Shown here: positions 1 through 64,000 of the stretch, piece after piece | Layout: the number at the start of each line of letters is the position of its first letter | Position numbering within the stretch: the first letter of the stretch is position 1 | Source of the DNA: Escherichia coli | Lineage (GTDB): Bacteria > Pseudomonadota > Gammaproteobacteria > Enterobacterales > Enterobacteriaceae | DNA length: 64,000 nt | Assembly: GCF_003790525.1 (NCBI RefSeq) | Contig: NZ_CP033635.1 | Reading direction: 5' to 3' (one strand) | Program-made: the position numbers and the translations under genes | The notes under the pieces: model-generated | Database searches by the model: none | What the model saw: only the letters and a program-made list of their open reading frames with translations | What the model was told of the DNA's origin: nothing

Positions 1-2894
1 GGATCACGATGGACGGCAAACCCTGGCCGAGCGGAGCATTGACGCTGGCCTGGATACCGGAACAGGACGTTGGCGGCAAAGACAATAAACGCAGTGACGA
101 ACTCCGGATTCGTGCCAGTAATCTGGAGCTGGCAGGCCTGGAGGGCGTACGCCCGTTGGCCGCGAAACTTTCACCTGCACTGGGTGATGTTTGGCGCTCC
201 ACACAACCGAGCGGCAAGATTAACACTCTGGCGCTGGATATCCCGCTTCAGGCGGCAGACAAGACCCGTTTTCAGGCATCGTGGAGCGATCTGGCCTGGA
301 AGCAATGGAAATTATTACCGGGTGCGGAACACTTCTCCGGGACGCTTTCCGGCAGCGTAGAAAATGGTTTGCTTACTGCGTCGATGAAGCAGGCAAAGAT
401 GCCTTACGAAACGGTATTCCGCGCGCCACTGGAAATCGCCGACGGCCAGGCAACGATAAGCTGGCTGAACAATGACAAAGGTTTCCAGCTGGATGGACGT
501 AATATTGACGTTAAAGCCAAAGCCGTCCATGCGCGCGGCGGTTTTCGTTACCTGCAACCTGCTAACGATGAACCCTGGCTGGGGATTCTGGCTGGCATCA
601 GTACCGACGATGGTTCACAAGCCTGGCGCTATTTCCCGGAAAACTTGATGGGTAAAGACCTGGTTGATTACTTAAGTGGCGCGATTCAGGGCGGTGAAGC
701 GGATAACGCGACGCTGGTTTATGGTGGCAATCCGCAACTCTTCCCCTATAAACACAACGAAGGTCAGTTTGAAGTGCTGGTGCCGCTGCGCAACGCGAAG
801 TTTGCCTTCCAGCCGGACTGGCCTGCATTAACTAACCTTGATATTGAACTGGACTTTATTAACGACGGTTTATGGATGAAAACCGATGGCGTTAATCTGG
901 GCGGCGTGCGTGCGAGTAATCTCACCGCAGTGATCCCTGACTACTCAAAAGAAAAACTGCTGATTGACGCTGACATTAAAGGCCCGGGTAAAGCCGTTGG
1001 CCCTTACTTTGATGAGACACCGCTGAAAGATTCTCTGGGGGCGACCCTGCAAGAACTCCAGCTCGACGGCGATGTGAATGCTCGCTTACATCTCGATATT
1101 CCGCTGAACGGCGAACTGGTAACCGCGAAAGGTGAAGTGACGCTGCGTAATAACAGTCTGTTTATCAAACCACTCGACAGCACCCTGAAAAATTTGAGCG
1201 GTAAATTCAGCTTTATCAATGGCGATCTGCAAAGTGAACCACTGACAGCAAGCTGGTTTAATCAGCCGTTGAACGTGGATTTTTCCACCAAAGAAGGGGC
1301 AAAAGCCTACCAGGTCGCGGTGAATCTCAACGGTAACTGGCAACCAGCGAAAACCGGCGTTCTGCCTGAAGCGGTGAACGAAGCATTAAGTGGCAGCGTG
1401 GCGTGGGATGGTAAAGTGGGCATTGAGCTGCCTTATCATGCTGGCGCGACGTATAACGTAGAGCTGAATGGCGATTTGAAGAATGTGAGCAGTCACTTAC
1501 CTTCACCGTTAGCCAAACCTGCGGGTGAACCACTACCGGTAAACGTTAAGGTTGATGGCAATCTCAACAGCTTTGAATTAACCGGACAGGCTGGTGCGGA
1601 TAACCATTTCAATAGCCGCTGGTTGCTCGGTCAAAAGCTGACGCTCGATCGTGCTATATGGGCGGCAGACAGTAAAACGCTCCCGCCGTTGCCGGAACAA
1701 AGTGGCGTTGAACTCAATATGCCGCCGATGAATGGTGCCGAGTGGCTGGCCCTGTTCCAGAAAGGCGCGGCGGAGAGTGTCGGTGGTGCAGCGAGTTTCC
1801 CACAACACATAACGTTACGTACGCCTATGTTGTCGCTGGGAAATCAGCAATGGAATAACCTGAGCATTGTTTCGCAACCGACGGCAAATGGCACCCAGGT
1901 TGAGGCGCAAGGGCGTGAAATCAACGCCACGCTGGCGATGCGTAATAACGCGCCGTGGCTGGCGAATATCAAATATCTTTATTACAACCCAAGCGTGCCG
2001 AAAACTCATGGTGACTCAACGAATTCATCACCTTTCCTGACAACGGAGCGCATTAGCTTCCGTGGCTGGCCGGACGCACAAATACGATGCGCAGAGTGCT
2101 GGTTCTGGGGGCAAAAATTCGGGCGCATTGACAGTGATATCACCATTTCTGGCAATACATTAACGCTGACTAATGGACTGATTGATACTGGTTTTTCGCG
2201 GCTCACTGCCGATGGTGAATGGGTTAACAATCCGGGAAATGAACGCACTTCGCTGAAAGGAAAACTGCGTGGGCAGAAAATTGATGCCGCCGCAGAATTT
2301 TTTGGTGTCACGACGCCCATACGGCAGTCGTCATTTAATGTGGATTACGATTTACACTGGCGCAAAGCACCCTGGCAACCAGATGAGGCGACGTTGAATG
2401 GCATCATTCATACTCAACTGGGCAAAGGCGAAATTACCGAAATCAATACCGGACATGCCGGGCAATTGCTGCGCTTATTGAGCGTTGATGCCCTGATGCG
2501 TAAGCTGCGTTTTGATTTCAGAGACACTTTTGGCGAAGGGTTCTATTTTGACTCCATTCGCAGCACCGCGTGGATTAAAGACGGCGTTATGCACACCGAC
2601 GACACGCTGGTGGATGGCCTGGAAGCGGACATCGCTATGAAAGGGTCGGTAAATCTGGTACGTCGCGACCTGAATATGGAAGCGGTTGTCGCACCAGAGA
2701 TTTCTGCGACGGTGGGTGTGGCTGCGGCCTTTGCGGTTAACCCCATTGTTGGCGCGGCAGTGTTTGCCGCCAGTAAAGTGCTGGGACCGCTGTGGAGCAA
2801 AGTCTCCATTTTGCGCTATCACATTTCGGGTCCGCTGGACGATCCGCAAATCAACGAAGTGTTGCGACAACCGCGTAAAGAAAAAGCGCAATGA
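1..2894 (+). CDS. yhdP: AsmA-family inner membrane protein YhdP, C-terminal ~960 codons (5' end lies outside window)
   Basis: Open frame from window edge to stop at 2892-2894; translated sequence and position upstream of tldD match recalled E. coli YhdP. Confidence 0.85.
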   Translation, partial: ITMDGKPWPSGALTLAWIPEQDVGGKDNKRSDELRIRASNLELAGLEGVRPLAAKLSPALGDVWRSTQPSGKINTLALDIPLQAADKTRFQASWSDLAWKQWKLLPGAEHFSGTLSGSVENGLLTASMKQAKMPYETVFRAPLEIADGQATISWLNNDKGFQLDGRNIDVKAKAVHARGGFRYLQPANDEPWLGILAGISTDDGSQAWRYFPENLMGKDLVDYLSGAIQGGEADNATLVYGGNPQLFPYKHNEGQFEVLVPLRNAKFAFQPDWPALTNLDIELDFINDGLWMKTDGVNLGGVRASNLTAVIPDYSKEKLLIDADIKGPGKAVGPYFDETPLKDSLGATLQELQLDGDVNARLHLDIPLNGELVTAKGEVTLRNNSLFIKPLDSTLKNLSGKFSFINGDLQSEPLTASWFNQPLNVDFSTKEGAKAYQVAVNLNGNWQPAKTGVLPEAVNEALSGSVAWDGKVGIELPYHAGATYNVELNGDLKNVSSHLPSPLAKPAGEPLPVNVKVDGNLNSFELTGQAGADNHFNSRWLLGQKLTLDRAIWAADSKTLPPLPEQSGVELNMPPMNGAEWLALFQKGAAESVGGAASFPQHITLRTPMLSLGNQQWNNLSIVSQPTANGTQVEAQGREINATLAMRNNAPWLANIKYLYYNPSVPKTHGDSTNSSPFLTTERISFRGWPDAQIRCAECWFWGQKFGRIDSDITISGNTLTLTNGLIDTGFSRLTADGEWVNNPGNERTSLKGKLRGQKIDAAAEFFGVTTPIRQSSFNVDYDLHWRKAPWQPDEATLNGIIHTQLGKGEITEINTGHAGQLLRLLSVDALMRKLRFDFRDTFGEGFYFDSIRSTAWIKDGVMHTDDTLVDGLEADIAMKGSVNLVRRDLNMEAVVAPEISATVGVAAAFAVNPIVGAAVFAASKVLGPLWSKVSILRYHISGPLDDPQINEVLRQPRKEKAQ

Positions 2895-2964
2895 TTTGAC
2901 GAGGGCGCGTAATTGCCCCAATCTCATAGGATAATCGTTGCCAAAGGCCAACGAGCCAGAACAT

Positions 2965-3008
2965 AACCGTAGGCCGGATAGGGCGTTCACGCCGCATCCG
3001 GCAGCCGT
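2965..3008. repeat. REP (repetitive extragenic palindrome) element in the yhdP-tldD intergenic region
   Basis: Sequence gtaggccggatagggcgttcacgccgcatccggcag matches the REP consensus (GCCGGATG...CATCCGGC palindrome). Confidence 0.7.
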
Positions 3009-3034
3009 AAAAAATCCTCTACTGCAGTAACTAA

Positions 3035-4495
<1,461 letters not shown>

Positions 4496-4544
4496 TAATT
4501 TCAGTATTTTCAGAAGGATAATTAATCCTTCTCCGTGTACGAAC

Positions 4545-4585
4545 GGTCCCCTCGCCCCTCTGGGGTTAGGGTGAGGGGAACCCGT
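4545..4585. repeat. GC-rich palindromic intergenic repeat (CCCCTCGCCCCT...GGGTGAGGGGAA); second copy at 22396-22430
   Basis: Inverted repeat cccctc/gagggg seen directly; a near-identical motif recurs between nanA and nanT. Confidence 0.5.
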
Positions 4586-4622
4586 TGGCACAGGTTTGTA
4601 CTACGTAACAGTACAATATTAA

Positions 4623-5552
4623 TTACTTCTCTTTCCCGCGCCCGTGCATCTCCTGAAACAATTTACCGACCTCAACAAAATAATCCGTCAGCGAGTTGAT
4701 CACGACCTGTACCTTCAGCGGTAGCTTATCTTTTTCGGTATACAACGCATAAACCGGGCGTGGATCTGACTGGTAACGCGGCAGCAGGATCTCCAGTTCC
4801 CCGCGATTGATCTCGTTGATCACCCACATCAGCGGCACGTAGGCGATCCCGGCACCCGCCGTCAGCCAGCGCACCAGCGTCATCGGATCATTAGTCACAA
4901 ATCTTCCTTGTGGGATCAGGCGAGTCGAGATCCCTTCCGGTGCGATCAGTTCAAATTCATTGTCGGGCCGCACGCTGTATTCAAGCCATGAATGACTACT
5001 CAAATCGGCGGGTTTTTCCGGTATGCCGTATTGTGTGAGATAGCTTTTCGCGGCGCACACCACCATCGGCATCGCGCCCAGACGGCGGGAAAACAGGCTG
5101 GAATCCTGCAACGCGCCGACGCGGATCACCACATCCAGACCATCGGCAATCAGGTCGGGGGCAGGAATTCCGGTAACCAGATTGACGCTCAAACCTGGGT
5201 ATTCTTTCAGCATTTTTGCTGTCAGCCCGGCGAGAACATTTTGTGCCATAGTTGAAGAACAGCCAATGCGCAGCGTCCCGATGGGGGTGTTATTGAAGGC
5301 ATACAGTTGCTCATGAACATCCTGCACTTCATGGAGCATCCGACGGCAGCCCTGGTAGTAAATTCTACCGGCTTCGGTCAGGCCAATGCTGCGTGTGCTA
5401 CGGTTTAACAGCTTTACCTGTAACTCATCTTCCAGTTTTGACACCGTCTGACTGATGGACGAAACGCTCATCTGTAGCTGTCTGGCGGCGGCGGTAAAAG
5501 AGCCAAATTCAACTACTTTGGCAAACACCGACATGCGTTTTAGTCGTTCCAT
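4623..5552 (-). CDS. aaeR: LysR-family transcriptional regulator AaeR (309 aa)
   Basis: ORF with N-terminal HTH typical of LysR regulators; divergent from aaeXAB as in E. coli. Confidence 0.93.
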   Translation of the reverse strand: MERLKRMSVFAKVVEFGSFTAAARQLQMSVSSISQTVSKLEDELQVKLLNRSTRSIGLTEAGRIYYQGCRRMLHEVQDVHEQLYAFNNTPIGTLRIGCSSTMAQNVLAGLTAKMLKEYPGLSVNLVTGIPAPDLIADGLDVVIRVGALQDSSLFSRRLGAMPMVVCAAKSYLTQYGIPEKPADLSSHSWLEYSVRPDNEFELIAPEGISTRLIPQGRFVTNDPMTLVRWLTAGAGIAYVPLMWVINEINRGELEILLPRYQSDPRPVYALYTEKDKLPLKVQVVINSLTDYFVEVGKLFQEMHGRGKEK

Positions 5553-5734
5553 TATTCACTCTGACTTAAAAGTGATTTAGATCACATAATATAGATAACA
5601 GCATAACAGTTACGCTAATATATTAAATATCAATCTACAGCAATGTTGCTCTCGCCCGGCTTTCCATGCCCTTCTCTGCGGCGACAGATGCTGAAAATAA
5701 TAACGCCTGCTCTCTCTATACAACCAAGGTCAAC

Positions 5735-5938
5735 ATGAGTCTGTTTCCCGTTATCGTGGTGTTTGGGCTGTCCTTCCCACCGATATTTTTTGAATTGCTT
5801 TTATCACTGGCGATTTTCTGGCTGGTGCGCCGGGTACTTGTGCCAACAGGTATCTACGACTTTGTCTGGCATCCGGCGTTGTTCAACACCGCGCTCTATT
5901 GCTGCTTGTTTTATTTGATATCGCGACTGTTCGTTTGA
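5735..5938 (+). CDS. aaeX: Small membrane protein AaeX (67 aa)
   Basis: Internal Met of track ORF 5666..5938 gives the 67-aa hydrophobic protein [12 protein letters not shown]..., immediately upstream of aaeA. Confidence 0.85.
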
Positions 5939-5945
5939 GGTTGAA

Positions 5946-6878
5946 GTGAAAACACTAATAAGAAAATTCTCCCGTACGGCCATCACGGTCGTATTAGTCA
6001 TTCTGGCCTTCATCGCAATTTTTAATGCCTGGGTCTATTACACCGAATCCCCGTGGACGCGTGACGCGCGCTTTAGCGCTGACGTCGTTGCGATCGCGCC
6101 GGACGTTTCTGGACTCATTACCCAGGTGAATGTTCATGATAACCAGCTGGTGAAAAAAGGACAGGTACTGTTCACCATCGACCAGCCGCGTTATCAAAAG
6201 GCGCTTGAGGAAGCGCAAGCCGATGTTGCTTATTATCAGGTACTGGCACAGGAGAAACGCCAGGAGGCCGGACGTCGTAACCGTCTCGGTGTGCAGGCGA
6301 TGTCTCGCGAAGAGATCGACCAGGCCAACAACGTACTACAAACAGTTCTGCATCAGTTAGCGAAAGCGCAGGCGACCCGCGATCTGGCAAAACTGGATCT
6401 TGAACGTACAGTCATCCGCGCGCCAGCAGATGGCTGGGTGACCAACCTCAACGTCTATACCGGTGAGTTTATTACCCGTGGATCAACGGCGGTTGCGCTG
6501 GTGAAACAGAACTCCTTCTATGTACTGGCCTATATGGAAGAAACTAAGCTGGAAGGGGTGCGCCCTGGGTATCGTGCGGAGATCACGCCGCTTGGCAGTA
6601 ACAAAGTGCTGAAAGGGACTGTTGATAGTGTTGCCGCTGGGGTCACCAACGCCAGCAGCACGCGTGACGACAAAGGGATGGCGACCATCGACTCTAACCT
6701 TGAATGGGTGCGTTTGGCGCAACGTGTTCCGGTTCGTATTCGTCTCGACAACCAGCAAGAGAACATCTGGCCTGCGGGCACCACTGCTACAGTGGTGGTC
6801 ACTGGCAAACAAGATCGCGACGAAAGCCAGGATTCGTTCTTCCGTAAAATGGCCCATCGCCTGCGTGAGTTTGGTTAA
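5946..6878 (+). CDS. aaeA: p-Hydroxybenzoic acid efflux pump membrane-fusion subunit AaeA (310 aa), GTG start
   Basis: Full ORF; N-terminal TM helix then HlyD-like sequence; recognised as AaeA. Confidence 0.93.
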
Positions 6879-6883
6879 TCACG

Positions 6884-8851
6884 ATGGGTATTTTCTCCAT
6901 TGCTAACCAACATATTCGCTTTGCGGTAAAACTGGCGACCGCCATTGTACTGGCGCTGTTTGTTGGCTTTCACTTCCAGCTGGAAACGCCACGCTGGGCG
7001 GTACTGACAGCGGCGATTGTTGCCGCCGGTCCGGCCTTTGCTGCGGGAGGTGAACCGTATTCTGGCGCTATTCGCTATCGTGGCTTTTTGCGCATCATCG
7101 GCACATTTATTGGCTGTATTGCCGGACTGGTAATCATCATTGCGATGATCCGCGCACCATTATTGATGATTCTGGTGTGCTGTATCTGGGCCGGTTTTTG
7201 TACCTGGATATCCTCGCTGGTACGAATAGAAAACTCGTATGCGTGGGGGCTGGCCGGTTATACCGCGCTGATCATTGTGATCACTATTCAGCCGGAACCA
7301 TTGCTTACGCCGCAGTTTGCCGTCGAACGTTGTAGCGAGATCGTTATCGGTATTGTGTGTGCAATTATGGCGGATTTGCTCTTTTCTCCGCGATCGATCA
7401 AACAAGAAGTGGATCGAGAGCTGGAAAGTTTGCTGGTCGCGCAATATCAATTAATGCAACTCTGTATCAAACATGGCGATGGTGAAGTTGTCGATAAAGC
7501 CTGGGGCGATCTGGTGCGACGTACTACGGCGTTACAAGGTATGCGCAGCAACCTGAATATGGAATCTTCCCGCTGGGCGCGGGCCAATCGACGTTTAAAA
7601 GCGATCAATACGCTATCGCTGACGCTGATTACACAATCCTGCGAAACTTATCTTATTCAGAATACGCGCCCGGAATTGATCACTGATACTTTCCGCGAAT
7701 TTTTTGACACGCCGGTAGAAACCGCGCAGGACGTCCACAAGCAGCTCAAACGCCTGCGGAGAGTGATCGCCTGGACCGGGGAACGGGAAACGCCTGTTAC
7801 CATTTATAGCTGGGTCGCGGCGGCAACGCGTTATCAGCTTCTCAAGCGCGGCGTTATCAGTAACACAAAAATCAACGCCACCGAAGAAGAGATCCTGCAA
7901 GGCGAACCGGAAGTCAAAGTAGAGTCAGCCGAACGTCATCATGCGATGGTTAACTTCTGGCGAACCACACTTTCCTGCATTCTGGGGACGCTTTTCTGGC
8001 TGTGGACGGGCTGGACTTCCGGCAGTGGTGCAATGGTGATGATTGCGGTAGTGACGTCACTGGCAATGCGTTTGCCAAATCCACGCATGGTGGCGATCGA
8101 CTTTATCTACGGGACGCTGGCCGCGCTGCCGTTAGGGCTGCTCTACTTTTTGGTGATTATCCCTAATACTCAACAGAGCATGTTGCTGCTGTGTATTAGC
8201 CTGGCAGTGCTGGGATTTTTCCTCGGTATAGAAGTACAGAAACGGCGACTGGGCTCGATGGGGGCGCTGGCCAGCACCATAAATATTATCGTGCTGGATA
8301 ACCCGATGACTTTCCATTTCAGTCAGTTTCTCGACAGCGCATTAGGGCAAATCGTCGGCTGTGTGCTCGCGTTCACCGTTATTTTGCTGGTGCGGGATAA
8401 ATCGCGCGACAGGACTGGACGTGTACTGCTTAATCAGTTTGTTTCTGCCGCTGTTTCCGCGATGACTACCAATGTGGCACGTCGTAAAGAGAATCACCTC
8501 CCGGCACTTTATCAGCAGCTGTTTTTGCTGATGAATAAGTTCCCAGGGGATTTGCCGAAATTTCGCCTGGCGCTGACGATGATTATCGCGCACCAGCGCC
8601 TGCGTGATGCGCCGATCCCGGTTAACGAGGATTTATCGGCGTTTCACCGACAAATGCGCCGCACAGCAGACCATGTGATATCTGCCCGTAGCGATGATAA
8701 ACGTCGTCGGTACTTTGGCCAGTTGCTGGAAGAACTTGAAATCTACCAGGAAAAGCTACGCATCTGGCAAGCGCCACCGCAGGTGACGGAACCAGTACAT
8801 CGGCTTACGGGTATGCTCCATAAGTATCAACATGCGTTGACCGATAGTTAA
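6884..8851 (+). CDS. aaeB: p-Hydroxybenzoic acid efflux pump subunit AaeB (655 aa)
   Basis: Full ORF, multi-TM, 5 bp downstream of aaeA; recognised as AaeB. Confidence 0.93.
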
Positions 8852-8856
8852 GTCAA

Positions 8857-8885
8857 AACCGACGCCAAAAGCGTCGGTTTTTTCA
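8857..8885 (+). terminator. Rho-independent terminator after aaeB
   Basis: Hairpin aaccgacgc-caaaa-gcgtcggtt followed by a T-run. Confidence 0.8.
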
Positions 8886-8942
8886 TGGCTATACTTAGCA
8901 ATGAACGGCAGAACTCGCCGCGAAACGTGACGGTGGCAACAG

Positions 8943-9215
8943 ATGAATATTTATACCTTTGATTTTGATGAGATTGAGAGTCAGGAGGATTTTTATCGCG
9001 ACTTCAGCCAAGCCTTTGGTCTGGCGAAAGATAAGGTACGCGATCTCGACTCACTATGGGATGTGTTAATGAACGATGTCCTGCCGCTACCACTTGAGAT
9101 TGAATTTGTTCATCTGGGAGAGAAAACGCGTCGCCGTTTTGGCGCGTTAATATTGCTGTTTGATGAGGCAGAGGAAGAGCTGGAAGGGCATTTGCGTTTT
9201 AATGTTCGTCATTAG
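8943..9215 (+). CDS. yhcO: Barstar-like protein YhcO (90 aa)
   Basis: ORF translation [21 protein letters not shown]... recognised as YhcO. Confidence 0.88.
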
Positions 9216-9270
9216 CGCAAAAAAAAGCCCCCGAACCGGGGGCAATATCGTCGGACAAGACGATGAGGGT

Positions 9271-9534
9271 TTATTTGTACAGTTCAGCCGTAGCGTGCCA
9301 GGTGTCACCGCTACGAGCTTCCGTAATCTGGTAGGCCGTTGCGCCTTTCTCTTCTGCTTTTTTGTTCAGCATTTCACGCATATCCATTGGCGAAGACGCC
9401 ACACCACTTACGGATACGGTCCCGATTGCTTCACGATTTTGTGCTTGTGCAGCATCAATGGAGTCGGCAGCGAATGCACCGAAAGAGAGAACAGAAAGTA
9501 CGCTTAATGCAGCAACAGTGGTTTTGATTTTCAT
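9271..9534 (-). CDS. yhcN: Periplasmic stress-induced protein YhcN (87 aa, signal peptide; DUF1471 family)
   Basis: Internal ATG preceded by gaggtaaaaatc RBS; N-terminal signal peptide MKIKTTVAALSVLSVLSFGAFA. Confidence 0.88.
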   Translation of the reverse strand: MKIKTTVAALSVLSVLSFGAFAADSIDAAQAQNREAIGTVSVSGVASSPMDMREMLNKKAEEKGATAYQITEARSGDTWHATAELYK

Positions 9535-9898
9535 GATTTTTACCTCGACATAATCTTTTAGCTGGGCCTTTGTTTCGTGACCCATATCACAAAATCAAGT
9601 ATACACTAATTATTGAACTAATTAATACCACGCTAACTGTTTCAGTTGATACTAAGTGTTAAAAATGTGAATTTTAATAACAAAAAAGTATTAAAAACAC
9701 GGTTATTTATTATAAATACCATATTTTTCAATTAGATAATGGATTTTGCATAATGTGCTTTTTTTACCGTATGTATTCATTGTGTGAATGATATGTCGCA
9801 GTAAAACGCACTATTCGTTAAATTAATCGCAGGGGAAAGCAGGGGGTTGAGAGGGATAAGCAACATTTTCCCCGCCGCCAGAAGCGACGGGGCAGAGA

Positions 9899-10372
<474 letters not shown>

Positions 10373-10397
10373 TCACCCGATATGGTGGTTGATACAA

Positions 10398-10433
10398 CAT
10401 TATTGTGCATACAGATGAATTTTTATGCAAACA
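10398..10433 (-). promoter_or_regulatory. Putative ARG box operator(s) in the argR promoter (autoregulation)
   Basis: tgcatacagaTGAATttttATGCAaa resembles the ARG box consensus TGAAT-N4-ATTCA, immediately upstream of argR. Confidence 0.5.
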
Positions 10434-10728
10434 GTCAGCCCTGAAGAAGGCTGAAATAATGTTATGAAAGAGCGGGATTTTATCAAATTTCGTTATTGAG
10501 AAACATGCCTGCGTCACGGCATGCAAATTCTGCTTAAAAGTAAATTAATTGTTATCAAATTGATGTTGTTTTGGCTGAACGGTAGGGTATATTGTCACCA
10601 CCTGTTGGAATGTTGCGCTAATGCATAAGCGACTGTTAATTACGTAAGTTAGGTTCCTGATTACGGCAATTAAATGCATAAACGCTAAACTTGCGTGACT
10701 ACACATTCTTGAGATGTGGTCATTGTAA

Positions 10729-11742
<1,014 letters not shown>

Positions 11743-11757
11743 TTGATTAGCGGATAA

Positions 11758-11794
11758 TAAAAAACCGGAGCACAGACTCCGGTTTTTTGTTTTG
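11758..11794. terminator. Bidirectional rho-independent terminator between convergent mdh and degS
   Basis: aaaaaaccggagcacagactccggtttttt: hairpin flanked by an A-run and a T-run. Confidence 0.8.
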
Positions 11795-11804
11795 AGCGCA
11801 CGAC

Positions 11805-12872
11805 TTAATTGGTTGCCGGATATTCCTGAATGGTGACCTGCAGCGTTAACTGCTTATCATCACGCATCACTACAACCGGGATCACCGAGCCAGGGCGAAT
11901 TTCCGCCACCTGATCCATCGTCTCCAGAGCAGAGATGGCCGGTTTGTTATCCACCGAAATAATCAAATCATTGACCTGAATACCCGCATTCGCCGCCGGG
12001 CCGTCAGGTGACACTTCATTAACCACGATCCCTTGCAGTTGATCTATACCACCGCCCTGCGCGTGCAGTGGTGCGATCTCACGTCCGCCGATACCAATGT
12101 AGCCGCGGATCACGCGACCATCGCGGATCAGTTTATCCATAATTTTGGTTGCTAACTGGAAAGGAATCGCAAAGCCGATACCTTCCGGCGTTTCGCCATC
12201 GTTACTCTTATCAAACGACAGCGTGTTAATGCCCATCAGTTCGCCCAGCGAGTTCACCAGCGCGCCGCCAGAGTTACCGTGGTTAATGGAAGCATCGGTT
12301 TGCAGGAAGTTTTGCCGCCCGGTCGGGTTCAGACCGATTCGACCCGTGGCACTAATAATCCCCTGGGTAATGGTCTGCCCGAGGTTGTACGGGTTACCGA
12401 TCGCCAGTACCACGTCACCAATGTGCGGTACGCGACGTGCATTAATTGGAATGGTAGGTAAACCGCCAGTGGCATTAATTTTAAGTACCGCCAGATCGGT
12501 TAGAGAGTCAGATCCCACCAGCAATGCTTCAAATACACGTCCATCTTGTAAGGCGACGATGATCTGATCGGCGTCGTTGATGACGTGTTTATTGGTGATG
12601 ATATAACCGCGTTGATCCATGATTACACCGGATCCCAGGGTGCGGATCTCAAGCTGGTTGTGAGAGTTGGTGTTCAAACCACGGTTGTAAACGTTAACCA
12701 CCGCTGGCGCGGCGCGGCGAACCGCCAGATTATAGCTGGCAGGCGTCTCATCGGTACTGTCAAATTGCGGAGTGGAAAGCGGGTTAAGGCTGCGCAGCGA
12801 AGGCATGGCAACCAGCAGAATAGCGCCGACAATTAATCCAATCGCAACGGAACGTAAGAGCTTCACAAACAT
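11805..12872 (-). CDS. degS: Periplasmic serine endoprotease DegS (355 aa)
   Basis: Full ORF; trypsin-like protease plus PDZ domain; recognised as DegS. Confidence 0.95.
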   Translation of the reverse strand: MFVKLLRSVAIGLIVGAILLVAMPSLRSLNPLSTPQFDSTDETPASYNLAVRRAAPAVVNVYNRGLNTNSHNQLEIRTLGSGVIMDQRGYIITNKHVINDADQIIVALQDGRVFEALLVGSDSLTDLAVLKINATGGLPTIPINARRVPHIGDVVLAIGNPYNLGQTITQGIISATGRIGLNPTGRQNFLQTDASINHGNSGGALVNSLGELMGINTLSFDKSNDGETPEGIGFAIPFQLATKIMDKLIRDGRVIRGYIGIGGREIAPLHAQGGGIDQLQGIVVNEVSPDGPAANAGIQVNDLIISVDNKPAISALETMDQVAEIRPGSVIPVVVMRDDKQLTLQVTIQEYPATN

Positions 12873-12961
12873 GATGGAGGCATCGTTAAAAAAGGGAACG
12901 GCAGCAGCATACCACGAGTTAACCGGACATCACACGTCAGCCTGATGCCCGGTTTACGACA

Positions 12962-14329
12962 TTAACGCATCAGCAGATAGATGCTTTCATTGCCGCGTAC
13001 AATTTGCAGGGCGATGATGGCCGGTTTTGCCGCCAGCACTTTACGCATTTCAGCAATCGAGTTCACCCGATCGCGGTTGACGCCAATGATCACATCGTCT
13101 TTTTGCAAGCCAGCCTGAGCAGCTGGGCTTCCTTTGACAACCTCATCGATCTTAATACCTTTGCCGCCATCTTTTAGCTGACCATCGCTCAACGTTGCAC
13201 CTTCCAGCGCTGGCGTGATCATTTCAGCGCTGGCCGACGAAGAGGTGCTGGTATCAAGCGTCACTTCTACTTCCAGTGGTTTGCCGTTACGCAGCAGGCC
13301 AAGTTTCACTTTTGTGCCCGGCTCGGTGGTCGCGATACGAGAGCGCAACTCAGCAAAGCTATTCAGCGGTTTGCCGTTGAGGCTGGTAATAATATCGCCC
13401 GCTTTGATGCCCGCTTTTGCCGAGCCAGAACCTGGCAACACTTCGCTGACAAACGCGCCACGCTGCACGTCAAGGTTGAAGGCTTTGGCGATATCGGCAC
13501 TCATCTCTGTGCCTTTGATGCCTAACAGACCGCGTTTGATTTCACCGAAGTCGATAAGCTGCTGCGCCAGTGTTCGCGCCATATTACTGGGGATGGCAAA
13601 TCCAATCCCGACGCTCCCACCGCCAGGCGCAAGGATTGCAGTGTTGATGCCAATTAACTCACCGTTAAGGTTTAACAGTGCACCGCCGGAGTTACCGCGG
13701 TTAATGGAAGCATCTGTCTGGATAAAGTTTTCAAGACCTTCAAGATTCAACCCGCTGCGGCCTAATGCGGAAACAATGCCAGAGGTGGCGGTTTGCCCAA
13801 GGCCAAATGGGTTACCGACCGCCACGGCAAAATCACCGACGCGCAATTTATCGGAGTCGGCAATAGCGATTTGCGTTAATTTGCTCGGGTTTTGAATTTG
13901 CAACAGGGCGATATCGCTCTGGTCATCGCTACCAATCAGTTTTGCATCAAACTCGCGCCCATCATTGAGCTGAATACTGATTTTCTGTGCCTGATTAATC
14001 ACATGGTTGTTGGTCAGCACATAGCCTTTACTGGCGTTGATGATGACACCGGAGCCTAAACCTTCGAAGGGTTGTGCAGGTTGATCCGGTAAATCATCAC
14101 CAAAAAACTTTTTGAATTCTTCCGGGATTTTCTGTCCCTGACTGGCCGTTCCTTCCACCCGTACGCTCACCACTGCCGGAAGCACTTTTTCCAGCATTGG
14201 GGCCAGACTGGGGAGAGGGGCCTGATCGGCAACCTGGCCTGGAATCGACGCAACGGCCTGAAATGACGCCGAGAGAGTTAACCCGACACTTAACGCTAAT
14301 GCACTCAACAGCTGGGTTTGTTTTTTCAT
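12962..14329 (-). CDS. degQ: Periplasmic serine endoprotease DegQ (455 aa)
   Basis: Internal Met (MKKQTQLLSALALS... signal peptide) of track ORF 12962..14371; recognised as DegQ. Confidence 0.94.
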   Translation of the reverse strand: MKKQTQLLSALALSVGLTLSASFQAVASIPGQVADQAPLPSLAPMLEKVLPAVVSVRVEGTASQGQKIPEEFKKFFGDDLPDQPAQPFEGLGSGVIINASKGYVLTNNHVINQAQKISIQLNDGREFDAKLIGSDDQSDIALLQIQNPSKLTQIAIADSDKLRVGDFAVAVGNPFGLGQTATSGIVSALGRSGLNLEGLENFIQTDASINRGNSGGALLNLNGELIGINTAILAPGGGSVGIGFAIPSNMARTLAQQLIDFGEIKRGLLGIKGTEMSADIAKAFNLDVQRGAFVSEVLPGSGSAKAGIKAGDIITSLNGKPLNSFAELRSRIATTEPGTKVKLGLLRNGKPLEVEVTLDTSTSSSASAEMITPALEGATLSDGQLKDGGKGIKIDEVVKGSPAAQAGLQKDDVIIGVNRDRVNSIAEMRKVLAAKPAIIALQIVRGNESIYLLMR

Positions 14330-14482
14330 TATTCCTGCTCTCGTACCTGAATGATAAGAAAAGAGATTCAAAACAGTTTGATGTTATTGAATTTTCAGAC
14401 GGCTAACAATGAGACACCAGATTAAATGATAGTCGGGGAGGGAGAGAAGAGGAGGGCGCAATGGCTGCGCCCGAAAAATAAA

Positions 14483-14881
14483 TTAGTCGCGCTTCGCGCC
14501 AGTACGCAGCAGGCCGGATGCGCCTTCAGAATAGTCGCGAGGCATTTGCACCGGTGCCTGATCGTTGCTGGCTTCAGACTCTGCCAGACGATTACGGAAC
14601 GGGTTTGCTTCAGCAGACAGTTCCGGCAGCAGGCTGCTGGAGCTTTTCGCCATGTGTTGATACAGCTGGCGATAGTCGTGCGCCATGGTATCCAGTAATT
14701 CCGCGCTGCGGGCAAAGTGGCTAACCAGCTCTTCGCGATACTCGTCCAGTTCAGCTTTATTCTTTTCCAGTTCGTACTGCAACGCCTGTTGCTGGCGTAG
14801 TTTACGATTACCAAAACGCATGGCCACAGCACCAATAATGATGCCGACGACTAACCCAATTAGCGCATATTCCCAGGTCAT
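14483..14881 (-). CDS. zapG: Inner-membrane protein ZapG/YhcB (132 aa)
   Basis: ORF MTWEYALIGLVVGIIIGAV... with N-terminal TM helix; recognised as YhcB. Confidence 0.9.
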   Translation of the reverse strand: MTWEYALIGLVVGIIIGAVAMRFGNRKLRQQQALQYELEKNKAELDEYREELVSHFARSAELLDTMAHDYRQLYQHMAKSSSSLLPELSAEANPFRNRLAESEASNDQAPVQMPRDYSEGASGLLRTGAKRD

Positions 14882-15074
14882 GAACATCTCCCGTTGTCTT
14901 TTGTTTCCGTAGGGTGTTGGCTTCAGGCTCCATGCCTGCGGCTGATTATGCCACTATAACCGTTAATTCCACAGAAGTGGAATCCCGACTGCATATCGCG
15001 TAGTGTAGAACGGCCTTTTTTTCGTCAACCGTGAACAACGGCGCACCGATTATTCAAGGAATAACAATAAGATC

Positions 15075-16202
15075 ATGCAAAGCGTTACCCCAACATCGCA
15101 ATACCTGAAGGCGCTCAATGAAGGCAGCCATCAACCCGACGACGTTCAAAAAGAGGCCGTCAGCCGCCTGGAAATTATTTATCAGGAACTCATCAATAGC
15201 ACGCCTCCAGCCCCTAGGACGAGTGGGCTAATGGCGCGGGTCGGTAAGCTGTGGAGTAAACGCGAAGACACAAAGCATACGCCAGTGCGTGGCTTATATA
15301 TGTGGGGCGGTGTAGGACGCGGGAAAACCTGGCTGATGGACCTTTTCTATCAAAGCCTGCCGGGAGAGCGGAAACAGCGTCTGCACTTTCACCGTTTTAT
15401 GCTGCGGGTGCACGAAGAGCTGACCGAATTACAAGGCCAAAGCGATCCGCTGGAAATTATTGCCGATCGCTTTAAAGCAGAAACTGACGTGCTCTGTTTT
15501 GACGAATTTTTTGTTTCTGATATTACCGATGCCATGCTACTTGGCGGTCTGATGAAAGCCCTGTTCGCCCGAGGTATTACCCTGGTAGCGACGTCAAATA
15601 TTCCGCCGGACGAACTTTATCGAAATGGCCTACAACGTGCGCGTTTTTTGCCTGCAATCGATGCCATTAAACAGCATTGTGATGTAATGAACGTGGACGC
15701 TGGTGTTGATTATCGACTGCGTACACTCACTCAGGCGCATCTGTGGCTTTCGCCCCTCAACGATGAAACCCGGGCGCAAATGGATAAACTATGGTTGGCG
15801 CTGGCGGGGGCGAAACGAGAAAATTCACCGACATTAGAAATCAACCATCGGCCATTGGCGACAATGGGCGTCGAGAACCAGACGCTGGCGGTCTCTTTTA
15901 CTACGCTGTGCGTCGACGCCCGCAGTCAGCATGACTATATTGCGCTCTCACGCCTCTTTCACACGGTCATGTTGTTTGATGTACCAGTTATGACGCGGTT
16001 GATGGAGAGCGAAGCGCGGCGCTTTATTGCGCTGGTGGATGAGTTTTACGAGCGCCATGTCAAATTAGTGGTGAGTGCAGAAGTGCCGCTATATGACATT
16101 TATCAGGGCGAGCGGCTGAAATTTGAGTTCCAGCGTTGCCTGTCACGTCTGCAAGAGATGCAAAGCGAAGAGTATCTGAAGCGCGAGCATTTAGCGGGTT
16201 AA
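15075..16202 (+). CDS. zapE: Cell division ATPase ZapE/YhcM (375 aa)
   Basis: Full ORF; Walker A GGVGRGKT; recognised as ZapE. Confidence 0.93.
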   Translation: MQSVTPTSQYLKALNEGSHQPDDVQKEAVSRLEIIYQELINSTPPAPRTSGLMARVGKLWSKREDTKHTPVRGLYMWGGVGRGKTWLMDLFYQSLPGERKQRLHFHRFMLRVHEELTELQGQSDPLEIIADRFKAETDVLCFDEFFVSDITDAMLLGGLMKALFARGITLVATSNIPPDELYRNGLQRARFLPAIDAIKQHCDVMNVDAGVDYRLRTLTQAHLWLSPLNDETRAQMDKLWLALAGAKRENSPTLEINHRPLATMGVENQTLAVSFTTLCVDARSQHDYIALSRLFHTVMLFDVPVMTRLMESEARRFIALVDEFYERHVKLVVSAEVPLYDIYQGERLKFEFQRCLSRLQEMQSEEYLKREHLAG

Positions 16203-16333
16203 AACCTGCCACAAATCACAAAAAGGGGTCGATCTTTGACCCCGACTTCTCTATAATCCTGCGACCCCACGTTACAAGAAAGTTTTTTTCCCAAAACTTT
16301 TTGTGTGCTGGCATAGGCTATTCGAAGGGGTAG

Positions 16334-16849
<516 letters not shown>

Positions 16850-16861
16850 TCGGGATTATAG

Positions 16862-17257
<396 letters not shown>

Positions 17258-17290
17258 TTGGCTTCTGCTCCGGCAGAAAACAATTTGCGA

Positions 17291-17318
17291 AAAAACCCGC
17301 TTCGGCGGGTTTTTTTAT
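17291..17318 (+). terminator. Rho-independent terminator of the rplM-rpsI operon
   Basis: aaaaacccgcttcggcgggttttttt hairpin plus T-run. Confidence 0.85.
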
Positions 17319-17650
17319 GGCTAAATTCTGAATCAGCGTAAAAAATGGAAAGTTGCTTTTTGCTGCCGTCTGACAACAGGCAAAACAAAAACCACATCGC
17401 CAATAAGGGACTAAGTCAACTATTTCAGACTAAAGCGCATCTCTTTTTCCCCATTTCCGGCATCGACTCACCACAAAGGTCGCAAAATCTGGTAAACTAT
17501 CATCCAATTTTCTGCCCAAATGTCGGGTATTGCTCATTTTTTGTTTGATTTTCGAACAAAGAGAGTCGTTCCTTACTGGGTAACACAACTTCTGACTGGC
17601 CACCTGGTGGCTGGTAGCAGTAAAAATTCTGACTATACCTGGAGGTTTTC

Positions 17651-18289
17651 ATGGCTGTCGCTGCCAACAAACGTTCGGTAATGACGCTGTTTTCCGGTCC
17701 TACTGACATCTATAGCCATCAGGTCCGCATTGTGCTGGCTGAGAAAGGTGTAAGTTTCGAGATCGAACACGTGGAAAAGGACAATCCGCCTCAGGATCTG
17801 ATTGACCTCAACCCGAATCAGAGCGTTCCGACCCTGGTGGATCGTGAGCTGACCCTGTGGGAATCTCGCATCATTATGGAATATCTGGATGAGCGTTTCC
17901 CGCATCCGCCACTGATGCCTGTTTACCCGGTAGCTCGCGGTGAAAGCCGTCTGTACATGCATCGCATCGAAAAAGACTGGTACACGCTGATGAACACCAT
18001 CATCAACGGTTCAGCTTCTGAAGCAGATGCCGCACGTAAGCAACTGCGCGAAGAACTGCTGGCGATTGCGCCGGTCTTCGGTCAGAAGCCGTACTTCCTG
18101 AGCGATGAGTTCAGCCTGGTCGATTGCTACCTTGCTCCGCTGCTGTGGCGTTTGCCGCAACTGGGCATCGAGTTCAGCGGCCCGGGGGCGAAAGAGCTGA
18201 AAGGCTATATGACCCGCGTCTTTGAGCGTGACTCTTTCCTTGCTTCTTTAACTGAAGCTGAACGTGAAATGCGTCTGGGCCGGAGTTAA
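17651..18289 (+). CDS. sspA: Stringent starvation protein A (212 aa)
   Basis: Full ORF; GST-like sequence recognised as SspA. Confidence 0.96.
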   Translation: MAVAANKRSVMTLFSGPTDIYSHQVRIVLAEKGVSFEIEHVEKDNPPQDLIDLNPNQSVPTLVDRELTLWESRIIMEYLDERFPHPPLMPVYPVARGESRLYMHRIEKDWYTLMNTIINGSASEADAARKQLREELLAIAPVFGQKPYFLSDEFSLVDCYLAPLLWRLPQLGIEFSGPGAKELKGYMTRVFERDSFLASLTEAEREMRLGRS

Positions 18290-18294
18290 TCTGT

Positions 18295-18792
18295 ATGGAT
18301 TTGTCACAGCTAACACCACGTCGTCCCTATCTGCTGCGTGCATTCTATGAGTGGTTGCTGGATAACCAGCTCACGCCGCACCTGGTGGTGGATGTGACGC
18401 TCCCTGGCGTGCAGGTTCCTATGGAATATGCGCGTGACGGGCAAATCGTACTCAACATTGCGCCGCGAGCTGTCGGCAATCTGGAACTGTCGAATGATGA
18501 GGTGCGCTTTAACGCGCGCTTTGGTGGCATTCCGCGTCAGGTTTCTGTGCCGCTGGCTGCCGTGCTGGCTATCTACGCCCGTGAAAATGGCGCAGGCACG
18601 ATGTTTGAGCCTGAAGCTGCCTACGATGAAGATGCCAGCATCATGAATGATGAAGAGGCATCGGCAGACAACGAAACCGTTATGTCGGTTATTGATGGCG
18701 ACAAGCCAGATCACGATGATGACACTCATCCTGACGATGAACCACCGCAGCCACCACGCGGTGGTCGACCAGCATTACGCGTTGTGAAGTAA
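18295..18792 (+). CDS. sspB: ClpXP adaptor, stringent starvation protein B (165 aa)
   Basis: Full ORF with acidic C-terminal tail ending ...GGRPALRVVK (ClpX-binding); recognised as SspB. Confidence 0.96.
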   Translation: MDLSQLTPRRPYLLRAFYEWLLDNQLTPHLVVDVTLPGVQVPMEYARDGQIVLNIAPRAVGNLELSNDEVRFNARFGGIPRQVSVPLAAVLAIYARENGAGTMFEPEAAYDEDASIMNDEEASADNETVMSVIDGDKPDHDDDTHPDDEPPQPPRGGRPALRVVK

Positions 18793-18796
18793 TACT

Positions 18797-18830
18797 AAAA
18801 CAGGCCCTGGCGGCCTGTTTTGTCTTTTTA
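18797..18830. terminator. Bidirectional terminator between sspB and convergent dcuD
   Basis: aaaacaggccctggcggcctgttttgtcttttt hairpin flanked by A and T runs. Confidence 0.8.
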
Positions 18831-18835
18831 ATCGC

Positions 18836-20203
18836 TTAATAAAATAGCGTGATAGTGGCAATCATATTCACCACGAAACCGACTGCCATGGGGATCGCTG
18901 TCCGCTTCACTACCGCAAAAGGCGAAACGCCTGCAATTCCTGACGTAACGACCACCACCGCAGTAATCGGCGAAACAGCGCGCGCTAGCGTCGTGGCAAA
19001 ATGCATTGGCATAATCATTACAACCGCTGGTACATGTAGTCCGGCTGCGATATTCGGAATAAGACTGGCAAATGACATAAACGGCGCATTGCCTGAGCCC
19101 ATCACAATGGCACAAATGGCAATGACCAGCGCCATAATAATCATCACGCCAATACCGCCCAGACCAGAATGCTCCGCCCCCCTGATAACCGCATCGACAG
19201 TGCCAATCGTCGTTAAGCCTTTCGCAAATATTTCACCCGCGACCACCAGCGTTACCACGTTGGCAAACTGCGTACCCATGCCGTCAAAAAACGCCTGCAC
19301 ATCGTCCATTGTTTCGCGCAAGTTATGCTTGCGGAAGAACTCAACAAACATCGTCACCGTCAAACTCAGTAACATCACCACCACCAGATGCAGTTCTGAC
19401 TGCATCAGCCCGACGTGGGCAAGGAACAGCGAGCCGAGCATCAGGATTAACGGCATCACCGGTAAAATGGCGTAATAGAGCGGCGGGACATTATCGAGAG
19501 CTTTTTGCTCTGCCTGTTCGTGATTGATATGTTTATCTTTTTTGTCGAAAGCGCGTTGCACGAAAAAGTGGGAGATCGCCACCGAGATAATGACGCAAGA
19601 GGCGACCGGAAGCTGGTAGTGGAAGAAGTAAGTGGCAATTTTCATTCCTGCGACCTGGGCAGCAAAAATGGAGTTCGTTTCCAGAATCCCCCACTCAATG
19701 GACATGGTGGTTGCGATAACCGCCACCGCAGAGAGACGACTTACTCCCAGACTCACCAGCGTCGGAAATAAGGTGACCATCAGCAACATACCCAGACCGG
19801 AGGCGCTGGTAATAAACTGCGCCATGATTTGGCCGATGACGTAAGTTGCCGACAGAATAATATACGGCGAGCGAATGAGTTTTAACGGGCGGCTTAACAA
19901 GCTCACCATCGCGCGACTTGCCCCTATGCGCTCCATATAGCGGGCATAACCGCCCACTGCCATAATCGACAGCCCCAATCCGGCAATGCGGTTGGACAGC
20001 ATGCGCAGGATTTCATTATAAATATCGACGATCAAGTAGCCGCTGCTTTTGGCGGGATCGAGCACACCACCGAACCCTAACCAGACACCGCACATCATCA
20101 GGAAGATACCTGCGGCAGCCAGCACCACCTGAGGTTTGTAGTTTTTCAGGATCAAATAGCCCATCGTAATTAATACGATGACAGATATAATTATGCCGAA
20201 CAT
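18836..20203 (-). CDS. dcuD: Putative C4-dicarboxylate transporter DcuD (455 aa, DcuC family)
   Basis: Polytopic membrane protein; ATG at 20203 ([11 protein letters not shown]...) fits the recalled DcuD N-terminus; the track ORF extends 6 codons further upstream. Confidence 0.88.
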
Positions 20204-20582
20204 TGTTGAACTCCGTGTCAAAAGAAAACGGTCAATCCCATAAACGGCAGATTGAAAACAATGATGTTATATTTTTTGCAAGGCTATTTATGGTGCGGAT
20301 GTCGTGTTTTTAATTGTAGATGAGGTGATTTTTCATTAAAAAATATGCGCTTATGATTATTTTGTAAGAACACATTCATAATATTCATAATACTTGTTAA
20401 TAGTCTTATGAATAATTCAATCGGGATGTTTTTATCTGCGTTACATTAATTTTTCGCAATAGTTAATTATTCAGTTAATTATAGTAATGATGAGGCACAA
20501 AGAGAAAACCCCGCCATTTCCCCCTACTTTCAATCCTGTGATAGGATGTCACTGATGATGTTAATCACACTGACCTTACAGA

Positions 20583-21374
20583 ATGGGCCTTATGAACGCA
20601 TTTGATTCGCAAACCGAAGATTCTTCACCTGTAATTGGCCGCAACTTACGCAGCCGCCCGCTGGCGCGTAAAAAACTCTCCGAAATGGTGGAAGAAGAGC
20701 TGGAACAGATGATCCGCCGTCGTGAATTTGGCGAAGGTGAACAATTACCGTCTGAACGCGAACTGATGGCGTTCTTTAACGTCGGGCGTCCTTCGGTGCG
20801 TGAAGCGCTGGCAGCGTTAAAACGCAAAGGTCTGGTGCAGATAAACAACGGCGAACGCGCTCGCGTCTCACGTCCTTCTGCGGACACCATCATCGGCGAG
20901 CTTTCCGGCATGGCGAAAGATTTCCTTTCTCATCCTGGCGGGATTGCCCATTTCGAACAATTACGTCTGTTCTTTGAATCCAGCCTGGTGCGCTATGCGG
21001 CTGAACACGCTACCGATGAGCAAATCGATTTGCTGGCAAAAGCACTGGAAATCAACAGTCAGTCGCTGGATAACAACGCGGCATTCATTCGTTCAGACGT
21101 TGATTTCCACCGCGTGCTGGCGGAGATCCCCGGTAACCCAATCTTCATGGCGATCCACGTTGCCCTGCTCGACTGGCTGATCGCCGCACGTCCAACCGTG
21201 GCTGATCAGGCTCTGCACGAGCATAACAACGTTAGCTATCAACAGCATATTGCGATCGTTGACGCGATCCGCCGCCACGATCCCGATGAAGCCGATCGCG
21301 CGTTGCAATCGCATCTCAACAGCGTCTCTGCTACCTGGCACGCCTTCGGTCAGACCACCAACAAAAAGAAATAA
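20583..21374 (+). CDS. nanR: GntR/FadR-family sialic acid regulon repressor NanR (263 aa)
   Basis: Full ORF; recognised as NanR; directly upstream of nanATEK. Confidence 0.95.
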
Positions 21375-21437
21375 TGCCACTTTAGTGAAGCAGATCGCAT
21401 TATAAGCTTTCTGTATGGGGTGTTGCTTAATTGATCT

Positions 21438-21460
21438 GGTATAACAGGTATAAAGGTATA
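21438..21460 (+). promoter_or_regulatory. NanR operator: three tandem GGTATA repeats in the nanA promoter
   Basis: GGTATAacaGGTATAaaGGTATA seen directly ~40 bp upstream of nanA; matches the described NanR site. Confidence 0.85.
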
Positions 21461-21495
21461 TCGTTTATCAGACAAGCATCACTTCAGAGGTATTT

Positions 21496-22389
21496 ATGGC
21501 AACGAATTTACGTGGCGTAATGGCCGCACTCCTGACTCCTTTTGATCAACAACAAGCACTGGATAAAGCGAGTCTGCGTCGCCTGGTTCAGTTCAATATT
21601 CAGCAGGGCATCGACGGTTTATACGTGGGTGGTTCTACCGGCGAAGCCTTTGTACAAAGCCTTTCCGAGCGTGAACAGGTACTGGAAATCGTCGCCGAAG
21701 AGGCGAAAGGCAAGATTAAACTCATCGCTCACGTAGGTTGCGTCAGCACCGCCGAAAGCCAACAACTTGCGGCATCGGCTAAACGTTATGGCTTCGATGC
21801 CGTCTCCGCCGTCACACCGTTCTACTATCCTTTCAGCTTTGAAGAACACTGCGATCACTATCGGGCAATTATTGATTCAGCGGATGGTTTGCCGATGGTG
21901 GTGTACAACATTCCGGCGTTAAGTGGCGTTAAACTGAGCCTGGATCAGATCAACACTCTGGTTACGTTGCCAGGTGTTGGCGCGCTGAAACAGACCTCTG
22001 GCGATCTCTATCAGATGGAGCAGATCCGTCGTGAACATCCGGATCTGGTGCTCTATAACGGTTACGACGAAATCTTCGCCTCTGGTCTTCTGGCGGGCGC
22101 TGATGGTGGTATCGGTAGTACCTACAACATCATGGGCTGGCGTTATCAGGGCATTGTTAAGGCGCTGAAAGAAGGCGATATCCAGACCGCGCAGAAGCTG
22201 CAAACCGAATGTAATAAAGTCATTGATTTACTGATCAAAACGGGCGTATTCCGCGGCCTGAAAACGGTCCTCCATTATATGGATGTCGTTTCTGTGCCGC
22301 TGTGCCGCAAACCGTTTGGTCCGGTAGATGAAAAATATCTGCCAGAACTGAAGGCGCTGGCCCAGCAGTTGATGCAAGAGCGCGGGTGA
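21496..22389 (+). CDS. nanA: N-acetylneuraminate lyase (297 aa)
   Basis: Full ORF; recognised as NanA. Confidence 0.97.
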
Positions 22390-22395
22390 GTTTTT

Positions 22396-22430
22396 TCCCC
22401 TCGCTCGCCCCTACCGGGTGAGGGGAAATA
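22396..22430. repeat. Second copy of the GC-rich palindromic repeat (cccctcgctcgcccctaccgggtgaggggaa)
   Basis: Shares the CCCCTCGC...GGGTGAGGGGAA ends with the element at 4545-4585. Confidence 0.5.
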
Positions 22431-22497
22431 AACGCATCTGTACCCTACAATTTTCATACCAAAGCGTGTGGGCATCGCCCACCGCGGGAGACTCACA

Positions 22498-23988
22498 ATG
22501 AGTACTACAACCCAGAATATCCCGTGGTATCGCCATCTTAACCGCGCACAATGGCGGGCATTTTCCGCTGCCTGGTTGGGATATCTGCTTGACGGTTTTG
22601 ATTTCGTTTTAATCGCCCTGGTACTCACCGAAGTACAGGGTGAATTCGGGCTGACGACGGTGCAGGCGGCAAGTCTGATCTCCGCAGCCTTTATCTCTCG
22701 CTGGTTCGGCGGCCTGATGCTCGGCGCTATGGGTGACCGCTACGGGCGTCGTCTGGCAATGGTCACCAGCATCGTTCTCTTCTCGGCCGGGACGCTGGCC
22801 TGCGGCTTTGCGCCAGGCTACATCACCATGTTTATCGCTCGTCTGGTCATCGGCATGGGGATGGCGGGTGAATACGGTTCCAGCGCCACCTATGTCATTG
22901 AAAGCTGGCCAAAGCATCTGCGTAACAAAGCCAGTGGTTTTCTGATTTCCGGCTTCTCAGTGGGGGCCGTCGTTGCCGCTCAGGTCTATAGCCTGGTGGT
23001 TCCGGTCTGGGGCTGGCGTGCGCTGTTCTTTATCGGCATTTTGCCAATCATCTTTGCTCTCTGGCTGCGTAAAAACATCCCGGAAGCGGAAGACTGGAAA
23101 GAGAAACACGGGGGTAAAGCACCGGTACGCACGATGGTAGACATTCTTTACCGTGGTGAACATCGCATTGCCAATATCGTAATGACACTGGCGGCGGCTA
23201 CTGCGCTGTGGTTCTGCTTCGCCGGTAACCTGCAAAATGCCGCGATCGTCGCTGTTCTTGGGCTGTTATGCGCCGCAATCTTTATCAGCTTTATGGTGCA
23301 GAGTACGGGCAAACGCTGGCCAACGGGCGTAATGCTGATGGTGGTCGTGTTGTTTGCTTTCCTCTACTCATGGCCGATTCAGGCGCTGCTGCCAACGTAT
23401 CTGAAAACCGATCTGGCTTATGACCCGCATACTGTCGCCAATGTGCTGTTCTTTAGTGGCTTTGGCGCGGCGGTGGGGTGCTGCGTCGGTGGCTTCCTCG
23501 GTGACTGGCTGGGAACCCGCAAAGCGTACGTTTGTAGTCTGCTGGCCTCGCAGCTGCTGATTATTCCGGTATTTGCGATTGGCGGCGCAAACGTCTGGGT
23601 GCTCGGTCTGTTACTGTTCTTCCAGCAAATGCTTGGACAAGGGATCGCCGGGATCTTACCGAAACTGATTGGCGGTTATTTCGATACCGACCAGCGTGCA
23701 GCGGGCCTGGGCTTTACCTACAACGTTGGCGCATTGGGCGGCGCACTGGCCCCAATCATCGGCGCGTTGATCGCTCAACGTCTGGATCTGGGTACTGCGC
23801 TGGCATCGCTCTCGTTCAGTTTGACGTTTGTGGTGATCCTGCTGATTGGTCTGGATATGCCTTCTCGCGTTCAGCGTTGGCTGCGCCCGGAAGCATTGCG
23901 TACTCATGACGCTATCGACGGCAAACCATTTAGCGGTGCCGTGCCATTTGGCAGCGCCAAAAACGATTTAGTCAAAACCAAAAGTTAA
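22498..23988 (+). CDS. nanT: Sialic acid transporter NanT (MFS, 496 aa)
   Basis: Internal Met [14 protein letters not shown]... of track ORF 22468..23988; recognised as NanT. Confidence 0.95.
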
Positions 23989-24035
23989 TCCTGTTGCCCG
24001 GTCTATGTACCGGGCCTTTCGCTAAGGGAAGATGT

Positions 24036-24721
24036 ATGTCGTTACTTGCACAACTGGATCAAAAAATCGCTGCTAACGGTGGCCTGATTGTCTCCTGCCA
24101 GCCGGTTCCTGACAGCCCGCTCGATAAACCCGAAATCGTCGCAGCCATGGCATTAGCGGCAGAGCAGGCGGGCGCGGTTGCCATTCGCATCGAAGGTGTG
24201 GTAAATCTGCAAGCCACGCGTGCGGTGGTGAGCGTGCCAATTATCGGGATTGTCAAACGCGATCTGGAGGATTCTCCGGTACGTATCACGGCCTATATTG
24301 AAGATGTCGATGCGCTGGCGCAGGCGGGCGCGGACATTATCGCCATTGACGGCACCGACCGCCCGCGTCCGGTGCCTGTTGAAACGCTGCTGGCACGTAT
24401 CCATCATCACGGTTTACTGGCGATGACCGACTGCTCAACGCCGGAAGACGGCCTGGCATGCCAAAAGCTGGGAGCCGAAATTATTGGCACTACGCTTTCT
24501 GGCTATACCACGCCTGAAACGCCAGAAGAGCCGGATCTGGCGCTGGTGAAAACGTTGAGCGACGCCGGATGTCGAGTGATTGCCGAAGGGCGTTACAACA
24601 CGCCTGCTCAGGCGGCGGATGCGATGCGCCACGGCGCGTGGGCGGTGACGGTCGGTTCTGCCATTACGCGTCTTGAACACATTTGTCAGTGGTACAACAC
24701 AGCGATGAAAAAGGCGGTGCT

Positions 24722-24725
<4 letters not shown>
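24036..24725 (+). CDS. nanE: N-acetylmannosamine-6-phosphate 2-epimerase NanE (229 aa)
   Basis: Internal Met [24 protein letters not shown]...; recognised as NanE. Confidence 0.94.
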
Positions 24726-26058
<1,333 letters not shown>

Positions 26059-26204
26059 ACGTATTCGCTCAGGCAGGGGGCGCTGGTTGGGAACTCAACG
26101 TTGGCATGGTTTCGCTGCTCTTGTGTAGATGTGTTGCAGTTATTTGCGACATTCCGCCGGAGTAGCGGAACTATGGAAAACGGCAATTGGCGCTCTTATC
26201 CCTT

Positions 26205-26236
26205 AGCTTTGTAAGGCTTAATTTTGGTAGAATGGG
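26205..26236 (+). promoter_or_regulatory. Candidate sigma70 promoter with extended -10 (TGgTAGAAT) for the AT-rich two-gene module
   Basis: TGGTAGAAT at 26225-26233 seen directly; the -35 is weak (TTGTAA or TTAGCT with non-ideal spacing). Confidence 0.35.
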
Positions 26237-26264
26237 GAATCGTTTAACGGAAAAAAACAATCAG

Positions 26265-26759
26265 ATGATTTCTTTTCTATCCGATGAATTTGAGGAATTT
26301 CCGCAGGGAGATTTTTTAAATCATCTCTATAGGTTTTCGGTAGACCATCATCATTTTATCGTGATATTTAGCCCTATTGATATTAGCGATGCGGAGTACC
26401 ATCAATACCGTAGCGAGGAAGTTGGATTTGAAATCCCAACTAATTGTTTTGATGTGAAATTTGATAGGCAAGAAAACTTTGATAGTGGTAACTTTTACAT
26501 GCCCCCCGCCGCAACTGAATGCTCGAGGCGCAGACGCTTTACTGATGAACTCGCAGAGGCGCTAGCAACGATTATTGAAAAGCATTACATCATTTATCAT
26601 GCCAGGGCTTATCTTGCCATCGCAGAGAATGACAAGTTGAAACGTTACTATGACCGGATTTTACACAATGCCCCGGCTAATGTAGCATATAGAGTAATCA
26701 AAGATGTTGGAGAGGAGGAACGAGGTTATGCCATACAAACCGAATGTTTCCGAACTTAA
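26265..26759 (+). CDS. Hypothetical acidic protein (~164 aa from ATG 26265; alternative starts 26232 or 26187), no recognised domain
   Basis: Single long ORF in an AT-rich (~40% GC by eye) segment; MISFLSDEFEEFPQGDFLNHLYRF...; no motif I recognise; start ambiguous, weak RBS. Confidence 0.6.
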   Translation: MISFLSDEFEEFPQGDFLNHLYRFSVDHHHFIVIFSPIDISDAEYHQYRSEEVGFEIPTNCFDVKFDRQENFDSGNFYMPPAATECSRRRRFTDELAEALATIIEKHYIIYHARAYLAIAENDKLKRYYDRILHNAPANVAYRVIKDVGEEERGYAIQTECFRT

Positions 26760-26874
26760 GAAAATGACTGTTGCAGAGCGCAAGAAAGAAGCCATGCGCC
26801 AGCTTAAAGCATCCTTTGAGCGCGCCAGCATTGAAGGGACTTTGCATAAACGCTCTGCAAAGTCTGTTGCGTAA
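26728..26874 (+). CDS. Hypothetical small basic protein (48 aa), overlaps the 3' end of the preceding ORF by 32 nt in another frame
   Basis: Strong RBS GAGGAGG 7-13 nt upstream of ATG 26728; MPYKPNVSELKKMTVAERKKEAMRQLKASFERASIEGTLHKRSAKSVA; below the ORF-track length cutoff, found by reading. Confidence 0.5.
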   Translation: MPYKPNVSELKKMTVAERKKEAMRQLKASFERASIEGTLHKRSAKSVA

Positions 26875-26888
26875 TGAAAGATTTCAAT

Positions 26889-26914
26889 AACCCGCTGCGG
26901 CGGGCCTTTTTTTG
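26889..26914. terminator. Rho-independent terminator 15 nt after the small ORF (possibly bidirectional, facing the convergent VWA gene)
   Basis: cccgctgcggcgggcctttttttg: GC stem plus T7 run. Confidence 0.75.
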
Positions 26915-27095
26915 CCCTCAGAAAATCCCCTCTGACCTGCCTCAGGGATTATATACAACCTTCAGTTAATTAGCTGCGCACCATACGCGGCCCGAGCCTT
27001 ATCGCCTTGTTCAAATTCGACAATTCGTCGGCCAATTTCCCCGAACGTCGCGGTGCTAAGTACCGTATCCGTCCGGGCGTATCCGGCCAGAATTT

Positions 27096-28265
27096 TCAGG
27101 CGGTTTCTCTTGCTGTCACTACGCCATTTTGCGCAGCCCACAGATTCACATCTTCCTTACGAATGGCGGCGGCCATCATGCCGGGGAATAAATCTGGGGT
27201 ACAGGCAAAGGAGGGAATACCCATGGCGGCGAGTTTTCCTGCCAGTGACCGGTCGTAAAACGGCGCACCTTCATCGCTTAAGGCCAGCAGGGTAACCACC
27301 TGTACGCCGGACTGAATCAACTCACTGGCGCGTTGCAACAGATTGCGTTCCACCCCGCCTTCGTAGAGGTCGGAAATCAGCACCAGAATGGTATTGCGCG
27401 GATCGCGAATCAAAGACTGGCAGTAGCCCACCGCGCGGTTGATGTCGGTGCCGCCACCCAGCTGTACGCCAAACAGCAGCTCTACCGGATCGTCGAGCTT
27501 CTCTGTCATATCAACGACTGCGGTGTCGAAAACCACCAGATGCGTTTTTACCGCCGGGAGCGATGCCATTACTGCGCCAAAAATACTGGAATAGACCACC
27601 GAGGAGGCCATCGACCCACTCTGGTCGATACATAAAATGATCTCCTTTTGCGTGCGTTGAGACTTGCGCCCGTAGCCGATCAGCGTTTCAGGAACAATAC
27701 TTTTATACTCTTCCTGCCAGTGGCGCAGGTTGGCGCGAATGGTGCGCTGCCAGTCAATTTCCGCGTGGCGCGGGCGACGATTACGTACCGCACGATTAAG
27801 AGCGCCGCTTACCGCGCTACGCATTGGCTCTTCAAGCTGTTTCATCAATTGCTCGACAACTTTACGCACCACAAGCCTGGCGGTTTCTTTGGTTTTGGCC
27901 GGAATTACGCCATTCAGCGACATCAGCGTGGAGACCAGATGAACATCAGGCTGGACGTTTGCCAGCATCTCCGGCTCCAGCAACATACTGTGCAAATTAA
28001 GACGTTCAAAGGCGTCTTTTTGCATCACCTGAACCACAGAAGAAGGGAAATACTGGCGAATATCACCCAGCCAGCGAGCGACTTTGGGTGACGATCCACC
28101 CGTGCCGCCGCGTAATCCATGTTTACCCTCTGGCTGATACAGCGCCGCCAGCGCGGCATCAATCGCGGACTCTCTGGCATCCAGCGCCACGTTACAGGCA
28201 TTGTCGGCATCTTCTCCAAGGATCAGACGCCAGCGGCGCAGCCGTTCCATTTCGTTACTCGACAT
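27096..28265 (-). CDS. von Willebrand factor A (VWA) domain protein with complete MIDAS motif (389 aa); fifth gene of novel operon
   Basis: DQSGSM (DxSxS), GGGTD and LISDLYEGG motifs seen in the translation; start overlaps the upstream gene's stop by 11 nt. Confidence 0.85.
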   Translation of the reverse strand: MSSNEMERLRRWRLILGEDADNACNVALDARESAIDAALAALYQPEGKHGLRGGTGGSSPKVARWLGDIRQYFPSSVVQVMQKDAFERLNLHSMLLEPEMLANVQPDVHLVSTLMSLNGVIPAKTKETARLVVRKVVEQLMKQLEEPMRSAVSGALNRAVRNRRPRHAEIDWQRTIRANLRHWQEEYKSIVPETLIGYGRKSQRTQKEIILCIDQSGSMASSVVYSSIFGAVMASLPAVKTHLVVFDTAVVDMTEKLDDPVELLFGVQLGGGTDINRAVGYCQSLIRDPRNTILVLISDLYEGGVERNLLQRASELIQSGVQVVTLLALSDEGAPFYDRSLAGKLAAMGIPSFACTPDLFPGMMAAAIRKEDVNLWAAQNGVVTARETA

Positions 28266-30504
28266 GATTTTCCCTTTCGTGTGGTGGCAAAGCCAGAATG
28301 CGGCGCAGTAGCGGCAGCATTAACGCGGCACGCTGTTCATCCCATATACCGCTGGTCTCTTCTTGCTGCGCGACACGCTCGCCCTGCGCGGCGCGTTCGC
28401 CTAACTGGCGGCGTTCCGGGCTGGAAAAACGGCCGAATGTCCGCCGCAGCATCGGCAGGATCCGGGTGAAGTGATTGTCGTTCAGGCCGCTTAGCCAGGC
28501 ATCGATCAACTGCCATAATTCGCTATTGTGCAGTAGCACCATCGCGCTGTCGTTGAGGAAACCTTCCGCCCATGCGGCACTTTCCGCCGGGGGATTGGCT
28601 GGCGATAGCGCCAGGTTCATCAGCGTGCTGATCCGTTCTGTCGTTAACGTTTGCAGATCAAACAACAGGCGCGTCGCCGTTCCGCGAAGCAGCGCGTGTG
28701 CGGTACTGCCCTCTGCCAGCACCATCAACGCCTGCAACCAGCCCGCCAATAGATCTTCGTTATCCAGCAACCGCAGCGCGGCGTGGGCGTCGATAACTTT
28801 TTCTCTCATACTGGCGGCGCTGTCGTCGTTGAGCGCCGAACAGGCTCCGGGTAGGGCGATGGCGGCGCGCGGGGCGAGGCTCATCAGTACCTGCATTACC
28901 ATACCAGAGTCGGTCTGGCGCACGTTGCCGTAGCGGACAATCGCCACCAGTGGTGCCAGGGCTTCCAGCAACTGTTCGATATTGCCCTGAGTGGCAGCCA
29001 GTGATTCCAGTGTATTGGCGATGGGGGCAATCGCGGTCTGTAAATCGGCCAGTAGCACCTGTTGGATAAGCTTTGCCAGTTCCGGCAGCGTGCTGGCGTA
29101 TTGCGCCCTCACAATGGCATAGCGGGAGCTGGCCTGCTCAATGCTGTTACCCCAACGGCTGGCGGTAATGATGTTGATTGCCAGTGCCGGTTCCCAGCGC
29201 AGCGACCAGACTTCGTGGAACGTCCCTTTGCTGTTATTTCCTTGTCCAGCCAGACGGCCCCAGGAAATGTCGAGTAAGGTCAGGCGATGCAGTAAATGGC
29301 TACGCGCCAGATCGCCGGGTTTGCGCAGATCAAGATCCAGCACTTTTTCGCTGGCTTCTGCCTTCAGGCGCAGCGTTTTTTGCTGTTGCGTAATGTCGCG
29401 TTGGAGCGGCACGACGGGCGTATCATCCGGTACGCTTCCCAGCGCGTCGCCGACAATTAACTTCTGGCGAATCATCTGCATTGGCGCGCTTTCGCCCATA
29501 CACACTACGGTTTGCAGCGCTTCGCAAAGTTCGTCAAGCCCCGGCTGCGGGTGATGGCGCATAATCGCCAGCGTCTGCGCCAGCCGCGCCGCTTCGATAA
29601 TGTGGGCGCTGGAACAGTCGAGATCGGCTTCGCGAAACAGCCTTGCCGCGCGTGACAGCCAGCCGATATCGCGGTGAGAAGCGCCCTGATAACGCCACAG
29701 ATGATCGTACCATTCCGGTGACACCACCCCTGCGCCATAACCGCTGGCGCGGCTTAACGCCTCGTAGCTCCAGGGCGTCCAGGCTGCCGCGACCTTGCAC
29801 TTCGGCAAATTTTTCAGCAGTTCGTTATCATTCTTTGCGGGCGGCAGGTTTTCCAGCGCCGGAACGTGCCACGCACCGCAGACTACCGCGATGCGCGAGA
29901 AGCCCTCTTTTTTCGCCTGACGTAGCGTCTTGCGCATATACGCTTCACGCAGTTGATCTCTGGCTGAGTTTCGGGCTTCGGGAGTTGCCTGGCGTAGGGC
30001 AATCATCGCCTCGCGAATCGCCTCGAACAGAGACAAATCATCTTCGCGTTCCTCTACTCTGTGGCTCCACCAGCTTTCCCCATCGGTGTAACCGGCGGCG
30101 CGGCCCAGCCAGTCCAGCGGATCGCCGTCGGGACTGGCTTCAACGGCATCATCGTCATCGCTCTCTTTTTCGTCATCAAGCGCGAACTGATGACTGATGG
30201 GCAAGTCCATAAAGCGCACGGCGATATTTTGCTCAAAACCATAGCGCAGCGCCTGCCATTCCGGGGAGAACGCCGCAAAGGGGTAAAACGCGGCGTGATG
30301 TGAGTCGTCCGGGGCATAAATCAGTAGCGCGACCGGCGGTTGCATCTGTTCATGCTGCATAAAAGGCAGGATGGATTCGCCGTCGGGCGGCCCTTCCACC
30401 AGCAGGCAGTCGGGCTGTAGCGTCTCCAGCGCCTTTCGCAGGCTGCGCGCGCAGCCAGGGCCATGGTGACGGATGCCAAACAAATGAACGGTTTGTTCAG
30501 TCAT
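28255..30504 (-). CDS. Large hypothetical protein (749 aa), no motif recognised; fourth gene of novel operon
   Basis: Uninterrupted 2.25-kb ORF; AAGG RBS in the 17-nt gap after the AAA+ gene; acidic stretch DDEKESDDDDAVEASPDGD; helical Leu/Ala-rich C-terminal half. Confidence 0.8.
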   Translation of the reverse strand: MTEQTVHLFGIRHHGPGCARSLRKALETLQPDCLLVEGPPDGESILPFMQHEQMQPPVALLIYAPDDSHHAAFYPFAAFSPEWQALRYGFEQNIAVRFMDLPISHQFALDDEKESDDDDAVEASPDGDPLDWLGRAAGYTDGESWWSHRVEEREDDLSLFEAIREAMIALRQATPEARNSARDQLREAYMRKTLRQAKKEGFSRIAVVCGAWHVPALENLPPAKNDNELLKNLPKCKVAAAWTPWSYEALSRASGYGAGVVSPEWYDHLWRYQGASHRDIGWLSRAARLFREADLDCSSAHIIEAARLAQTLAIMRHHPQPGLDELCEALQTVVCMGESAPMQMIRQKLIVGDALGSVPDDTPVVPLQRDITQQQKTLRLKAEASEKVLDLDLRKPGDLARSHLLHRLTLLDISWGRLAGQGNNSKGTFHEVWSLRWEPALAINIITASRWGNSIEQASSRYAIVRAQYASTLPELAKLIQQVLLADLQTAIAPIANTLESLAATQGNIEQLLEALAPLVAIVRYGNVRQTDSGMVMQVLMSLAPRAAIALPGACSALNDDSAASMREKVIDAHAALRLLDNEDLLAGWLQALMVLAEGSTAHALLRGTATRLLFDLQTLTTERISTLMNLALSPANPPAESAAWAEGFLNDSAMVLLHNSELWQLIDAWLSGLNDNHFTRILPMLRRTFGRFSSPERRQLGERAAQGERVAQQEETSGIWDEQRAALMLPLLRRILALPPHERENHVE

Positions 30505-30521
30505 AGTGGTTGCCTTGCTGA

Positions 30522-31616
30522 TTACACAATTTCGCGGCAGGCGCGATAGAGATCGTTCCAGTCGCTGCGCTCTTTGACTATAGTTTCCAGATATTCACGC
30601 CATACCACGTCGTCCTGCACGGGATCTTTTACCACCGCGCCGATAAGGCTTGCGGCGATATCCCGCGGATGTAGCACGCCGTCGCCAAAATGGCCCGCCA
30701 GCGCCATACCGTTGTTGATAACGGAGATCGCCTCCGCGGTGCTGAGAGTACTGGTTGGCGACTTAATTTTCGTTTTGCCGTCAACCGTCAGGCCGTTTCG
30801 CAGTTCGCGGAAGATTTGCACGACTCGCTGGATCTCTTTAAGCGCTGGCGGTTCGGCAGGAAGTGCCAGCGCCTGACCCAGTTCGGCGACGCGGCGAGTG
30901 ACAATGTTAATCTCTTCTTCTTCGCTGGCGGGTACGGGCAAAATGACCGTGTTGAAACGACGTTTAAGTGCGGAAGAAAGCTCGTTAACGCCTTTATCCC
31001 GGTTGTTGGCGGTGGCGATAACGTTAAAGCCGCGCGTCGCCTGGACCTCTTCATTCAGTTCGGGGATAGGCAGCGTTTTTTCCGACAGGATCGTGATCAG
31101 CGTGTCCTGAACATCGGCAGGAATACGCGTCAGCTCTTCTACGCGGGCAATCTGCCCGCGTGCCATCGCCCGCATCAATGGGCTTTCTACCAGCGCCGAA
31201 CGTGACGGACCTTTAGAGAGCAACTCCGCGTAGTTCCAGCCATAACGCATTTGTTCTTCACCGGTGCCTGCGGTGCCCTGAATAATTAACGTTGAGTCGC
31301 CGCTGATGGCAGCCGCCAGATGTTCAGAGACCCAGGATTTCGCAGTGCCGGGTACGCCATACAACAGCAGTGCGCGATCGGTTGCCAGCGTGGCAACGGC
31401 GGTTTCGATAATCCGCCTGTTGCCGATATATTTCGGCGTGACCTCAAAACCATTTTCCAGTTGCCCGCCTAACAGATAAGTAGCAACGGACCACGGAGAA
31501 ATAGCCCAGTTTTCCGGGCGCGGATGAGTATCGTTTTTTTGCAGCTCATCCAGTTCTTCTGCAAATTGTTGTTCGGCATGTCGGCGTAAAACGGCGGCAG
31601 TAGCGGTGGAAGTCAT
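30522..31616 (-). CDS. MoxR-like AAA+ ATPase (364 aa from ATG 31616); third gene of novel operon
   Basis: Walker A LLLYGVPGTAKS (GxPGxAKS, MoxR-type), Walker B-like IARVEELTRIPADVQ, sensor-1 NVIATANN, Arg finger LKRRF; ATG overlaps the upstream stop as ATGA. Confidence 0.85.
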   Translation of the reverse strand: MTSTATAAVLRRHAEQQFAEELDELQKNDTHPRPENWAISPWSVATYLLGGQLENGFEVTPKYIGNRRIIETAVATLATDRALLLYGVPGTAKSWVSEHLAAAISGDSTLIIQGTAGTGEEQMRYGWNYAELLSKGPSRSALVESPLMRAMARGQIARVEELTRIPADVQDTLITILSEKTLPIPELNEEVQATRGFNVIATANNRDKGVNELSSALKRRFNTVILPVPASEEEEINIVTRRVAELGQALALPAEPPALKEIQRVVQIFRELRNGLTVDGKTKIKSPTSTLSTAEAISVINNGMALAGHFGDGVLHPRDIAASLIGAVVKDPVQDDVVWREYLETIVKERSDWNDLYRACREIV

Positions 31617-33217
31617 AAAGTAGTTTCTCCGACAAAAAACGAATGAAGTTGAATTCGGTGCGCCAGCGTGGCGCTCAGGGCAGTAAAGGCTGCCTCGCAA
31701 TAAGGCGTTTGTTGTGCGTCATGCGGCCACTTGTCAATGACATCATTGAGGACTTCGGGGGCCAGCAGGCAGGCGAAATCACTCATCACATGGCGCAGGG
31801 CGTAGTCAAAGCGCGCGGAATCATGTTTCACCCAACGGTGCAGCTCCGTGACCATTTGCTGGCTCAGGCGCAGGCTAAAGAGCGACGCATCCAGCGGTAA
31901 CAGGGCGATGTAGCGTTGTAAATGTTCGCCGCCCATTACCGAGAACAGTAACGTCAACACTGGCTCGTGTTCTTCTACGGGCAGGCATTGCAGAAGCTCA
32001 AAGGCGTTAATCTTCACGCCAGCAGGGGAATGAATGCTTATTCCGACGGGGAGTAGGGCGAGGAATGCCTGCGCCCACTGTGGATTTTTTTCGCGCAGGA
32101 CGGCGTGATACCAGGCGCGCAGTAGCGCCTCCTGCCAGTCGGTTTTCCCGGCCCAGCGCAGCAGTTCAACGGGGGTAGCCTGCAGTTGCGTTTGCCACCA
32201 GTCGAGCGGAACCGCTGCAACTATCTGATACAGCCACCATGCGCGCTGGCCCAACTTTTCGCCTTTGGGCTTAGTTTCTTCCAGCGCATCGGCCTTCCAC
32301 TCTGGTAAGAACGCCTCCGGGGCATCAAGGGCGACGCGCAGCATTTTTTCTTTGCCGGATAAGCCTTTTAGCCTTTCAAGTAAGGTCTCAGGAGCGGGGG
32401 ATGAACTGAGCAACGGCGCTAACCGAGACTTCATGCGCGAGATCCAGGCGCTTTCCGGCAGACAACACAGTAACCGTGCCGCAGTTTGCCGCACCTCTTT
32501 GCTGCGATCGGATAATGTCTGTTCCAGAAAGGCTTCGTCGTGTTGGGAGATCCCCACTTCCAGCACAGCCAGCAGCTGTGCGCGTTCGCGGGCATCCAGC
32601 GAACTCATCTCCTGCGCCAGCCGATCGCGACCCTGTTCCGGGGCGCGAATGCGCATTTGCGTCAGATATTGCAGACGCTGTTCGGACGTGCCGTGCAGCC
32701 ACATTTCTTCATCCAGCGGAGCGTCAGTGGAGGCGAGAACATAGCCCCAATCGGCGTTGATTTGCGCCAGCCAGCACCCGCGAGCGCCCAGAACATTGGA
32801 CAGGATGCCGCGTAGAGATGGCTTTTGCGCTCCATAATTCAGCAATGCTGGTAACAGCAGGGGCGGAGGAAGAAGTTGACGACGGACCAATAGATCAAGC
32901 GCCGACCACAGCAACCGCGGCGGTCCTTCTGACAGCAGCAGATGCAGCAGTCCCGCAAAAGCCGGGTTGTTTATTGGCTCGGCATTTTCTTTATCGATTT
33001 CCGGCAGCGGTGCGGGGTCAATCGCCTGCGGCACCCAGCCAGCCAGATGGCAGAGCGCCAGAACGCCCGCCGAGCGCAGTAGCTGTTGCTCTGCGGATGT
33101 GTTATTCGCCAGTTCAGACAGTAACAGCCCAATCTCACTTTGCGACGCCGACGGTGTAAACGCTTTTTTGTCTGTGCCGAGTAGCGCTGTGCGGGTTAAA
33201 TTTTGCCATTCGTTCAT
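31613..33217 (-). CDS. Hypothetical alpha-helical Leu-rich protein (534 aa from ATG 33217; 541 aa if 33238); second gene of novel operon
   Basis: Long ORF; ATG at 33217 forms an ATGA overlap with the SWIM gene stop; Leu/Ala/Trp-rich repeat-like sequence; no catalytic motif recognised. Confidence 0.8.
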   Translation of the reverse strand: MNEWQNLTRTALLGTDKKAFTPSASQSEIGLLLSELANNTSAEQQLLRSAGVLALCHLAGWVPQAIDPAPLPEIDKENAEPINNPAFAGLLHLLLSEGPPRLLWSALDLLVRRQLLPPPLLLPALLNYGAQKPSLRGILSNVLGARGCWLAQINADWGYVLASTDAPLDEEMWLHGTSEQRLQYLTQMRIRAPEQGRDRLAQEMSSLDARERAQLLAVLEVGISQHDEAFLEQTLSDRSKEVRQTAARLLCCLPESAWISRMKSRLAPLLSSSPAPETLLERLKGLSGKEKMLRVALDAPEAFLPEWKADALEETKPKGEKLGQRAWWLYQIVAAVPLDWWQTQLQATPVELLRWAGKTDWQEALLRAWYHAVLREKNPQWAQAFLALLPVGISIHSPAGVKINAFELLQCLPVEEHEPVLTLLFSVMGGEHLQRYIALLPLDASLFSLRLSQQMVTELHRWVKHDSARFDYALRHVMSDFACLLAPEVLNDVIDKWPHDAQQTPYCEAAFTALSATLAHRIQLHSFFVGETTL

Positions 33218-34536
33218 TGTGCGCCTCCGGTTGCCCAAATGACGCTACCGGCAAGCCAGGCGCTACAGGGCGTCAGCTGCTGACCATCCCATTCCCCCAT
33301 TAGCATAAACGGCGCGCCGCCGCTGGCCGCCAGTAACCGCCAACCCTCGTCCGACGACAGGTGCGTCGGTAAGTGCTGGCCCTGTGTCGAGACGAATCGC
33401 CAGCCGCTCTCGTGCGGGTAAATCAATATTTCGCTTACTCGCAGCGGCAGAGGCCATTGCCAGGGATTCGCGCTAAGCCGCTGCGCCATGTCATGCAGCG
33501 CGTCCGGGAGGGGTAATTCTGCAAGCGGGAATCTTTCACCGCGGGTAAACGGCTCCACAACCCGCGCCCGTAGCGGTGATGCGCCAGGGAAAAAGGCAAG
33601 CGCGCCCTGGCAGACTTGCCCGGTGATAAAGTGCTGGGGAAAGTTTTTACTACCGTGTGAATAGTCCAGCAGTAGCGCGGTGCGGTGGCTCTTTTCTCCG
33701 TACAGCCAGACCCGGCGTCGCCACAGATTATTCCCTTCTTGCGCGCTTTGACCTAAGACCTGCCAGTTATCGAGGCAGGTTAATCCGTCAGTGACGTCGT
33801 GTTTATCCGGGGGTATTCCCAATGCCGCATGGAGATCGCTAAGTTGTGCCGGGGATAACATTTGTTGCTGGCGCCAGGCGTCAATAATCAGCTGTAGCTG
33901 CCCCAGTTCTTTGCACAGGCTCGATGGCCATACCTCGGCGGTAGTAAAATGAGTGGTCAGATTGTTCAGGCGAGCGGCAATTCCCGGTAGTTGGGCGTCG
34001 ACCATGCGGGCGGCGATCCCGGCAAAAGGCAACTGTTGTGCAGAGATCTGCGCCAGACCGTGGCGGATCAGGTCGTGCATCCACTGTTCGAGGAAATCCA
34101 GCCCCGCCGTCATTTTTTGGTTGCGTGCCGCTTCCCGTTTGGCGGCAGCCTGCGGGTCGGCAGCTTTTGCCTCAGCCTGCTCTTTCTTCTCTTCTTTGCG
34201 AACCGCCCGCTGCTGGCGCGAGGTTAGCCACTCGCTTACCCATTCCGGCGGCTCGCCAGCGGTGAAACTTGCGGTGTGTTGCACCTGGAGAAAAAGCAAC
34301 GCAAGGCTATGTTTACAGGGGAATTTACGGCTGGGGCAGGAACATTTACAGGCCAGATCCTGTCTGTCGATTCGTACCTGATAAGGGCGGGAGCCGCTAC
34401 CTTTACACTCTCCCCAGAAGGCAGCCTCGCTATATCCGAGCGTCGGCCATTTTGCGGGAGCAACCAGGCCACGAGCCGCTTTAACCGAGGCGTCATCGGG
34501 CGCCAGGGCTTGCACTGATTCAACGGTCAGTTCCAT
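33214..34536 (-). CDS. SWIM zinc-finger domain protein (440 aa); first gene of novel operon
   Basis: CxCxnCxH signature at residues 63-76 (ACKCSCPSRKFPCKHSLALLF); first ORF downstream of gltD on the same strand. Confidence 0.85.
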   Translation of the reverse strand: MELTVESVQALAPDDASVKAARGLVAPAKWPTLGYSEAAFWGECKGSGSRPYQVRIDRQDLACKCSCPSRKFPCKHSLALLFLQVQHTASFTAGEPPEWVSEWLTSRQQRAVRKEEKKEQAEAKAADPQAAAKREAARNQKMTAGLDFLEQWMHDLIRHGLAQISAQQLPFAGIAARMVDAQLPGIAARLNNLTTHFTTAEVWPSSLCKELGQLQLIIDAWRQQQMLSPAQLSDLHAALGIPPDKHDVTDGLTCLDNWQVLGQSAQEGNNLWRRRVWLYGEKSHRTALLLDYSHGSKNFPQHFITGQVCQGALAFFPGASPLRARVVEPFTRGERFPLAELPLPDALHDMAQRLSANPWQWPLPLRVSEILIYPHESGWRFVSTQGQHLPTHLSSDEGWRLLAASGGAPFMLMGEWDGQQLTPCSAWLAGSVIWATGGAQ

Positions 34537-34649
34537 TACAATTCTCTATTGGCGTGGGGAAATCGATGGGGTCAAGGAGGCGTTAAGCAAAGCAGGAGGA
34601 GACTGTTTTCCGTAACAGCGTATTGCGCGTCCATCGCAAATTTGTAGTG

Positions 34650-34679
34650 AGTATAGCGGGCGGTAAATTCAGGAAACAA
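34650..34679 (-). promoter_or_regulatory. Candidate sigma70 promoter for the five-gene operon (-35 TTGTTT, 18-bp spacer, -10 TATACT on minus strand)
   Basis: Hexamers read on the reverse complement ~115-140 nt upstream of the SWIM start codon; heuristic only. Confidence 0.3.
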
Positions 34680-34721
34680 TGGCGGATAGCGGAAAGTGTA
34701 GTTTTTCGGAAAAAGATAACT

Positions 34722-34760
34722 TTATCCCGTGTAACCCGTTTTAAGCGGGCTACACGGGAG
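34722..34760 (-). terminator. Hairpin downstream of gltD (candidate terminator or attenuator)
   Basis: Inverted repeat cccgtgtaacccg / cgggctacacggg 10-45 nt after the gltD stop; the trailing U-tract on the minus strand is interrupted. Confidence 0.4.
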
Positions 34761-34768
34761 GCTGCAAT

Positions 34769-36199
<1,431 letters not shown>

Positions 36200-39100
36200 T
36201 TACTGCGCCTGCACGCGCAACTCTGCTGCGCTACGACTACGGTGACCCAGCAGTGCTTTTACATCACTGGACTTCGGTTTAACCAGCGCGAATTTCGTGG
36301 CGAAGGTTGACCAGTTCGCCAGAATCTCTTCACCGCGCTGGGAACCGGTATGCTGCACATGCTCGGTGATAAGACCACGCAGATGCTCTTCATGGATCGC
36401 CAAATCGTCAACGCTTAAGACCTCGACCAGTTCCGGGTTAACGCGTTTGCGGAAATCGCCGCTTTCATCGAGAACGTAAGCGAAGCCACCGGTCATGCCC
36501 GCGCCGAAGTTAACGCCGGTTTTACCCAGAATACAGACAATACCGCCCGTCATATATTCACAGCCGTTGTCGCCAATGCCTTCTACCACGGTGATAGCAC
36601 CGGAGTTACGTACGCCGAAACGTTCACCCGCGCGGCCTGCGGCATACAGACGACCTCCGGTCGCGCCATACAGGCAGGTGTTGCCGATAATGCTTGCTTC
36701 ATGGCTGCGGAAGGCTGAGCCAACCGGAGGACGAATGGCAATTAAGCCGCCCGCCATGCCTTTACCGACATAGTCGTTAGCATCGCCGGTCAGATACAGT
36801 TCCACGCCGCCCGCGTTCCACACACCGAAGCTCTGGCCTGCGGTGCCGTTGAAGTATGCTTTGATCGGATCGGCAGCCAGCCCCTGATCGCCGTGCGTCT
36901 GGGCGATATAGCCTGAAAGCGACGCGCCGACAGAACGATCGGTGTTGCGGATATCGAACCAGAAGGTTTTGCTCTGGCGTTCATCGACAAACGGTTTTGC
37001 CTGTTGCAGCAACTGCGCGTTCAGTAGGCCGTTATCAAACGGCGGGTTGTTTTCGGTGCAGTAGAGTGCCTTACCTGCATTTGGCTCGGCAGTTTCCAGC
37101 AGCTTCGACAGCGCCAGTTTCTGCTGTTTGGCGGTGAAACCGTCCAGCTCTTTCAGCAGGTCGGTGCGACCAATCAGATCCACCAGACGCGTTACCCCCA
37201 GCTGTGCCATCAGCTCGCGGGTTTCACGGGCGATAAACTCAAAGTAATTAGTCACTTTGAACGGCAGGCCGTGATAGTGATTCTTACGCAGTTTGTCATC
37301 CTGAGTTGCTACACCCGTGGCGCAGTTGTTCAGGTGGCAAATTCGCAGATATTTACAGCCAAGCGCTACCATCGGGCCAGTGCCGAAGCCGAAGCTTTCT
37401 GCGCCGAGAATCGCCGCTTTGATGATATCAACGCCGGTTTTCAGGCCGCCATCAACCTGCAAACGGATCTTGTGACGCAAGCCGTTGGCAACCAGCGCCT
37501 GTTGGGTTTCAACAAGCCCCAGCTCCCACGGACAGCCTGCGTATTTCACCGATGAAAGCGGACTTGCGCCGGTGCCGCCGTCATAGCCTGCGATGGTGAT
37601 TAAATCGGCATAAGCTTTTGCCACGCCAGTCGCGATGGTGCCTACGCCCGGTTCGGAAACCAGCTTCACGGAGATCATCGCTTTTGGATTGACCTGCTTG
37701 AGGTCGAAAATCAGCTGCGCTAAATCCTCAATAGAGTAGATATCGTGGTGCGGCGGCGGGGAGATCAGCGTCACGCCCGGCACCGAATAGCGCAGTTTGG
37801 CAATGTAAGGAGTGACTTTATCACCCGGTAACTGACCACCTTCACCCGGCTTCGCGCCCTGGGCGACTTTTATCTGAATGACGTCGGCATTGACCAGGTA
37901 CGCCGGAGTAACGCCGAAGCGACCGGACGCCACCTGCTTGATGCGCGACACTTTGTTAGTGCCATAGCGCGCCGGGTCTTCACCGCCTTCGCCGGAGTTT
38001 GAGTTACCGCCGATGCTGTTCATCGCTTCCGCCAGCGCCTCGTGGGCTTCCGGGCTTAACGCGCCGATAGACATCGCGGCGGTATCGAAGCGTTTAAACA
38101 GTTCGCTTGCCGGTTCAACATCGGCAATGTTGACTGCGTTTTCACCCGGCGTAATTGCCAGCAGATCGCGCAGCGTGGTTGCCGGACGCTCATTAACCAG
38201 CTTCGCGTATTCCTGATAGTCGCTATACTCGCCGCTCTGTACCGCCTGTTGCAGCGTGCGCACCACGTCCGGGTTGTAGGCGTGGTATTCGCCGCCGTGC
38301 ACGTATTTCAGCAGGCCGCCCTGGCTGATGGGCTTACGCGCCAGCCAGGCACGTTTCGACAGATTCAGCAGATCCTGCTGGAAGTCTTCAAAGCTAGCCC
38401 CCCCAATGCGGCTAACCGCCCCCTGGAAGCACAGGCCCACGACATCATCGTGCAGACCGACCGCTTCAAACAGTTTCGAGCAGCGGTAAGAGGCGATGGT
38501 GGAGATGCCCATTTTGGACATGATTTTGTACAAGCCTTTGTTGATGCCGTTACGATAGTTGAGCATCACGGTACGATAATCTTTGGCAATCGCGTGGGTG
38601 TCTACCAGACGGCCCAGCGTTTCATAGGCAAGGTACGGATAAATAGCCGTCGCGCCGAAACCCAGCAACACGGCGAAGTGGTGCGGATCACGGGCGCTGG
38701 CGGTTTCGACGATGATGTTGGCATCGCAACGCAGGCTTTGATCGACCAGACGGGTCTGGATCGCGCCAACCGCCATCGGAGCCGGAACCGGCAGGCGATC
38801 TTTAGCGATATTCCGGTCGGAGAGCACCAGCAGTACGGTGCCGCTACGTACCATTTTTTCGGCTTTGTCGCACAGTTCTTTCACCGTCGCTTCGAGCGTG
38901 GTTTTAGTGACGTCAAAGGTGATATCCAGCGTATCTGCGCGGTAGTGATCCTCTTTCATCGTCGTGAGCTGTTTGAAATCGGAATAGAGCAGAATCGGCG
39001 ATTTAAAGCTTAAACGGTGCGCCTGGCCTTCTGCTTCGCAGAAGACGTTCATTTCGCGGCCAATGCTGGTGGCGAGCGACATAACATGCGCTTCACGCAG

Positions 39101-40753
39101 CGGGTCGATTGGCGGGTTAGTCACCTGGGCAAATTGCTGGCGGAAGTAGTCGTAAATAATGCGCGGCTGACTGGAGAGCACGGCGAATGGGGTGTCGTCG
39201 CCCATCGAACCGACCGCTTCCTGACCGTTTTCACCCAGTACGCGGATCACCGAATCCAGCTCTTCCGCGCTGTAGTTAAATTGTTTCTGGTAGCTGGCAA
39301 GCGTGTCGTCGTCCAGTTCGCGGCTACCCACTTCTTCATCGGGCAGATCTTCAAACGGTACCAGACGGCGGACGTTTTTCTCCATCCACTCTTTATAAGG
39401 GTGGCGGCTTTTCAGATCGTCATCGGTTTCTGCCGAGTGCAGAATACGCCCACTGCGGGTGTCGATCACCATCAGTTCGCCTGGCCCCACGCGGCCTTTT
39501 TCGACCACTTCGTCAGGCTGATAATCCCAGATACCGACTTCAGAGGCGCAGGTAATGAGCTTATCTTTGGTGATGACATAGCGTGCCGGACGCAGACCGT
39601 TACGGTCGAGGTTACAGGCGGCAAAACGACCGTCAGACATCACGATGCCTGCCGGGCCATCCCACGGCTCCATATGCATGGAGTTAAAGTCAAAGAAGGC
39701 ACGCAGTTCCGGGTCCATATCCGGGTTGTTCTGCCAGGCGGGTGGCACTAACAGACGCATGGCGCGGATGATATCCATCCCGCCTGCCAGCAGCAGTTCC
39801 AGCATGTTATCCATGGAACTGGAGTCAGAGCCGGTTTCGTTGACGAACGGCGCGGCGTCGTGCAGGTCAGGGATCAGCGGCGTCTGGAATTTATAGGTAC
39901 GCGCACGCGCCCATTGGCGGTTACCAGTGATGGTGTTGATTTCACCGTTATGCGCGAGGTAGCGGAACGGCTGTGCCAGCGGCCAGCGCGGTACGGTGTT
40001 AGTGGAAAAGCGCTGGTGGAACAGGCAAATGGCCGATTCCAGACGCAGGTCCGCAAGATCCAGATAAAAGCGCGGCAGATCCGCCGGCATACACAGACCT
40101 TTATAGATGTTCACCAGATTCGACAGGCTACAGACGTAGAAGTCTTTGTCGGCTTCGAGACGCTTTTCAATGCGGCGGCGGGCGATAAACAGACGGCGCT
40201 CCATATCGCGTGGACGCCAGCCTGCCGGGGCGTTCACAAAAATTTGCTCAATGCGTGGCAGAGAGGAGAGGGCGATTTCACCCAGCACGCCTTCGTTAGT
40301 GGGGACATCACGCCAGCCCACAATCGACAATGTTTCGCGTTGCAGCTCTTCTTCAACGATGCGGCGTGCGGCAGCGGCGAGTTCAGGATCTTTATTCAGG
40401 AAGAGCATCCCGACAGCGTAGTTTTTTGCTAAACGCCAGCCGCGCTCCTGCGCAACGATGCGAAAAAAGCGATCCGGTTTTTGTAACAGCAAGCCGCAAC
40501 CGTCACCGGTTTTACCATCGGCGAGAATCGCGCCACGGTGCTGCATGCGGGCCAGTGCGTGTATTGCAGTACGCACTACCTTGTGGCTAGGTTCGCCTTC
40601 TATGTGGGCGATCAGGCCGAAACCACAGTTATCCCTCTCAAGGGATTTATCGTACAACATATCGTGAACCTCCCCCAGGCTCTGCGGGAACCCCACTTCC
40701 GAACCGCTGCGCACGGGCACAGAAAGAGCGTGGCGACGGGGTTTGCGTGTCAT
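36200..40753 (-). CDS. gltB: Glutamate synthase large subunit GltB (1517 aa including propeptide; mature N-terminal Cys after ...LERDN)
   Basis: 4.5-kb ORF; MTRKPRRHALSVPV... then CGFGLIAHIEG amidotransferase N-terminus; the track ORF starts 5 codons upstream; an alternative start at MLYDK (40660) is possible. Confidence 0.95.
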   Translation of the reverse strand: MTRKPRRHALSVPVRSGSEVGFPQSLGEVHDMLYDKSLERDNCGFGLIAHIEGEPSHKVVRTAIHALARMQHRGAILADGKTGDGCGLLLQKPDRFFRIVAQERGWRLAKNYAVGMLFLNKDPELAAAARRIVEEELQRETLSIVGWRDVPTNEGVLGEIALSSLPRIEQIFVNAPAGWRPRDMERRLFIARRRIEKRLEADKDFYVCSLSNLVNIYKGLCMPADLPRFYLDLADLRLESAICLFHQRFSTNTVPRWPLAQPFRYLAHNGEINTITGNRQWARARTYKFQTPLIPDLHDAAPFVNETGSDSSSMDNMLELLLAGGMDIIRAMRLLVPPAWQNNPDMDPELRAFFDFNSMHMEPWDGPAGIVMSDGRFAACNLDRNGLRPARYVITKDKLITCASEVGIWDYQPDEVVEKGRVGPGELMVIDTRSGRILHSAETDDDLKSRHPYKEWMEKNVRRLVPFEDLPDEEVGSRELDDDTLASYQKQFNYSAEELDSVIRVLGENGQEAVGSMGDDTPFAVLSSQPRIIYDYFRQQFAQVTNPPIDPLREAHVMSLATSIGREMNVFCEAEGQAHRLSFKSPILLYSDFKQLTTMKEDHYRADTLDITFDVTKTTLEATVKELCDKAEKMVRSGTVLLVLSDRNIAKDRLPVPAPMAVGAIQTRLVDQSLRCDANIIVETASARDPHHFAVLLGFGATAIYPYLAYETLGRLVDTHAIAKDYRTVMLNYRNGINKGLYKIMSKMGISTIASYRCSKLFEAVGLHDDVVGLCFQGAVSRIGGASFEDFQQDLLNLSKRAWLARKPISQGGLLKYVHGGEYHAYNPDVVRTLQQAVQSGEYSDYQEYAKLVNERPATTLRDLLAITPGENAVNIADVEPASELFKRFDTAAMSIGALSPEAHEALAEAMNSIGGNSNSGEGGEDPARYGTNKVSRIKQVASGRFGVTPAYLVNADVIQIKVAQGAKPGEGGQLPGDKVTPYIAKLRYSVPGVTLISPPPHHDIYSIEDLAQLIFDLKQVNPKAMISVKLVSEPGVGTIATGVAKAYADLITIAGYDGGTGASPLSSVKYAGCPWELGLVETQQALVANGLRHKIRLQVDGGLKTGVDIIKAAILGAESFGFGTGPMVALGCKYLRICHLNNCATGVATQDDKLRKNHYHGLPFKVTNYFEFIARETRELMAQLGVTRLVDLIGRTDLLKELDGFTAKQQKLALSKLLETAEPNAGKALYCTENNPPFDNGLLNAQLLQQAKPFVDERQSKTFWFDIRNTDRSVGASLSGYIAQTHGDQGLAADPIKAYFNGTAGQSFGVWNAGGVELYLTGDANDYVGKGMAGGLIAIRPPVGSAFRSHEASIIGNTCLYGATGGRLYAAGRAGERFGVRNSGAITVVEGIGDNGCEYMTGGIVCILGKTGVNFGAGMTGGFAYVLDESGDFRKRVNPELVEVLSVDDLAIHEEHLRGLITEHVQHTGSQRGEEILANWSTFATKFALVKPKSSDVKALLGHRSRSAAELRVQAQ

Positions 40754-41333
40754 ACGCGCACCTCGCATTCGCCCCCTTGTTGTCCTTTTCGCATCGGTTA
40801 ATACGGTGAAGAGGGGATCTCAATTACTGCATAAATATGATGAGCAGGCTGCTCATCCAGAAAGCTTCCAGCGGATTTCCAACTTATCGGGAAAGCTGAT
40901 ACAGGTCAAATGGCAAGCTTATTGGTACAGAAATGTGCTTTAGCGCAAAATTCTTTATTAATTGTCTGAAATTAAAGTGGATTTTCTATTTAAGGCTAAA
41001 AGGGCGTCGTTAGAGAAACAGTCAATTCCTGACTGTCATAAAGGCGTGTTAACCCTTATCCTGCCTTGAACTGACGAGAAAACCAGCATTTTATACTGCC
41101 TTAATTGGTAATAACGTTTCATGCTACTGTTTTTGCCTAAAATCCATAAGGAGATAAAAAAATCTGACACAAGATAAGCAAAAGTGATTTATGTGATTGT
41201 GCATGAAATTTCGGTAATTTTGATTGATTATGCAGTTGATAAAAGCAGGCCGGGACGATTGATCCAGGTCATCGCCGAATTGAGCTAAAAATGGCAGGCT
41301 TTGGCCTCTTTTCAAGGCGCGGTCTATCAGATT
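40754..41333. promoter_or_regulatory. AT-rich divergent control region between gltB and yhcC (gltBD promoter region)
   Basis: ~580-bp AT-rich intergenic region upstream of gltB; individual binding sites not resolved. Confidence 0.4.
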
Positions 41334-42263
41334 ATGCAGTTACAGAAATTAGTCAATATGTTTGGTGGTGATCTCACCCGTCGTTATGGGCAAAAGGTGC
41401 ATAAGCTGACGCTGCACGGCGGTTTTAGCTGCCCTAACCGTGACGGTACCATCGGGCGTGGTGGCTGCACATTCTGTAATGTGGCCTCGTTTGCCGATGA
41501 AGCGCAGCAGCATCGTTCCATTGCCGAGCAACTGGCGCACCAGGCGAATTTAGTTAACCGCGCTAAACGCTATCTGGCCTACTTTCAGGCGTATACCAGC
41601 ACCTTTGCGGAAGTTCAGGTGCTGCGTTCTATGTATCAGCAGGCGGTGAGCCAGGCCAATATTGTCGGTTTGTGTGTTGGTACCCGCCCGGACTGCGTGC
41701 CGGATGCGGTGCTGGATCTGCTTTGCGAATATAAGGACCAGGGTTACGAAGTGTGGCTGGAGCTGGGGCTACAAACCGCCCACGACAAAACGCTGCATCG
41801 CATCAATCGCGGTCATGATTTTGCCTGTTATCAGCGCACGACGCAGCTGGCGCGTGAGCGTGGGCTGAAGGTGTGTTCTCACTTAATTGTCGGCCTGCCT
41901 GGCGAAGGGCAGGCTGAATGTTTGCAAACGCTGGAGCGAGTCGTTGAAACTGGCGTGGACGGCATAAAGCTGCATCCGCTGCATATTGTGAAAGGCAGCA
42001 TTATGGCGAAAGCCTGGGAAGCGGGGCGTTTGAACGGTATTGAACTGGAAGATTACACGCTCACTGCCGGAGAAATGATTCGCCATACGCCACCGGAAGT
42101 GATCTACCACCGCATTTCCGCCAGCGCCCGTCGCCCGACGCTGCTTGCTCCTCTGTGGTGCGAAAATCGCTGGACGGGAATGGTCGAGCTGGATCGTTAT
42201 CTGAATGAACATGGCGTACAGGGATCGGCGCTGGGACGTCCGTGGCTACCTCCAACGGCGTAG
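41334..42263 (+). CDS. yhcC: Radical SAM family protein YhcC (309 aa)
   Basis: MQLQKLVNMFGGDL...; cysteine cluster CPNRDGTIGRGGCTFC; recognised as YhcC. Confidence 0.9.
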   Translation: MQLQKLVNMFGGDLTRRYGQKVHKLTLHGGFSCPNRDGTIGRGGCTFCNVASFADEAQQHRSIAEQLAHQANLVNRAKRYLAYFQAYTSTFAEVQVLRSMYQQAVSQANIVGLCVGTRPDCVPDAVLDLLCEYKDQGYEVWLELGLQTAHDKTLHRINRGHDFACYQRTTQLARERGLKVCSHLIVGLPGEGQAECLQTLERVVETGVDGIKLHPLHIVKGSIMAKAWEAGRLNGIELEDYTLTAGEMIRHTPPEVIYHRISASARRPTLLAPLWCENRWTGMVELDRYLNEHGVQGSALGRPWLPPTA

Positions 42264-42358
42264 GCCATTGAGGGGAATTCCGCATTTCTCACACAATTTA
42301 TAACGTAACTGTCAGAATTGGGTATTATTGGGGCAGGTTGTCGTGAAGGAATTCCCTA

Positions 42359-44695
42359 ATGAAGCAAATTCGTCTGCTGGCGCAGTATTATGTTGACCTG
42401 ATGATGAAGTTAGGTCTGGTGCGCTTCTCAATGTTGCTGGCGCTGGCCCTCGTCGTTCTTGCCATTGTGGTACAAATGGCGGTAACCATGGTGCTGCATG
42501 GTCAGGTCGAAAGCATTGATGTTATTCGTTCTATCTTCTTTGGTTTGCTGATTACGCCGTGGGCGGTCTACTTTCTATCGGTGGTCGTCGAGCAACTGGA
42601 GGAGTCACGGCAACGTCTGTCACGACTGGTGCAAAAACTGGAGGAGATGCGCGAGCGCGATTTGAGCCTCAACGTTCAGTTAAAAGATAATATTGCCCAG
42701 CTAAATCAGGAAATCGCCGTTCGTGAAAAAGCGGAAGCAGAACTGCAGGAAACCTTCGGCCAACTGAAAATTGAAATCAAAGAGCGCGAAGAGACACAAA
42801 TTCAGCTCGAGCAGCAATCCTCATTCTTACGTTCCTTCCTTGATGCTTCACCCGACCTGGTTTTTTATCGTAACGAAGATAAAGAGTTTTCCGGCTGTAA
42901 CCGCGCGATGGAGCTGCTGACCGGAAAAAGCGAAAAACAACTGGTTCACCTGAAACCTGCTGATGTTTACTCACCGGAAGCCGCCGCAAAAGTCATTGAA
43001 ACCGATGAAAAAGTGTTCCGTCATAATGTGTCACTGACCTATGAACAGTGGCTGGATTACCCGGACGGGCGCAAAGCCTGCTTTGAAATCCGTAAAGTGC
43101 CGTACTACGACCGCGTGGGTAAACGTCACGGTTTGATGGGCTTTGGTCGCGACATTACCGAGCGTAAGCGGTATCAGGATGCGCTTGAACGGGCCAGCCG
43201 CGACAAAACGACGTTTATCTCCACCATCAGTCACGAATTGCGTACGCCGCTGAATGGTATCGTCGGCCTGAGCCGCATTCTGCTGGATACCGAACTCACC
43301 GCCGAGCAGGAAAAATATCTCAAAACCATCCATGTTTCGGCCGTCACGCTGGGGAATATCTTCAACGATATTATCGACATGGATAAGATGGAACGGCGCA
43401 AGGTCCAGCTTGATAATCAGCCGGTTGATTTCACCAGCTTCCTTGCCGATCTGGAAAATCTCTCCGCCTTGCAGGCGCAACAAAAAGGATTGCGCTTTAA
43501 CCTGGAGCCTACGCTGCCATTACCGCATCAGGTCATTACCGACGGGACGCGTTTACGGCAGATCCTGTGGAACCTCATCAGTAACGCCGTCAAATTCACC
43601 CAGCAAGGCCAGGTTACCGTGCGCGTGCGCTACGATGAAGGCGATATGCTGCATTTTGAAGTGGAAGATTCCGGCATTGGCATTCCGCAGGATGAGCTGG
43701 ATAAAATTTTCGCCATGTATTACCAGGTGAAAGACAGTCATGGCGGTAAACCTGCCACCGGCACCGGTATTGGTCTGGCCGTTTCTCGTCGTCTGGCGAA
43801 AAATATGGGCGGCGATATTACGGTTACCAGCGAACAGGGCAAAGGTTCAACCTTTACGTTGACGATCCACGCACCGTCGGTGGCAGAAGAGGTCGATGAT
43901 GCGTTTGATGAAGACGATATGCCTTTACCGGCGCTGAATGTACTGCTGGTGGAAGACATTGAACTGAACGTGATTGTCGCGCGTTCTGTGCTGGAAAAAT
44001 TAGGTAACAGCGTTGATGTCGCCATGACCGGCAAGGCGGCGCTGGAGATGTTTAAACCGGGCGAATACGACCTGGTATTGCTGGATATTCAGTTGCCAGA
44101 TATGACCGGGCTGGATATCTCTCGTGAACTGACGAAGCGTTATCCGCGCGAGGATTTACCACCGCTGGTGGCCTTAACCGCTAACGTGCTGAAAGACAAA
44201 CAAGAGTACCTCAATGCTGGAATGGATGATGTGCTGAGTAAGCCGCTTTCTGTTCCGGCGCTAACCGCGATGATCAAGAAATTCTGGGATACCCAGGATG
44301 ATGAGGAGAGTACGGTGACGACAGAAGAGAACAGTAAATCAGAAGCATTGCTCGATATTCCCATGCTGGAACAGTATCTCGAACTTGTAGGACCGAAGCT
44401 GATCACCGACGGGTTAGCGGTATTTGAGAAGATGATGCCGGGATATGTTAGCGTGCTGGAGTCGAATCTGACGGCGCAGGATAAAAAAGGCATTGTTGAG
44501 GAAGGACATAAAATTAAAGGTGCGGCGGGGTCAGTGGGGTTACGCCATCTGCAACAGTTGGGTCAGCAAATTCAGTCTCCTGACCTTCCCGCCTGGGAAG
44601 ATAACGTCGGTGAATGGATTGAAGAGATGAAAGAAGAGTGGCGTCACGACGTAGAAGTACTGAAAGCGTGGGTGGCAAAAGCTACTAAAAAATGA
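42359..44695 (+). CDS. arcB: Aerobic respiration control sensor kinase ArcB (778 aa)
   Basis: Full ORF; H-box SHELRTPLN, receiver and HPt domains; recognised as ArcB. Confidence 0.97.
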   Translation: MKQIRLLAQYYVDLMMKLGLVRFSMLLALALVVLAIVVQMAVTMVLHGQVESIDVIRSIFFGLLITPWAVYFLSVVVEQLEESRQRLSRLVQKLEEMRERDLSLNVQLKDNIAQLNQEIAVREKAEAELQETFGQLKIEIKEREETQIQLEQQSSFLRSFLDASPDLVFYRNEDKEFSGCNRAMELLTGKSEKQLVHLKPADVYSPEAAAKVIETDEKVFRHNVSLTYEQWLDYPDGRKACFEIRKVPYYDRVGKRHGLMGFGRDITERKRYQDALERASRDKTTFISTISHELRTPLNGIVGLSRILLDTELTAEQEKYLKTIHVSAVTLGNIFNDIIDMDKMERRKVQLDNQPVDFTSFLADLENLSALQAQQKGLRFNLEPTLPLPHQVITDGTRLRQILWNLISNAVKFTQQGQVTVRVRYDEGDMLHFEVEDSGIGIPQDELDKIFAMYYQVKDSHGGKPATGTGIGLAVSRRLAKNMGGDITVTSEQGKGSTFTLTIHAPSVAEEVDDAFDEDDMPLPALNVLLVEDIELNVIVARSVLEKLGNSVDVAMTGKAALEMFKPGEYDLVLLDIQLPDMTGLDISRELTKRYPREDLPPLVALTANVLKDKQEYLNAGMDDVLSKPLSVPALTAMIKKFWDTQDDEESTVTTEENSKSEALLDIPMLEQYLELVGPKLITDGLAVFEKMMPGYVSVLESNLTAQDKKGIVEEGHKIKGAAGSVGLRHLQQLGQQIQSPDLPAWEDNVGEWIEEMKEEWRHDVEVLKAWVAKATKK

Positions 44696-44805
44696 CCCCG
44701 GCTAGACCGGGGTGCGCGAATACTGCGCCAACACCAGGGAAATCTTGGCTGCGCCGTAAATTATTATGATGAGTTACAAGGGCACAGCACTGTTTTTCAG
44801 GCCGC
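44687..44805 (-). ncRNA. arcZ: Small regulatory RNA ArcZ (SraH/RyhA), convergent with arcB and overlapping its 3' end
   Basis: Reverse complement reads GTGCGGCCTGAAAAACAGTGCTGTGCCC...GGCGCAGTATTCGCGCACCCCGGTCTAGCCGGGGTCATTTTTT, matching the recalled ArcZ sequence and terminator. Confidence 0.8.
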
Positions 44806-44924
44806 ACGCAGTTAAGATAGCAAAACTTAAATGATTTGTTACATGAATCAGTTAAATGTGTGATGCGTAGCATTTTTATTAAAAAAATTAATGTGTTTCA
44901 GTCAATTGCGAAAGGATGATCACA

Positions 44925-45578
44925 ATGAAGAAAATTGGCGTAATTCTGAGCGGATGCGGCGTCTATGACGGTTCTGAAATTCATGAAGCGGTGTTGACGT
45001 TGTTAGCTATTTCACGCAGCGGTGCGCAGGCGGTCTGCTTTGCACCGGATAAGCAGCAGGTTGATGTAATCAATCATTTAACTGGCGAAGCGATGCCGGA
45101 AACGCGCAATGTGCTGATTGAAGCGGCACGAATAACGCGTGGTGAGATCCGCCCTCTGGCCCAGGCCGATGCCGCTGAGCTGGATGCGTTGATTGTGCCG
45201 GGGGGGTTTGGTGCGGCGAAGAATTTAAGCAACTTTGCCCGTCTGGGGAGTGAATGCACCGTTGACCGTGAATTAAAGGCGCTGGCACAAGCGATGCATC
45301 AGGCCGGAAAACCGCTTGGTTTTATGTGTATTGCCCCGGCGATGCTGCCGAAAATTTTCGATTTCCCGCTGCGTTTGACCATCGGTACTGATATTGATAC
45401 CGCAGAAGTGCTGGAAGAGATGGGCGCGGAGCATGTGCCGTGTCCTGTCGATGATATCGTGGTTGATGAAGACAATAAGATTGTCACCACCCCTGCATAT
45501 ATGCTGGCGCAGAACATTGCAGAAGCGGCGAGCGGCATTGATAAGCTGGTTTCCCGCGTGCTGGTCCTGGCGGAATGA
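44925..45578 (+). CDS. elbB: DJ-1/PfpI-family protein ElbB (217 aa)
   Basis: [21 protein letters not shown]...; recognised as ElbB. Confidence 0.92.
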
Positions 45579-46303
45579 GTAAAAGCCGCTTAACGGTGTT
45601 TAGTTTCGTTCGCCGTTTTCTTCTGCGGTTAATGGTTGTCCTCGCCGTTTTCTGGGGCGGGGGCATCGCGTTGTTTAGCGTTGCGCCTGTTCCCTTCTCA
45701 GCGGTAATGGTTGAGCGGCAAGTCAGCGCCTGGCTGCATGGCAATTTTCGTTACGTGGCACATTCTGACTGGGTCAGTATGGATCAAATCTCGCCGTGGA
45801 TGGGACTGGCGGTGATTGCCGCAGAAGATCAGAAATTTCCTGAGCACTGGGGCTTTGATGTCGCTTCCATTGAGCAAGCCCTGGCGCACAACGAACGCAA
45901 TGAAAACCGTATTCGCGGTGCGTCAACGATTTCTCAGCAGACAGCCAAAAATCTCTTTTTATGGGATGGGCGCAGCTGGGTTCGAAAAGGGCTGGAAGCC
46001 GGATTAACGCTGGGGATAGAAACGGTCTGGAGCAAAAAGCGTATCCTGACGGTTTACCTGAATATCGCCGAATTTGGCGACGGTGTGTTTGGCGTCGAAG
46101 CTGCGGCACAACGTTATTTCCACAAACCCGCGAGCAAGCTTACCCGGTCGGAAGCTGCATTACTGGCAGCTGTATTACCTAATCCACTTCGTTTCAAAGT
46201 CTCCGCGCCATCGGGCTACGTGCGTAGCCGTCAGGCGTGGATTTTACGGCAGATGTATCAGTTAGGCGGTGAGCCGTTTATGCAACAACACCAGCTTGAT
46301 TAA
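45575..46303 (+). CDS. mtgA: Monofunctional peptidoglycan glycosyltransferase MtgA (242 aa)
   Basis: Full ORF overlapping the elbB stop; transglycosylase motifs ([13 protein letters not shown]); recognised as MtgA. Confidence 0.95.
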
Positions 46304-46932
46304 GCTTCGCGCGAAGTGAGGGCCAGCGTTTTGCTCTCACGAGGTTGCAGATCTTTCTGCAGGGCAATAGCCAGCGCCGGTTGGGCGATAAATCGTTTCC
46401 ACAACCGCTCTTGCTTACGCAGACAACACCACTTCGACCAGGTCGCCAGTGGAATCAATGTGCTTTCACCAATGTTGTCGCAGACGACGGGGATAACCTC
46501 TGACTCACTGATGCGATGACAAAGGATATTCTGCGGCTTCAGCGACATCGTCACGATACGGTTATCCTGTAAATAACGCTTCAGCTGTTTCAGTAGCTGG
46601 CGCAGTTGTGCAATGTCTTCTTCGTAACGGCATTGTTCAGCAAATTCGGTCAGCGTAATGGAGGGCTTGCCGTCAAAATCTGCAATCACATCGTAGACAT
46701 AACCGGTTCCGCAATCCGTCTCAACGGTACCGTGATAGCGCGGTATTCCACTCCAGTCTTTTAACCGGCGACCAAGATGCGCGTAGTACTTTAACTCACG
46801 GCGGATCTCTTTATCGCCACCATCGCCACGATGGTAGACAATCTTGATACAGCGTTGGGCATCTTCCGGATGCGCATAACATTTCCGATGTCTTCCGGTG
46901 CCCAGGGGACTTTGTTCAGATAAGCGAATCAT
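46300..46932 (-). CDS. yrbL: PhoP-regulated protein YrbL (210 aa)
   Basis: Internal Met [21 protein letters not shown]... of track ORF 46300..46989; recognised as YrbL. Confidence 0.88.
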
Positions 46933-46982
46933 GCCATCTCCTGGAAATATTTTCTGACGATCTCCAGTATGGTCGATTAACT

Positions 46983-46999
46983 TAAACAAAACCTAAACA
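46983..46999 (-). promoter_or_regulatory. PhoP box (direct repeat TGTTTA-N5-TGTTTA) upstream of yrbL
   Basis: Minus strand reads TGTTTAggtttTGTTTA ~50-65 nt upstream of the yrbL start codon. Confidence 0.7.
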
Positions 47000-47145
47000 A
47001 TGCCTCTTAAGGTTTTCTTAAGGTTCTTCTGAAAGTAAAAAGCGCACAAAATGTACAAATGACGTTGATTGAGAACGATTTCAGTACGTGATTTTCTTAT
47101 TGTCGGGGGGAGTTTGAAGGGAGTTGTATGTCAAAGTGATGAAGA

Positions 47146-47418
47146 TTAATCTTCATCAAAACCAGAATTAAAGAGGGCGATAACGGCGGCCAGTGCTTCC
47201 TCTTCCTGTGGACCGGTCGCTTCAACTTCAATCTGCCGTCCTTTGGCAGAATCCAACATCAGCAGCGCAATAACGCTGTTGGCTTCAGCCTCGGTGCCTT
47301 CGTCATTACGTAACAGCACTTCAGCGTCAAAACCTTGCATTAATTCAAACAGCTTCATTGCAGGCCGGGCATGCATGCCCAGCTTGTTTGTGATTTCAAC
47401 AGTTTGCTTGACGGTCAT
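47146..47418 (-). CDS. npr: Nitrogen-PTS phosphocarrier protein NPr (90 aa)
   Basis: Full ORF with HPr-like active-site region; recognised as NPr/PtsO. Confidence 0.95.
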
Positions 47419-48269
47419 GGTTTACGTTTTTCCAGCGTACGATGGCGTGACTGGACGTTTTTACCGCGCGAGCGGAAGTAGTCAGCCAGTTGCTCTGCAA
47501 TATACACCGAACGGTGCTTCCCGCCGGTACAACCAATGGCGACCGTCAGGTAGCTACGGTTGTTGGTTTCCAGCATAGGTAACCATAGCTCAAGATAGCT
47601 TCGCGTCTGGTAGATAAAATTGTGTACTTCTGTGTGGCGGTCGAGGAACGCGGCGACAGGCTTATCCAGACCTGTCATTGGACGCAGTTTCGGATCCCAG
47701 TGCGGGTTCGGCAAGAAGCGCACGTCAAAGACGTAATCTGCATCGATAGGGATACCGTGTTTGAAGCCGAAAGACTCAAAGACCATGGTCAGTTCGCGTT
47801 CACGTTTACCCAGCAGACGGGTACGCAGCATTTCAGCCAGCTCGTGAACGGACATTTCTGAGGTATCGACAATCAGATCCGCTCGCGAACGCAGAGGCTC
47901 CAGCAAATCGCTTTCTTTGTCGATAGCACTTTCCAGCGACAGGTTTTTGCTGGAAAGCGGATGCAGTCGGCGCGTGTCACTGTAACGACGAATTAAGGTA
48001 TTACGGTCGGCATCCAGGAACAGTAGTTGCGGTGAGAAAGCGTCAGGCAGGTTACTCATCGCCTGTTCGAATATTTCTGGTGACTCCGGCATATTACGAA
48101 CATCAATGCTGACGGCGGCAGAAATCTCGCGATCGGCCAGAGTTCGAGCCAGATCGGGTAACAACACTACGGGAAGGTTATCCACGCAGTAAAAACCCAT
48201 ATCTTCCAGCGCACGCAGGGCGACAGATTTACCTGAACCTGAACGTCCGCTGACGATCATCAGTACCAT
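47415..48269 (-). CDS. rapZ: RNase adaptor protein RapZ/YhbJ (284 aa)
   Basis: Walker A GRSGSGKS; recognised as RapZ. Confidence 0.95.
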
Positions 48270-48314
48270 GTACTGTTTCTCCTCACAACGTCTAAAAGAG
48301 ACATTACCGAATAA

Positions 48315-48806
48315 CTACGCTTCATCCGGAGTACCTTCGGTATCCGTAATGATTTGATACAGCTCTTCATCGCTCTGGGCTGCGCGTAAACGGCGGCAGA
48401 TGGTTTTGTCCGCCAGACGTTTCGCCACCAGTGACAGAGTATGCAGGTGCGTTTTAGTTTGGTCTGCCGGCACCAGCAGGGCAAAAAGTAAATCCACCGG
48501 TTGGTTGTCGATGGCATCGAAAGCTATAGGCGTTTCGAGCTGAACGAAAACGCCAACGGCGCGCAGAGTATCTTCTTCCAGTTTGCCATGCGGAATGGCA
48601 ATACCATTGCCGATACCGGTACTGCCCATTTTTTCCCGCGTCAGGATAGCTTCAAAAACCACCTGAGGCGGCAGGCTAAGTTGTTTCGCCGCCAGCTCGC
48701 TGATGATTTCCAGGGCGCGTTTTTTGCTCTGACAGTGGACGCGGCTTCGCGTACATTCCCTGTTAAGAACACTGCTAAGCTGTAGAGTTGTATCATTATT
48801 TGTCAT
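48315..48806 (-). CDS. ptsN: Nitrogen-PTS enzyme IIA PtsN (163 aa)
   Basis: Internal Met MTNNDTTLQLSSVL...; recognised as PtsN. Confidence 0.94.
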   Translation of the reverse strand: MTNNDTTLQLSSVLNRECTRSRVHCQSKKRALEIISELAAKQLSLPPQVVFEAILTREKMGSTGIGNGIAIPHGKLEEDTLRAVGVFVQLETPIAFDAIDNQPVDLLFALLVPADQTKTHLHTLSLVAKRLADKTICRRLRAAQSDEELYQIITDTEGTPDEA

Positions 48807-48923
48807 AATTTCACCTAAGAACCTGCCCACTCAAACAGTGGAACAGGCTCGGAGCATTAACCGTACAAATGGCCCGTTGTGCCGCACAACAGGCCGCCAT
48901 GCACATGCTAATTGCCCGGACAA

Positions 48924-49211
48924 TTAGTGTTGTTTCAGTTTATCTTTATGTTTGGTCAACTGGCGTGCCAGCTTATCAATTAAGCCATCAATGGCAGCGT
49001 ACATGTCCTGACCTTCCGCGCTGGCATGAATTTCACCACCGTTTACATGCAGTGTTGCATCTGAGGTGTGGGTGACTTTCTCCACTTTCAGAACAACATA
49101 GACCTGGTTGATTCGGTCAAAATATTGCTCAAGTTTGGCAAATTTGGCTGTAACAAATTCGCGCAGTGCCTCGGTGATCTCGACGTTATTTCCGGTAATG
49201 TTGAGCTGCAT
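48924..49211 (-). CDS. hpf: Ribosome hibernation promoting factor Hpf (95 aa)
   Basis: Internal Met MQLNITGNNVEITEAL...; recognised as Hpf. Confidence 0.94.
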   Translation of the reverse strand: MQLNITGNNVEITEALREFVTAKFAKLEQYFDRINQVYVVLKVEKVTHTSDATLHVNGGEIHASAEGQDMYAAIDGLIDKLARQLTKHKDKLKQH

Positions 49212-49233
49212 AGTGTCTTCCTTATCGGTTGGG

Positions 49234-50667
49234 TCAAACGAGCTGTTTACGCTGGTTTGACGGCGGAATGGATAAAGACTCTCGGTACTTCGCAACAGTG
49301 CGGCGTGCCACCATGATACCTTGTTCCGACAGCAAAGAGGTTAACTTGCTGTCGCTCAACGGTTTCGCTGGGTTTTCCGCCGCGATTAATTTCTTCACCA
49401 GCGCACGAATCGCCGTGGAGGAAGCTTCGCCGCCGCCCTCGGTATTGACGTGACTGGAAAAGAAATACTTCAGTTCAAAAATGCCTCGTGGACTATGCAG
49501 GTATTTTTGCGTGGTCACGCGAGATATCGTCGATTCATGCATTTCGACAGCCTGGGCGATATCGGCCAGTACCATCGGTTTCATATATTCTTCACCTTGC
49601 TCAAAGAAGGCCTGCTGCTGTTCAACGATACAGCGACTCACGCGCAGTAGCGTATCGTTACGGCTTTCCAGACTCTTGATCAACCATTTGGCATCCTGCA
49701 GATTGCTGCGGATAAACTGGCTGTCACCATCGTTGCGCGCGTTATTGCACATCGAGGCGTAGTGCTGGTTGATTTGCAGACGCGGAATGCTGTCACTGTT
49801 GAGTTCTACCGTCCAGTGACCGTTATGCTTACGCACCAGCACATCTGGAATGACATACTCAGGTTCGCCAGTCTGGATCGACTGCCCGGGGCGCGGATCG
49901 AGCGACTGGATCAGATTGACGGCTTCTTTCAGCACATCTTCTTTCAGACGCGTGACGCGCATTAAAGTGCGGAAGTCGTGATTGGCTAACAGATCGAGAT
50001 GATCGCTAATAATCAGTCTGGCCTCTTCCAGCCACGGCGTGGTTTTATCGAATTGGGAGAGTTGGATCAGCAGACAGTCACGCAGATCTTTTGCCGCCAC
50101 ACCGACTGGATCAAACCGTTGGATCCGCTTAAGGACGGCTTCAACTTCGTCGATGTCAATCTCTTCATCGCCCATACTTTCGAGAATATCTTCCAGCGGG
50201 ACAGTCAGATAACCGGTGTCATCAACGGCATCGACGATAGAGGTAGCAATAGCGCGGTCAGTGTCGGAAAACGGTGTCAGCTCGACCTGCCACATCAGGT
50301 AATCCTGCAAGGTCTGCGTCGTTTCGCCCTGATAGACCGGCAGCTCGTCGTCAATGTAGTCACCGCTGGTGCCGGATGGTGTACCAGCGGTGTAAATGGT
50401 GTCCCAACTGGCATCGAGCGGCAGCTCTTCCGGCATCTCTTTTTGTTCGAGCGCGTCGGCGGTGTCCAGCGTTTCACTGTCTTGCGTTTCGCGGGTGTCG
50501 ATTTCTTCATGAGTGTCGATTTGCTCAAGCAGCGGATTACTCTCCAGCGCCTGCTGTAGCTCCTGCTGAAGTTCCAGCGTCGACAACTGCAACAGACGAA
50601 TTGCCTGTTGGAGCTGTGGCGTCATCGCCAGTTGTTGGCTAAGCCTGAGTTGCAAACCTTGCTTCAT
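49234..50667 (-). CDS. rpoN: RNA polymerase sigma-54 factor RpoN (477 aa)
   Basis: Full ORF; RpoN box [10 protein letters not shown] near the C-terminus. Confidence 0.97.
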
Positions 50668-50714
50668 GTTCAGAATCGTACTCTCCTGCTAAAACGTCGC
50701 AAACTTCTACCCTA

Positions 50715-51440
50715 TCAGAGTCTGAAGTCTTCCCCAAGGTATACACGCTTAACGTGTTCGTCTTGTAAGATTTCTGTAGGCGTGCCGTGGGCGATCAAAT
50801 GCCCCTGACTGACGATATAAGCGCGTTCACAAACCGCCAGTGTTTCACGCACGTTGTGGTCAGTGATCAGTACGCCCAGGCCGCTGTCGCGCAGGTGTTC
50901 AATGATGCGTTTAATGTCGATAACCGAGATCGGGTCAACCCCGGCAAACGGTTCGTCGAGCAGAATAAATTTCGGATTCGCAGCCAGTGCGCGGGCAATT
51001 TCTACACGGCGACGTTCACCCCCGGAGAGTGACTGCCCCATGCTGTCACGCAGGTGCTCAATGTGAAACTCTTCCATCAGCTCGTTCGCGCGGTCTTCAC
51101 GTTGTTCAGCAGACAAGTCGTCACGAATTTGCAGTACCGCCATCAGGTTATCGTAAACGCTGAGGCGACGGAAAATGGAGGCTTCCTGTGGCAGATAGCC
51201 GATACCGCGGCGCGCGCGTGCATGCAGAGGCAGCAGACTGATATCGTCATCATCAATAATGATGTTGCCCGCATCGCGCGGCACAATGCCTACAACCATG
51301 TAGAAAGTGGTGGTCTTACCGGCACCGTTTGGCCCCAGCAGACCGACAATTTCCCCGGAGTTGACGGTCAGGCTGACGTCTTCTACCACGCGACGGCCTT
51401 TATAGGCTTTTGCAAGGTTCTTTGCAGTTAATGTTGCCAT
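50715..51440 (-). CDS. lptB: LPS export ABC transporter ATPase LptB (241 aa)
   Basis: Walker [13 protein letters not shown] signature LSGGERRR. Confidence 0.97.
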
Positions 51441-51446
51441 AACGAA

Positions 51447-52004
51447 TTAATTACCCTTCTTCTGTGCCGGGGTCTGGCCTTTGTTGTTTTTGTCCTGCAG
51501 CTGCGACGGCACCAGAACGGTGGTTACGCGCTTACCTTTGTCGCTGAAAGCCTGCATTTTCTGCTCTTTCACCAGGTAAGTGATCTTATCGCCCTTAATG
51601 TTGCTATCGACCTGCTGCAGATAAGCATTACCCGTCAGAACGACAAAATCTTTTGCCAGTTCGTAGTGCATCTGGGAAGCGTGACCTTCAACGGGTTTAC
51701 CATTGTCCTGCATCTGGTAGAACGTTGCCGGTTTACCGTAGCCGTCAATCACTTCTTTACCTTGTTCGCCGCCCGGACGGGTAACGACCACTTTGTCGGC
51801 ATTAATTTTGATGGTGCCCTGGGTGACGATGACATTACCGGTAAAGGTAACCACGTTGCCTTGCATATCAAGAGATTGCTGGTCCGATTCAATGTGGATC
51901 GGCTGATCAGTGTCTCCGGTTACAGCAAATGCCGGAATGCTGGCGGCCAGAAGTGAGCTGGCAAGCACAAGATTAAGGCTGAGTTTGTTTGTTTTGAATT
52001 TCAT
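51447..52004 (-). CDS. lptA: LPS transport periplasmic protein LptA (185 aa)
   Basis: Internal Met MKFKTNKLSLNLVLASSLLAASIPAFA (signal peptide); overlaps the lptC 3' end. Confidence 0.94.
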   Translation of the reverse strand: MKFKTNKLSLNLVLASSLLAASIPAFAVTGDTDQPIHIESDQQSLDMQGNVVTFTGNVIVTQGTIKINADKVVVTRPGGEQGKEVIDGYGKPATFYQMQDNGKPVEGHASQMHYELAKDFVVLTGNAYLQQVDSNIKGDKITYLVKEQKMQAFSDKGKRVTTVLVPSQLQDKNNKGQTPAQKKGN

Positions 52005-52548
52005 AGGATGTTCTAACCTTTTCAATCAGCTCGGCGTTCTTGCTGCGTAAGTTGCCGCGCATTTTCAGACCGCTGGAGTTAAATGTTGTTCCGTATAACG
52101 TGACGAGGTCTTCAGAGGTAACATCCTGCGTCACCAGATTGATCTGCGCGTTATCCGTCGTGATTCTGCGAAGTTGAGAGTCCGGCACAAGTGCGTTGAC
52201 TTCAACGTGTCCATATAAATAGAGCATCCGGTCATTGGTCAGCTTGGCTTTATCTGCTTTTACTGACCATGTCGGGATTTTATCCTTATCAAACGTGGTA
52301 AGTACCGGCTGCGTAAACCACGAAACGGCCTGATCGGAATAATATTCAACATGTTGAGCAATCAATCGATAGCTTAGTGCCCCTTCTGGGTTATAGACGA
52401 GCGTGTCCGTATGCTCGCTTTTATAGGTGGGATCATTGTTGTTGACGACCACCTGGGCGGTATCGTCTTTTTCGGCCATATTAATGCCGATCATCACCAG
52501 AACCGCCAGTGATAGCACAATGATAACCCAACGTCTGGCTTTACTCAT
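51973..52548 (-). CDS. lptC: LPS export protein LptC (191 aa)
   Basis: Full ORF with N-terminal TM anchor; recognised as LptC. Confidence 0.94.
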   Translation of the reverse strand: MSKARRWVIIVLSLAVLVMIGINMAEKDDTAQVVVNNNDPTYKSEHTDTLVYNPEGALSYRLIAQHVEYYSDQAVSWFTQPVLTTFDKDKIPTWSVKADKAKLTNDRMLYLYGHVEVNALVPDSQLRRITTDNAQINLVTQDVTSEDLVTLYGTTFNSSGLKMRGNLRSKNAELIEKVRTSYEIQNKQTQP

Positions 52549-53111
52549 ATCGATTGCCCTTTGGCTTCATCCAGTTTGCCCTGCGCCAGGAGTAATAAGT
52601 CGCAAACTTCTCGCACTGCGCCACGACCGCCAGCAATGCGCGTCACGTAATCGGCGCGCGGGATCAACAGTGGATGCGCATCGGCCACGGCGACGCTTAA
52701 CCCCACTTTTTCCATTACCGGCCAGTCGATGAGATCATCGCCGACATAAGCCACATTTTCCGGGGCAATCGCCAGTTTTTCCAGCAGATCGCTAAAGGCG
52801 ATCAGTTTGTTTGACTGCCCCTGATACAAGTGAGTGATCCCCAATGTGGCACAACGATCTTCTACCAGTTTAGCCTTTCGCCCGGTAATGATAGCGACTT
52901 CAATATCAGAGGTGAGCGCACAACGAATGCCATAACCGTCACGAACATTGAACGCTTTCAGCTCTTCGCCATTATTGCCCATATAAATCAGGCCATCTGA
53001 CAGTACGCCATCGACATCGAGGATCAGCAGACGAATATTCTCTGCTTTTGCCATAACGTCGGCGCTGACAGGGCCGTAACAGGTCGCAAGCGACGCACCT
53101 GCTTTGCTCAT
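52545..53111 (-). CDS. kdsC: KDO-8-phosphate phosphatase KdsC (188 aa)
   Basis: HAD motif LLILDVDGVL; recognised as KdsC. Confidence 0.95.
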   Translation of the reverse strand: MSKAGASLATCYGPVSADVMAKAENIRLLILDVDGVLSDGLIYMGNNGEELKAFNVRDGYGIRCALTSDIEVAIITGRKAKLVEDRCATLGITHLYQGQSNKLIAFSDLLEKLAIAPENVAYVGDDLIDWPVMEKVGLSVAVADAHPLLIPRADYVTRIAGGRGAVREVCDLLLLAQGKLDEAKGQSI

Positions 53112-53131
53112 TGTTGTTTATCCTTGAATCT

Positions 53132-54118
53132 TTACACTACGCCTGCACGCAGTAAATCATGCATATGTAACACACCGAGTAAATGGTCGCCATCGGCAAC
53201 CATCACGGAGGTGATATGGCGGGACTGCATTAAGTTCAGTGCCTCAACGGCCAGAATGCCAGGGCGCACACGTATTCCCCCCGGCGTCATCACATCGGCA
53301 ATACTTAACTGACGAACATCCACGCCCATATCGAAGACACGGCGTAAATCACCGTCGGTAAAGATGCCTTCAATCATCATATTGTCATCGCAAATGACAG
53401 TCATACCAAGATTTTTGCGGGTAACTTCCAGCAACGCGTCACGCAGACTGGCCGTTTTCTTAACATGCGGGATCTCATCGCCCGTATGCATAATATCGTT
53501 TACGCGCAGCAGAAGTTTACGACCCAGTGCGCCGCCTGGGTGTGAGAGCGCAAAATCTTCAGCAGTAAAGCCGCGTGCTTTTAACAGCGCGACAGCGAGG
53601 GCATCGCCCATAACCAGCGTGGCGGTGGTGCTGCTGGTCGGTGCCAGCCCTAACGGACAGGCTTCTTTCGCTACTTTAACACACAGATGCACATCTGCGG
53701 CGCGCGCCATGCTGCTCTCCGGGCGACCGGTGATGCAGATTAACGGTACGTGAAGACGCTTAAGCACTGGAATTAAGGCCGTGATTTCGCTGGATTCACC
53801 TGAGTTAGAGATAGCAATCACCACATCCTGTGGGGTGACCATGCCTAAATCACCATGCGCGGCTTCACCAGGATGGACGAAAAATGAAGGTGTACCGGTG
53901 CTGGCAAACGTTGCCGCCATTTTGCGCCCGATGTGCCCCGATTTCCCCATCCCCATGACGACAACTTTCCCTTTACACCAGAACATCTTTTCACAGGCAA
54001 GCGTGAAATTCTGATTGATGTATTGATCAAGCTCCGCCAGGCATTCACGTTCAATCGCCAGGACTTCTTTACCTGCTTGCTGAAAGTCAAAACCCGGTTG
54101 TAACTCTACGTGCGACAT
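53132..54118 (-). CDS. kdsD: D-arabinose 5-phosphate isomerase KdsD (328 aa)
   Basis: Internal Met MSHVELQPGFDF...; SIS plus CBS domains; recognised as KdsD. Confidence 0.94.
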   Translation of the reverse strand: MSHVELQPGFDFQQAGKEVLAIERECLAELDQYINQNFTLACEKMFWCKGKVVVMGMGKSGHIGRKMAATFASTGTPSFFVHPGEAAHGDLGMVTPQDVVIAISNSGESSEITALIPVLKRLHVPLICITGRPESSMARAADVHLCVKVAKEACPLGLAPTSSTTATLVMGDALAVALLKARGFTAEDFALSHPGGALGRKLLLRVNDIMHTGDEIPHVKKTASLRDALLEVTRKNLGMTVICDDNMMIEGIFTDGDLRRVFDMGVDVRQLSIADVMTPGGIRVRPGILAVEALNLMQSRHITSVMVADGDHLLGVLHMHDLLRAGVV

Positions 54119-54131
54119 AATGCGTTTCCAG

Positions 54132-55109
54132 TTATTCAACGAGTATTGGCGATAACCAGTACAACATCGCCAGCCATACGATAAATCCGCCAGTTAATAA
54201 TACCCCTACACCACGGCCCGATTGCGGGGAGCGCCGCCAGCACAGCAACGCAAAAATAATGCTCACCAGCAACATCACGCTGTAGTCACGACTGTACGCC
54301 AGTGGATCAATCTCTCCTGGCGTTATCAGCGCGGGTAAACCCAACACGATGACAATATTAAAGATGTTTGCGCCAATAATATTTCCGACCGCAATGTCGT
54401 TTTCACCTTTGCGAACCCCCGCTATTGCGGTTGCCAGTTCCGGCAGGCTGGTTCCGATAGCAATTGCCGTCAGACCCATCGTCAACTCGCTGATGGCAAA
54501 GTAATTCGCCAGCACCGTGGCGTTATCAACCACCATCCGCGTGGCCACTGGCATGATGATAAGCGCAATGCCGAGCCATAAAAACGCGACGGGCAATCCG
54601 CCGTCACGCGGCAGCTCTGCAAGCTGCTCTCTGGTCAGGCTGTCAGTCCCCTGACGTTCAGCCTGACGTGCAAGTTTAACAATGAACAGCAGCCATAGCA
54701 CAGCCAGAAAGAGGAGAAAGATACCATCGCTGCGACTAAGTTGTCCGTCATAGAGTACGGAACCGGCCACCACGCTGACCAACAACATTAAGGGTAATTC
54801 ACGGCGTAGAACATCGGAATGGACGGTAAAAGGACGAACCAGCGCAGCCAGACCGAGGATCAGCAATATATTGATAATGTTTGAGCCGAGGGCTGTACCA
54901 ACGGCTAAATCGCGTTGTTCGTGCAGAGACGCGGCAAGCGAGACGATGATTTCTGGTAACGATGTACCAATACTGACCACCGTCATGCCGATGATTAGCG
55001 GCGGGATGCCAAAGGTTCGGCAAAGAATAGACGCGGCAAAAACCAGGCGGTCGGCACTGTAAACGACCAAAAGTAAACCAACAATTAACAGTGCCGTAGC
55101 TAAAAGCAT
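54132..55109 (-). CDS. yrbG: Ca2+/Na+ antiporter-family membrane protein YrbG (325 aa)
   Basis: Polytopic membrane ORF; recognised as YrbG. Confidence 0.93.
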   Translation of the reverse strand: MLLATALLIVGLLLVVYSADRLVFAASILCRTFGIPPLIIGMTVVSIGTSLPEIIVSLAASLHEQRDLAVGTALGSNIINILLILGLAALVRPFTVHSDVLRRELPLMLLVSVVAGSVLYDGQLSRSDGIFLLFLAVLWLLFIVKLARQAERQGTDSLTREQLAELPRDGGLPVAFLWLGIALIIMPVATRMVVDNATVLANYFAISELTMGLTAIAIGTSLPELATAIAGVRKGENDIAVGNIIGANIFNIVIVLGLPALITPGEIDPLAYSRDYSVMLLVSIIFALLCWRRSPQSGRGVGVLLTGGFIVWLAMLYWLSPILVE

Positions 55110-55318
55110 CTAACGTCCTTTCTTCAGGTATACTCGCCGGTCCGCTGAAGATTTTCAGAAAGCCGTAACGGATTCTTAATTTTGACTTTATGCGGCTAAA
55201 AAGTAAAACAAATGCCAGCTTTCGCTAACCACGGCGGGTAATATTCTGTAAATATGTTGGGTTCAAGGTTAAATTGAGCGCCATGCTTAGAAAATCAACG
55301 CAAGACGAAGGGTGAATT

Positions 55319-56918
<1,600 letters not shown>

Positions 56919-56922
56919 GTTC

Positions 56923-57474
56923 ATGCAAACGAAAAAAAATGAAATTTGGGTGGGTATCTTTTTATTAGCAGCACTGCTTGCGGCGCTTTTTGTTTGCCTG
57001 AAGGCAGCGAACGTGACGTCTATACGTACTGAACCGACCTATACGCTTTATGCGACGTTCGATAACATTGGCGGCCTGAAAGCGCGCTCTCCGGTCAGCA
57101 TTGGTGGCGTTGTTGTGGGCCGGGTGGCGGATATTACGCTGGACCCGAAAACCTATCTGCCACGCGTAACGCTGGAAATTGAACAACGTTATAACCACAT
57201 TCCTGATACCAGTTCGCTGAGCATTCGTACTTCCGGCCTGCTGGGGGAACAATATCTGGCATTAAACGTCGGTTTTGAAGACCCGGAACTGGGGACTGCT
57301 ATCCTGAAGGATGGCGATACAATTCAGGACACCAAGTCTGCGATGGTGCTGGAAGATCTCATTGGTCAGTTCCTTTACGGTAGTAAAGGCGATGACAATA
57401 AGAATAGTGGCGATGCGCCTGCTGCTGCGCCAGGTAATAATGAAACCACTGAACCTGTGGGTACAACGAAATAA
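56923..57474 (+). CDS. mlaD: MCE-domain phospholipid transport protein MlaD (183 aa)
   Basis: Internal Met MQTKKNEIWVGIFLLAALLAALF...; recognised as MlaD. Confidence 0.94.
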   Translation: MQTKKNEIWVGIFLLAALLAALFVCLKAANVTSIRTEPTYTLYATFDNIGGLKARSPVSIGGVVVGRVADITLDPKTYLPRVTLEIEQRYNHIPDTSSLSIRTSGLLGEQYLALNVGFEDPELGTAILKDGDTIQDTKSAMVLEDLIGQFLYGSKGDDNKNSGDAPAAAPGNNETTEPVGTTK

Positions 57475-58127
<653 letters not shown>

Positions 58128-58128
<1 letters not shown>

Positions 58129-58421
58129 TGAGCGAGTCACTGAGCTGGATGCAGACGGGTGACACGCTGGCGCTATCCGGAGAGCTGGATCAGGACGTTC
58201 TGCTACCGCTTTGGGAAATGCGTGAGGAAGCGGTGAAGGGGATTACCTGCATCGATCTTAGCCGTGTGTCCCGCGTGGATACGGGTGGACTGGCACTGCT
58301 GCTCCATCTTATCGATCTGGCGAAAAAGCAGGGCAACAATGTGACGCTTCAGGGGGTAAACGACAAAGTGTATACCCTCGCGAAATTGTATAATTTGCCT
58401 GCTGATGTTCTGCCTCGTTAA
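58128..58421 (+). CDS. mlaB: STAS-domain protein MlaB (97 aa)
   Basis: MSESLSWMQTGDTLALSGELD...; ATG overlaps the mlaC stop (TAATG). Confidence 0.92.
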
Positions 58422-58580
58422 ATTTTTTCAGGCCGGATATGGCGTTAACCGCCTGTCCGGCAAACCTGCCTGCAAGTCGAGCCTTGTCTGATTTATCAGC
58501 GAGGCTTTTTGCTTATTTATGCCAGCGCAACTTTGCTCTAAGATGTTTCGCTGATTTATTAACTGATGATTGAAGATCCC

Positions 58581-58835
58581 ATGGAAAATAATGAAATTCA
58601 GAGCGTGTTGATGAACGCTCTCTCCCTCCAGGAAGTCCACGTTTCCGGCGATGGCAGCCACTTTCAGGTTATTGCCGTGGGTGAGTTGTTTGACGGCATG
58701 AGTCGGGTTAAAAAACAGCAGACGGTCTATGGCCCGCTGATGGAATATATTGCGGATAACCGCATTCATGCTGTGTCGATCAAAGCGTATACCCCTGCGG
58801 AGTGGGCGCGCGATCGCAAACTGAACGGCTTTTGA
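58581..58835 (+). CDS. ibaG: BolA-family acid stress protein IbaG/YrbA (84 aa)
   Basis: [33 protein letters not shown]...; recognised as IbaG. Confidence 0.92.
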
Positions 58836-58889
58836 GCTATGGGCGATTCGCCGGTAGCGGATATGAATTGTTAACTGAGAACAAACTAA

Positions 58890-60149
<1,260 letters not shown>

Positions 60150-60196
60150 TTGTCTGAGAGCTGGCAGCCCCGTTCGCGGGGCTACCGCCAGACCAC

Positions 60197-60475
60197 TCAT
60201 TTTTTCGGTTTAGTGTAGCTACGCATCAACTGCGTTCTGTCGATAAACTCATGGGTCTGCGGATCATGGTAGCGAGATGGCCAGATAATCCAGGGGTCAG
60301 TTCCCAGGGCTTTCGCAATAATCATCTCTCCTTTCGGCCAGGGGCGCGATAATGCGTTCGCCAGCGTTGAGGAACTCAAACCATTTCTGCGAGATTCCGC
60401 CGCCATTGACGTTCCCTTCTTGCGCAAACCCGCAATGATGTCAGCGGGATGCCAGTCAATGAAATTACTTTCCAT
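60197..60475 (-). CDS. sfsB: Ner-like DNA-binding regulator SfsB/Nlp (92 aa)
   Basis: Full ORF; recognised as Nlp/SfsB. Confidence 0.92.
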   Translation of the reverse strand: MESNFIDWHPADIIAGLRKKGTSMAAESRRNGLSSSTLANALSRPWPKGEMIIAKALGTDPWIIWPSRYHDPQTHEFIDRTQLMRSYTKPKK

Positions 60476-60703
60476 CTTTCCTCACTCCTTAAGTTAGTCG
60501 CTTTCATTCAGAACACTTCTTCTGTCGAGCATCACTATACTCCTGATGGCCTATTGCTCTAAAAAGTTCCTGTAAAGAGTGTGAATATTCAGAATATATA
60601 AAGATACATACACTGGTTTTTCAGGCGTTATTGCGCTGAATAAGTGTTTTTATGGAACTTATTGGAATCATCCCGCGCACTGCGCGGGATGAGGGGGAGG
60701 GGA

Positions 60704-61675
60704 TTAACGATCGCGTTGAACAGCGATGTGCGCGAGGCCGATGAGTGCTTCTCGCCACGGGGTGTCCGGGAGCACCTGTAACGCTGCGATGGCTTTGTCT
60801 GCTTCTTCCTCGGCACGCTGACGCGTCCATTCAAGAGATCCACAAGCGTTCATTGCTTCCAGAACCGGTTCCAGAAGATGGCGACCGTTACCCTGTTCGA
60901 TGGCGGTACGAATCATCTGTGCCTGTTCTGGTGTGCCATGATGCATTGCATGCAGCAGCGGCAGCGTCGGTTTACCTTCGTTCAGATCGTCGCCGATGTT
61001 TTTACCTAACTGTTCGCCATCGGCATTGTAATCGAGTAAATCGTCGATCAACTGGAAAGCAGTGCCGAGATAGCGCCCATAATCCTGCAGGCCTTTCTCC
61101 TCCTCCGGCGTACAGCCAGCCAGAATCCCGGAACACTGCGCGGCAGCCTCAAACAGACGCGCGGTTTTGCTATAGATAACGCGCATGTAGTTTTCTTCAG
61201 TGATGTCCGGATCGTTAACGTTCATCAGTTGCAGAACTTCACCTTCTGCGATGACGTTTACGGCTTCTGACATGACTTCCAGCACTTTGAGCGAGCCGAG
61301 GCTGGTCATCATCTGGAACGCGCGGGTATAAATAAAATCGCCTACCAGCACGCTGGCGGCATTGCCAAATGCGGCGTTGGCGGTAGCTTTACCCCTGCGC
61401 ATATCTGATTCATCCACAACGTCGTCGTGCAGCAGAGTCGCCGTGTGGATAAACTCGATCAGGGCAGCAATGGTGACATGCGCATTTCCCTCATAGCCAA
61501 CAGCTCGTGCAGCCAGTACAGCAATCATCGGACGAATACGTTTACCGCCGCCGCTGACGATGTAATAGCCTAACTGATTGATCAGTTGGACGTCGGAATT
61601 AAGCTGCTCAAGGATTGCCGCATTAACACCCGCCATATCTTGCGCGGTTAACTCATTGATTTTTTCTAAATTCAT
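60704..61675 (-). CDS. ispB: Octaprenyl diphosphate synthase IspB (323 aa)
   Basis: DDxxD motifs (LHDDVVDESD, DDLLD); recognised as IspB. Confidence 0.96.
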   Translation of the reverse strand: MNLEKINELTAQDMAGVNAAILEQLNSDVQLINQLGYYIVSGGGKRIRPMIAVLAARAVGYEGNAHVTIAALIEFIHTATLLHDDVVDESDMRRGKATANAAFGNAASVLVGDFIYTRAFQMMTSLGSLKVLEVMSEAVNVIAEGEVLQLMNVNDPDITEENYMRVIYSKTARLFEAAAQCSGILAGCTPEEEKGLQDYGRYLGTAFQLIDDLLDYNADGEQLGKNIGDDLNEGKPTLPLLHAMHHGTPEQAQMIRTAIEQGNGRHLLEPVLEAMNACGSLEWTRQRAEEEADKAIAALQVLPDTPWREALIGLAHIAVQRDR

Positions 61676-61897
61676 CGCAAAAGCCGGGCTTTTCGCCCCG
61701 ATTACCTTACTGTGAACAAAGGCAACTTAGGGTTTATGGTTAGGAATATAGGGTGATTGTACTGAAAAAATGGCACAGATAAACGTTACCGTACAAGTTG
61801 TGTTTTTTTTCTTCGTGTATTGACTGTAGCACTTGTCAAAGGCGTGCGTTTTGCGTAATATTCGCGCCCTATTGTGAATATTTATAGCGCACTCTGA

Positions 61898-62523
<626 letters not shown>

Positions 62524-62549
62524 GTTTTTCGCGTCCCGGTAACGGATGA

Positions 62550-62580
62550 AAGCCCCGCAACACGTTGCGGGGCTTTTTAC
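62550..62580 (+). terminator. Rho-independent terminator after rpmA
   Basis: aaagccccgcaacacgttgcggggcttttt hairpin plus T-run. Confidence 0.85.
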
Positions 62581-62649
62581 ATTCGATAACCGGTAAAAAT
62601 GCGCATGGTGCGACGTTAATCCGCAAATGCGCTTTGCAGGGAATACGGT

Positions 62650-63615
62650 ATGAAGCAGCAGGCAGGCATTGGCATTCTTTTGGCGCTCACCACAGCAATT
62701 TGCTGGGGGGCGTTGCCAATCGCAATGAAGCAGGTGCTGGAGGTGATGGAACCTCCGACAATCGTGTTTTACCGTTTCTTGATGGCGAGTATTGGCCTTG
62801 GTGCCATTCTTGCGGTGAAGAAGAGGTTGCCGCCATTACGCGTGTTTCGTAAGCCACGCTGGTTGATTTTGTTGGCAGTGGCGACCGCCGGGCTGTTTGG
62901 GAACTTCATCCTGTTCAGCTCATCCTTGCAATACCTGAGTCCGACCGCTTCGCAGGTGATTGGGCAACTCTCGCCAGTTGGCATGATGGTTGCCAGCGTA
63001 TTTATCCTGAAAGAGAAAATGCGCAGCACTCAGGTTGTAGGGGCATTGATGCTCCTGAGCGGCCTGGTGATGTTTTTTAACACCAGTCTGGTCGAGATAT
63101 TTACCAAGCTCACCGATTACACCTGGGGAGTAATCTTTGGGGTCGGTGCGGCGACGGTGTGGGTGAGTTATGGCGTGGCGCAAAAGGTTTTATTGCGTCG
63201 GCTGGCCTCACCGCAGATCCTGTTTTTACTGTACACTTTATGTACAATTGCGCTCTTCCCTCTGGCAAAGCCTGGAGTGATAGCGCAGCTTAGCCACTGG
63301 CAGCTCGCATGTTTAATTTTTTGCGGACTGAATACATTGGTAGGATATGGCGCCCTGGCGGAAGCGATGGCTCGCTGGCAGGCAGCGCAGGTGAGCGCGA
63401 TCATCACGCTCACCCCACTGTTTACGCTGTTTTTTTCAGATCTTTTATCACTGGCCTGGCCCGATTTCTTCGCCAGACCGATGTTAAACCTTTTAGGTTA
63501 TCTCGGTGCGTTTGTCGTGGTTGCGGGCGCGATGTATTCCGCCATTGGTCATCGTATTTGGGGCGGATTACGTAAGCATACAACGGTGGTATCGCAACCC
63601 CGCGCAGGCGAATGA
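62650..63615 (+). CDS. yhbE: EamA/DMT-family inner membrane transporter YhbE (321 aa)
   Basis: Polytopic membrane ORF; recognised as YhbE. Confidence 0.92.
   Translation: MKQQAGIGILLALTTAICWGALPIAMKQVLEVMEPPTIVFYRFLMASIGLGAILAVKKRLPPLRVFRKPRWLILLAVATAGLFGNFILFSSSLQYLSPTASQVIGQLSPVGMMVASVFILKEKMRSTQVVGALMLLSGLVMFFNTSLVEIFTKLTDYTWGVIFGVGAATVWVSYGVAQKVLLRRLASPQILFLLYTLCTIALFPLAKPGVIAQLSHWQLACLIFCGLNTLVGYGALAEAMARWQAAQVSAIITLTPLFTLFFSDLLSLAWPDFFARPMLNLLGYLGAFVVVAGAMYSAIGHRIWGGLRKHTTVVSQPRAGE

Positions 63616-64000
<385 letters not shown>

Follow-up and report, generated by a model that had tools for sequence, protein, structure and literature searches.

Introduction

BoxC elements (Bergler 1992; Bachellier 1999) are non-coding interspersed repeats of the Enterobacteriaceae, which Holder 2015 (PMC4666352) equated with the PIT elements of Hoyne and Maher (2000, 2002) and with TMECO. 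The TMECO consensus reads CCCTCNCCC-N3-6-GGGNGAGGG-N3-GGGNGAGGG; a complete unit thus has a single C-rich block and two G-rich ones, and it forms a purine-motif triplex in vitro when one DNA strand is present on its own (PMC4666352). According to the same paper, the second loop is TTA in type-A and CCG in type-B elements, the latter reading ...CCGGGGTGAGGG, and 'mm' variants have one mismatched position at which a G of the C block stands opposite a T. For K-12 MG1655, Table 1 of PMC4666352 contains 23 elements, among them TMECO #14, CCCTCGCCCCTTTGGGGTGAGGGTTAGGGTGAGGGG, at 3,390,494-3,390,529. TMECO loci were described as hypervariable, more so than control intergenic sites, and deletions leaving hairpins were reported, for which Holder et al. 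proposed slippage as the mechanism; even full elements showed no evidence of a stable triplex when footprinted with DMS in vivo (PMC4666352). In the tests of Hoyne and Maher (2002), as they are cited in PMC4666352, promoter or terminator activity of PIT elements was absent and RNA polymerase was unaffected.

Here, we compare two GC-rich palindromes of Escherichia coli with this family and with other repeats and hairpins that occupy similar sites. We conclude, with a probability of roughly 85%, that both are eroded BoxC elements that have been reduced to hairpins, do not act as terminators and are most likely tolerated decay products without a dedicated function.

Results

Two hairpin-forming palindromes at gene ends

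The analysed window is a stretch of 64,000 nucleotides of E. coli (assembly GCF_003790525.1, contig NZ_CP033635.1). An earlier sequence-only reading of this window had singled out two GC-rich palindromes, referred to below as copy 1 and copy 2, as a small family of hairpin- or terminator-forming intergenic repeats, one located between the convergent genes tldD and aaeR and the other in the nanA/nanT operon. Both palindromes are present in these places, between the following genes:

3050-4495, plus strand: tldD, upstream of copy 1
4623-5552, minus strand: aaeR, convergent with tldD, copy 1 lying between the two
21496-22389, plus strand: nanA, upstream of copy 2
22498-23988, plus strand: nanT, downstream of copy 2 and in the same operon as nanA

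Copy 1 has the sequence tCCCCTCGCCCCTCTGGGGTTAGGGTGAGGGGaa (core 4548-4578) and copy 2 the sequence ttttttCCCCTCGCTCGCCCCTACCGGGTGAGGGGaaat (core 22397-22425), the repeated span being about 47 nt in the former and about 41 nt in the latter, with locus-specific flanks. The two have in common the exact 12-mer GGGTGAGGGGAA, which is found twice in the window and 0.00 times in 100 shuffles. The 8-mer CCCCTCGC recurs in both copies and nowhere else in the window (2 found versus 2.15 expected, and thus non-significant alone), and in copy 1 it overlaps by one base with CCCCT, a shared motif named in the earlier reading. Both copies are imperfect palindromes that, as had been anticipated, form hairpins; their GC-rich stems have 10-11 bp, and the folds are more stable than those of shuffled controls: the RNA folds of the plus strand have predicted energies of -32.0 kcal/mol for copy 1 (z -2.8 versus shuffled) and -30.6 kcal/mol for copy 2 (z -5.2), and the DNA folds -16.0 and -15.0 kcal/mol, respectively. 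The start of copy 2 lies 2 nt downstream of the stop codon of nanA (22387-22389), and about 70 nt separate the end of its hairpin from the nanT start (22498). The 501 bp around copy 1 are 100% identical to several strains including SMS-3-5, in which the site is likewise annotated as tldD/aaeR.

The convergent tldD/aaeR spacer also contains two AT-rich hairpins, one on either side of copy 1, at 4512-4532 (AGAAGGAT-AATTA-ATCCTTCT) and 4596-4616 (TTGTACT-ACGTAAC-AGTACAA). No T tract follows either of these two hairpins, and a canonical intrinsic terminator is visible for neither tldD nor aaeR.

Comparison with terminators, REP elements and RNA families

With intrinsic terminators, the copies share a GC-rich stem-loop just past a stop codon, and it is on these 10-11 bp stems at gene ends that a reading of both copies as Rho-independent terminators or attenuators could draw. 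The U tract 3' of the stem is, however, missing: no U/T tract follows the stem at either copy on either strand, and copy 2 even has its T run 5' and its A run 3' of the stem, where both lengthen the stem. Scans for terminators and for promoters called no site at either copy. In addition, copy 2 is operon-internal, and the genes that follow it have to be expressed; PIT/BoxC elements were without terminator activity in the published tests cited in PMC4666352. We consider a terminator or attenuator role of the two copies hardly credible, and this part of the sequence-only reading is not supported.

Like the copies, REP/BIME (PU) elements are short, imperfect, GC-rich palindromes that occur between the genes of operons and where convergent genes end. 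Their consensus, GCCKGATGCGRCG, has matches in other parts of the window, e.g. at 2990-3002 and 59779-59791, but with up to two mismatches allowed none of its 20 window matches overlaps 4535-4581 or 22391-22431, which excludes a REP/BIME identity of the copies. The exact REP consensus GCCGGATGCGGCG is present at 2973-3002 and 59779-59791, the first of these matches being paired and situated in the spacer just upstream of tldD. ERIC elements, also called IRU, are imperfect palindromes of about 127 bp with a conserved core, compared with repeated spans of only about 47 and 41 nt at the two copies. Permissive Rfam scans around both copies yielded chance matches only, far below the family thresholds. 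In the whole window, the sole Rfam match at the gathering threshold was the small RNA ArcZ at 44700-44807 on the minus strand (120.8 bits).

Copy 1 and the K-12 element at tldD/aaeR

The enterobacterial repeat class to which the palindromes had been supposed to belong can be named: it is BoxC (PIT, TMECO), which was among the candidates listed at the time. For copy 1, the following features were assigned:

4535-4581, plus strand: copy 1, a type-A BoxC/TMECO element in a form lacking six bases (delta-6 allele), with flanks GTGTACGAACGGTC ... GAAC, from the profile match and the K-12 alignment
4549-4557, plus strand: C-rich block CCCTCGCCC, matching the first TMECO consensus block
4562-4565, plus strand: GGGG, remnant of the middle G block, for which K-12 has GGGGTGAGGG; six bases deleted according to the alignments
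4566-4578, plus strand: loop TTA (type-A signature) and intact 3' G block GGGTGAGGGG, from the sequence

An nhmmer search with a BoxC profile from which the K-12 orthologue had been left out matched copy 1 with E=2.6e-9, and a type-A-only profile with E=2.8e-11. The coordinates of TMECO #14 fall in the aaeR-tldD spacer of NC_000913.3, and in this spacer the K-12 element and its flanks are identical to the window apart from two differences, a T>C change affecting the first loop and a gap of 6 bp that falls within the middle G block. Since copy 1 aligns with the K-12 sequence save for this one gap, it is, on the alignment, the orthologue of the catalogued TMECO #14 with a small internal deletion. 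The C block, the type-A TTA loop, the 3' G block and the conserved flanks are all alike in the two. Relative to a complete BoxC, copy 1 has the 5' block CCCTCNCCC and, as TTA plus GGGTGAGGGG, the 3-nt loop with the second GGGNGAGGG block, whereas the middle GGGNGAGGG block 3-6 nt past the C block is not intact, the 6-bp deletion having left GGGG only, and the three-block triplex pattern is broken.

In agreement with a dispersed, multi-copy, intergenic family, the median number of matching places per genome among 5,426 complete E. coli genomes was 15 when the query was the 61 bp around copy 1 and 13 when it was the K-12 form of 67 bp; the range was 1-25, and no annotated feature lay under the matches. 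In a strain whose sequence equals that of the window over 501 bp, there were 9. The motif does recur, as the sequence-only reading had expected, and with a median of 13-15 places per E. coli genome its family is not the small one that had been proposed. The placement at gene ends is likewise a tendency of the K-12 members, since of 12 fetched K-12 loci six lie between convergent genes and one inside the pstA/pstB operon. These loci showed that the type-A flanks extend beyond the published core, which is preceded by approximately GYGCAC-N4-6-CGGTC and followed by GAAC or GAAAA.

The published three-block TMECO regular expression recovered 15 elements in the fetched K-12 loci and had no match on either strand of the whole window. 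What had gone unnoticed in the window is that both copies are truncated derivatives without the middle G block of the family. Three G-rich near-matches at 14211, 34408 and 60687 were rejected, as the partner C block is missing or the context is unrelated, with profile E>2. Around the last of these, at 60670-60702 on the plus strand, lies the GC-rich hairpin TCCCGCGCA-CTG-CGCGGGA with the G-rich run TGAGGGGGAGGGGA after it; having neither a C block nor a profile match, it was dismissed as a BoxC candidate.

Length alleles at tldD/aaeR

Searches of the 5,426 complete E. coli genomes with the window form (61 bp) and the K-12 form (67 bp) gave reciprocal identity bands. Three length alleles at tldD/aaeR were seen directly in representative sequences; the genome counts given with them are estimates from BLAST identity bands and match spans together with five inspected sequences, rather than per-genome calls:

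Full allele (K-12, O157:H7): ...CCCCTTTGGGG(T/A)GAGGGTTAGGGTGAGGGG; about 2,039 genomes, about 38%
Delta-6 allele (window, Nissle 1917, ATCC 11775, SMS-3-5, BL21-derived): ...CCCCTCTGGGG, six-base gap, TTAGGGTGAGGGG; about 2,700-2,830 genomes, about 50%
Delta-12 allele (AR_451): ...CCCCTCTGGGGTTAGGGG; about 550 genomes, about 10%

The strains Nissle 1917, ATCC 11775 and SMS-3-5 were placed in the delta-6 group by their 100% match to the window query, and the BL21-derived strains by the 61-bp, 88% band of the search with the K-12 form. A match in NCTC9064 was set aside, since it belongs to another BoxC pair, located at a different site, and does not represent an allele of tldD/aaeR.

The delta-12 allele, which in AR_451 reads CCCCTCGCCCCTCTGGGGTTAGGGGAA (61-115 of the fetched sequence), differs from the delta-6 allele by a further 6 bp that are missing from the 3' G block. 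In both steps, (T/A)GAGGG has disappeared from between GGG triplets, which we read as a probable signature of slippage, the mechanism also proposed by Holder et al. The direction from the full to the deleted forms is suggested by the family consensus. In the order full, delta-6 and delta-12, the predicted energies are -17.4, -16.0 and -17.0 kcal/mol for the DNA folds and -36.1, -32.0 and -34.0 kcal/mol for the RNA folds. The alleles thus keep a duplex stem of similar predicted stability, and the part that is lost corresponds to the third strand of the putative triplex.

These alleles bear on the idea that a triplex, or H-DNA, is still active at the two copies at the DNA level, where it would stall replication and drive local genome instability. 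The tldD/aaeR site is indeed multi-allelic, and TMECO loci in general vary more than control intergenic sites (PMC4666352). On the other hand, both copies lack the second G block and depart from the three-block pattern, even full elements gave no triplex footprint in vivo (PMC4666352), and the polymorphism more plausibly reflects instability in the past than a function exerted today, so that an active triplex appears extremely unlikely to us. As one of the three strands is missing, the intrastrand triplex is predicted to be lost in both copies.

Copy 2 and its counterparts in other genera

The features of copy 2 are as follows:

22391-22431, plus strand: copy 2, probable BoxC relic, in which T run, stem, loop, stem and A run form an extended hairpin; from the fold, the profile and the cross-genus register
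22397-22408, plus strand: C-rich arm, CCCCTCGC followed by a repeated TCGC, from the sequence
22414-22425, plus strand: type-B-like CC and 3' G block GGGTGAGGGG, with no middle G block, from the sequence

The profile built from all K-12 elements matched copy 2 with E=0.041, the second-best match in the window. It again ranked second in the window with a cross-genus set (E=0.078), a type-A-only profile (0.22) and a type-B-only profile (0.13), the last of which was built from 7 sequences and did not improve its score. With BoxC, copy 2 has in common the C arm, the 3' G block, a type-B-like flank and the characteristic mismatch of the 'mm' type, a G opposite a T, which its stem keeps. The C block CCCTCNCCC is matched in part, as CCCTCGC, a 4-nt TCGC repeat and CCC, which means that the 9-mer is interrupted; the loop and 3' block, CC plus GGGTGAGGGG, are type-B-like and one G short of CCG. 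Compared with a complete BoxC, copy 2 differs by this extra 4-nt TCGC duplication and by its middle block: no GGGNGAGGG was found there, either in the sequence or in the cross-genus alignment, and the three-block triplex pattern is absent.

Within E. coli, the nanA/nanT spacer is at least 97.7% identical over 261 bp in 5,408 genomes and hence so nearly invariant that no strain of the species resolves the origin of copy 2. For this reason, the nanA loci of 80 species were fetched and the spacer was read after each nanA stop codon. The short form of copy 2 is present in 6/6 Escherichia genomes including E. albertii, in which the left arm is CCCTCACCC, E. whittamii and cryptic-clade strains, and the relic is fixed across the genus. 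Complete BoxC elements that match the regular expression stand at the position of copy 2, as inverted pairs, in Pseudocitrobacter faecalis, P. vendiensis and Enterobacter sp. kpr-6, and Kluyvera species have a degenerate BoxC after nanA. The forward BoxC elements of P. faecalis and kpr-6 align in register with copy 2 at the T-rich flank and the C block, while copy 2 has no middle block. The flanks in common are TGAGTTTTT on the 5' side and AAACGCATC on the 3' side for P. faecalis, and the T run and the A run for kpr-6.

As the profile similarity of copy 2 is borderline alone, its assignment is based mainly on this positional orthology across genera. Profile E-values of only 0.04-0.2, the missing middle block and a C block interrupted by four bases could also be expected of an independent local hairpin that resembles BoxC by chance or by compositional convergence. 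Such an origin would have to account for the exact 12-mer in common with copy 1, for which 0 occurrences are expected, for a G.T stem mismatch as in 'mm' BoxC, for the type-B-like CC(G) loop with a T-rich 5' flank, and for complete BoxC elements with common flanks at the same site in other genera; we regard it as very unlikely. Copy 2 is much more probably an old BoxC relic, as judged from these sequence comparisons.

In P. vendiensis, the nanA-nanT region (3458-3742 of the fetched locus) contains a 73-bp tandem unit, which comprises a full type-A BoxC and is present in 3.4 copies with 94% matches, accompanied by one inverted type-B copy. This array indicates that BoxC can amplify locally.

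Stem-loops in the nanA-nanT spacer

Most of the 80 species have a GC-rich palindromic element right after nanA. About 12 of these elements are BoxC or relics thereof (Escherichia, Pseudocitrobacter, Kluyvera, Enterobacter kpr-6), and at least 32 Citrobacter, Salmonella, Enterobacter and Lelliottia genomes have REP/BIME-like elements instead; the REP-like elements of Citrobacter, Salmonella and Enterobacter fill the same slot with a sequence unrelated to the copies. Other GC-rich hairpins are found in many nanA-nanT spacers, within the first ~30-400 nt or so after the nanA stop codon. Two Trabulsiella species have hairpin-free spacers of 32-33 nt, and in one Enterobacter the spacer measures 46 nt. 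A literature search for a nanA-nanT stem-loop returned nothing relevant. The substitutions seen in the stem in other Escherichia, a G>A at a G.U position and a C>T giving U.G, keep the pairing in the mRNA sense, and the RNA hairpin of copy 2 is predicted to be far more stable in the sense than in the antisense orientation (-30.6 versus -20.8 kcal/mol).

REP elements in other operons have been shown to protect the upstream message or to set expression ratios. By analogy, the hairpins, and copy 2 in particular, could be selected as stem-loops that protect the upstream nanA and tldD messages against 3'-to-5' exonucleases or set the nanA:nanT ratio, with BoxC serving merely as raw material. This is the main rival to decay without function. 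The frequent palindromes right after nanA fit with it, as do the near-invariance of copy 2 in E. coli, the pairing-keeping substitutions, the sense-strand bias in stability and the preserved stability of all three tldD/aaeR alleles. Against it, the short spacers of Trabulsiella and of the one Enterobacter indicate that a stem-loop is dispensable, operon spacers are permissive landing sites for repeats, and only two or three substitutions bear on pairing, each with a chance of about 50% of keeping it. Taken together, we find selection for the hairpins rather unlikely and prefer the reading of both copies as tolerated remnants of BoxC.

A second hairpin of the same spacer, GCG-T-GTGGGC-ATC-GCCCAC-CGC at 22464-22485 on the plus strand, directly adjoins the Shine-Dalgarno sequence of nanT, GGGAGA at 22486-22491. 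The hairpin is kept with compensatory changes in Escherichia, Kluyvera, Pseudocitrobacter, Raoultella, Leclercia, Siccibacter and Phytobacter and is missing from the Citrobacter/Salmonella-type spacer. In an alignment of 14 sequences, 88% of the cells are paired compared to at most 50% with slid partners, and two pairs change on both sides. This hairpin may control nanT translation or mRNA processing.

Discussion

The closest described relatives of the two palindromes are BoxC elements, from which both differ by the loss of the middle G block. In the history that we propose, copy 1 would have lost six bases of this block by slippage between the GGG triplets of GGGNGAGGG, and a second six-base loss would have produced the delta-12 allele of other strains. 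Copy 2 would be an older relic that has been reduced to its C arm and its 3' G arm. In both copies, the C arm would now pair with the 3' G block to form a plain hairpin, or a cruciform-capable palindrome in DNA, and transcription would yield stable stem-loops, in the tldD 3' region for copy 1 and in the nanA-nanT spacer for copy 2. These stem-loops would be the sole physical consequence of the copies and would at most impede the 3'-to-5' decay of RNA in a REP-like manner, to the benefit of the upstream message; a weak protection of this kind is possible at nanA/nanT. In this proposal, the slippage and the neutrality of the copies are what we infer; the family identity, the orthology, the allele structure and the absence of terminator features are what the sequence comparisons show.

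A more far-reaching reading would regard the nanA-nanT spacer as a slot under selection for some stem-loop, which unrelated repeats have filled, BoxC in Escherichia, Pseudocitrobacter and Kluyvera and REP/BIME in Citrobacter, Salmonella and Enterobacter, and in which BoxC was 'defused' in slippage steps of 6 bp. If this were true, a triplex-capable form that is hazardous for replication would have been turned into a harmless hairpin and then retained, and the three tldD/aaeR alleles would represent such defusing caught midway. We consider this reading doubtful and favor tolerated decay.

The finding is real and ordinary. Descriptions of BoxC go back to 1992, the K-12 catalogue already includes the tldD/aaeR copy and the tendency of the family to decay to hairpins is already published, so that little new biology is involved. 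Nevertheless, a repeat that had been left unnamed now has a name, and its reading as a terminator can be dropped. For the family, the two copies illustrate that pattern-based TMECO catalogues overlook eroded elements. Finally, the full, delta-6 and delta-12 forms at tldD/aaeR make up a natural allele series for asking whether the loss of the third strand ends triplex formation and local instability.

What the first reader, a model, noticed from the sequence alone, without database searches (positions are those of the whole stretch)
21438..21460. NanR operator: three GGTATA repeats in the nanA promoter
This is the known repressor site of the sialic acid regulon. Its integrity shows the nan operon next to the accessory region is intact and normally regulated.
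Basis: partly seen in the sequence, partly recalled or inferred. Interest (0 to 1): 0.12.

Follow-up and report, generated by a model that had tools for sequence, protein, structure and literature searches.

The report
Known NanR operator before nanA
This is the well-characterised three-repeat DNA site where the E. coli repressor NanR shuts off the sialic-acid utilisation genes; it is base-for-base identical to the laboratory-strain site, so it is real but ordinary.

Summary
Three direct GGTATA hexamers lie at 21438-21443, 21447-21452 and 21455-21460 (+ strand), with spacers ACA and AA. The triple occurs once in the window and in 0 of 100 shuffles. It sits in the 121-bp gap between nanR (20583-21374) and nanA (21496-22389), 58 to 36 nt upstream of the nanA ATG.

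The window is E. coli chromosome. The whole intergenic region is identical to K-12 MG1655, the strain in which the operator was defined. A 37-bp segment around the site matches in 5384 of 5426 complete E. coli genomes. In two Enterobacter species it is the core of a 31-nt invariant block inside an otherwise diverged spacer.

The adjacent NanR differs from the solved protein (PDB 6ON4) only by A17V and T207A, and keeps every published DNA-, Neu5Ac- and Zn-contact residue. The genes nanA, nanT, nanE, nanK and nanQ are full length.

Published mechanism: three NanR dimers bind cooperatively over the -10 region, occlude RNA polymerase, and are released by N-acetylneuraminate.

Its inference that operator integrity shows an intact, normally regulated operon is logically weak, but separate gene checks uphold intactness. 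Normal regulation cannot be tested from sequence. Already known; low interest.

The parts
21438..21460 (+). NanR operator: (GGTATA)3 direct-repeat element GGTATAACAGGTATAAAGGTATA
   Evidence: unique in the window, 0/100 shuffles. Identical to K-12. Core of a 31-nt invariant block shared with Enterobacter. Published operator: PMC8012715, PMC3658417.
21438..21443 (+). GGTATA repeat 1 (58 nt upstream of the nanA ATG)
21447..21452 (+). GGTATA repeat 2 (9 nt after the start of repeat 1)
21455..21460 (+). GGTATA repeat 3 (8 nt after the start of repeat 2)
21440..21454 (+). Two -10-like hexamers embedded in the repeats: TATAAC (21440-21445) and TATAAA (21449-21454). Candidate nanA promoter -10; which one is used is not established here.
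   Evidence: each matches TATAAT at 5 of 6 positions. Review PMC8786299 states that the repeats overlap the -10 element. The simple two-hexamer sigma-70 scan found no full promoter match, as expected for an activator-dependent promoter with a poor -35.
21384..21399 (+). Putative CRP site AGTGA-AGCAGA-TCGCA (inferred)
   Evidence: It has 2 mismatches to TGTGA-N6-TCACA and is not significant on its own (14 such sites in the window against 24.5 expected). The half-sites are conserved in both Enterobacter species, and the 6-nt spacer varies in one of them (L110). CRP activation of nanATEK is stated in PMC12562284, citing Kalivoda 2003/2013.
21486..21490 (+). Ribosome-binding site AGAGG, 5 nt before the nanA ATG
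   Evidence: Read directly from the sequence. GAGGTAT and the ATG (GAGGTATyTATGGC) are conserved in Enterobacter.
20583..21374 (+). nanR, the GntR/FadR-family repressor (263 aa) that binds the operator
   Evidence: NCBIfam NF003011 scores 408.9 bits against a cut-off of 260. Matches PDB 6ON4/6WFQ/6WG7 over 263/263 residues with only A17V and T207A. All named DNA, Neu5Ac and Zn residues are retained.
21496..22389 (+). nanA, N-acetylneuraminate lyase, first gene controlled by the operator
   Evidence: TIGR00683 scores 570 bits. 297 aa, 1 aa difference from K-12.
22498..23988 (+). nanT, sialic acid:H+ symporter
   Evidence: 496 aa, 3 aa differences from K-12.
24036..24725 (+). nanE, ManNAc-6-P 2-epimerase
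   Evidence: 229 aa, 1 aa difference.
24722..25597 (+). nanK, N-acetylmannosamine kinase
   Evidence: 291 aa, 8 aa differences.
25594..26058 (+). nanQ (yhcH), N-acetylneuraminate anomerase, last gene of the operon
   Evidence: 154 aa, 4 aa differences.

Best explanation
The element is the NanR operator of the E. coli nanATEK-yhcH(nanQ) sialic-acid catabolic operon. Without sialic acid, three dimers of NanR, encoded immediately upstream, bind cooperatively. One dimer centres on each GGTATA hexamer, and cooperativity depends on NanR's 32-residue N-terminal extension. Because the hexamers overlap the -10 region of the nanA promoter, the complex sterically blocks RNA polymerase. When N-acetylneuraminate (Neu5Ac) enters the cell it binds, with Zn2+, in the C-terminal domain of NanR. 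This locks the DNA-binding domain in a closed conformation, weakens DNA binding and derepresses the operon. cAMP-CRP, probably acting at 21384-21399, supplies activation.

Shown here: the sequence, its position, its identity to the characterised site, its conservation, and the integrity of NanR and the operon. Taken from the literature: binding stoichiometry, cooperativity, the inducer, and the overlap with -10. Inferred: the exact -10 and transcription start, the CRP site, and that this strain behaves like K-12.
For: Three GGTATA hexamers with 3- and 2-nt spacers, unique in the window, 0/100 shuffles.

The site lies in the nanR-nanA spacer on the coding strand of nanA.

The 121-bp spacer has 0 differences from K-12, while the five operon genes differ at 141 of 4416 nt (3.2%). 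About 3.9 differences would be expected in the spacer, P(0) about 0.02.

The 37-bp segment matches in 5384 of 5426 complete E. coli genomes, at >=99% identity over the aligned part in 5354.

The 23-bp core is exact, and sits inside a 31-nt invariant block, in two Enterobacter species whose NanR is about 83% identical and whose flanking spacer has diverged.

The same core, preceded by TGATCT, occurs upstream of the other two sialoregulon operons, nanXY and nanCMS, in K-12.

NanR matches PDB 6ON4/6WFQ/6WG7 with only A17V and T207A, and all published contact residues are present.

The mechanism comes from PMC8012715 (three dimers, Hill n about 2, KD 20-39 nM, Neu5Ac attenuates binding). PMC8786299 gives the overlap with -10 and steric occlusion. 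PMC3658417 describes three repeats separated by 2-3 nt and up to 1000-fold nanA induction.
Against: Nothing contradicts the explanation.

Limits: the primary footprinting and S1-mapping papers (Kalivoda 2003, 2013) are not in the held library, so I could not check the transcription start or the footprint borders against window coordinates.

The simple sigma-70 scan finds no canonical -35/-10 pair.

The CRP site is only a 2-mismatch match and is not significant by itself.

The NanR allele here carries A17V inside the N-terminal extension that mediates cooperativity; its effect is untested.
Confidence: 0.97

Rival explanations
1. The three hexamers are a chance or slippage-generated AT-rich repeat in an intergenic region, with no regulatory role.
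For: Single GGTATA hexamers are common in the window (21 copies). The same triple pattern occurs by chance or as microsatellites in many unrelated genomes (for example 9-bp tandem arrays in L006 and L015).
Against: The triple occurs in 0/100 shuffles of this window. It is exactly conserved in about 99% of E. coli genomes and in Enterobacter inside a diverged spacer. It recurs at the two other NanR-controlled operons. Direct binding and cryo-EM data exist for this sequence (PMC8012715).
Confidence: 0.01
2. The operator is intact, but regulation in this strain departs from K-12 because the NanR allele (A17V in the cooperativity-mediating N-terminal extension; T207A, four residues after Arg203, which contacts Neu5Ac from the alpha8-alpha9 loop) changes cooperativity or inducer response. 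'Normally regulated' would then not hold.
For: There are two substitutions relative to the structurally characterised protein. Residue 17 lies within the 32-residue extension shown to be needed for higher-order assembly (PMC8012715). Residue 207 is near Arg203, which moves to contact Neu5Ac.
Against: Both changes are conservative. None of the 26 named DNA-, ligand-, Zn- or interface residues is changed. The same NanR protein accession (WP_000523850.1) is annotated in two other E. coli strains, LS45 and FDAARGOS_497, so it is a naturally occurring allele rather than a private lesion.
Confidence: 0.04
3. The repeats act mainly as core promoter sequence (-10 hexamers TATAAC/TATAAA) or as the site of a different regulator, and NanR binding is secondary.
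For: Two hexamers matching TATAAT at 5 of 6 positions lie inside the repeats. The G-G dinucleotides are not needed for a -10.
Against: The functions are not exclusive: overlap of operator and -10 is the published repression mechanism (PMC8786299). The GG of every repeat and the spacer lengths are invariant across genera and across the three sialoregulon operators, which promoter function alone does not explain. Lengthening the spacers or reducing to one repeat abolishes NanR binding (PMC8012715).
Confidence: 0.02

Closest known systems
NanR operator of the E. coli K-12 nanATEK-yhcH operon (Kalivoda et al. 2003, 2013; Horne et al. 2021, PDB 6WG7)
   Same: Identical sequence over the entire nanR-nanA spacer. 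Same flanking genes, orientation and distance to the nanA ATG. Same repressor apart from two conservative substitutions.
   Different: Nothing in the element itself. The host strain differs from K-12 at 3.2% of nucleotides in the operon genes and carries a different gene set downstream of nanQ.
NanR operators of the other sialoregulon operons, nanXY (yjhBC) and nanCMS, in K-12
   Same: They share TGATCTGGTATAACAGGTATAAAGGT. The nanXY site has the identical 23-bp core.
   Different: They lie elsewhere on the chromosome, outside this window. The nanC site has a degenerate third repeat (GGTGCA). The downstream flanks differ.
Typical GntR/FadR-family operators (for example FadR: a single palindromic site bound by one dimer)
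   Same: Recognised by a winged-helix GntR-type DNA-binding domain. An effector bound in the C-terminal FCD-type domain releases the DNA.
   Different: Here the site is three direct repeats at 8-9 bp spacing, bound by three dimers cooperatively through an N-terminal extension. [quoted passage not shown]

Membership tests
E. coli NanR (GGTATA)3 operator | [quoted passage not shown] | tested here: met
   GGTATA-ACA-GGTATA-AA-GGTATA at 21438-21460. Definition from PMC3658417.
E. coli NanR (GGTATA)3 operator | Located upstream of a sialoregulon operon (here between nanR and nanA), on the coding strand | tested here: met
   nanR 20583-21374 and nanA 21496-22389, both on the + strand. The operator lies 58 to 36 nt upstream of the ATG.
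E. coli NanR (GGTATA)3 operator | Sequence identity with the experimentally characterised K-12 site | tested here: met
   Alignment A1: all 150 shared columns are identical to MG1655.
E. coli NanR (GGTATA)3 operator | Cognate NanR repressor present, with the N-terminal extension and the DNA-contact residues | tested here: met
   263 aa. NF003011 scores 408.9 bits against a cut-off of 260. Full-length match to 6ON4 with A17V and T207A only. S33, E58, R59, G68, R69, S71, R73, N89 and E91 are retained.
E. coli NanR (GGTATA)3 operator | Evolutionary conservation above the surrounding spacer | tested here: met
   31-nt invariant block in the alignment with two Enterobacter species. A match in 5384/5426 E. 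coli genomes.
E. coli NanR (GGTATA)3 operator | Overlaps the -10 element or transcription start of the regulated promoter | tested here: inconclusive
   -10-like TATAAC and TATAAA hexamers lie inside the repeats, and review PMC8786299 states the overlap with -10. The mapped start site (Kalivoda 2003) could not be read, and the consensus scan found no full promoter.
E. coli NanR (GGTATA)3 operator | Bound by NanR in vitro and in vivo, and released by Neu5Ac | not testable with these tools
   Shown for the identical K-12 sequence in PMC8012715. Not measured for this strain.
CRP-activated promoter | CRP site matching TGTGA-N6-TCACA at an activating distance from the transcription start | tested here: inconclusive
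   AGTGA-N6-TCGCA at 21384-21399 has 2 mismatches and is not enriched. The half-sites are conserved in Enterobacter. The distance to the start site is unknown here. CRP dependence is stated in PMC12562284.

The most novel reading that the evidence does not exclude
The direct-repeat GGTATA operator may be much older and more widespread than the E. coli sialoregulon. In the truncated species-wide scan, (GGTATA)3 with 2-3-nt spacers also lies immediately upstream of NanR-like GntR genes in a Sphingomonadales MAG (L069, 53% identity to NanR) and a Synergistales genome (L028, 35% identity). If these are real sites, cooperative multi-dimer assembly on hexamer repeats would be a conserved mode of a GntR subfamily across phyla rather than an E. 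coli peculiarity. Nothing about the element in this window itself is novel.
Probability: 0.3. Interest if true: 0.25.

Novelty: already known. Interest (0 to 1): 0.05.

Why it matters
For this window it matters only as annotation. It confirms that the sialic-acid catabolic operon carries its native control region unchanged. It also confirms that the variable segment downstream of nanQ has not disturbed nanR, the operator or any nan gene. The element is textbook-level knowledge, with footprinting, biophysics and cryo-EM already published for the identical sequence.

Tried and rejected
1. I tried to read the primary mapping papers (Kalivoda 2003 PMID 12897000 / PMC166481; Kalivoda 2013 PMC3807447; Vimr 2004 PMC362108). 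None is held, so the transcription start and footprint borders could not be placed on window coordinates.

2. The consensus sigma-70 and terminator scan of 21300-21560 found nothing. This is uninformative for a CRP-dependent promoter.

3. An Rfam search of 21200-21700 at E<=1 found no RNA family. I rejected the idea that the repeats belong to a known structured leader RNA.

Most hits were unrelated Bacteroidota and other matches, so it cannot give a phylogenetic distribution. Only 4 of the 120 loci had a NanR homologue nearby.

5. The CRP consensus search showed that the candidate site is not statistically distinctive. I keep it only as an inference supported by conservation.

6. A PADLOC scan of the neighbouring accessory operon found no hit.

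Full report
**Observation.** Reading 21200-21700 shows GGTATAACAGGTATAAAGGTATA at 21438-21460 on the + strand. The exact GGTATA hexamers are at 21438, 21447 and 21455. Single hexamers are not clearly enriched in the window: 21 were found against 13.2 +/- 4.0 expected, and 4 of 100 shuffles reach 21. The clustered triple with 2-3-nt spacers occurs once, and never in 100 dinucleotide-preserving shuffles. No second copy exists even with three mismatches allowed.

**Context.** The flanking ORFs score above the curated NCBIfam cut-offs as follows:
- NanR, 20583-21374: 408.9 bits against a cut-off of 260.
- N-acetylneuraminate lyase NanA, 21496-22389: 570 bits.
- The sialate:H+ symporter NanT, the epimerase NanE, the kinase NanK and the anomerase NanQ/YhcH.

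All are on the + strand. The window is E. coli chromosome and differs at 2 of 64000 positions from strain LS45, NZ_CP095448.1 540479-604478. The repeats lie in the 121-bp nanR-nanA spacer, 58 to 36 nt upstream of the nanA ATG.

**Comparison with the characterised site.** Aligning 21360-21510 with K-12 MG1655 (NC_000913.3) gives identity at all 150 shared positions. By contrast, the five operon genes differ from K-12 at 141 of 4416 nt (3.2%). About 3.9 differences would therefore be expected in the spacer, and P(0) is about 0.02. This hints at constraint on the control region.

A 261-bp query across the spacer matches 5409 of 5426 complete E. coli genomes. A 37-bp query centred on the operator matches 5384, with >=99% identity over the aligned part in 5354. 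The evenly spaced listing shows exact 37/37 matches down to at least about rank 5000. Extra places per genome in that search are explained by the other sialoregulon operators. In K-12, the nanXY (yjhBC) upstream region carries the identical 23-bp core preceded by TGATCT. The nanCMS upstream region carries the same sequence with a degenerate third repeat, GGTGCA.

**Beyond E. coli.** A tblastn of the window's Nan proteins against the 120 returned loci found four loci with a NanR homologue beside the repeats. In two Enterobacter species (L016, L110; NanR about 83% identical) the operator lies between nanR and nanA as here. An alignment of the spacers shows a 31-nt invariant block, TCTGGTATAACAGGTATAAAGGTATATCGTT, within flanks that have diverged. 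This is a phylogenetic footprint of the operator. The same alignment conserves the two half-sites of a CRP-like motif, AGTGA-N6-TCGCA at 21384-21399, while the 6-nt spacer between them varies in one of the two species (L110). It also conserves the ribosome-binding region.

**The repressor.** The window's NanR matches the PDB chains 6ON4, 6WFQ and 6WG7 over all 263 residues, with only A17V and T207A. Every residue that Horne et al. name is present:
- DNA contacts: S33, E58, R59, G68, R69, S71, R73, N89, E91.
- Neu5Ac binding: R128, N165, F168, D172, H176, I200, R203, H214, N215, S218, Q221, H244, L245.
- Zn2+ coordination: D172, H176, H222, H244.

[quoted passage not shown] A17V lies within it.

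**Mechanism.** This is taken from the literature for the identical sequence.
- One repeat is not enough, and two repeats give two complexes.
- Lengthening the spacers by six nucleotides attenuates binding.
- Deleting residues 1-32 abolishes the higher-order complexes.
- Neu5Ac binds with Zn2+ and attenuates DNA binding (PMC8012715).

A review from the same field states that the three-repeat sequence overlaps the -10 element and classifies the mechanism as steric occlusion of RNA polymerase (PMC8786299). In the window, two hexamers matching TATAAT at 5 of 6 positions, TATAAC (21440-21445) and TATAAA (21449-21454), sit inside the repeats, consistent with that statement. The operon is reported to be activated by CRP and repressed by NanR (PMC12562284). 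nanA is reported to be induced up to 1000-fold by sialic acid (PMC3658417).

**What could not be established.** The S1-mapping and footprint papers (Kalivoda 2003, 2013) are not held. I therefore cannot say which -10 is used or where +1 lies. The consensus promoter scan found no canonical pair. The CRP candidate is a 2-mismatch site that is not enriched in the window, so it stays an inference backed by conservation and literature. No Rfam family matches the region.

The identification is correct. The added claim, that the operator's integrity shows the operon is intact and normally regulated, does not follow from the operator alone. I tested intactness directly. All six genes are full length with proper starts and stops, and each of the five operon proteins is within 1-8 amino-acid changes of K-12. 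Normal regulation is likely, given an identical control region and a near-identical repressor, but it is not provable from sequence.

The 'accessory region' exists. From 26187 to 34536, between nanQ and gltD, the window carries two small hypothetical ORFs, a 123-bp remnant of yhcG, and a minus-strand five-gene operon. The operon encodes a SWIM zinc-finger protein, DUF5691, an AAA_5/MoxR-like ATPase, DUF5682 and a VWA_CoxE protein. K-12 has yhcG-yhcF-yhcE-IS5 at this position. Only 33 of 5426 genomes carry at least 80% of window 26000-50000. The region starts 129 nt after the nanQ stop and leaves the nan operon untouched.

**Verdict.** This is a real, correctly located and correctly named feature that is already fully characterised. 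Novelty: already known. Interest: very low (0.05).

The only mildly new observation came from the side scan. (GGTATA)3 also lies directly upstream of NanR-like GntR genes in a Sphingomonadales MAG (L069; 53% identity) and a Synergistales genome (L028; 35% identity). This suggests the repeat-operator arrangement may extend well beyond Enterobacteriaceae. That lead is unverified.

Noticed in passing
window 26187-34536: Variable segment between nanQ and gltD. It holds a minus-strand five-gene operon: SWIM zinc finger (33214-34536), DUF5691 (31613-33217), AAA_5/MoxR-like ATPase (30522-31616), DUF5682 (28255-30504) and VWA_CoxE (27096-28265). It also holds two small hypothetical ORFs (26187-26874, +) with no Pfam match. 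The operon has Pfam hits but no PADLOC hit. Only 33 of 5426 complete E. coli genomes carry >=80% of window 26000-50000. Function unknown; the MoxR-VWA pairing resembles NTP-dependent conflict or chaperone systems (from my own knowledge, not tested).
   Followed up: partly
window 26968-27090: A 123-bp remnant of the DUF1016/PDDEXK nuclease gene yhcG, annotated as a pseudogene lacking both termini in strain LS45. K-12 has a full yhcG followed by yhcF, yhcE and IS5 here. Strain FDAARGOS_497 has the full nuclease gene directly next to gltD. This marks the nanQ-gltD junction as a site of repeated gene replacement.
   Followed up: partly
L005 5625-5647 (+) and L005 about 41915-41943 (-), K-12 MG1655: The nanXY (yjhBC) operator has the identical 23-bp core and the same TGATCT upstream flank as the nanA operator. 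The nanCMS operator shares TGATCTGGTATAACAGGTATAAAGGT but has GGTGCA as its third repeat. This explains why up to four places per genome matched the 37-bp query.
   Followed up: yes
L069 1040-1062 (-) and L028 8520-8541 (-): (GGTATA)3 with 2-3-nt spacers lies immediately upstream of NanR-like GntR genes in a Sphingomonadales MAG (53% identity to NanR) and a Synergistales genome (35% identity). This may be the same operator arrangement in distant phyla.
   Followed up: partly
L006 9135-9221 (+) and L015 431-490 (+): Long 9-bp tandem arrays: (GGTATAACT)n in Pseudoalteromonas sp. TB64 and (GGTATAGAA)n in Shewanella sp. KT0246. No NanR homologue was found at E<=1e-10 in the held flanks. They are probably unrelated microsatellite-like repeats, but Vimr 2013 mentions nan operators in Pseudoalteromonas.
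   Followed up: no
window 20583-21374 (NanR residues 17 and 207): The NanR allele differs from the K-12/PDB 6ON4 protein by A17V, within the cooperativity-mediating N-terminal extension, and by T207A, four residues after the Neu5Ac-contacting Arg203. The same protein accession, WP_000523850.1, is annotated in strains LS45 and FDAARGOS_497.
   Followed up: partly
window 21375-21495: The 121-bp nanR-nanA spacer has zero differences from K-12, although the five downstream genes differ at 3.2% of nucleotides. About 3.9 differences would be expected, P(0) about 0.02. This suggests purifying selection on the whole control region, not only on the 23-bp operator.
   Followed up: yes

Follow-up and report, generated by a model that had tools for sequence, protein, structure and literature searches.

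Several described systems combine an AAA_5/MoxR-type ATPase and a VWA protein whose MIDAS site is intact. These are RavA-ViaA, NorQ-NorD, CbbQ-CbbO, CoxD-CoxE, and midasin (Rea1), a eukaryotic protein with an AAA ring plus a MIDAS domain. MoxR and vWA proteins also form the core of the vWA-MoxR-VMAP ternary conflict systems, which are multi-gene and patchily distributed (Kaur et al. 2020, PMC7159879); the paper describing them makes no mention of SWIM, YehL, or TraB. According to the introduction of PMC3893208, YehL itself represents one of the subfamilies of MoxR AAA+ ATPases. Another group relevant here is the TIKI/TraB/PrgY/GumN/ChaN/erythromycin-esterase superfamily, including RRSP and HopBA1, for which a 2His/2Glu catalytic scheme was described (PMC6254334). 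No functional study of DUF5682, DUF5691, yehLMPQ, or a combination of MoxR, SWIM, and vWA proteins was found in the literature.

We analyzed a five-gene cassette located between gltD and nanQ in a 64,000-nucleotide stretch of Escherichia coli DNA (the window). Like the MoxR-VWA pairs and the ternary systems, it encodes a MoxR ATPase and a VWA protein, and one of its other products is related by predicted fold to the TIKI/TraB superfamily. Our overall reading, to which we assign a probability of about 0.6, is that the cassette is one allele of a variable locus, that it is an old five-gene paralogue of yehLMPQ, and that its products would work as an ATP-driven complex.

The gltD-nanQ interval and its alleles

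The window is collinear with positions 3,395,351-3,331,385 of the K-12 genome, inverted, except for 26068-34768 (megablast), and the flanking genes thus follow the K-12 order in reverse, as the original prediction had stated. Its part from 20000 to 40800 differs from E. coli SMS-3-5 (NC_010498.1) by 1 mismatch. Homology to K-12 ends at 26067, 9 nt beyond the stop codon of nanQ, a gene ending at 26058, and restarts at 34769, exactly at the gltD stop codon; therefore, the coordinates 26059-34768, proposed earlier for about 8.7 kb of non-K-12 content, were accurate. The corresponding interval of K-12 contains gltF, yhcA (chaperone), yhcD (usher), yhcE (split by IS5), yhcF, and yhcG. All six had been considered missing, and a tblastn search of the whole 64 kb with the K-12 proteins as queries indeed found no GltF, YhcA, YhcD, YhcE, or YhcF, the best E-values (0.003-9) all falling in unrelated genes. 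The weak YhcA match at 45994-46101 (E = 0.003) lies inside mtgA according to the collinearity map and was rejected as a chance similarity. The sixth gene, yhcG, is not entirely lost: a short remnant is still recognizable (Table 1), 88% identical to K-12 yhcG in blastn and labelled in RefSeq as a partial DUF1016 pseudogene.

Table 1. Features of the gltD-nanQ interval and adjoining genes (positions in the window)
Feature	Position	Strand	Remarks
nanQ (yhcH)	25594..26058	+	Last conserved gene of the left flank; RefSeq annotation of the identical SMS-3-5 locus
0.9-kb segment	26068..26968	+	Low GC (44%); SMS-3-5 lineage only; without K-12 homology
ORF in the 0.9-kb segment	26187-26759		Homologues of ~164 aa
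48-aa ORF in the 0.9-kb segment	26728-26874		Overlaps the ORF at 26187-26759
Terminator-like hairpin in the 0.9-kb segment	26891-26904		
yhcG remnant (DUF1016/PDDEXK nuclease)	26965..27090	-	Residues ~22-68 only (47 residues); tblastn 68% identity, E = 2e-11
Gene 5, VWA (CoxE-like) protein, 389 aa	27096..28265	-	Complete MIDAS; Pfam VWA_CoxE E = 3.6e-52
Gene 4, DUF5682 protein, 749 aa	28255..30504	-	Pfam reports only DUF5682
Gene 3, MoxR-class AAA+ ATPase (AAA_5, YehL-like), 364 aa	30522..31616	-	Pfam AAA_5 E = 1.6e-38
Gene 2, DUF5691 protein, 534 aa	31613..33217	-	Pfam DUF5691 E = 1.2e-122
Gene 1, SWIM zinc-finger protein, 440 aa	33214..34536	-	N-terminal SWIM, helical linker, two C-terminal OB-like beta-barrels
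Intergenic leader	34537..34768	-	From sequence
Candidate promoter TTGTTT-18 nt-TATACT	34679-34650		Read by eye; not called by promoter scan
gltD terminator hairpin with T-run	~34726-34758		Allele-specific; in the leader
gltD	34769..36187	-	First conserved gene of the right flank; 99.4% aa identity to K-12 GltD; annotation

The cassette consists of five genes on the minus strand, encoding a SWIM/OB protein, a DUF5691 protein, a MoxR AAA+ ATPase, a DUF5682 protein, and a VWA/MIDAS protein. The genes are joined by overlaps of 4, 4, and 11 nt and one gap of 17 nt, and the operon is translationally coupled and self-contained. Its leader is 99.6%-100% identical among the cassette-bearing lineages, and roughly 84 nt preceding the start of the SWIM gene could be aligned with Klebsiella huaxiensis.

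The interval from gltD to nanQ/yhcG is a multi-allelic variable locus in E. coli. The 8.8 kb content was present at 100% coverage in 33 of the 5,426 complete E. coli genomes (0.6%), which agrees with the expectation that the arrangement is not the standard one for the species. The gltF-yhcADE block of K-12 had matches in 1,293 of these genomes (24%), nearly all with at least 99% identity; the match covered 80% or more of the block in 1,120 genomes. Other genomes have the order nanQ-yhcG-gltD, or nanQ-gltD with nothing between, and such near-empty alleles were common among the genomes sampled. On the gltD side, all alleles diverge precisely at the stop codon of this gene, and on the other side they share a single divergence point upstream of yhcG; each has its own sequence directly after the gltD stop, as well as its own gltD terminator. 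The gltF-yhcADEF chaperone-usher operon of K-12, whose fimbrial genes are unrelated to those of the cassette, fills the identical slot, from the gltD stop to a shared point that precedes the yhcG start by ~125 nt (by ~55 nt according to a stricter megablast alignment). With a GC content of 42%-46% and GC3 of 0.35-0.42 in the block genes (leader, 32% GC), it is probably another allele of this site, distinguished by its low GC.

The cassette adjoins an intact yhcG in N96 and 2017-02-2CC, and therefore two events rather than one are likely. The second, separate event probably took place in the SMS-3-5 lineage, where a two-ORF segment with 44% GC replaced most of yhcG. This 0.9-kb segment was found in 28 of the 5,426 genomes, all of which also carry the cassette. 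It had no match in Pfam, NCBIfam, or PADLOC, and its ORF family is narrow, with 15 clusters in E. coli, Kluyvera, and Morganella.

Cassette proteins and their relatives

The cassette is a divergent paralogue of yehLMPQ, a near-core gene set found in 5,209 of the 5,426 E. coli genomes (96%, versus 0.6% for the cassette). In both, a MoxR AAA_5 ATPase and DUF5682, VWA, and SWIM zinc-finger proteins are encoded together. The ATPase, DUF5682, and VWA proteins are 41%, 27%, and 38% identical to YehL, YehM, and YehP of K-12, respectively, and alignments that cover both the cassette and the Yeh proteins showed no variation at the Walker, MIDAS, and GxRHH/E/CGxWH residues. On the other hand, the SWIM gene is the first in the cassette and the last in yeh, only the zinc-finger motif is common to the two SWIM proteins, and no counterpart of DUF5691 was detected in YehQ or YehI; hhalign of both the DUF5691 and the SWIM profiles to YehQ and YehI was not significant. 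A tentative placement of the ATPase with YehL, rather than with the MRP, RavA, CGN, or other MoxR subfamilies, is based on its identity to YehL and the match of its partners to YehM and YehP.

The ATPase has a MoxR AAA_5 domain in which Walker A, Walker B, sensor-1, and the arginine residues are all intact. Walker A G87-P-G-T-A-K93, E160-E161, N204, and R219-R220 were invariant in 17 sequences including YehL, and the acidic pair of Walker B is Glu-Glu instead of Asp-Glu. The best PDB sequence matches were midasin and NorQ, and the match to Pfam bpMoxR was weak and partial (E = 2.9e-4, 49 residues). The VWA_CoxE gene of the same operon supplies the VWA partner typical of MoxR ATPases. Among 16 VWA homologues including YehP, D214-x-S216-x-S218, G270-272, and D299 were invariant and T273 nearly so, which corresponds to the MIDAS motif D-x-S-x-S ... 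T ... D.

The N-terminal ~250 residues of the DUF5682 protein were modelled as an alpha/beta fold with a parallel beta-sheet core, of the TIKI/TraB/ChaN/erythromycin-esterase type, and the remainder as an alpha-helical solenoid. The N-terminal domain showed fold-level likeness to six solved members of the TIKI/TraB superfamily. Invariant G10-x-R-H13-H14, E37, and CG210-x-W-H213 are located after beta-strands as in TIKI/TraB proteins, where two Gly-x-x-His motifs likewise follow beta-strands and a Glu follows the second strand, and they fit the His/Glu catalytic scheme (PMC6254334). These motifs align with GSIH and VEAD of the TraB protein YbaP, with a non-significant hhalign E-value of 0.12. 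Neither Pfam nor hhalign to the YbaP profile revealed significant sequence or profile similarity of DUF5682 to TraB/GumN (PF01963), and Foldseek of the whole model returned only non-significant helical-repeat matches. The domain is TIKI/TraB-like by fold only, with a putative His/Glu site. In contrast to members of the superfamily, it is fused to a solenoid of ~500 residues and encoded inside a MoxR-VWA operon.

The SWIM protein shows likeness to ZSWIM8 and to proteins with an OB fold, and its OB-like domains are similar to the DNA-binding HIN, SSB, and RPA folds. The DUF5691 protein had a sub-threshold match to HEAT repeats (E 0.56). PDB sequence searches with DUF5682 (also as a profile), DUF5691, SWIM, and VWA gave no matches. 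Four of the five proteins had no informative match in NCBIfam or PADLOC; in PADLOC-DB v2, the ATPase had a sub-threshold match to IetA (E = 1e-3, 30 residues) and the other four had none. In PHROGs, DUF5682 and VWA matched only families of unknown function.

The same five genes were found in the same order in most of 36 related loci from about nine phyla, the order being kept from Enterobacteriaceae to Bacteroidota, Chloroflexota, and Verrucomicrobiota. The ATPase-VWA pairing was retained in 34 of the 36 loci. Identities across phyla were 62%-94% (about 73%) for the ATPase, 52%-89% for VWA, 28%-68% for SWIM, and 25%-56% for DUF5691, the fastest-evolving component. Phages and small mobile plasmids contain practically no members of the family. 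A contig scan for the cassette with exact 8-mer peptides missed K. huaxiensis and E. coli and is therefore not usable as a census.

Possible functions of the operon

Our best guess is that the operon encodes an ATP-driven remodelling or processing complex, since the DUF5682 N-terminus is modelled as a TIKI/TraB-like hydrolase fold. As the operon structure suggests, the five proteins would form one complex, in which a hexameric MoxR-type ATPase would provide mechanical work. By analogy with midasin, RavA-ViaA, and NorQ-NorD, the VWA protein could hold a client or partner by an acidic residue through its MIDAS site. DUF5682 would be a scaffold whose predicted TIKI/TraB-like His/Glu hydrolase site may cleave or process the client, while the fast-evolving SWIM/OB and DUF5691 proteins would choose the target or sense a trigger. 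This composition differs from that of the MoxR-VWA pairs by three extra conserved partners (SWIM/OB, DUF5691, and DUF5682) and by a putative hydrolase domain built in, with no client gene adjacent.

A doubtful, although still plausible, alternative is a classical MoxR-VWA maturation chaperone, inserting a metal or cofactor into a host enzyme encoded elsewhere or assembling this enzyme, with DUF5682 and DUF5691 as passive scaffolds. MoxR proteins have chaperone-like roles and the clients of RavA-ViaA are encoded elsewhere (PMC3893208). The CoxE-like family of the VWA protein, the match of the ATPase to NorQ structures, and the near-core yehLMPQ, which fits a housekeeping role, favor such a function. 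However, no conserved client or other sixth gene was found beside the cassette in the 36 loci, fast evolution of SWIM and DUF5691 is unexpected with a conserved enzyme client, and the invariant His/Glu constellation of DUF5682, judged from residue conservation, suggests catalysis rather than a passive scaffold.

The uneven rates suggest a sensor that diversifies around a conserved engine, as would be found in an anti-phage or conflict system, where SWIM/OB and DUF5691 would sense an invader (e.g., nucleic acid) and MoxR-VWA would activate DUF5682 as a hydrolase effector. We regard this as unlikely. The OB-like domains with their resemblance to DNA-binding folds, the self-contained module with no conserved client gene nearby, the patchy distribution (0.6% in E. 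coli), and the variable locus adjoining the PDDEXK nuclease gene yhcG are consistent with it, and some conflict systems already described also have a MoxR-vWA core (PMC7159879). On the contrary, the cassette contained no recognizable toxic effector (nuclease, TIR, or pore-former), and no VMAP or effector-associated domains were detected in it, which separates it from the ternary systems; the match to bpMoxR, the model of their MoxR proteins, is the weak one noted above. PADLOC models gave nothing beyond the sub-threshold IetA match, the neighbors in the window are housekeeping genes, and phages and small mobile plasmids essentially lack the family. A near-core paralogue such as yehLMPQ (96%) would also be unusual for defence.

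Age and significance of the cassette

Rarity of the cassette (33 of 5,426 genomes) could mean that this strain acquired a genomic island recently, in place of an ancestral gltF-yhcADEFG, but this scenario is improbable and largely refuted. The nearest DUF5682 relatives outside E. coli are 76% (K. huaxiensis) and then 58%-66% (including Bilophila) identical, which counts in its favor. In other Enterobacteriaceae the cassette occupies another site, ygjQ-ygjR, and therefore it moves between loci. However, its GC content (55%-59%) and GC3 (0.59-0.67) are similar to those of the gltBD and nanTEK flanks, and it is the K-12 genes that are low in GC. Searches for island hallmarks at the cassette found no integrase or other mobility gene and no tRNA (annotation and tRNA search), and no direct or inverted boundary repeats or Rfam elements; thus, the classical features of a genomic island (mobility gene, tRNA/att, repeats, and deviant composition) were all missing. 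The cassette genes differ between E. coli lineages by 0.3%-6.6%, like the flanks (1.7%-6.4%), while the K-12 block, supposedly ancestral in this scenario, occurs in only 24% of the genomes and is nearly clonal, and empty-site alleles are common. Moreover, in K. huaxiensis the cassette is also located between gltD and nanQ, with divergence like that of the flanking genes: DNA identity between the two species is 75%-83% for the cassette, 70%-81% for the nan genes, and 85% for gltBD.

Flank-like composition and divergence, the absence of island hallmarks, and the same site in K. huaxiensis indicate that the cassette is probably an old minority allele of a multi-allelic locus rather than a recently integrated mobile island. 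Vertical descent, together with homologous recombination by way of the flanking genes, probably maintained it, although the position common to E. coli and K. huaxiensis could also go back to an old transfer by recombination instead of vertical descent alone. The genome survey covered E. coli and not outgroups such as E. albertii, E. fergusonii, or further Klebsiella species, and therefore it does not polarise the ancestral state. The original prediction of an accessory replacement island is therefore partly supported: accessory content does stand in place of the K-12 genes, while a recent mobile origin is improbable, and the notion of an island that replaced expected genes is a K-12-centred view of this locus. 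An assembly artefact or decayed non-functional DNA is refuted, since only the yhcG fragment is a genuine pseudogene remnant, while many complete genomes share this 8.8 kb independently of one another, none of the five ORFs is disrupted, and the catalytic motifs are invariant across phyla.

As a structural variant, the allele is routine pangenome variation. It cautions that K-12, with its gltF-yhc fimbrial block being a compositionally foreign minority allele, is a poor stand-in for the "expected" E. coli gene order at gltD-nanQ. The more useful result is the content of the cassette. The fold links of DUF5682/YehM to TIKI/TraB and of SWIM to OB proteins are starting points for long-standing E. 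coli y-genes. A speculative extension, which we consider quite unlikely, is that the cassette and yehLMPQ belong to an undescribed class of prokaryotic machines, in which a midasin-like AAA+/MIDAS motor would feed or unfold a target for a built-in TIKI-type hydrolase under control of a fast-diversifying SWIM/OB sensor. If true, such complexes for regulated proteolysis or immune surveillance would be widespread, with about nine bacterial phyla having them, and so far unstudied.

The gltD-nanQ site and its alleles in E. coli

The window was collinear with the K-12 MG1655 chromosome in reverse orientation over its whole length, confirming the gene order that had been proposed for the flanks. Positions 1–26067 corresponded to K-12 3,395,351–3,369,003, and positions 34769–64000 to K-12 3,360,616–3,331,385. 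Homology stopped 9 nt past the nanQ (yhcH) stop codon and restarted at the gltD stop codon. In K-12 the interval contains gltF, yhcA, yhcD, yhcE (split by IS5), yhcF, and yhcG. A tblastn search of the K-12 proteins against all 64 kb found no GltF, YhcA, YhcD, YhcE, or YhcF. The coordinates of the break (26059–34768) and the core of the original prediction, the loss of the K-12 genes, are therefore right, except that a fragment of yhcG, also listed as missing, remains. The interval is occupied by a five-gene operon (hereafter, the cassette) and a low-GC segment. The same arrangement was found in E. coli SMS-3-5, where NC_010498.1 3,581,197–3,601,997 (reverse complement) differs from window positions 20000–40800 by 1 base. 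Collinearity with K-12 was interrupted at just one other place, an intergenic indel between tldD and yhdP (2945–3008) where K-12 carries about 210 bp of additional sequence.

Features of the gltD-nanQ interval in the window
Feature	Coordinates	Strand	Remarks
Low-GC segment	26068–26968		44% GC
ORF in low-GC segment	26187–26759		homologues ~164 aa
Second ORF in low-GC segment			48 aa, overlapping the first ORF
Terminator-like hairpin			downstream of both ORFs
Two-ORF module	26187–26904		one protein of ~164–190 aa plus 48-aa ORF; GC 40–44%
yhcG fragment	26965–27090		residues 22–68
Five-gene operon	27096–34536	minus
VWA_CoxE protein	27096–28265	minus
DUF5682 protein	28255–30504	minus
AAA_5/MoxR ATPase	30522–31616	minus
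DUF5691 protein	31613–33217	minus
SWIM zinc-finger protein	33214–34536	minus

The cassette was present in 33 of 5,426 complete E. coli genomes, always as a single chromosomal copy. Strains N96 and 2017-02-2CC have the order nanQ-yhcG-cassette-gltD with an intact yhcG; therefore, the cassette fills exactly the gltF-yhcADEF slot, and the SMS-3-5 lineage lost yhcG in a separate event. In 18KM2445 yhcG carries a frameshift and adjoins a transposase. The K-12 genes matched 1,293 of the 5,426 genomes (24%), 1,288 of them at an identity of at least 99%. Other arrangements were nanQ-yhcG-gltD (O157:H7 and AHM8C160RI), nanQ-gltD (Ecol_656), and an IS1 deletion at the site (MIN9). In every allele the point of divergence on the gltD side is the gltD stop codon itself, followed by an allele-specific terminator hairpin, and on the far side the alleles share the sequence upstream of yhcG up to ...GCGAGGCGCTTTCCAG. 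The site lacked repeats at its boundaries, tRNA genes, integrases, and Rfam elements. This pattern fits the swap of alternative segments via homologous recombination in the conserved flanks.

The 3' end of the core gene gltD (34769–35400) varies unusually strongly within E. coli, being only 90%–95% identical to the window in 3,358 of 5,415 genomes. This points to deep haplotypes associated with whichever content the neighboring variable site carries. In EC17CM2 and e1-39 (H47 and H48), only 96% of the cassette was covered, in two pieces, which points to the loss of about 300 bp from its interior; the operon may be decaying in some cassette-bearing strains.

The low-GC segment was found in 28 of the 33 cassette-bearing genomes. 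Its proteins had no family matches in Pfam, NCBIfam, or PADLOC and belong to a tiny family restricted to E. coli, Kluyvera ascorbata, Morganella, and a few metagenomic contigs. In its layout, the two-ORF module recalls a toxin-antitoxin pair or another kind of small accessory pair.

Age and origin of the cassette

The K-12 counterpart of window positions 27055–34768 (3618–10772 of the K-12 locus L002) consists of genes with a GC content of 42%–46% and GC3 of 0.35–0.42, preceded by a leader of 32% GC. Although gltF is often treated as belonging to the glt operon, gltF-yhcADEF of K-12 has the appearance of a fimbrial operon that spread recently and was probably acquired horizontally. The GC content of the cassette (55%–59%; GC3 0.59–0.67) does not differ from that of gltBD and nanTEK. 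Between E. coli lineages the cassette genes differ by 0.3%–6.6% (DUF5691 is 93.4%–95.6% identical) and the flanks by 1.7%–6.4%. All five genes are also located between gltD and nanQ in Klebsiella huaxiensis, whose DNA is 75%–83% identical to the window in the cassette, 70%–81% in the nan genes, and 85% in gltBD. Base composition, divergence within E. coli, and the position and identities in K. huaxiensis together argue for a probable long residence of the cassette at this site and disfavor recent import. The interval had been interpreted as an accessory replacement island. This holds insofar as the K-12 genes are replaced, but support for it is only partial, given that several alleles exist at the locus and that the K-12 allele is itself a foreign-looking minority.

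The module does relocate, since it lies between ygjQ and ygjR in other enterobacterial contigs (L044 and L053) and at yet another site in Superficieibacter. Directly upstream of the cassette site, between ygjP and ygjQ, contig L053 alone carried a second, unrelated module (97–3993) comprising a MoxR protein (AAA_3), a VWA-like DUF2201 protein, and LRV repeats. MoxR-VWA modules seem to cluster around ygjP-ygjR.

A widespread YehL-like MoxR-VWA system

The cassette genes overlap by 4, 4, and 11 nt and are otherwise separated by a single 17-nt gap, implying co-translation of one partner set; a putative promoter lies at 34679–34650. Domain content and motif conservation were directly observed: the Walker A motif, the EE pair of Walker B, the sensor Asn, and the Arg pair of the ATPase are all invariant, as is the complete MIDAS motif of the VWA protein. 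Relatives of the ATPase in PDB are midasin and NorQ.

A scan of representative genomes and contig look-ups yielded 36 related loci from Pseudomonadota, Desulfobacterota, Verrucomicrobiota, Bacteroidota, Chloroflexota, Planctomycetota, Armatimonadota, Acidobacteriota, Actinomycetota, and Melainabacteria-like lineages. Almost every locus contained the five genes in unchanged order, and clustering of the flanking ORFs revealed no sixth conserved gene. The components evolve at very uneven rates. In Bacteroides or Chloroflexota, for example, the ATPase is 73% and the VWA protein 56%–61% identical to the E. coli protein, while DUF5691 of the same loci is 25%–30% identical; such striking conservation of the ATPase and VWA protein across phyla reflects either a motor under extreme constraint or repeated transfer between phyla. 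DUF5682 formed 4,447 clusters at the 50% identity level (E ≤ 1e-3) in a library of 1.84 billion proteins; the family is nearly missing from phages and was found on just 44 plasmids, mostly large.

Amino-acid identity of cassette and flanking proteins
Protein	K. huaxiensis vs. window	36 loci vs. E. coli protein
ATPase	94%	62–94%
VWA	89%	52–89%
DUF5682	76%	37–76%
SWIM	68%	28–68%
DUF5691	56%	25–56%
GltD	94%
NanT	90%

The nearest relative is yehLMPQ of K-12: YehL shares 41% identity with the ATPase, YehM 27% with the DUF5682 protein, and YehP 38% with the VWA protein. The cassette differs from it in gene order, the presence of DUF5691, and a different SWIM protein. Since yehLMPQ occurs in 96% of E. 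coli genomes, SMS-3-5-like strains very probably harbor two paralogous systems, judging from this species-wide frequency. YehL is the name of one of seven MoxR subfamilies, and no function assigned to this one was found in the literature (PMC3893208). Literature searches found no papers on DUF5682, on DUF5691, or on what yehLMPQ does. Assignment to a PADLOC defence system was rejected, as the cassette proteins matched no PADLOC system, and so was a vWA-MoxR-VMAP ternary system after domain searches and comparison with published ternary systems.

The complex, its catalytic activity, and its client are inferences. All five proteins could form a single complex, in which a MoxR hexamer with its MIDAS adaptor would remodel a client or pass it on, DUF5682 would act as a scaffold and hydrolytically process the client, and the SWIM/OB and DUF5691 proteins may set target or trigger specificity. 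In one variant locus (L054) an inserted gene for a rhomboid-family intramembrane protease (6852–7463) separates the DUF5682 gene from the VWA gene, a weak hint at a proteolytic theme.

As a structural variant the cassette is ordinary. It is an uncharacterised, phylogenetically widespread five-protein system of the YehL-like MoxR-VWA kind with a putative TIKI-like hydrolase, and this content is moderately interesting and open to experiment.

Follow-up and report, generated by a model that had tools for sequence, protein, structure and literature searches.

A candidate toxin-antitoxin-like gene pair with a predicted GNAT-like first protein between nanQ and yhcG in Escherichia coli

The GNAT/RHH type II toxin-antitoxin (TA) systems, represented by TacAT, AtaRT, KacAT, ItaRT and GmvAT, are coupled two-gene modules in which an RHH (DUF1778) antitoxin is encoded upstream of the GNAT toxin. 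In HigBA and MqsRA the toxin gene comes first, and the antitoxin of type VII TA systems is an enzyme. For the gene order seen here, a precedent has been described in Sofic/AS1 (PMC12249575), where a short antitoxin is encoded downstream of an enzyme toxin. The gene pair analyzed in this work lies in a 64,000-nt stretch of the E. coli contig NZ_CP033635.1 (hereafter the window), which matches E. coli SMS-3-5. It is plausible, and we propose it tentatively, that the pair is a new TA-like addiction or defence module of an uncharacterised family, in which a GNAT-fold effector is paired with a small antidote that binds it.

Layout and signals of the cassette

The sequence-only reading had described an AT-rich segment of ~0.7 kb with an overlapping acidic/basic gene pair, bounded by an extended -10 element and a strong intrinsic terminator and expressed from a shared transcript. 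The GC profile bore out the composition, with 41.8% in the cassette segment against 52.4% for the window, which ranks it in the lowest 1.7% of 710-bp intervals. Both bounding signals are present (Table 1), and the two proteins have indeed opposite charges, with a pI of 5.12 and a net charge of -10.8 for ORF1, and a pI of 10.28 with 12 Lys and Arg residues for ORF2. The shared transcript with its own signals also seems to be structurally correct, the promoter and terminator positions being conserved across loci. We read the cassette as a foreign, compact and self-contained bicistronic unit, predicted to be co-transcribed from its own promoter to its own terminator.

Table 1. Coordinates of the cassette and associated features in the window.
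Feature	Position	Strand	Basis or remark
Two-gene cassette segment	26205-26914	.	Extended -10, ORF1, ORF2 and terminator in sequence
Extended -10 (TGgTAGAAT)	26225-26233	+	Read from sequence
ORF1, 164 aa, acidic	26265-26759	+	Open reading frame, homologues
Promoter-like TTTACA-17-TAGCAT inside ORF1	26660-26688	+	Consensus scan, 9/12 matches
ORF2 Shine-Dalgarno GAGGAGGA	26712-26719	+	Sequence; 8 nt 5' of ATG
ORF2, 48 aa, basic	26728-26874	+	+1 frame relative to ORF1, 32-nt overlap
Intrinsic terminator (CCCGC-TGCG-GCGGG, then CC + T7)	26891-26913	+	Terminator scan
Segment specific to 28 cassette-bearing E. coli genomes	26060-26965	.	Megablast; replaces 3' part of yhcG of K-12-type genomes
Transferred DNA unit	26088-26968	+	Blastn against L018, 92% identity over 882 nt

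Transcription probably starts near 26240. The extended -10 was missed by a two-hexamer promoter scan because the -35 is poor. In 8 of 18 related loci, either TGnTAnAAT or a -10 hexamer is found 35 to 40 nt 5' of the ORF1 ATG; the extended form lies at -38 to -40 in L018, L009, L005, L016 and L008, and the hexamer alone occupies the equivalent position in L002 and L015. The terminator stem consists of 5 bp, all GC (26891-26904), followed by T7, and a hairpin with a T-run is located 3' of ORF2 in about 15 of the 18 related loci. The cassette promoter showed no conserved operator palindrome. In the Rfam scan of 25900-27150, the one match was to anti-hemB, below threshold and over the terminator, which rules out an RNA element. 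The promoter-like sequence inside ORF1, 40 nt 5' of the ORF2 start, is a possible internal promoter for ORF2, a candidate that gains no support from conservation, and orphan ORF2 loci retain just 30 to 159 nt 5' of the gene.

The leader of ORF1 is A-rich with a weak Shine-Dalgarno (SD) sequence. That of ORF2 is much stronger; it sits within the ORF1 codons for a conserved G-E-E/G-G motif, and a GAAGGAGGA-type SD is retained in nearly all related loci. The start of ORF2 is probably translationally coupled to the end of ORF1. The 164-aa start of ORF1 is supported by its homologues, which have 162-165 aa. Starts giving 175 or 190 aa (the latter being the RefSeq model) were ruled out by these lengths and by the promoter position: an in-frame upstream ATG at 26232 falls within the -10 element, and it is missing in the 92%-identical copy of Serratia oryzae.

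The two proteins

Both ORFs are labelled 'hypothetical protein' in RefSeq. ORF1 and 46 family members had zero Pfam matches at E <= 10, and the ORF1 family profile had zero matches among PDB sequences at the same threshold. No convincing match to NCBIfam or PHROGs was found for either ORF, and neither matched a defence protein of PADLOC-DB v2 at E <= 1. TA or defence HMMs did not match them either, which counts against a TA-like function. For ORF2, profile searches gave only sub-threshold hits, to DUF5486 (E 0.11) and to the PHROG 'head maturation protease' (E 0.003 over 26 residues), both treated as noise. No account of the family turned up in literature searches using accessions and concepts.

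Homologues were found for both ORFs (66 family representatives of ORF1 and, for ORF2, 47 clusters), with dN/dS of 0.11-0.22 over the two at dS up to more than 1. ORF1 and ORF2 are both under purifying selection. Since the homologues are constrained in this way and the two genes are conserved together, the ORFs are more than chance. Chance ORFs, or a decaying remnant in AT-rich foreign DNA, would agree with two 'hypothetical' annotations and with the absence of Pfam and NCBIfam matches. On the other hand, dN/dS stays around 0.1-0.2 for both ORFs, the expression signals are conserved and the cassette is 99.5-100% conserved in its 28 E. coli genomes. The size of the families, the confident AF2 fold of ORF1 and the purifying selection effectively refute such a non-functional origin, which is almost certainly wrong.

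No motif had been recognised in the proteins by eye. Profile searches came back equally empty, but structure prediction gives ORF1 a divergent GNAT-like fold. The confident AF2 model is mixed alpha/beta and contains the GNAT core beta4-alpha3-beta5-alpha4-beta6-beta7, with SpeG and RimJ/L among the structural matches. According to this model, ORF1 has a very divergent GNAT-like fold, and homology to GNAT profiles was not detected at the sequence level (Pfam, NCBIfam and PDB sequences). In the hhalign comparison with RimI (E 0.32), N122 and Y129 are in register with N108 and Y115 of RimI; Y129, on alpha4, is conserved and corresponds in register to the general-acid Tyr of GNATs. The polar residues invariant in the family (K65, D67, H107, Y116, Y129, R131 and Y155) map in the model to strands and helices of the GNAT active cleft, which suggests catalysis. 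The acetyl-CoA pyrophosphate loop Q/R-x-x-G-x-G/A (motif A, beta4/alpha3) corresponds to RRRRFT in E. coli ORF1 and to R-R-F/Y-G-F-A/V in some homologues; across 46 sequences, no more than the final G/A/S (position 97) is common. This lack of conservation of the P-loop counts against the TA-like reading, as does a 21-residue insertion between beta4 and alpha3. The pI of ORF1 is below 7 in 43 of 46 family sequences, an acidity that seems unlike tRNA-binding GNAT toxins; it would argue against tRNA binding, and it too counts against the TA-like reading.

ORF2 remains basic across its family (pI 9.9-11.4), so that the charge complementarity with ORF1 is conserved, and has four invariant residues (R18, K19, M23 and A33). 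Its predicted structure is helix-helix-strand. Neither the profile searches nor this structure revealed an HTH, RHH, AbrB or Phd-type domain, and the absence of a recognisable DNA-binding domain for autoregulation counts against a TA-like module. When both proteins were modelled by AF2 as an ORF1-linker-ORF2 fusion with a paired alignment, ORF2 reached pLDDT of 78-96 with a pTM of 0.78. In this model ORF2 has a C-terminal strand, and the ORF1 loop 81-100 is more confident than in the model of ORF1 alone.

Distribution, decay and candidate functions

Among 5426 complete E. coli genomes, only 28 have the cassette, which is located there between nanQ and what remains of yhcG. From the region 25700-27500, other E. 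coli genomes match by megablast only query positions 1 to about 360, reaching the nanQ stop at 26058, and 1267-1355 (26966-27054), a yhcG fragment. The unit shared with the S. oryzae locus (L018) has a different context there, adjoining an IS3 element. We conclude from these comparisons that the cassette was in all likelihood horizontally acquired and is mobile. As for terminal repeats or target duplications, the sole candidate is an unconvincing 16-nt, 81%-complementary inverted pair at 26062/26936, whose left arm is absent from the Serratia copy. That the cassette belongs functionally to the nan operon was ruled out by its absence from other E. coli, its own promoter and its foreign GC. In the window, a 5-gene VWA/AAA/SWIM island neighbours the cassette. 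A functional tie between them was rejected, considering that the island occurs without the cassette (strain 18KM2445; 33 genomes against 28), and in the other loci examined the cassette is never beside it.

The ORF1-ORF2 pair was seen at 22 loci and also at the frameshifted L020; the hosts are E. coli, Serratia, Kluyvera, Acerihabitans, Morganella, Proteus, Yersinia, Rahnella, Winslowiella, Pantoea and Klebsiella. All intact ORF1-type genes that were examined overlap a homologue of ORF2, by 17-41 nt (by 86 nt in L026 alone), and the pairing still holds at about 35% identity. Chromosomal copies are flanked by unrelated housekeeping genes (nanQ/yhcG, cstA/entH, argD/crp, kdsB and others), and plasmid copies lie beside rep/par, higBA-like, mazEF and pifA/C genes. 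The generic layout of type II TA modules is present: two small and probably co-transcribed genes that overlap, a promoter of their own, mobility and a patchy distribution. The autonomy of the unit, the constraint on its genes, the AT-rich segment, the charge complementarity and the AF2 fusion model were also counted in favour of a TA-like function.

Some ORF1 relatives carry an N-terminal SIR2-like domain fused to the ORF1-type domain, and these too are paired with ORF2; the E. coli cassette protein itself has no SIR2 domain. The motifs GAGLSxxSGLPTY, TLNVDD and HxYG are visible in P0106, P0111, P0115 and P0122. The Pfam SIR2 match in the fusions covers residues 8-97 (E 0.0022), and PADLOC models match only about 25 of their N-terminal residues (E about 0.002-0.006). 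The fusions are located in an integrase island adjoining hsdRSM, which counts for a TA-like or defence-like function.

The cassette could alternatively serve anti-defence or plasmid establishment, with ORF1 inhibiting or modifying a host defence component, ORF2 as its cofactor, and the chromosomal copies as leftovers of plasmid/ICE traffic. The pair is immediately 5' of ardC on one plasmid, conjugative and IncFII-type, with ssb and a gene for a PLD nuclease close by, and ORF1 is acidic like many DNA-mimic anti-restriction proteins. However, its predicted fold is GNAT-like and not that of a DNA mimic, only 7-10 plasmid records contain the cassette, mostly typed as non-mobilizable, and most copies are chromosomal, between housekeeping genes and with their own promoter and terminator. 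Furthermore, tblastn against 50,697 phage records found no homologue, which also rules out a phage origin, and the SIR2 fusions have an R-M system as neighbour, a position usual for defence genes. We consider an anti-defence role very unlikely.

Four independent loci are decayed, in K. spallanzanii, Pantoea agglomerans, Citrobacter sedlakii (where it adjoins parDE) and Enterobacter megaplasmids of two species. In these, ORF1 was cut to its last 20-35 codons or frameshifted, and ORF2, its SD and the terminator are intact. The converse, ORF1 without ORF2, was seen in 0 of 22 loci. The orphan ORF2 copies differ by 2-5 substitutions, too few to resolve selection, and the asymmetry of these four events could reflect 5' deletions that merely silenced the operon.

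This pattern bears on which partner would be harmful. With the polarity reversed, the basic ORF2 would be the toxin, for example a nucleic-acid or ribosome binder, and the acidic ORF1 the antitoxin, acting by sequestration or by modification of K19. Such roles would fit the canonical antitoxin-toxin order (acidic first, basic second), the predicted complex, and an enzyme fold in the first gene that recalls type VII antitoxins. They seem quite improbable, though, since a toxin should not outlast its antitoxin and ORF2 with its SD and terminator has outlived ORF1 in four loci; moreover, the stronger SD points to an excess of ORF2, the pattern of an antitoxin, and there is no known toxic precedent for such a 48-aa hydrophilic helix.

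The possibility of a non-toxic accessory enzyme should also be weighed. In this case ORF1 would act as an acyltransferase, or as a GNAT-like protein that binds acyl-CoA, and ORF2 would be its substrate, activator or structural subunit, acylated for instance at K19; the pair would bring some conditional advantage, for example in resistance, in regulation or in modifying metabolites. The GNAT-like fold with invariant polar cleft residues and the invariant R18-K19 of ORF2 are consistent with it. The acidity of ORF1 is what would be expected for a binder of basic peptides or polyamines, with SpeG and RimJ/L among its structural matches, and SIR2, a lysine deacylase family, fused in relatives suggests a writer/eraser logic. 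On the other hand, an ORF2 persisting as an orphan in four lineages is difficult to reconcile with the role of a simple subunit or substrate, the patchy spread over unrelated sites linked to mobile elements is typical of selfish modules, and no pathway genes were found nearby at any locus. An accessory enzyme is rather unlikely.

Among the three functions suggested from the sequence (toxin-antitoxin, anti-defence and small regulatory module), comparative evidence favours a TA-like one, a single contextual hint speaks weakly for anti-defence, and nothing supports a regulatory module. The TA-like reading is favoured because the two genes are obligatorily paired at more than 20 loci, scattered over unrelated intergenic sites of chromosomes and over maintenance or accessory regions of plasmids, because decayed loci retain only ORF2, and because SIR2-fused relatives reside in a defence island. 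ORF1 would be an acyl-transfer enzyme that inhibits growth, or at any rate a harmful effector, and ORF2, produced in excess, would neutralise it by direct binding. The conserved hydrophobic face of ORF2 and R18/K19 may dock on the acidic ORF1, with the C-terminal strand extending its sheet. If the cassette were lost or translation blocked, ORF1 would be released, resulting in plasmid or island stabilisation, abortive-type defence, or both. In some relatives, the fused SIR2 domain (NAD-consuming or deacylase) could be a second or alternative effector.

A more speculative mechanism, and a long shot, is a reversible acylation switch. ORF1 would acylate Lys19 of ORF2, or use ORF2 to present a target, the fused SIR2 would erase the mark or burn NAD+, and the acylation state of the mini-protein would gate toxicity or defence. 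If true, this would be distinct from sequestration-type and from known type VII TA systems.

Comparison with described systems

If the cassette is a TA or abortive-defence pair, it would represent a new family with a profile-invisible GNAT-like effector, a minimal 48-residue antidote and SIR2-fused relatives, enlarging the conflict-system repertoire of Enterobacterales and Vibrionaceae. Acetyltransferase-type toxins would then be neutralisable without a canonical RHH antitoxin, and the orphan ORF2 copies would be candidate anti-addiction genes. Two 'hypothetical proteins' from a multidrug-resistant environmental lineage of E. coli, the SMS-3-5 type, acquire a predicted fold, a family and a testable role, and the nanQ-yhcG junction stands out as a place where genes have been replaced repeatedly.

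With the GNAT/RHH type II systems the cassette shares the coupled two-gene mobile organization, the presence on plasmids and chromosomes, a partner predicted to bind directly and the conserved alpha4 Tyr (Y129 in ORF1). However, the order is reversed, with the GNAT gene first, and the downstream partner is basic, of only 48 aa, without RHH/DUF1778 domain or similarity. ORF1 itself has no similarity to GNAT Pfam/NCBIfam models, does not conserve the P-loop and, being acidic, does not seem adapted to tRNA binding. Membership in TacAT/AtaRT was ruled out by the absence of an upstream RHH (DUF1778) antitoxin.

The toxin-first modules (Sofic/AS1, HigBA and MqsRA) are alike in having an enzyme-type effector followed by a small counteracting gene, in defence islands or mobile elements. 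Their effectors are FIC or RelE-like, whereas that of the cassette is predicted to be GNAT-like; there is no sequence relationship, and ORF2 is a putative antidote. Type VII systems (HepT/MntA and TglT/TakA) are also compact two-gene units with one partner an enzyme that possibly modifies the other. There the enzyme is the protective partner, whereas the decay pattern of the cassette marks ORF2, and not the enzyme-like ORF1, as the safe one.

Non-catalytic GNAT-like domains, such as the C-terminal domain of Mycobacterium tuberculosis ICL2 (Rv1916) and ornithine decarboxylase antizyme, are domains of metabolic enzymes or eukaryotic regulators and not mobile cassettes, and ORF1 differs from them in keeping invariant polar residues that suggest catalysis. 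Finally, SIR2 defence effectors (Thoeris ThsA, DSR1/2, SIR2-HerA and SIR2-pAgo) resemble the ORF1 relatives with an N-terminal SIR2-like domain, which show GAGxS, TxN(V/I)D and H-x-G without a zinc module and lie beside a type I R-M system and an integrase. The ORF1-type partner domain and the mini-ORF, absent from any described SIR2 system, set these relatives apart.

Anatomy and genomic site of the cassette

The window aligns with the chromosome of E. coli SMS-3-5 at 100% identity. A sequence-only reading had described, at about 26205-26914, an AT-rich segment with overlapping ORFs for a 164-aa acidic protein (ORF1) and a 48-aa lysine/arginine-rich protein (ORF2), bounded by an extended -10 element and an intrinsic terminator, and this observation is correct in every particular. 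The GC scan that it proposed gave 41.8% for the segment vs 52.4% for the whole window, so that among windows of 710 bp it ranks in the bottom 1.7%. Low GC content (about 40-41%) also marks two other patches, at about 9100-10300 and at about 19800-20700, the latter being the 3' part of dcuC and the dcuC-nanR intergenic region.

ORF2 is in the +1 frame relative to ORF1, with a 32-nt overlap. The RefSeq model of ORF1 (TTG start at 26187, 190 aa) was rejected since the homologues are 162-165 aa long, with starts that correspond to 26265. An ATG at 26232 was also discarded, as it falls within the -10 element and is missing from the closest foreign copy. The leader of ORF1 is A-rich, with a poor SD. 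A TGnTAnAAT or -10 hexamer is found 35-40 nt 5' of the ORF1 ATG in 8 from 18 related loci, an SD of GAAGGAGGA type upstream of ORF2 in nearly all of them, and a hairpin with a T-run 3' of ORF2 in about 15 from 18; the recurrence of these elements indicates that the transcription and translation signals of the unit are its own and conserved. The promoter-like element inside ORF1 could be an internal promoter for ORF2, a candidate proposed from its sequence and not clearly conserved; internal promoters for the small gene are known in some toxin-first toxin–antitoxin operons.

Coordinates of the cassette, its surroundings and related loci (each locus in its own coordinates)
Feature	Locus	Position	Strand	Remarks
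nanR-nanATEKQ	window	nanQ stop at 26058		upstream of AT-rich segment
Extended -10 TGgTAGAAT	window	26225-26233		read from sequence
ORF1	window	26265-26759	same as ORF2	164 aa, pI 5.12, net charge near -11
TTTACA-17-TAGCAT, promoter-like	window	26660-26688	+	within ORF1, 40 nt 5' of ORF2 start
GAGGAGGA	window	26712-26719		precedes ORF2
ORF2	window	26728-26874	same as ORF1	48 aa, 12 K+R, pI 10.28
GC hairpin then T7	window	26891-26913		starts 17 nt past ORF2 stop
yhcG remnant (DUF1016/PDDEXK nuclease)	window	26968-27090	-
Island VWA/DUF5682/AAA ATPase/DUF5691/SWIM zinc finger	window	27096-34536	-	five genes, yhcG remnant to gltD
SIR2-ORF1-like fusions with overlapping ORF2 homologue	L031-L034	5776-6919 (L032)
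ORF1 relative and overlapping partner	L040	4716-5694		K. pneumoniae IncFIB plasmid; relative 195 aa, 26% identity
SIR2_2-domain gene and two more genes	L039	6410-7408	-	Pantoea ananatis plasmid-like contig
Orphan ORF2, 49 aa	L036, L041-L043	6001-6150 (L036)		Enterobacter megaplasmids, about 166-214 kb
Joined ORF1-ORF2, 203-aa ORF	L020	6001-6612		Kluyvera genomosp. 3; frameshift near ORF1 codon 152

The cassette is carried by 28 from 5426 complete E. coli genomes, always at the same site and with at least 99.5% identity. The remaining genomes align up to the nanQ stop and then only at 26966-27054 (a yhcG fragment), having in between either an intact yhcG or a transposase gene with a longer yhcG fragment. 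This varied content marks the nanQ-yhcG junction as a site of repeated replacement. Compared with strain 18KM2445, about 260 bp are also missing from the window, apparently by deletion between short CGGGCG repeats. Positions 26088-26968 share 92% identity with a Serratia oryzae locus that adjoins an IS3 element and is otherwise flanked by unrelated DNA, which defines a transferred unit of 0.88 kb. Neither an integrase nor a transposase was found to belong to this unit, and it has no convincing terminal repeats.

The neighboring five-gene island occupies the place of gltF-yhcADEF-yhcG in K-12 and is present in 33 from 5426 E. coli genomes, at least one of them without the cassette; it is independent of the cassette. 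It has no PADLOC match and resembles yehLMPQ-type MoxR/VWA clusters.

Conservation and predicted structure of the two proteins

The sequence-only reading had recognised no motif in either protein, and neither has a convincing match in Pfam, NCBIfam, PADLOC or PDB sequences. The homologue search that it suggested did recover relatives of both: for ORF1, 15 clusters with word seeding and 66 representatives (50% clusters) with a full profile; for ORF2, 47 clusters. Pairwise dN/dS values are 0.11-0.22 for ORF1 and 0.11-0.21 for ORF2, its non-overlapping part included (dS 0.12 to >1), and we regard a non-functional remnant as a barely credible description of such a pair. The acid/base complementarity is conserved, with pI below 7 in 43 from 46 ORF1 sequences and 9.9-11.4 in ORF2.

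The C-terminal two-thirds of ORF1 are predicted to follow the order beta4-alpha3-beta5-alpha4-beta6-beta7. In the same predicted structure the N-terminal part departs from the typical fold, and where a short beta4-alpha3 P-loop would normally stand there is an insertion of 21 residues. Residues F24, F35, K65, F66, D67, N71, P81, L96, H107, Y116, A120, L125, Y129, R131, G149 and Y155 are invariant or nearly so in the family; judging by secondary-structure position, the polar ones would be on beta4, alpha3, beta5, alpha4 and beta7, lining the GNAT cleft. In hhalign, the match with RimI (sequence confirmed as the E. coli protein) is non-significant (E 0.32), with N122/Y129 in register with RimI N108/Y115, where Y115 serves that enzyme as general acid. 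Across the ORF1 family there is no conservation of the canonical Q/R-x-x-G-x-G/A motif. From the predicted fold order and the poor conservation of this motif, we assign ORF1 a GNAT-like fold, while catalytic competence is only plausible.

ORF2 is predicted to fold into two helices, a short one and then a long amphipathic one (residues 15-36), followed by a short strand at the C-terminus; R18, K19, M23 and A33 are invariant. When both proteins were modeled by AF2 as a fusion through a 30-residue disordered linker (17 paired sequences), the ORF2 part had pLDDT 78-96, the confidence of the ORF1 loop 81-100 increased, and pTM was 0.78 overall despite the disordered linker. The model suggests a direct complex. 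A reading of the pair as a non-toxic enzyme (ORF1) that depends on ORF2 as its small substrate or subunit is, we consider, rather unlikely.

Pairing, SIR2 fusions and decay

Wherever an ORF1-type gene is intact, an ORF2 homologue overlaps its 3' end (hmmsearch on all ORFs of the fetched loci). The chromosomal sites of the pair differ genus by genus: cstA/entH in Kluyvera, IS200/parE in Acerihabitans, argD/crp in Morganella, kdsB in a Proteus-like contig and an aminotransferase/adenosine-deaminase site in Yersinia. Plasmid copies occupy maintenance or accessory regions. On a conjugative plasmid of IncFII type, which has a higBA-like pair too, the copy is between parA and ardC; other copies are near mazEF on a 153-kb Y. 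pseudotuberculosis plasmid, beside IS3 and pifA/pifC in K. variicola, and close to ParM/StbA and ParA in Pantoea ananatis. The site next to ardC would be compatible with an anti-defence or plasmid-establishment role, to which we give little probability, in view also of the chromosomal copies; none of the phage records searched encodes a relative. On the P. ananatis plasmid-like contig, the SIR2_2 gene set is about 2 kb 3' of an intact pair, on the opposite strand, and could represent a defence system of its own.

Among the representatives, five of 342-347 aa (Vibrionaceae, Marinomonas and related metagenomes) have an N-terminal SIR2-like domain with GAGLSxxSGLPTY, TLNVDD and HxYG motifs and no zinc module (Pfam SIR2 match, E 0.002), and their C-terminal ORF1-like domain retains the family invariants. 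In the three with fetched loci (P0106, P0111 and P0115), an ORF2 homologue of 42-43 aa comes next and overlaps the fusion gene, and one fusion locus sits between hsdRSM (a type I R-M operon) and a tyrosine integrase. The K. pneumoniae plasmid relative, adjoining a site-specific integrase, overlaps a 139-aa partner whose basic N-terminus resembles ORF2 and whose extra C-terminal ~95 aa have no Pfam or PHROG match.

In four independent loci, ORF1 was lost while ORF2, its SD and the terminator were retained. ORF1 is reduced to about 30 codons in Klebsiella spallanzanii, where ORF2 is starting to decay (R18G, stop lost), and in Citrobacter sedlakii, next to parDE; it is frameshifted and truncated in Pantoea agglomerans, and lost from the megaplasmid locus of Enterobacter hormaechei and E. 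mori (17 contigs, 3 PLSDB records). ORF1 without ORF2 was found at no locus examined. The Enterobacter orphan is always 3' of a heparinase II/III-family gene, and its ORF is 96.7-98.7% conserved vs 88-95% for the downstream non-coding DNA. Differences among orphan copies are too few for a selection test; against the nearest intact relatives dN/dS is 0.10-0.15, and 0.27 against a more distant one. A reversed polarity between ORF1 and ORF2 is improbable beside this order of loss, though slightly less so than the plasmid-establishment role. The joined Kluyvera ORF may reflect a sequencing error; otherwise it is a natural fusion or a pseudogene.

Comparison with known systems

We tentatively read the cassette as a toxin–antitoxin-like addiction or abortive-defence module, because of its anatomy, the obligate pairing of its genes, the complementary charge of their products, the predicted complex, a scattered distribution linked to mobile elements, and decay that strikes the putative toxin first. 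ORF1, with its GNAT-like fold, would be the harmful effector, and ORF2, small and abundant, the antidote acting by binding it. Pfam, NCBIfam, PADLOC and PHROGs do not contain the family, and no description was found in searchable literature; what is new is a candidate GNAT-like effector family with a mini-partner, within toxin–antitoxin- or defence-like two-gene modules. As a candidate new family of conflict systems, with a link to SIR2, the cassette is well supported and testable.

Membership in TacAT/AtaRT was rejected. Their gene order is opposite to that of the cassette and their antitoxin has an RHH/DUF1778 domain, unlike ORF2, whereas ORF1 is acidic, shares no sequence homology with them and does not conserve the CoA loop. 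Sofic/AS1 (PMC12249575) is a described precedent in which an enzyme toxin has its short antitoxin encoded downstream.

Follow-up and report, generated by a model that had tools for sequence, protein, structure and literature searches.

A MoxR-VWA operon and an AT-rich gene pair, two cassettes probably gained separately at the gltD-nanQ variable region of Escherichia coli

The window analysed here is a stretch of 64,000 nucleotides of Escherichia coli (GCF_003790525.1, NZ_CP033635.1). Between its core genes nanQ and gltD it carries two cassettes on opposite strands, an AT-rich pair of small genes and a five-gene operon that includes a MoxR-type AAA+ ATPase and a VWA protein, with a remnant of yhcG lying between them (Table 1). 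Two stacked cassettes are an ordinary layout for an island, and both of those found here are uncharacterised. We found no annotated integrase, no tRNA (18-42 kb of the window) and no flanking repeats, so the region is not composed like a classical integrative genomic island.

Table 1. Features of the gltD-nanQ interval (window coordinates) and the evidence for each
Feature	Coordinates	Strand	Basis
nanQ, left-boundary core gene	25594..26058	+	homology to K-12 and N96 stops at 26059, one base past the stop codon
AT-rich two-gene cassette	26060..26965	+	fills the place of the nanQ-yhcG spacer and of yhcG over its 3' two thirds; not in K-12 or N96
Gene of 164-aa protein, GNAT-like fold	26265..26759	+	predicted fold; homologues 162-165 aa
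Gene of 48-aa basic peptide, overlaps first gene	26728..26874	+	kept as downstream partner in Kluyvera, Morganella and plasmids
Intrinsic terminator-like hairpin, then T-run	26891..26912	+	end of the two-gene unit
yhcG remnant (DUF1016/PDDEXK nuclease), ~codons 22-68	26966..27091	-	74-79% identity to yhcG of N96, K-12 and an empty-site strain
Five-gene cassette, including an upstream leader of its own	27074..34768	-	comparison with N96 and the empty site
Gene 5, VWA_CoxE protein, 389 aa	27096..28265	-	VWA_CoxE E 2.7e-52; intact MIDAS DQSGS...T...D
Gene 4, DUF5682 protein, 749 aa	28255..30504	-	Pfam match; TraB/ChaN-like N-terminal domain, C-terminal alpha-solenoid
Gene 3, MoxR-type AAA+ ATPase (AAA_5)	30522..31616	-	PF07728 E 1e-38; Walker A GVPGTAKS
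Gene 2, DUF5691 protein, 534 aa	31613..33217	-	Pfam match
Gene 1, 440-aa protein, N-terminal SWIM zinc finger	33214..34536	-	Pfam SWIM match; C65, C67, C74 and H76 invariant
Cassette-borne spacer	34537..34768	-	strong hairpin just past the gltD stop, and ~130-bp leader
gltD, right-boundary core gene	34769..36187	-	homology to K-12 and empty-site strains restarts exactly at the gltD stop codon

The gltD-nanQ interval is a chromosomal variable region in which alternative cargoes lie between fixed core flanks. Of 5,426 complete E. coli genomes, 3,140 (58%) have an empty gltD-yhcG spacer, which there is an intact 183 bp with its own terminator hairpin; the gltF-yhcADEF fimbrial cassette of K-12 fills it in about 1,120-1,290, and the operon in 33 (0.6%), always at the identical location. 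An IS1 deletion is a further state of the site, and yhcG adds several states of its own: beside the operon it is intact (N96, 2017-02-2CC) or IS-truncated (18KM2445) in the five carriers that lack the AT-rich pair, or has the pair in its place. The pair itself was found in 28 of the 5,426 genomes, all of them among the 33 operon carriers. The operon and the fimbrial cassette have identical breakpoints, each standing in place of the same 55 bp, which include the gltD terminator displaced by the operon. The full five-gene cassette, as found in N96, measures 7,743 bp; the window's own copy (strain SMS-3-5) lacks the last ~48 bp, including the terminator T-run.

The first gene of the plus-strand pair is annotated from 26187 as a protein of 190 aa, and the interval of the sequence-only reading opens at 26205; judged by homologue lengths, the true start of the gene is probably at neither position but at 26265, which gives a protein of 164 aa. 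This protein has no Pfam or NCBIfam match at E <= 0.1 and no PADLOC match, and a medium-confidence structural model suggests a GNAT fold. Its family is tiny (15 clusters in 5.8 billion proteins). The pair is conserved in Kluyvera and Morganella at unrelated sites, as well as on an IncFII-type contig and seven plasmids, whose copies adjoin parA, ardC and pifC. An orphan cassette of a predicted GNAT-fold protein and a peptide, it moves as one piece among the chromosomes of enterobacteria and plasmids; we take it most probably for a small module, selfish or of the addiction type, or else for a plasmid-accessory one.

More specifically, the two genes have been considered as a toxin-antitoxin (addiction) module of GNAT type, in which the GNAT-fold protein would acetylate a component of translation and the 48-aa peptide would neutralise it. 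The modelled fold of the larger protein, the overlap of the two genes and their common terminator, the AT-richness, and the strict conservation of the pair at unrelated chromosomal sites and on plasmids are all consistent with such a module. In known GNAT toxin-antitoxin systems (TacAT, AtaRT, KacAT), however, the antitoxin is an RHH/DUF1778 protein of about 90 aa encoded upstream, whereas the partner here is a downstream peptide of 48 aa with no detectable domain, so the pair falls outside the GNAT-RHH type II class; and, unlike GNAT acyl-CoA N-acyltransferases, the 164-aa protein matches no Pfam GNAT model. We regard the toxin-antitoxin proposal as possible, though on balance doubtful.

In the operon, the Walker A motif of the AAA_5 ATPase, the MIDAS motif of its VWA partner, whose residues line up with those of YehP, and the CxCxnCxH motif of the SWIM finger are all intact. 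Among proteins of solved structure, the ATPase is most closely related to midasin and NorQ. Outside the zinc finger, no known domain was detected in the SWIM protein. The N-terminal domain of the DUF5682 protein is predicted to have the alpha/beta fold common to the TraB/ChaN/erythromycin-esterase (TIKI) superfamily, and carries the invariant residues H13, H14, E37, E82, D100, E151, R186, E187 and H213. Foldseek gave no match for this link at E <= 0.001, and profile searches gave no Pfam TraB match at E <= 10 and no PDB match; the kinship therefore appears to be one of fold level only. Unlike members of the TraB/PrgY/GumN, ChaN and erythromycin esterase families, the domain is fused to an alpha-solenoid of ~450 residues and coupled to a MoxR-VWA pair. 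A literature search found no experiment or paper on DUF5682, DUF5691 or the five-gene cassette.

Upstream of the operon, the hairpin that follows the gltD stop codon has a folding energy of -26.7 kcal/mol (z -5.1), and the ~130-bp leader is partially conserved with that of K. huaxiensis. By eye, the same spacer also shows a possible weak promoter (TTGTTT-N18-TATACT).

By sequence comparison, the operon is a rare and distant paralogue of the near-core yehLMPQ cluster of E. coli K-12, which is present in 5,209 of the 5,426 genomes (96%). Both encode MoxR (AAA_5), DUF5682 and VWA_CoxE proteins in the same order (41, 27 and 38% identity to YehL, YehM and YehP) and one protein with an N-terminal SWIM finger. 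They differ in that the SWIM gene of the operon comes first rather than last, with an alignment to YehQ limited to the zinc finger (hhalign probability 0.4%); in that the operon has an extra DUF5691 gene with no K-12 counterpart; and in that it has no DUF4132 (YehI) neighbour. The identity of the ATPase to YehL extends over its full length, and this pairwise identity makes it a candidate member of the YehL subfamily. In the Snider and Houry classification, as cited in PMC3893208, YehL is a subfamily of the MoxR AAA+ ATPases. The paralogue yehLMPQ is likewise without a published function and is among the remaining uncharacterised conserved operons of K-12.

Having established gene content, rarity, insertion points, order of events and fold similarities, we can only infer the biochemical activities and biological roles of both cassettes. 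For the MoxR-VWA class, ATP-driven remodelling or metal insertion is documented (PMC9976466, PMC13036017, PMC3893208). In NorQ/NorD, CoxD/CoxE and RavA/ViaA, too, an AAA_5 ATPase is joined by a VWA/MIDAS partner, and the operon proteins show sequence kinship to NorQ, midasin and the VWA_CoxE family; a MoxR hexamer and its VWA partner would, as in those systems, form an ATP-driven remodelling motor. Those systems adjoin the genes of their client enzymes, whereas the operon has no conserved neighbour and instead brings three extra dedicated proteins. Because the cassette brings no client gene along, recognition of the client and catalysis most probably fall to the three proteins specific to it. 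The SWIM and DUF5691 proteins, which evolve fast, may be specificity or sensor subunits, and the DUF5682 protein may be a scaffold whose TraB/ChaN/erythromycin-esterase-like domain binds a metal or ligand or hydrolyses a substrate. The purpose of such a system could be either a role in conflict or stress or the maturation of an endogenous complex.

The first of these purposes can be sharpened into an anti-phage or anti-plasmid conflict system, in which the SWIM and DUF5691 proteins would sense the invader, MoxR-VWA would set the threshold and DUF5682 would be the effector through its TraB/TIKI-like domain. The operon is self-contained, lies at a variable chromosomal site and is spread patchily across phyla; across these phyla its motor subunits are highly conserved, while the SWIM and DUF5691 proteins evolve fast. 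Of all subunits, DUF5691 evolves fastest, across phyla as well as within E. coli, where it is a hot spot of allelic divergence with sharp edges at the gene ends. The logic is akin to that of the MoxR-vWA ternary conflict systems, which also combine a MoxR-vWA core with cassette-specific extras and are patchy and horizontally spread; as third component those systems have VMAP, an inactive STAND (iSTAND), FtsH or a vWA fused to a beta-propeller (Kaur et al. 2020, PMC7159879). However, the operon has none of these four components, its matches to Pfam bpMoxR (21.6 bits, threshold 27) and nSTAND6 (17, threshold 27.7) are both below threshold, and SWIM or Yeh proteins are absent from Kaur, Burroughs, Iyer and Aravind 2020 (PMC7159879). 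A PADLOC-DB v2 search of the interval gave no match, its only hits being P-loop alignments to IetA that fell short of significance (E about 1e-3, with no passing stretch), and a defence role is thus unsupported by known models. Moreover, the operon encodes no recognisable nuclease or toxin, none of the sampled neighbourhoods is a defence island, purifying selection acts on each of the five genes (dN/dS 0-0.42, below 1 everywhere), and a near-core paralogue is unusual for defence genes. A conflict role therefore remains a tentative proposal that we consider unlikely. Less probable still is its extension, in which the SWIM-DUF5691-MoxR-DUF5682-VWA cassette would represent a previously unrecognised, horizontally mobile class of MoxR-VWA-gated conflict systems, with a diversifying DUF5691/SWIM sensor licensing a TraB/TIKI-like hydrolase, and yehLMPQ would be its domesticated relative. 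Whichever purpose applies, a MoxR-VWA cassette that is collinear across at least eight phyla and under purifying selection is without a published function, and DUF5682, with its TraB/ChaN-like fold, and DUF5691, hypervariable between alleles, offer concrete handles for experiments.

The sequence-only reading had proposed, from a contrast in composition, that the two modules have independent origins. Both departures in GC content are real: the pair, estimated at ~40% GC, has 41.7% (26187-26874), and the operon, estimated at ~55% and above, has 57.7% (27096-34536), against 52.4% for the window and 52.9% for pooled core coding sequences (GC3 57.2%). The main gene of the pair has the lowest GC (40.3%) and GC3 (37.7%) of the 62 genes of the window (z = -3.9 and -3.2) and a CAI of 0.20, which no core gene undercuts and one equals; among 688-bp windows, no more than 1.8% reach the AT content of the pair. 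The GC content of the operon exceeds that of every non-overlapping 7.4-kb window (maximum 55.4%). Its GC3 of 62.9%, however, is indistinguishable from the 63.1% of its immediate core flanks, gltBD and nanTEK (GC 56.6%), the Karlin codon-bias distance of each of its genes (0.26-0.30) is within the core distribution (0.264 +/- 0.06), and its normalised tetranucleotide z-score correlation (0.763) is ordinary. Only three features separate it from its flanks: rare codons (5.6%; core genes 2.4%, gltBD 0.8%), CAI (0.26-0.34 vs. 0.46-0.49 for gltBD) and raw tetranucleotide frequencies (L1 distance 0.246, where the highest of 163 control windows reached 0.147). A difference in statistics from the flanking core genes, on which the proposed contrast depended, thus holds for the operon by about half of the measures. 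Cassettes homologous to the operon are more GC-rich than their own flanks in 15 of 17 other hosts, and GC1 and GC2 of the operon are raised too (65.2% and 44.9%), which suggests that part of its GC signal is intrinsic to the proteins. With a GC3 that equals that of the flanking core genes, the GC-richness of the operon is weak evidence of foreignness, and its host-like GC3 and codon-usage distance mean that a foreign origin is not shown by composition alone. The modules were also described as having opposite compositional skews, which is apt for GC content only, as the G-C strand skew of the interval is unremarkable; and the long antisense ORFs cited over the operon are present, but gltBD has such ORFs as well.

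Comparative genomics, rather than composition, is decisive for the independent origins of the two modules. The genes of the operon keep a collinear order in some 30 species representatives of at least eight phyla, its MoxR protein shares 62-94% identity across phyla, and none of its neighbours is conserved across 28 loci. Alternatively, the operon could be ancestral to the Enterobacteriaceae at gltD-nanQ and lost from most E. coli, its GC content reflecting a GC-rich neighbourhood instead of a foreign origin, as the GC3 shared with gltBD and nanTEK would allow. K. huaxiensis carries the operon in the gltD-nanQ interval in the same orientation, and E. coli and Klebsiella operon genes share 67-83% nucleotide identity, inside the range of flanking orthologues (67-85%), so that there is some room for ancient vertical presence. 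The Klebsiella copy, however, lies on the opposite side of a yhcG pseudogene, and that of Superficieibacter lies between ygjQ and ygjR; carriers make up no more than 0.6% of E. coli genomes, few enterobacterial species have the operon, and 58% of E. coli genomes have the intact spacer with its own terminator. Synonymous divergence within E. coli is lower in the operon (0.01-0.08) than in gltBD (0.10-0.20), and in strain 2014C-3075 a near-identical operon adjoins diverged gltBD. Together with the presence of the operon across phyla, these observations make an ancestral operon very improbable.

That both modules form one island from a single event, with a mosaic donor element producing the contrast, is hardly credible: they are adjacent and the pair in E. 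coli always accompanies the operon (28/28), but five operon carriers have yhcG in place of the pair, elsewhere each occurs without the other, and a yhcG remnant separates them here. Those five carriers, which keep yhcG, indicate that the operon came first, and the replacement of most of yhcG by the pair in 28 of the 33 carriers indicates that the pair arrived later. The two cassettes also have unrelated distributions elsewhere. We therefore favour, with a probability of about 80%, two unrelated cassettes, acquired at different times and now side by side in the gltD-nanQ variable region, one a putative MoxR-VWA machine and the other a presumed selfish, addiction-type or plasmid-accessory module; the earlier proposal of independent origins stacked at one hotspot is thereby supported. 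The site itself offers a precise and reusable insertion point, with three alleles that have identical breakpoints in the 183-bp gltD-yhcG spacer, and should be useful for pangenome and hotspot studies.

The window matches E. coli SMS-3-5 (NC_010498.1) in reverse complement. The genes around the finding run nanR, nanA, nanT, nanE, nanK and nanQ (+), two hypothetical genes (+), a yhcG (DUF1016) pseudogene fragment annotated as 123 bp, five genes annotated VWA, DUF5682, ATP-binding, DUF5691 and SWIM (−), and at the far end gltD and gltB; Rfam detected no RNA families within 25.5–35.5 kb. We computed composition statistics per gene for all 62 annotated genes, with the 64-kb window itself as baseline and proxy for the whole SMS-3-5 genome. 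The contrast claimed in the sequence-only reading is real: the AT-rich pair has 41.7% GC and the five-gene operon 57.7%, against 52.4% for the window, in which all other 7.4-kb windows are at or below 55.4%. The main gene of the pair is the window minimum in GC (40.3%, z about −3.9) and GC3 (37.7%, z about −3.2), and its CAI of 0.20 is the bottom value, level with the lowest core gene (CAI values, computed with Sharp & Li weights, are approximate). Two further low-GC stretches (~44%) lie at yhcO/yhcN/argR and in the dcuC–nanR spacer; of all 688-bp windows in the sequence, the one beginning at 20001 is lowest in GC (39.4%).

The anomaly of the operon is weaker than that reading supposed. Besides GC, three measures set the operon apart: rare codons (5.6% vs. 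2.4% for core genes and 0.8% for gltBD), CAI (0.26–0.34 vs. 0.46–0.49 for gltBD), and raw tetranucleotide distance (0.246, where 163 controls peak at 0.147). Three others are host-like: GC3 (GC1/2/3 = 65.2/44.9/62.9%) is indistinguishable from that of the adjacent core genes gltBD and nanTEK (56.6% GC, 63.1% GC3); the Karlin codon-bias distance, at 0.26–0.30 for each gene, falls within the core-gene spread (0.264 ± 0.06); and the lower-order-normalised tetranucleotide signature gives r = 0.763 vs. 0.741 ± 0.038 for leave-out controls. The claim of a composition distinct from the flanks thus holds by half. Given the difference in CAI, the GC3 of gltBD reflects expression-linked bias and that of the operon does not. 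As homologous cassettes exceed their own flanks in GC in 15 of 17 hosts, and as GC1 and GC2 are raised, the composition is partly intrinsic to the encoded proteins.

Coordinates of the features discussed (L-numbers denote compared loci, with coordinates local to each)
Feature	Sequence	Position	Strand
AT-rich pair	window	26060-26965	+
yhcG remnant	window	26966-27091	
Five-gene operon	window	27074-34768	-
MoxR gene	window	30522-31616	-
DUF5691 gene	window	31613-33217	-
Low-GC stretch, yhcO/yhcN/argR	window	9001-11000	
Low-GC stretch, dcuC-nanR spacer	window	20001-21000	
Cassette junctions	L059	10329-10383	
Cassette junctions	L011	4619, 11699	
Cassette junctions	L005	5931, 13673	
yehL	L004	8597-9685	
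K. huaxiensis yhcG pseudogene	L006	5342-5679	
EC17CM2 MoxR gene with deletion	L014	9427-10224	
18KM2445 MoxR divergent patch	L056	30696-30995 equivalent	

The operon occurs in 33 of 5,426 complete E. coli genomes, every copy being chromosomal and at the same site, and the AT-rich pair in 28, all of which also carry the operon. Strains N96 and 2017-02-2CC have nanQ, intact yhcG, operon and gltD, and in 18KM2445 the place of the pair is taken by a transposase with a truncated yhcG. The commonest state is an empty 183-bp gltD–yhcG spacer (3,140/5,426), and the K-12 gltF–yhcADEF fimbrial cassette is found in about 1,120–1,290 genomes. Junction mapping shows that the operon cassette, which is 7,743 bp long in N96, and the fimbrial cassette substitute the identical 55 bp of the empty spacer, which folds as the gltD terminator hairpin. 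In SMS-3-5 the cassette's terminator T-run and the first ~22 yhcG codons are gone, and homology with other strains stops precisely at the nanQ and gltD stop codons. Annotation, tRNA and repeat scans found no integrase, tRNA or flanking repeats around the island, and cassettes are therefore presumably exchanged by homologous recombination in the flanks. The divergence data agree: within E. coli, synonymous divergence is lower for the operon (0.01–0.08) than for gltBD (0.10–0.20), and in 2014C-3075 the operon is almost identical but gltBD differs at dS 0.10–0.13.

The alternative states of the yhcG slot, the shared breakpoints, and the differing carriage of operon and pair bear out independent origins stacked at one hotspot; strain distribution, junctions and divergence data together therefore support the interpretation first offered from composition, with the operon arriving first and the AT-rich pair second. 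At a variable chromosomal site such a layout is nothing unusual; the remaining interest lies in the two uncharacterised cassettes, chiefly the widely conserved, yehLMPQ-related SWIM-DUF5691-MoxR-DUF5682-VWA one. Each gltD–yhcG allele brings its own distinct hairpin after gltD. The yhcG remnant is 74–79% identical to yhcG of N96, K-12 and an empty-site strain; its simple derivation from an N96-like yhcG was rejected, as identity is 74% there vs. 97–99% for the adjoining operon.

Pfam places a SWIM finger at residues 59–81 of the 440-aa protein and assigns the other four proteins to DUF5691, AAA_5 (MoxR/dynein-type), DUF5682 and VWA_CoxE. K-12 YehL, YehM and YehP are 41, 27 and 38% identical to the AAA_5, DUF5682 and VWA_CoxE proteins, respectively, whereas YehQ has nothing beyond the finger in common with the SWIM protein and K-12 has no counterpart of DUF5691. 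Since yehLMPQ is near-core (5,209/5,426 E. coli genomes), SMS-3-5-like strains most likely carry the cassette as a second, divergent system. The Walker A motif, the MIDAS motif and the SWIM Cys/His residues are all intact; Walker B reads VEELTR in the cassette MoxR and FEEITR in YehL, i.e. hhhEE vs. the usual hhhDE.

When one genome per species was scanned, the cassette's gene order proved to be shared by about 30 species, including members of Chromatiales, Pseudomonas, Burkholderiales, Desulfovibrionaceae, Verrucomicrobiota, Bacteroidales, Chloroflexota, Planctomycetota, Armatimonadota, Acidobacteriota, Melainabacteria and Actinomycetota; clustered at 50% identity, DUF5682 alone has 4,447 representatives. 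No conserved sixth gene or neighbour surrounds 28 homologous cassettes. In Alistipes putredinis (L036), Bacteroides sp. 43_108 (L037) and B. gallinarum (L038), tblastn coordinates and identities are the same for all five genes, and the cassette reaches 56% GC where its hosts have 45–47%, which points to recent movement among Bacteroidales.

According to PMC3893208, PMC9976466 and PMC13036017, MoxR–VWA pairs work as ATP-driven machines for remodelling or metal insertion. NorQD and CoxDE have client genes alongside, whereas the five-gene cassette has none, and we therefore propose an autonomous machine. For the five proteins as a whole we infer a mechanism in which SWIM and DUF5691 would provide specificity, MoxR and VWA would act as a gated motor, and DUF5682 would serve as scaffold and as a centre for hydrolysis or for binding of a metal or ligand. 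A conflict or defence system is a possible but rather doubtful alternative: a mobile cassette with variable subunits at a variable site makes such a role plausible, but PADLOC lends it no support, and the third components that define MoxR-vWA ternary systems (Kaur et al., PMC7159879) are absent. Literature searches on DUF5682, DUF5691, yehM/P/Q, DUF4132, and MoxR with SWIM or TIKI returned no paper on the cassette; NCBIfam and PADLOC gave no informative matches; PDB sequence and profile searches gave nothing useful for the DUF5682, VWA or SWIM protein; and Foldseek found no significant PDB match to the whole DUF5682 model.

Vertical inheritance of the operon at gltD–nanQ is very improbable: the K. 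huaxiensis copy, the closest outside E. coli (DUF5682 76% aa identity), also lies between gltD and nanQ and its nucleotide divergence falls inside the range of flanking orthologues, but there a yhcG pseudogene (two fragments, 78–80% aa identity) separates gltD from the operon and so flanks it on the other side than in E. coli, Superficieibacter electus and a related metagenomic contig have the operon between ygjQ and ygjR, and the spacer is undisturbed in most E. coli genomes.

Across species, homologues share 62–94% of their amino acids with the E. coli copy for MoxR, 52–89% for VWA, 37–76% for DUF5682, 28–68% for SWIM and 25–56% for DUF5691, whose conservation across phyla is thus the lowest of the five. 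E. coli alleles follow the same gradient: among loci L005, L012, L013, L055 and L056, DUF5691 is a hot spot of allelic divergence, differing by 7–11% per 300 bp against 0–4% for its neighbours, and the divergence starts and stops sharply at its gene ends. The N96 DUF5691 allele is a mosaic with a near-identical patch. Purifying selection acts on each of the five genes (dN/dS 0–0.42). EC17CM2 and e1-39 share a 297-bp in-frame MoxR deletion (265 aa vs. 364), which suggests that this lineage can do without the ATPase or is losing it. In 18KM2445, a MoxR patch with 24 differences per 300 bp (gene-wide dS 0.20) in an otherwise near-identical operon is probably a separate recombination import.

The larger protein of the AT-rich pair belongs to a tiny family (15 clusters among 5.8 billion proteins); as its homologues are 162–165 aa long, its start is probably at 26265. 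The downstream overlapping basic peptide (46–48 aa) is conserved as its partner at several unrelated places: between cstA and the ent genes in Kluyvera, adjoining crp in Morganella, between parA and ardC on an IncFII-type contig, and on Yersinia and other plasmids. On pKGB1a (L061) and a Yersinia plasmid (L062), the GNAT-fold cassette lies near pifC together with a P-loop NTPase, DUF4238, DUF4145 and an IS3 element; these surroundings are accessory regions of exclusion or defence flavour.

Follow-up and report, generated by a model that had tools for sequence, protein, structure and literature searches.

Bidirectional terminators have been described between convergent genes of E. coli (Ju et al. 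2019, as cited in preprint 10.1101/2022.10.23.513370), and single-molecule work presents the hairpins between convergent units as sites of both pausing and collision (preprint 10.1101/2022.10.23.513370). A candidate example at the locus considered here is the K-12 hairpin between yhcG and nanQ, ATTCTGCAGAC-ACT-GTCTGCAGAAT. We analysed a 64,000-nt stretch of E. coli DNA from contig NZ_CP033635.1 (hereafter the window), in which one hairpin likewise lies between two converging transcription units. This hairpin differs from the described cases in that it was imported, is oriented to serve one strand and lies 180 nt from the stop codon of the converging operon, so that it is not closely shared.

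In K-12, the interval between gltD and nanQ is occupied by gltF-yhcADEF-yhcG. The window instead carries, in place of gltF-yhcADEF and between gltD and yhcG, a rare operon with the same domain set as K-12 yehL-yehM-yehP-yehQ (MoxR AAA, DUF5682, VWA, SWIM), which lies elsewhere in K-12. The VWA protein of the window is 38% identical to YehP and the DUF5682 protein 27% identical to YehM. The order of the genes is not the same, the SWIM and DUF5691 genes coming at the start instead of at the end. The window operon is a distant paralogue of yehLMPQ. A literature search for DUF5682 or DUF5691 found no papers.

Layout and distribution of the junction

The plus strand of the window carries nanA, nanT, nanE, nanK and nanQ (= yhcH), which end at position 26058 (RefSeq, Pfam and ORF list), followed by two hypothetical genes at 26187–26759 and 26728–26874 that correspond to what an earlier note on this DNA had called an AT-rich module (GC 39–44%). 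Converging on them from the minus strand is the VWA_CoxE gene, the last gene of a five-gene operon with the order SWIM, DUF5691, MoxR AAA (AAA_5), DUF5682 and VWA; gltD occupies 34769–36187. The stop codon of the 48-aa ORF (TAA, 26872–26874) and that of the VWA gene (TGA, 27098–27096, minus strand) enclose a gap of 221 bp (26875–27095), in agreement with the ~220 bp estimated earlier. A relic of yhcG accounts for about 112 bp of this gap, and non-coding DNA of an imported cassette for about 53 bp (26915–26967). The features of the junction are as follows.

26728–26874, plus strand: 48-aa ORF, the distal gene of the cassette (RefSeq WP_012311706.1)
26791–26829, minus strand: imperfect hairpin, a candidate second-line stop for minus-strand transcripts, antisense inside the 48-aa ORF (ΔG −14.1 kcal/mol, then UUCUUUCUU)
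26889–26914, plus strand: intrinsic terminator of the cassette (consensus scan, folding and conservation)
26915–26967, plus strand: non-coding tail of the cassette (aligns with the homologous loci L010–L014 past the terminator)
26962–27141, minus strand: 59-aa ORF, most likely not a gene (ORF list and BLASTP)
26966–26969, no strand: joint between cassette and yhcG relic (cassette homology ends at 26968, yhcG homology at 26966–26967)
26968–27079, minus strand: relic of yhcG (DUF1016/PDDEXK nuclease), about codons 25–67 (BLASTP, DNA matches and RefSeq)
27074–27079, minus strand: deletion joint, a CGCCCG microhomology within an imperfect repeat of ~18 bp, CTGGYCG(G)ATA(G)CGCCCG
27080–27088, minus strand: half of the operon terminator, comprising the 5′ arm GGCCGGA (27082–27088) and the start of the loop (alignment with genomes L003 and L004)
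27096–28265, minus strand: VWA_CoxE gene (Pfam PF05762, E 2.7e-52; RefSeq; similarity to K-12 YehP)

Positions 26100–27500 are 100% identical to the chromosome of E. coli SMS-3-5 and to 14 other complete genomes among those listed. The VWA gene of the window type is present in 33 of 5,426 complete E. coli genomes, and the short junction arrangement in 28 of the 5,426. The segment between nanQ and the VWA gene (26059–26965) was likewise found among the complete E. coli genomes in 28 only, in all of them at an identity of at least 99%.

A halved operon terminator at a probable deletion joint

The earlier note had seen no obvious terminator immediately after the VWA stop, an observation in which a consensus scan, folding and a lenient hairpin-plus-U scan all concur; the RNA folding across the junction that it had proposed as a check returned no hairpin-plus-U terminator at this stop. 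What that reading missed is the origin of the gap, which is made up of a gene relic, a halved terminator and the tail of a cassette.

Longer arrangements survive among the 33 genomes with the VWA gene. In four of them, including NZ_AP027764.1 (L004, strain 2017-02-2CC), the gene is followed by a 198-bp intergenic region, an intact yhcG and a convergent nanQ, and in one, NZ_CP151004.1 (L003), by the intergenic region, a frameshifted N-terminal fragment of yhcG, a transposase gene and nanQ. Both L003 and L004 carry GGCCGGA-TACGCCCGC-TCCGGCC 8 nt past the same TGA, followed by TTTTTT in L003 or TTTTTATTT in L004. With its 7-bp G+C-rich stem, folding energies of −12 and −13 kcal/mol and a run of five to six U residues, this element reads as a canonical intrinsic terminator, a textbook example of the Rho-independent terminators of Enterobacteria. 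In the window, the operon terminator is reduced to its 5′ arm: the 3′ arm and the T run have been deleted, and no complete terminator is present after the VWA stop. When folded, the surviving arm takes part in a new, imperfect hairpin of 8 bp; this hairpin, with UACGGUACUUAG after it, is no terminator.

The window matches L003 through the VWA stop and the 5′ arm as far as CGCCCG (100% over 127 bp) and then resumes at codon 25 of yhcG, the joint reading CTGGCCGGATACGCCCGGACGGATACGG. Compared with L003, the window lacks 249 bp between two copies of CGCCCG, and compared with L004, 256 bp. The lost stretch contained the rest of the terminator (3′ arm and T tract), the last part of the island, and the promoter region and codons 1–24 of yhcG. 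Because the yhcG promoter and 5′ codons are common to K-12, L003 and L004, the polarity of the change is loss in the window lineage; and because the window and L004 have an identical island boundary on the gltD side, one acquisition followed by a secondary deletion is the simpler history. The 127 bp are identical to L003 but the relic beyond them is only 83% identical to the yhcG of L003 and L004, which indicates that the true ancestor is not among the sampled genomes. The joint could instead reflect illegitimate recombination between non-sister sequences and not a simple intrachromosomal deletion.

The sequence past the joint is what remains of yhcG. RefSeq annotates 26968–27090 on the minus strand as a DUF1016 pseudogene 'missing N-terminus and C-terminus', BLASTP aligns the relic with residues 22–67 of K-12 YhcG at 70% amino-acid identity (E 1e-16, five residues missing), and at the DNA level 26966–27091 has yhcG matches in about 4,300 E. 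coli genomes out of 5,426. In chromosomal position, and in strand with respect to gltD and nanQ, the relic corresponds to K-12 yhcG, but it retains only ~11% of that gene (~37 codons), the promoter, start codon and nuclease domain being gone. It carries an internal 15-bp deletion, and it gave no Pfam hit. At the DNA level, where three alleles were compared, it is 88% identical to K-12 yhcG and 83%, as noted, to the other two; the alleles differ by 8–12% among themselves over the same stretch, a divergence that softens the objection to a simple deletion raised by the mismatches of the relic. A search with the relic peptide for a closer yhcG allele returned nothing beyond the 59-aa ORF itself and a single fragment of 67 aa.

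An imported two-gene cassette with its own terminator

On the nanQ side of the relic, foreign DNA begins directly after the nanQ stop, homology to one related locus (L010) starting at ~26127 and a conserved promoter-like TTGTAA-17-TAGAAT lying at ~26209–26234. The larger of the two cassette proteins, annotated in RefSeq with 190 aa, belongs to a small orphan family; since most members have 162–165 aa, its likely start is the ATG at 26265, giving 164 aa. The 48-aa ORF overlaps this 164-aa ORF (26265–26759) by 32 nt, and an overlapping 48-aa ORF is called in 10 of the 12 homologous loci examined. The two-gene unit recurs in contexts that have nothing in common: between cstA and entH in Kluyvera, between aminotransferase and crp-like genes in a contig with a 162-aa protein similar to one of Morganella morganii, beside a phage-type integrase, and on plasmids of Yersinia, Serratia and Klebsiella; homologous cassettes also occur in metagenome contigs. 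Searches against Pfam, NCBIfam, PADLOC and PHROGs gave nothing significant for either cassette protein or for the 59-aa ORF, and a phage collection contained no homolog of the 164-aa protein, which shows a weak GNAT-like fold similarity that includes acetyltransferase toxins.

Past the cassette terminator, homology to L010–L014 continues to CAGTTA (26963–26968) and then diverges exactly where yhcG homology begins. The joint reads CAACCTTCAGTTAATTAGCTGCGC, in which 2–3 bp (TTA) are common to the two sides and leave the exact breakpoint ambiguous. The hairpin ATTCTGCAGAC-ACT-GTCTGCAGAAT that separates yhcG from nanQ in both K-12 and L004 is absent from the window.

The earlier note had identified a single clear terminator beside the small ORF, an observation that holds, and this terminator belongs to the plus-strand module. 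Between nanQ and the VWA gene, a distance of 1 kb, the consensus scan calls one terminator only, at 26891–26913 on the plus strand, and it is conserved with the cassette in other species and on plasmids. Its stem-loop, CCCGC-TGCG-GCGGG (26891–26904; five G-C pairs, a 4-nt loop, ΔG −9.6 kcal/mol on the plus strand), starts 16 nt past the TAA of the 48-aa ORF and is followed by a CC spacer (26905–26906) and T7 (26907–26913). The short all-G+C stem, the tetraloop, the T7 and the distance from the stop codon resemble Rho-independent terminators of Enterobacteria, whereas the CC dinucleotide that separates stem and T run in the window copy does not. Despite this 2-nt spacer, T7 qualifies as the U tract within the tolerance of the consensus scan, although the tail score is lowered. 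The spacer is peculiar to the window copy, all other cassettes having T at those positions, and the replacement of T by CC slightly weakens termination in the plus direction.

On its own, the pattern scan does not exceed chance, with 5 sites where shuffled sequences gave 8.0 ± 3.1; the support for this terminator is comparative and comes from its conservation with the cassette. Among the 11 homologous cassettes examined, some with ~50% protein identity, 10 carry a CCCGC-N3-4-GCGGG hairpin plus T run, placed 15–25 nt past the small ORF, and in the eleventh (L009) another hairpin plus T run occupies that place. The loops of the conserved hairpins differ (TGCG, TACG, AAAT, CACG, AGCA, TGAG), while the stem is invariant across the cassettes and offers no covariation evidence. 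Since hairpin and T run are conserved with the cassette elsewhere, the terminator arrived with it.

The cassette hairpin read from the operon side

The earlier note had further proposed that the same hairpin, read in the minus direction, is followed by a T-rich tract and may terminate both units. The tract is there, the reverse complement of 26877–26890 being exactly ttattgaaatcttt. As a minus-strand RNA, the tail past the hairpin reads UUAUUGAAAUCUUU, a marginal U tract: the A tract that precedes the stem on the plus strand is only AAUAA, and the minus tail accordingly begins UUAUU. The first two of these U residues can form G-U wobbles, which leaves AUUGAAAUCUUU as the remaining tail, so that the minus stem comprises either 5 G-C pairs or 7 pairs including two G-U wobbles (ΔG −7.8 to −10.5 kcal/mol). 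Discriminant values, which are rough numbers from the d'Aubenton-Carafa formula with modern energy parameters, are about 2 and 4 for the two directions, both borderline; on the same rough scale, the minus direction scores +4 with the 5-bp stem and −16 with the G-U-extended stem. The consensus scan did not call the hairpin on the minus strand.

The strongest competing account holds that 26891–26904 is a true bidirectional terminator that acts efficiently on both transcripts and leaves no meaningful antisense read-through. The G+C stem does fold on both strands, the minus tail does open with UUAUU, and in one relative of the cassette (L015) the element is fully symmetric, reading A7-stem-T7. Hairpins of convergent genes have moreover been reported as pause and collision sites at which both transcripts end without canonical U tracts (preprint 10.1101/2022.10.23.513370), so some two-way termination is possible if the cassette is transcribed. 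Several points speak against this account: the hairpin came in oriented for the plus strand, the A tract before it amounts to AAUAA, G-U pairing of the first two U residues shortens the tail to AUUGAAAUCUUU, the minus strand goes uncalled in the consensus scan, and termination driven by collision requires active transcription of the cassette. We consider an efficient two-way terminator unlikely, while termination of both units at this hairpin appears possible but weak.

What the minus-strand transcript would meet further on was also considered. Because no hairpin with a U tract stands at the VWA stop, operon transcription is expected to run on for ~180 nt to the reversed hairpin. Beyond it, the imperfect hairpin at 26791–26829 was found only by the lenient hairpin-plus-U scan and falls below the criteria of the consensus scan. 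The minus-strand RNA is G-rich in the junction (C/G 0.6–0.8), and the earliest C-rich, G-poor windows suited to Rho loading are at 26775–26656 and 26495–26416, inside the cassette. Since these downstream stops and C-rich windows lie where they do, any read-through would yield RNA complementary to the 48-aa ORF and the 3′ part of the 164-aa ORF; such antisense transcription of the cassette is plausible.

The gap as a regulatory RNA or a small gene

A second alternative is that the gap encodes a selected functional regulatory RNA, derived from the 3′ UTR or acting as antisense. Some 180 nt of untranslated RNA would trail the VWA stop, and minus-strand 26915–26950 forms a local hairpin. The segment has no significant Rfam family: a search of 25900–27400 on both strands at E ≤ 1 gave anti-hemB as the best match, with E 0.48 and 17 bits against a threshold of 49.5 bits, which is at chance level. 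Its folds are no more stable than those of shuffled sequences (z −0.55 to −1.85), and with fold z-scores so unexceptional the structured-RNA reading was rejected. The segment is, besides, built from a gene relic and imported DNA and is confined to a narrow set of near-identical genomes that yields no comparative signal. A selected regulatory RNA is thus very improbable.

The 59-aa ORF is a chimera of 15 codons that lie out of frame in the 3′ end of the VWA gene, a 6-nt spacer, and the half-terminator and relic in frame, with its stop in cassette-derived DNA. Most RefSeq records listed label the region a pseudogene, and at least two a 'hypothetical protein'. That this ORF is a genuine sixth gene of the operon, encoding a small protein on an extended transcript, is barely credible: the frame is open from a GTG, runs on the same strand as the operon past the VWA gene, is called a hypothetical protein in some RefSeq records and is listed in the protein database as a 59-aa hypothetical, but its residues 18–58 derive from YhcG in decayed form, five codons having been deleted, its beginning and its stop belong to the VWA gene and to unrelated cassette DNA, its frame is owed solely to two rearrangements, it has no Pfam hit and is mostly annotated as a pseudogene, and among the complete E. 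coli genomes searched it is confined to the 28 near-identical ones that carry both rearrangements. As a gene it was rejected, being composed of three unrelated pieces.

Discussion

Collectively, our results indicate that the junction is very probably a composite scar at the yhcG locus and not a designed convergent terminator region. It represents ordinary genome decay at a rearrangement-prone locus, and its elements are all of known kinds. The ancestral order would have been gltD, the five-gene operon with its own terminator, the yhcG promoter, an intact yhcG, the bidirectional hairpin and the convergent nanQ, an arrangement that survives in four E. coli genomes such as NZ_AP027764.1. In the SMS-3-5-type lineage, two events, in either order, then appear to have destroyed yhcG. 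One, a deletion of ~250 bp between imperfect direct repeats at CGCCCG, would have cost yhcG its promoter and codons 1–24, and the operon terminator its 3′ arm and T tract; the other would have replaced yhcG codons 68–375 and the yhcG/nanQ hairpin with ~910 bp of foreign DNA (26059–26967), apparently a self-contained cassette with its own promoter, the 164-aa and 48-aa ORFs, a terminator and a 53-bp tail. No genome was found that carries just one of the two events.

For transcription, the scar would have several consequences. The operon transcripts probably run for ~180 nt through the relic, which would serve as an accidental 3′ UTR, and reach the cassette hairpin in the reverse direction. Some of them may end at it, by way of its weak U tract or because polymerases pause and collide head-on with converging ones, and the others would continue antisense into the cassette until the hairpin at 26829–26791 or Rho ends them. 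The earlier suggestion that the junction leaves room for an extended 3′ UTR or antisense read-through thus stands in part: read-through is a reasonable concern for an operon without a terminator of its own, but the supposed room is a yhcG relic, half a terminator and the tail of a cassette. Loss of the terminator may even couple the two modules, with antisense RNA from the induced operon modulating the cassette by transcriptional interference or RNA duplex formation, although we consider such coupling improbable.

For annotation and interpretation, neither a regulatory 3′ UTR nor a purpose-built bidirectional terminator is an appropriate reading of the gap. The locus provides a small, clear example of how rearrangements at a variable site can strip transcription units of their terminators: with the operon terminator and the nanQ/yhcG hairpin both lost, the nan operon, the cassette and the MoxR-VWA operon have a single imported hairpin left between them. 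In SMS-3-5-type strains, a long and heterogeneous 3′ end of the operon is accordingly to be expected in expression studies, for which strains with the intact arrangement, such as NZ_AP027764.1, offer a natural control.

A mobile two-gene cassette and its terminator

The AT-rich module beside the minus-strand operon is a mobile orphan cassette of two overlapping genes, and its copy in the window differs from the others examined at two bases next to its terminator stem.

26265-26874, plus strand: two-gene cassette encoding proteins of 164 and 48 aa, with a 32-nt overlap between the genes
26905-26906: CC, two bases 3′ of the cassette's terminator stem

The cassette recurs in Kluyvera, on a contig with a Morganella-like homolog and beside an integrase, and plasmid-borne copies are found in Yersinia, Serratia and Klebsiella. 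Searches of Pfam, NCBIfam, PADLOC and PHROG returned no match for either protein. An AlphaFold model of the 164-aa protein (pLDDT 73, pTM 0.73) gave only weak Foldseek matches (E 0.0085-0.3, TM ~0.4); all of the best 25 were GNAT acetyltransferases, the toxins AtaT and KacT among them. Possibly the larger protein is GNAT-like but strongly diverged, and the 48-aa product is its small partner. At the terminator, the CC separates the T run from the stem and permits two extra G-U pairs in the minus-strand stem; in all other cassette copies examined, the corresponding positions are T, making CC particular to the window copy.

Structures flanking the cassette and the neighboring operon

26105-26175, plus strand: long, imperfect and very stable hairpin between the nanQ stop codon and the cassette promoter
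27096-34536, minus strand: five-gene SWIM/DUF5691/MoxR/DUF5682/VWA operon
~34726-34758, minus strand: hairpin with 13-bp arms, CCCGTGTAGCCCG-CTTAAAA-CGGGTTACACGGG, directly 3′ of the gltD stop codon

Upstream of the cassette, a 141-nt fold containing the first hairpin reaches -54.9 kcal/mol (z -4.1), with no U tract on its 3′ side. Because the K-12-type terminator hairpin of the nan operon is lost in the window, this structure may matter for the 3′ ends of nan transcripts.

The five-gene operon is rare, occurring in 33 of 5,426 complete E. coli genomes, and is a distant paralogue of K-12 yehLMPQ, from which it differs in gene order. PADLOC models yielded no match to it except a marginal IetA hit to the operon's ATPase. 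Beyond it, the 13-bp-arm hairpin is present in strains carrying the island, whereas K-12 lacks it, and is a candidate for either the gltBD terminator or the island's left end.

Variability at yhcG

Locus L003 (NZ_CP151004.1) 2952-3701: transposase gene and frameshifted yhcG fragment

In this other strain, these sequences occupy the equivalent yhcG position in place of the cassette. Between strains, yhcG alleles diverge by 8-12% over 127 bp, and the yhcG locus appears both rearrangement-prone and unusually variable.
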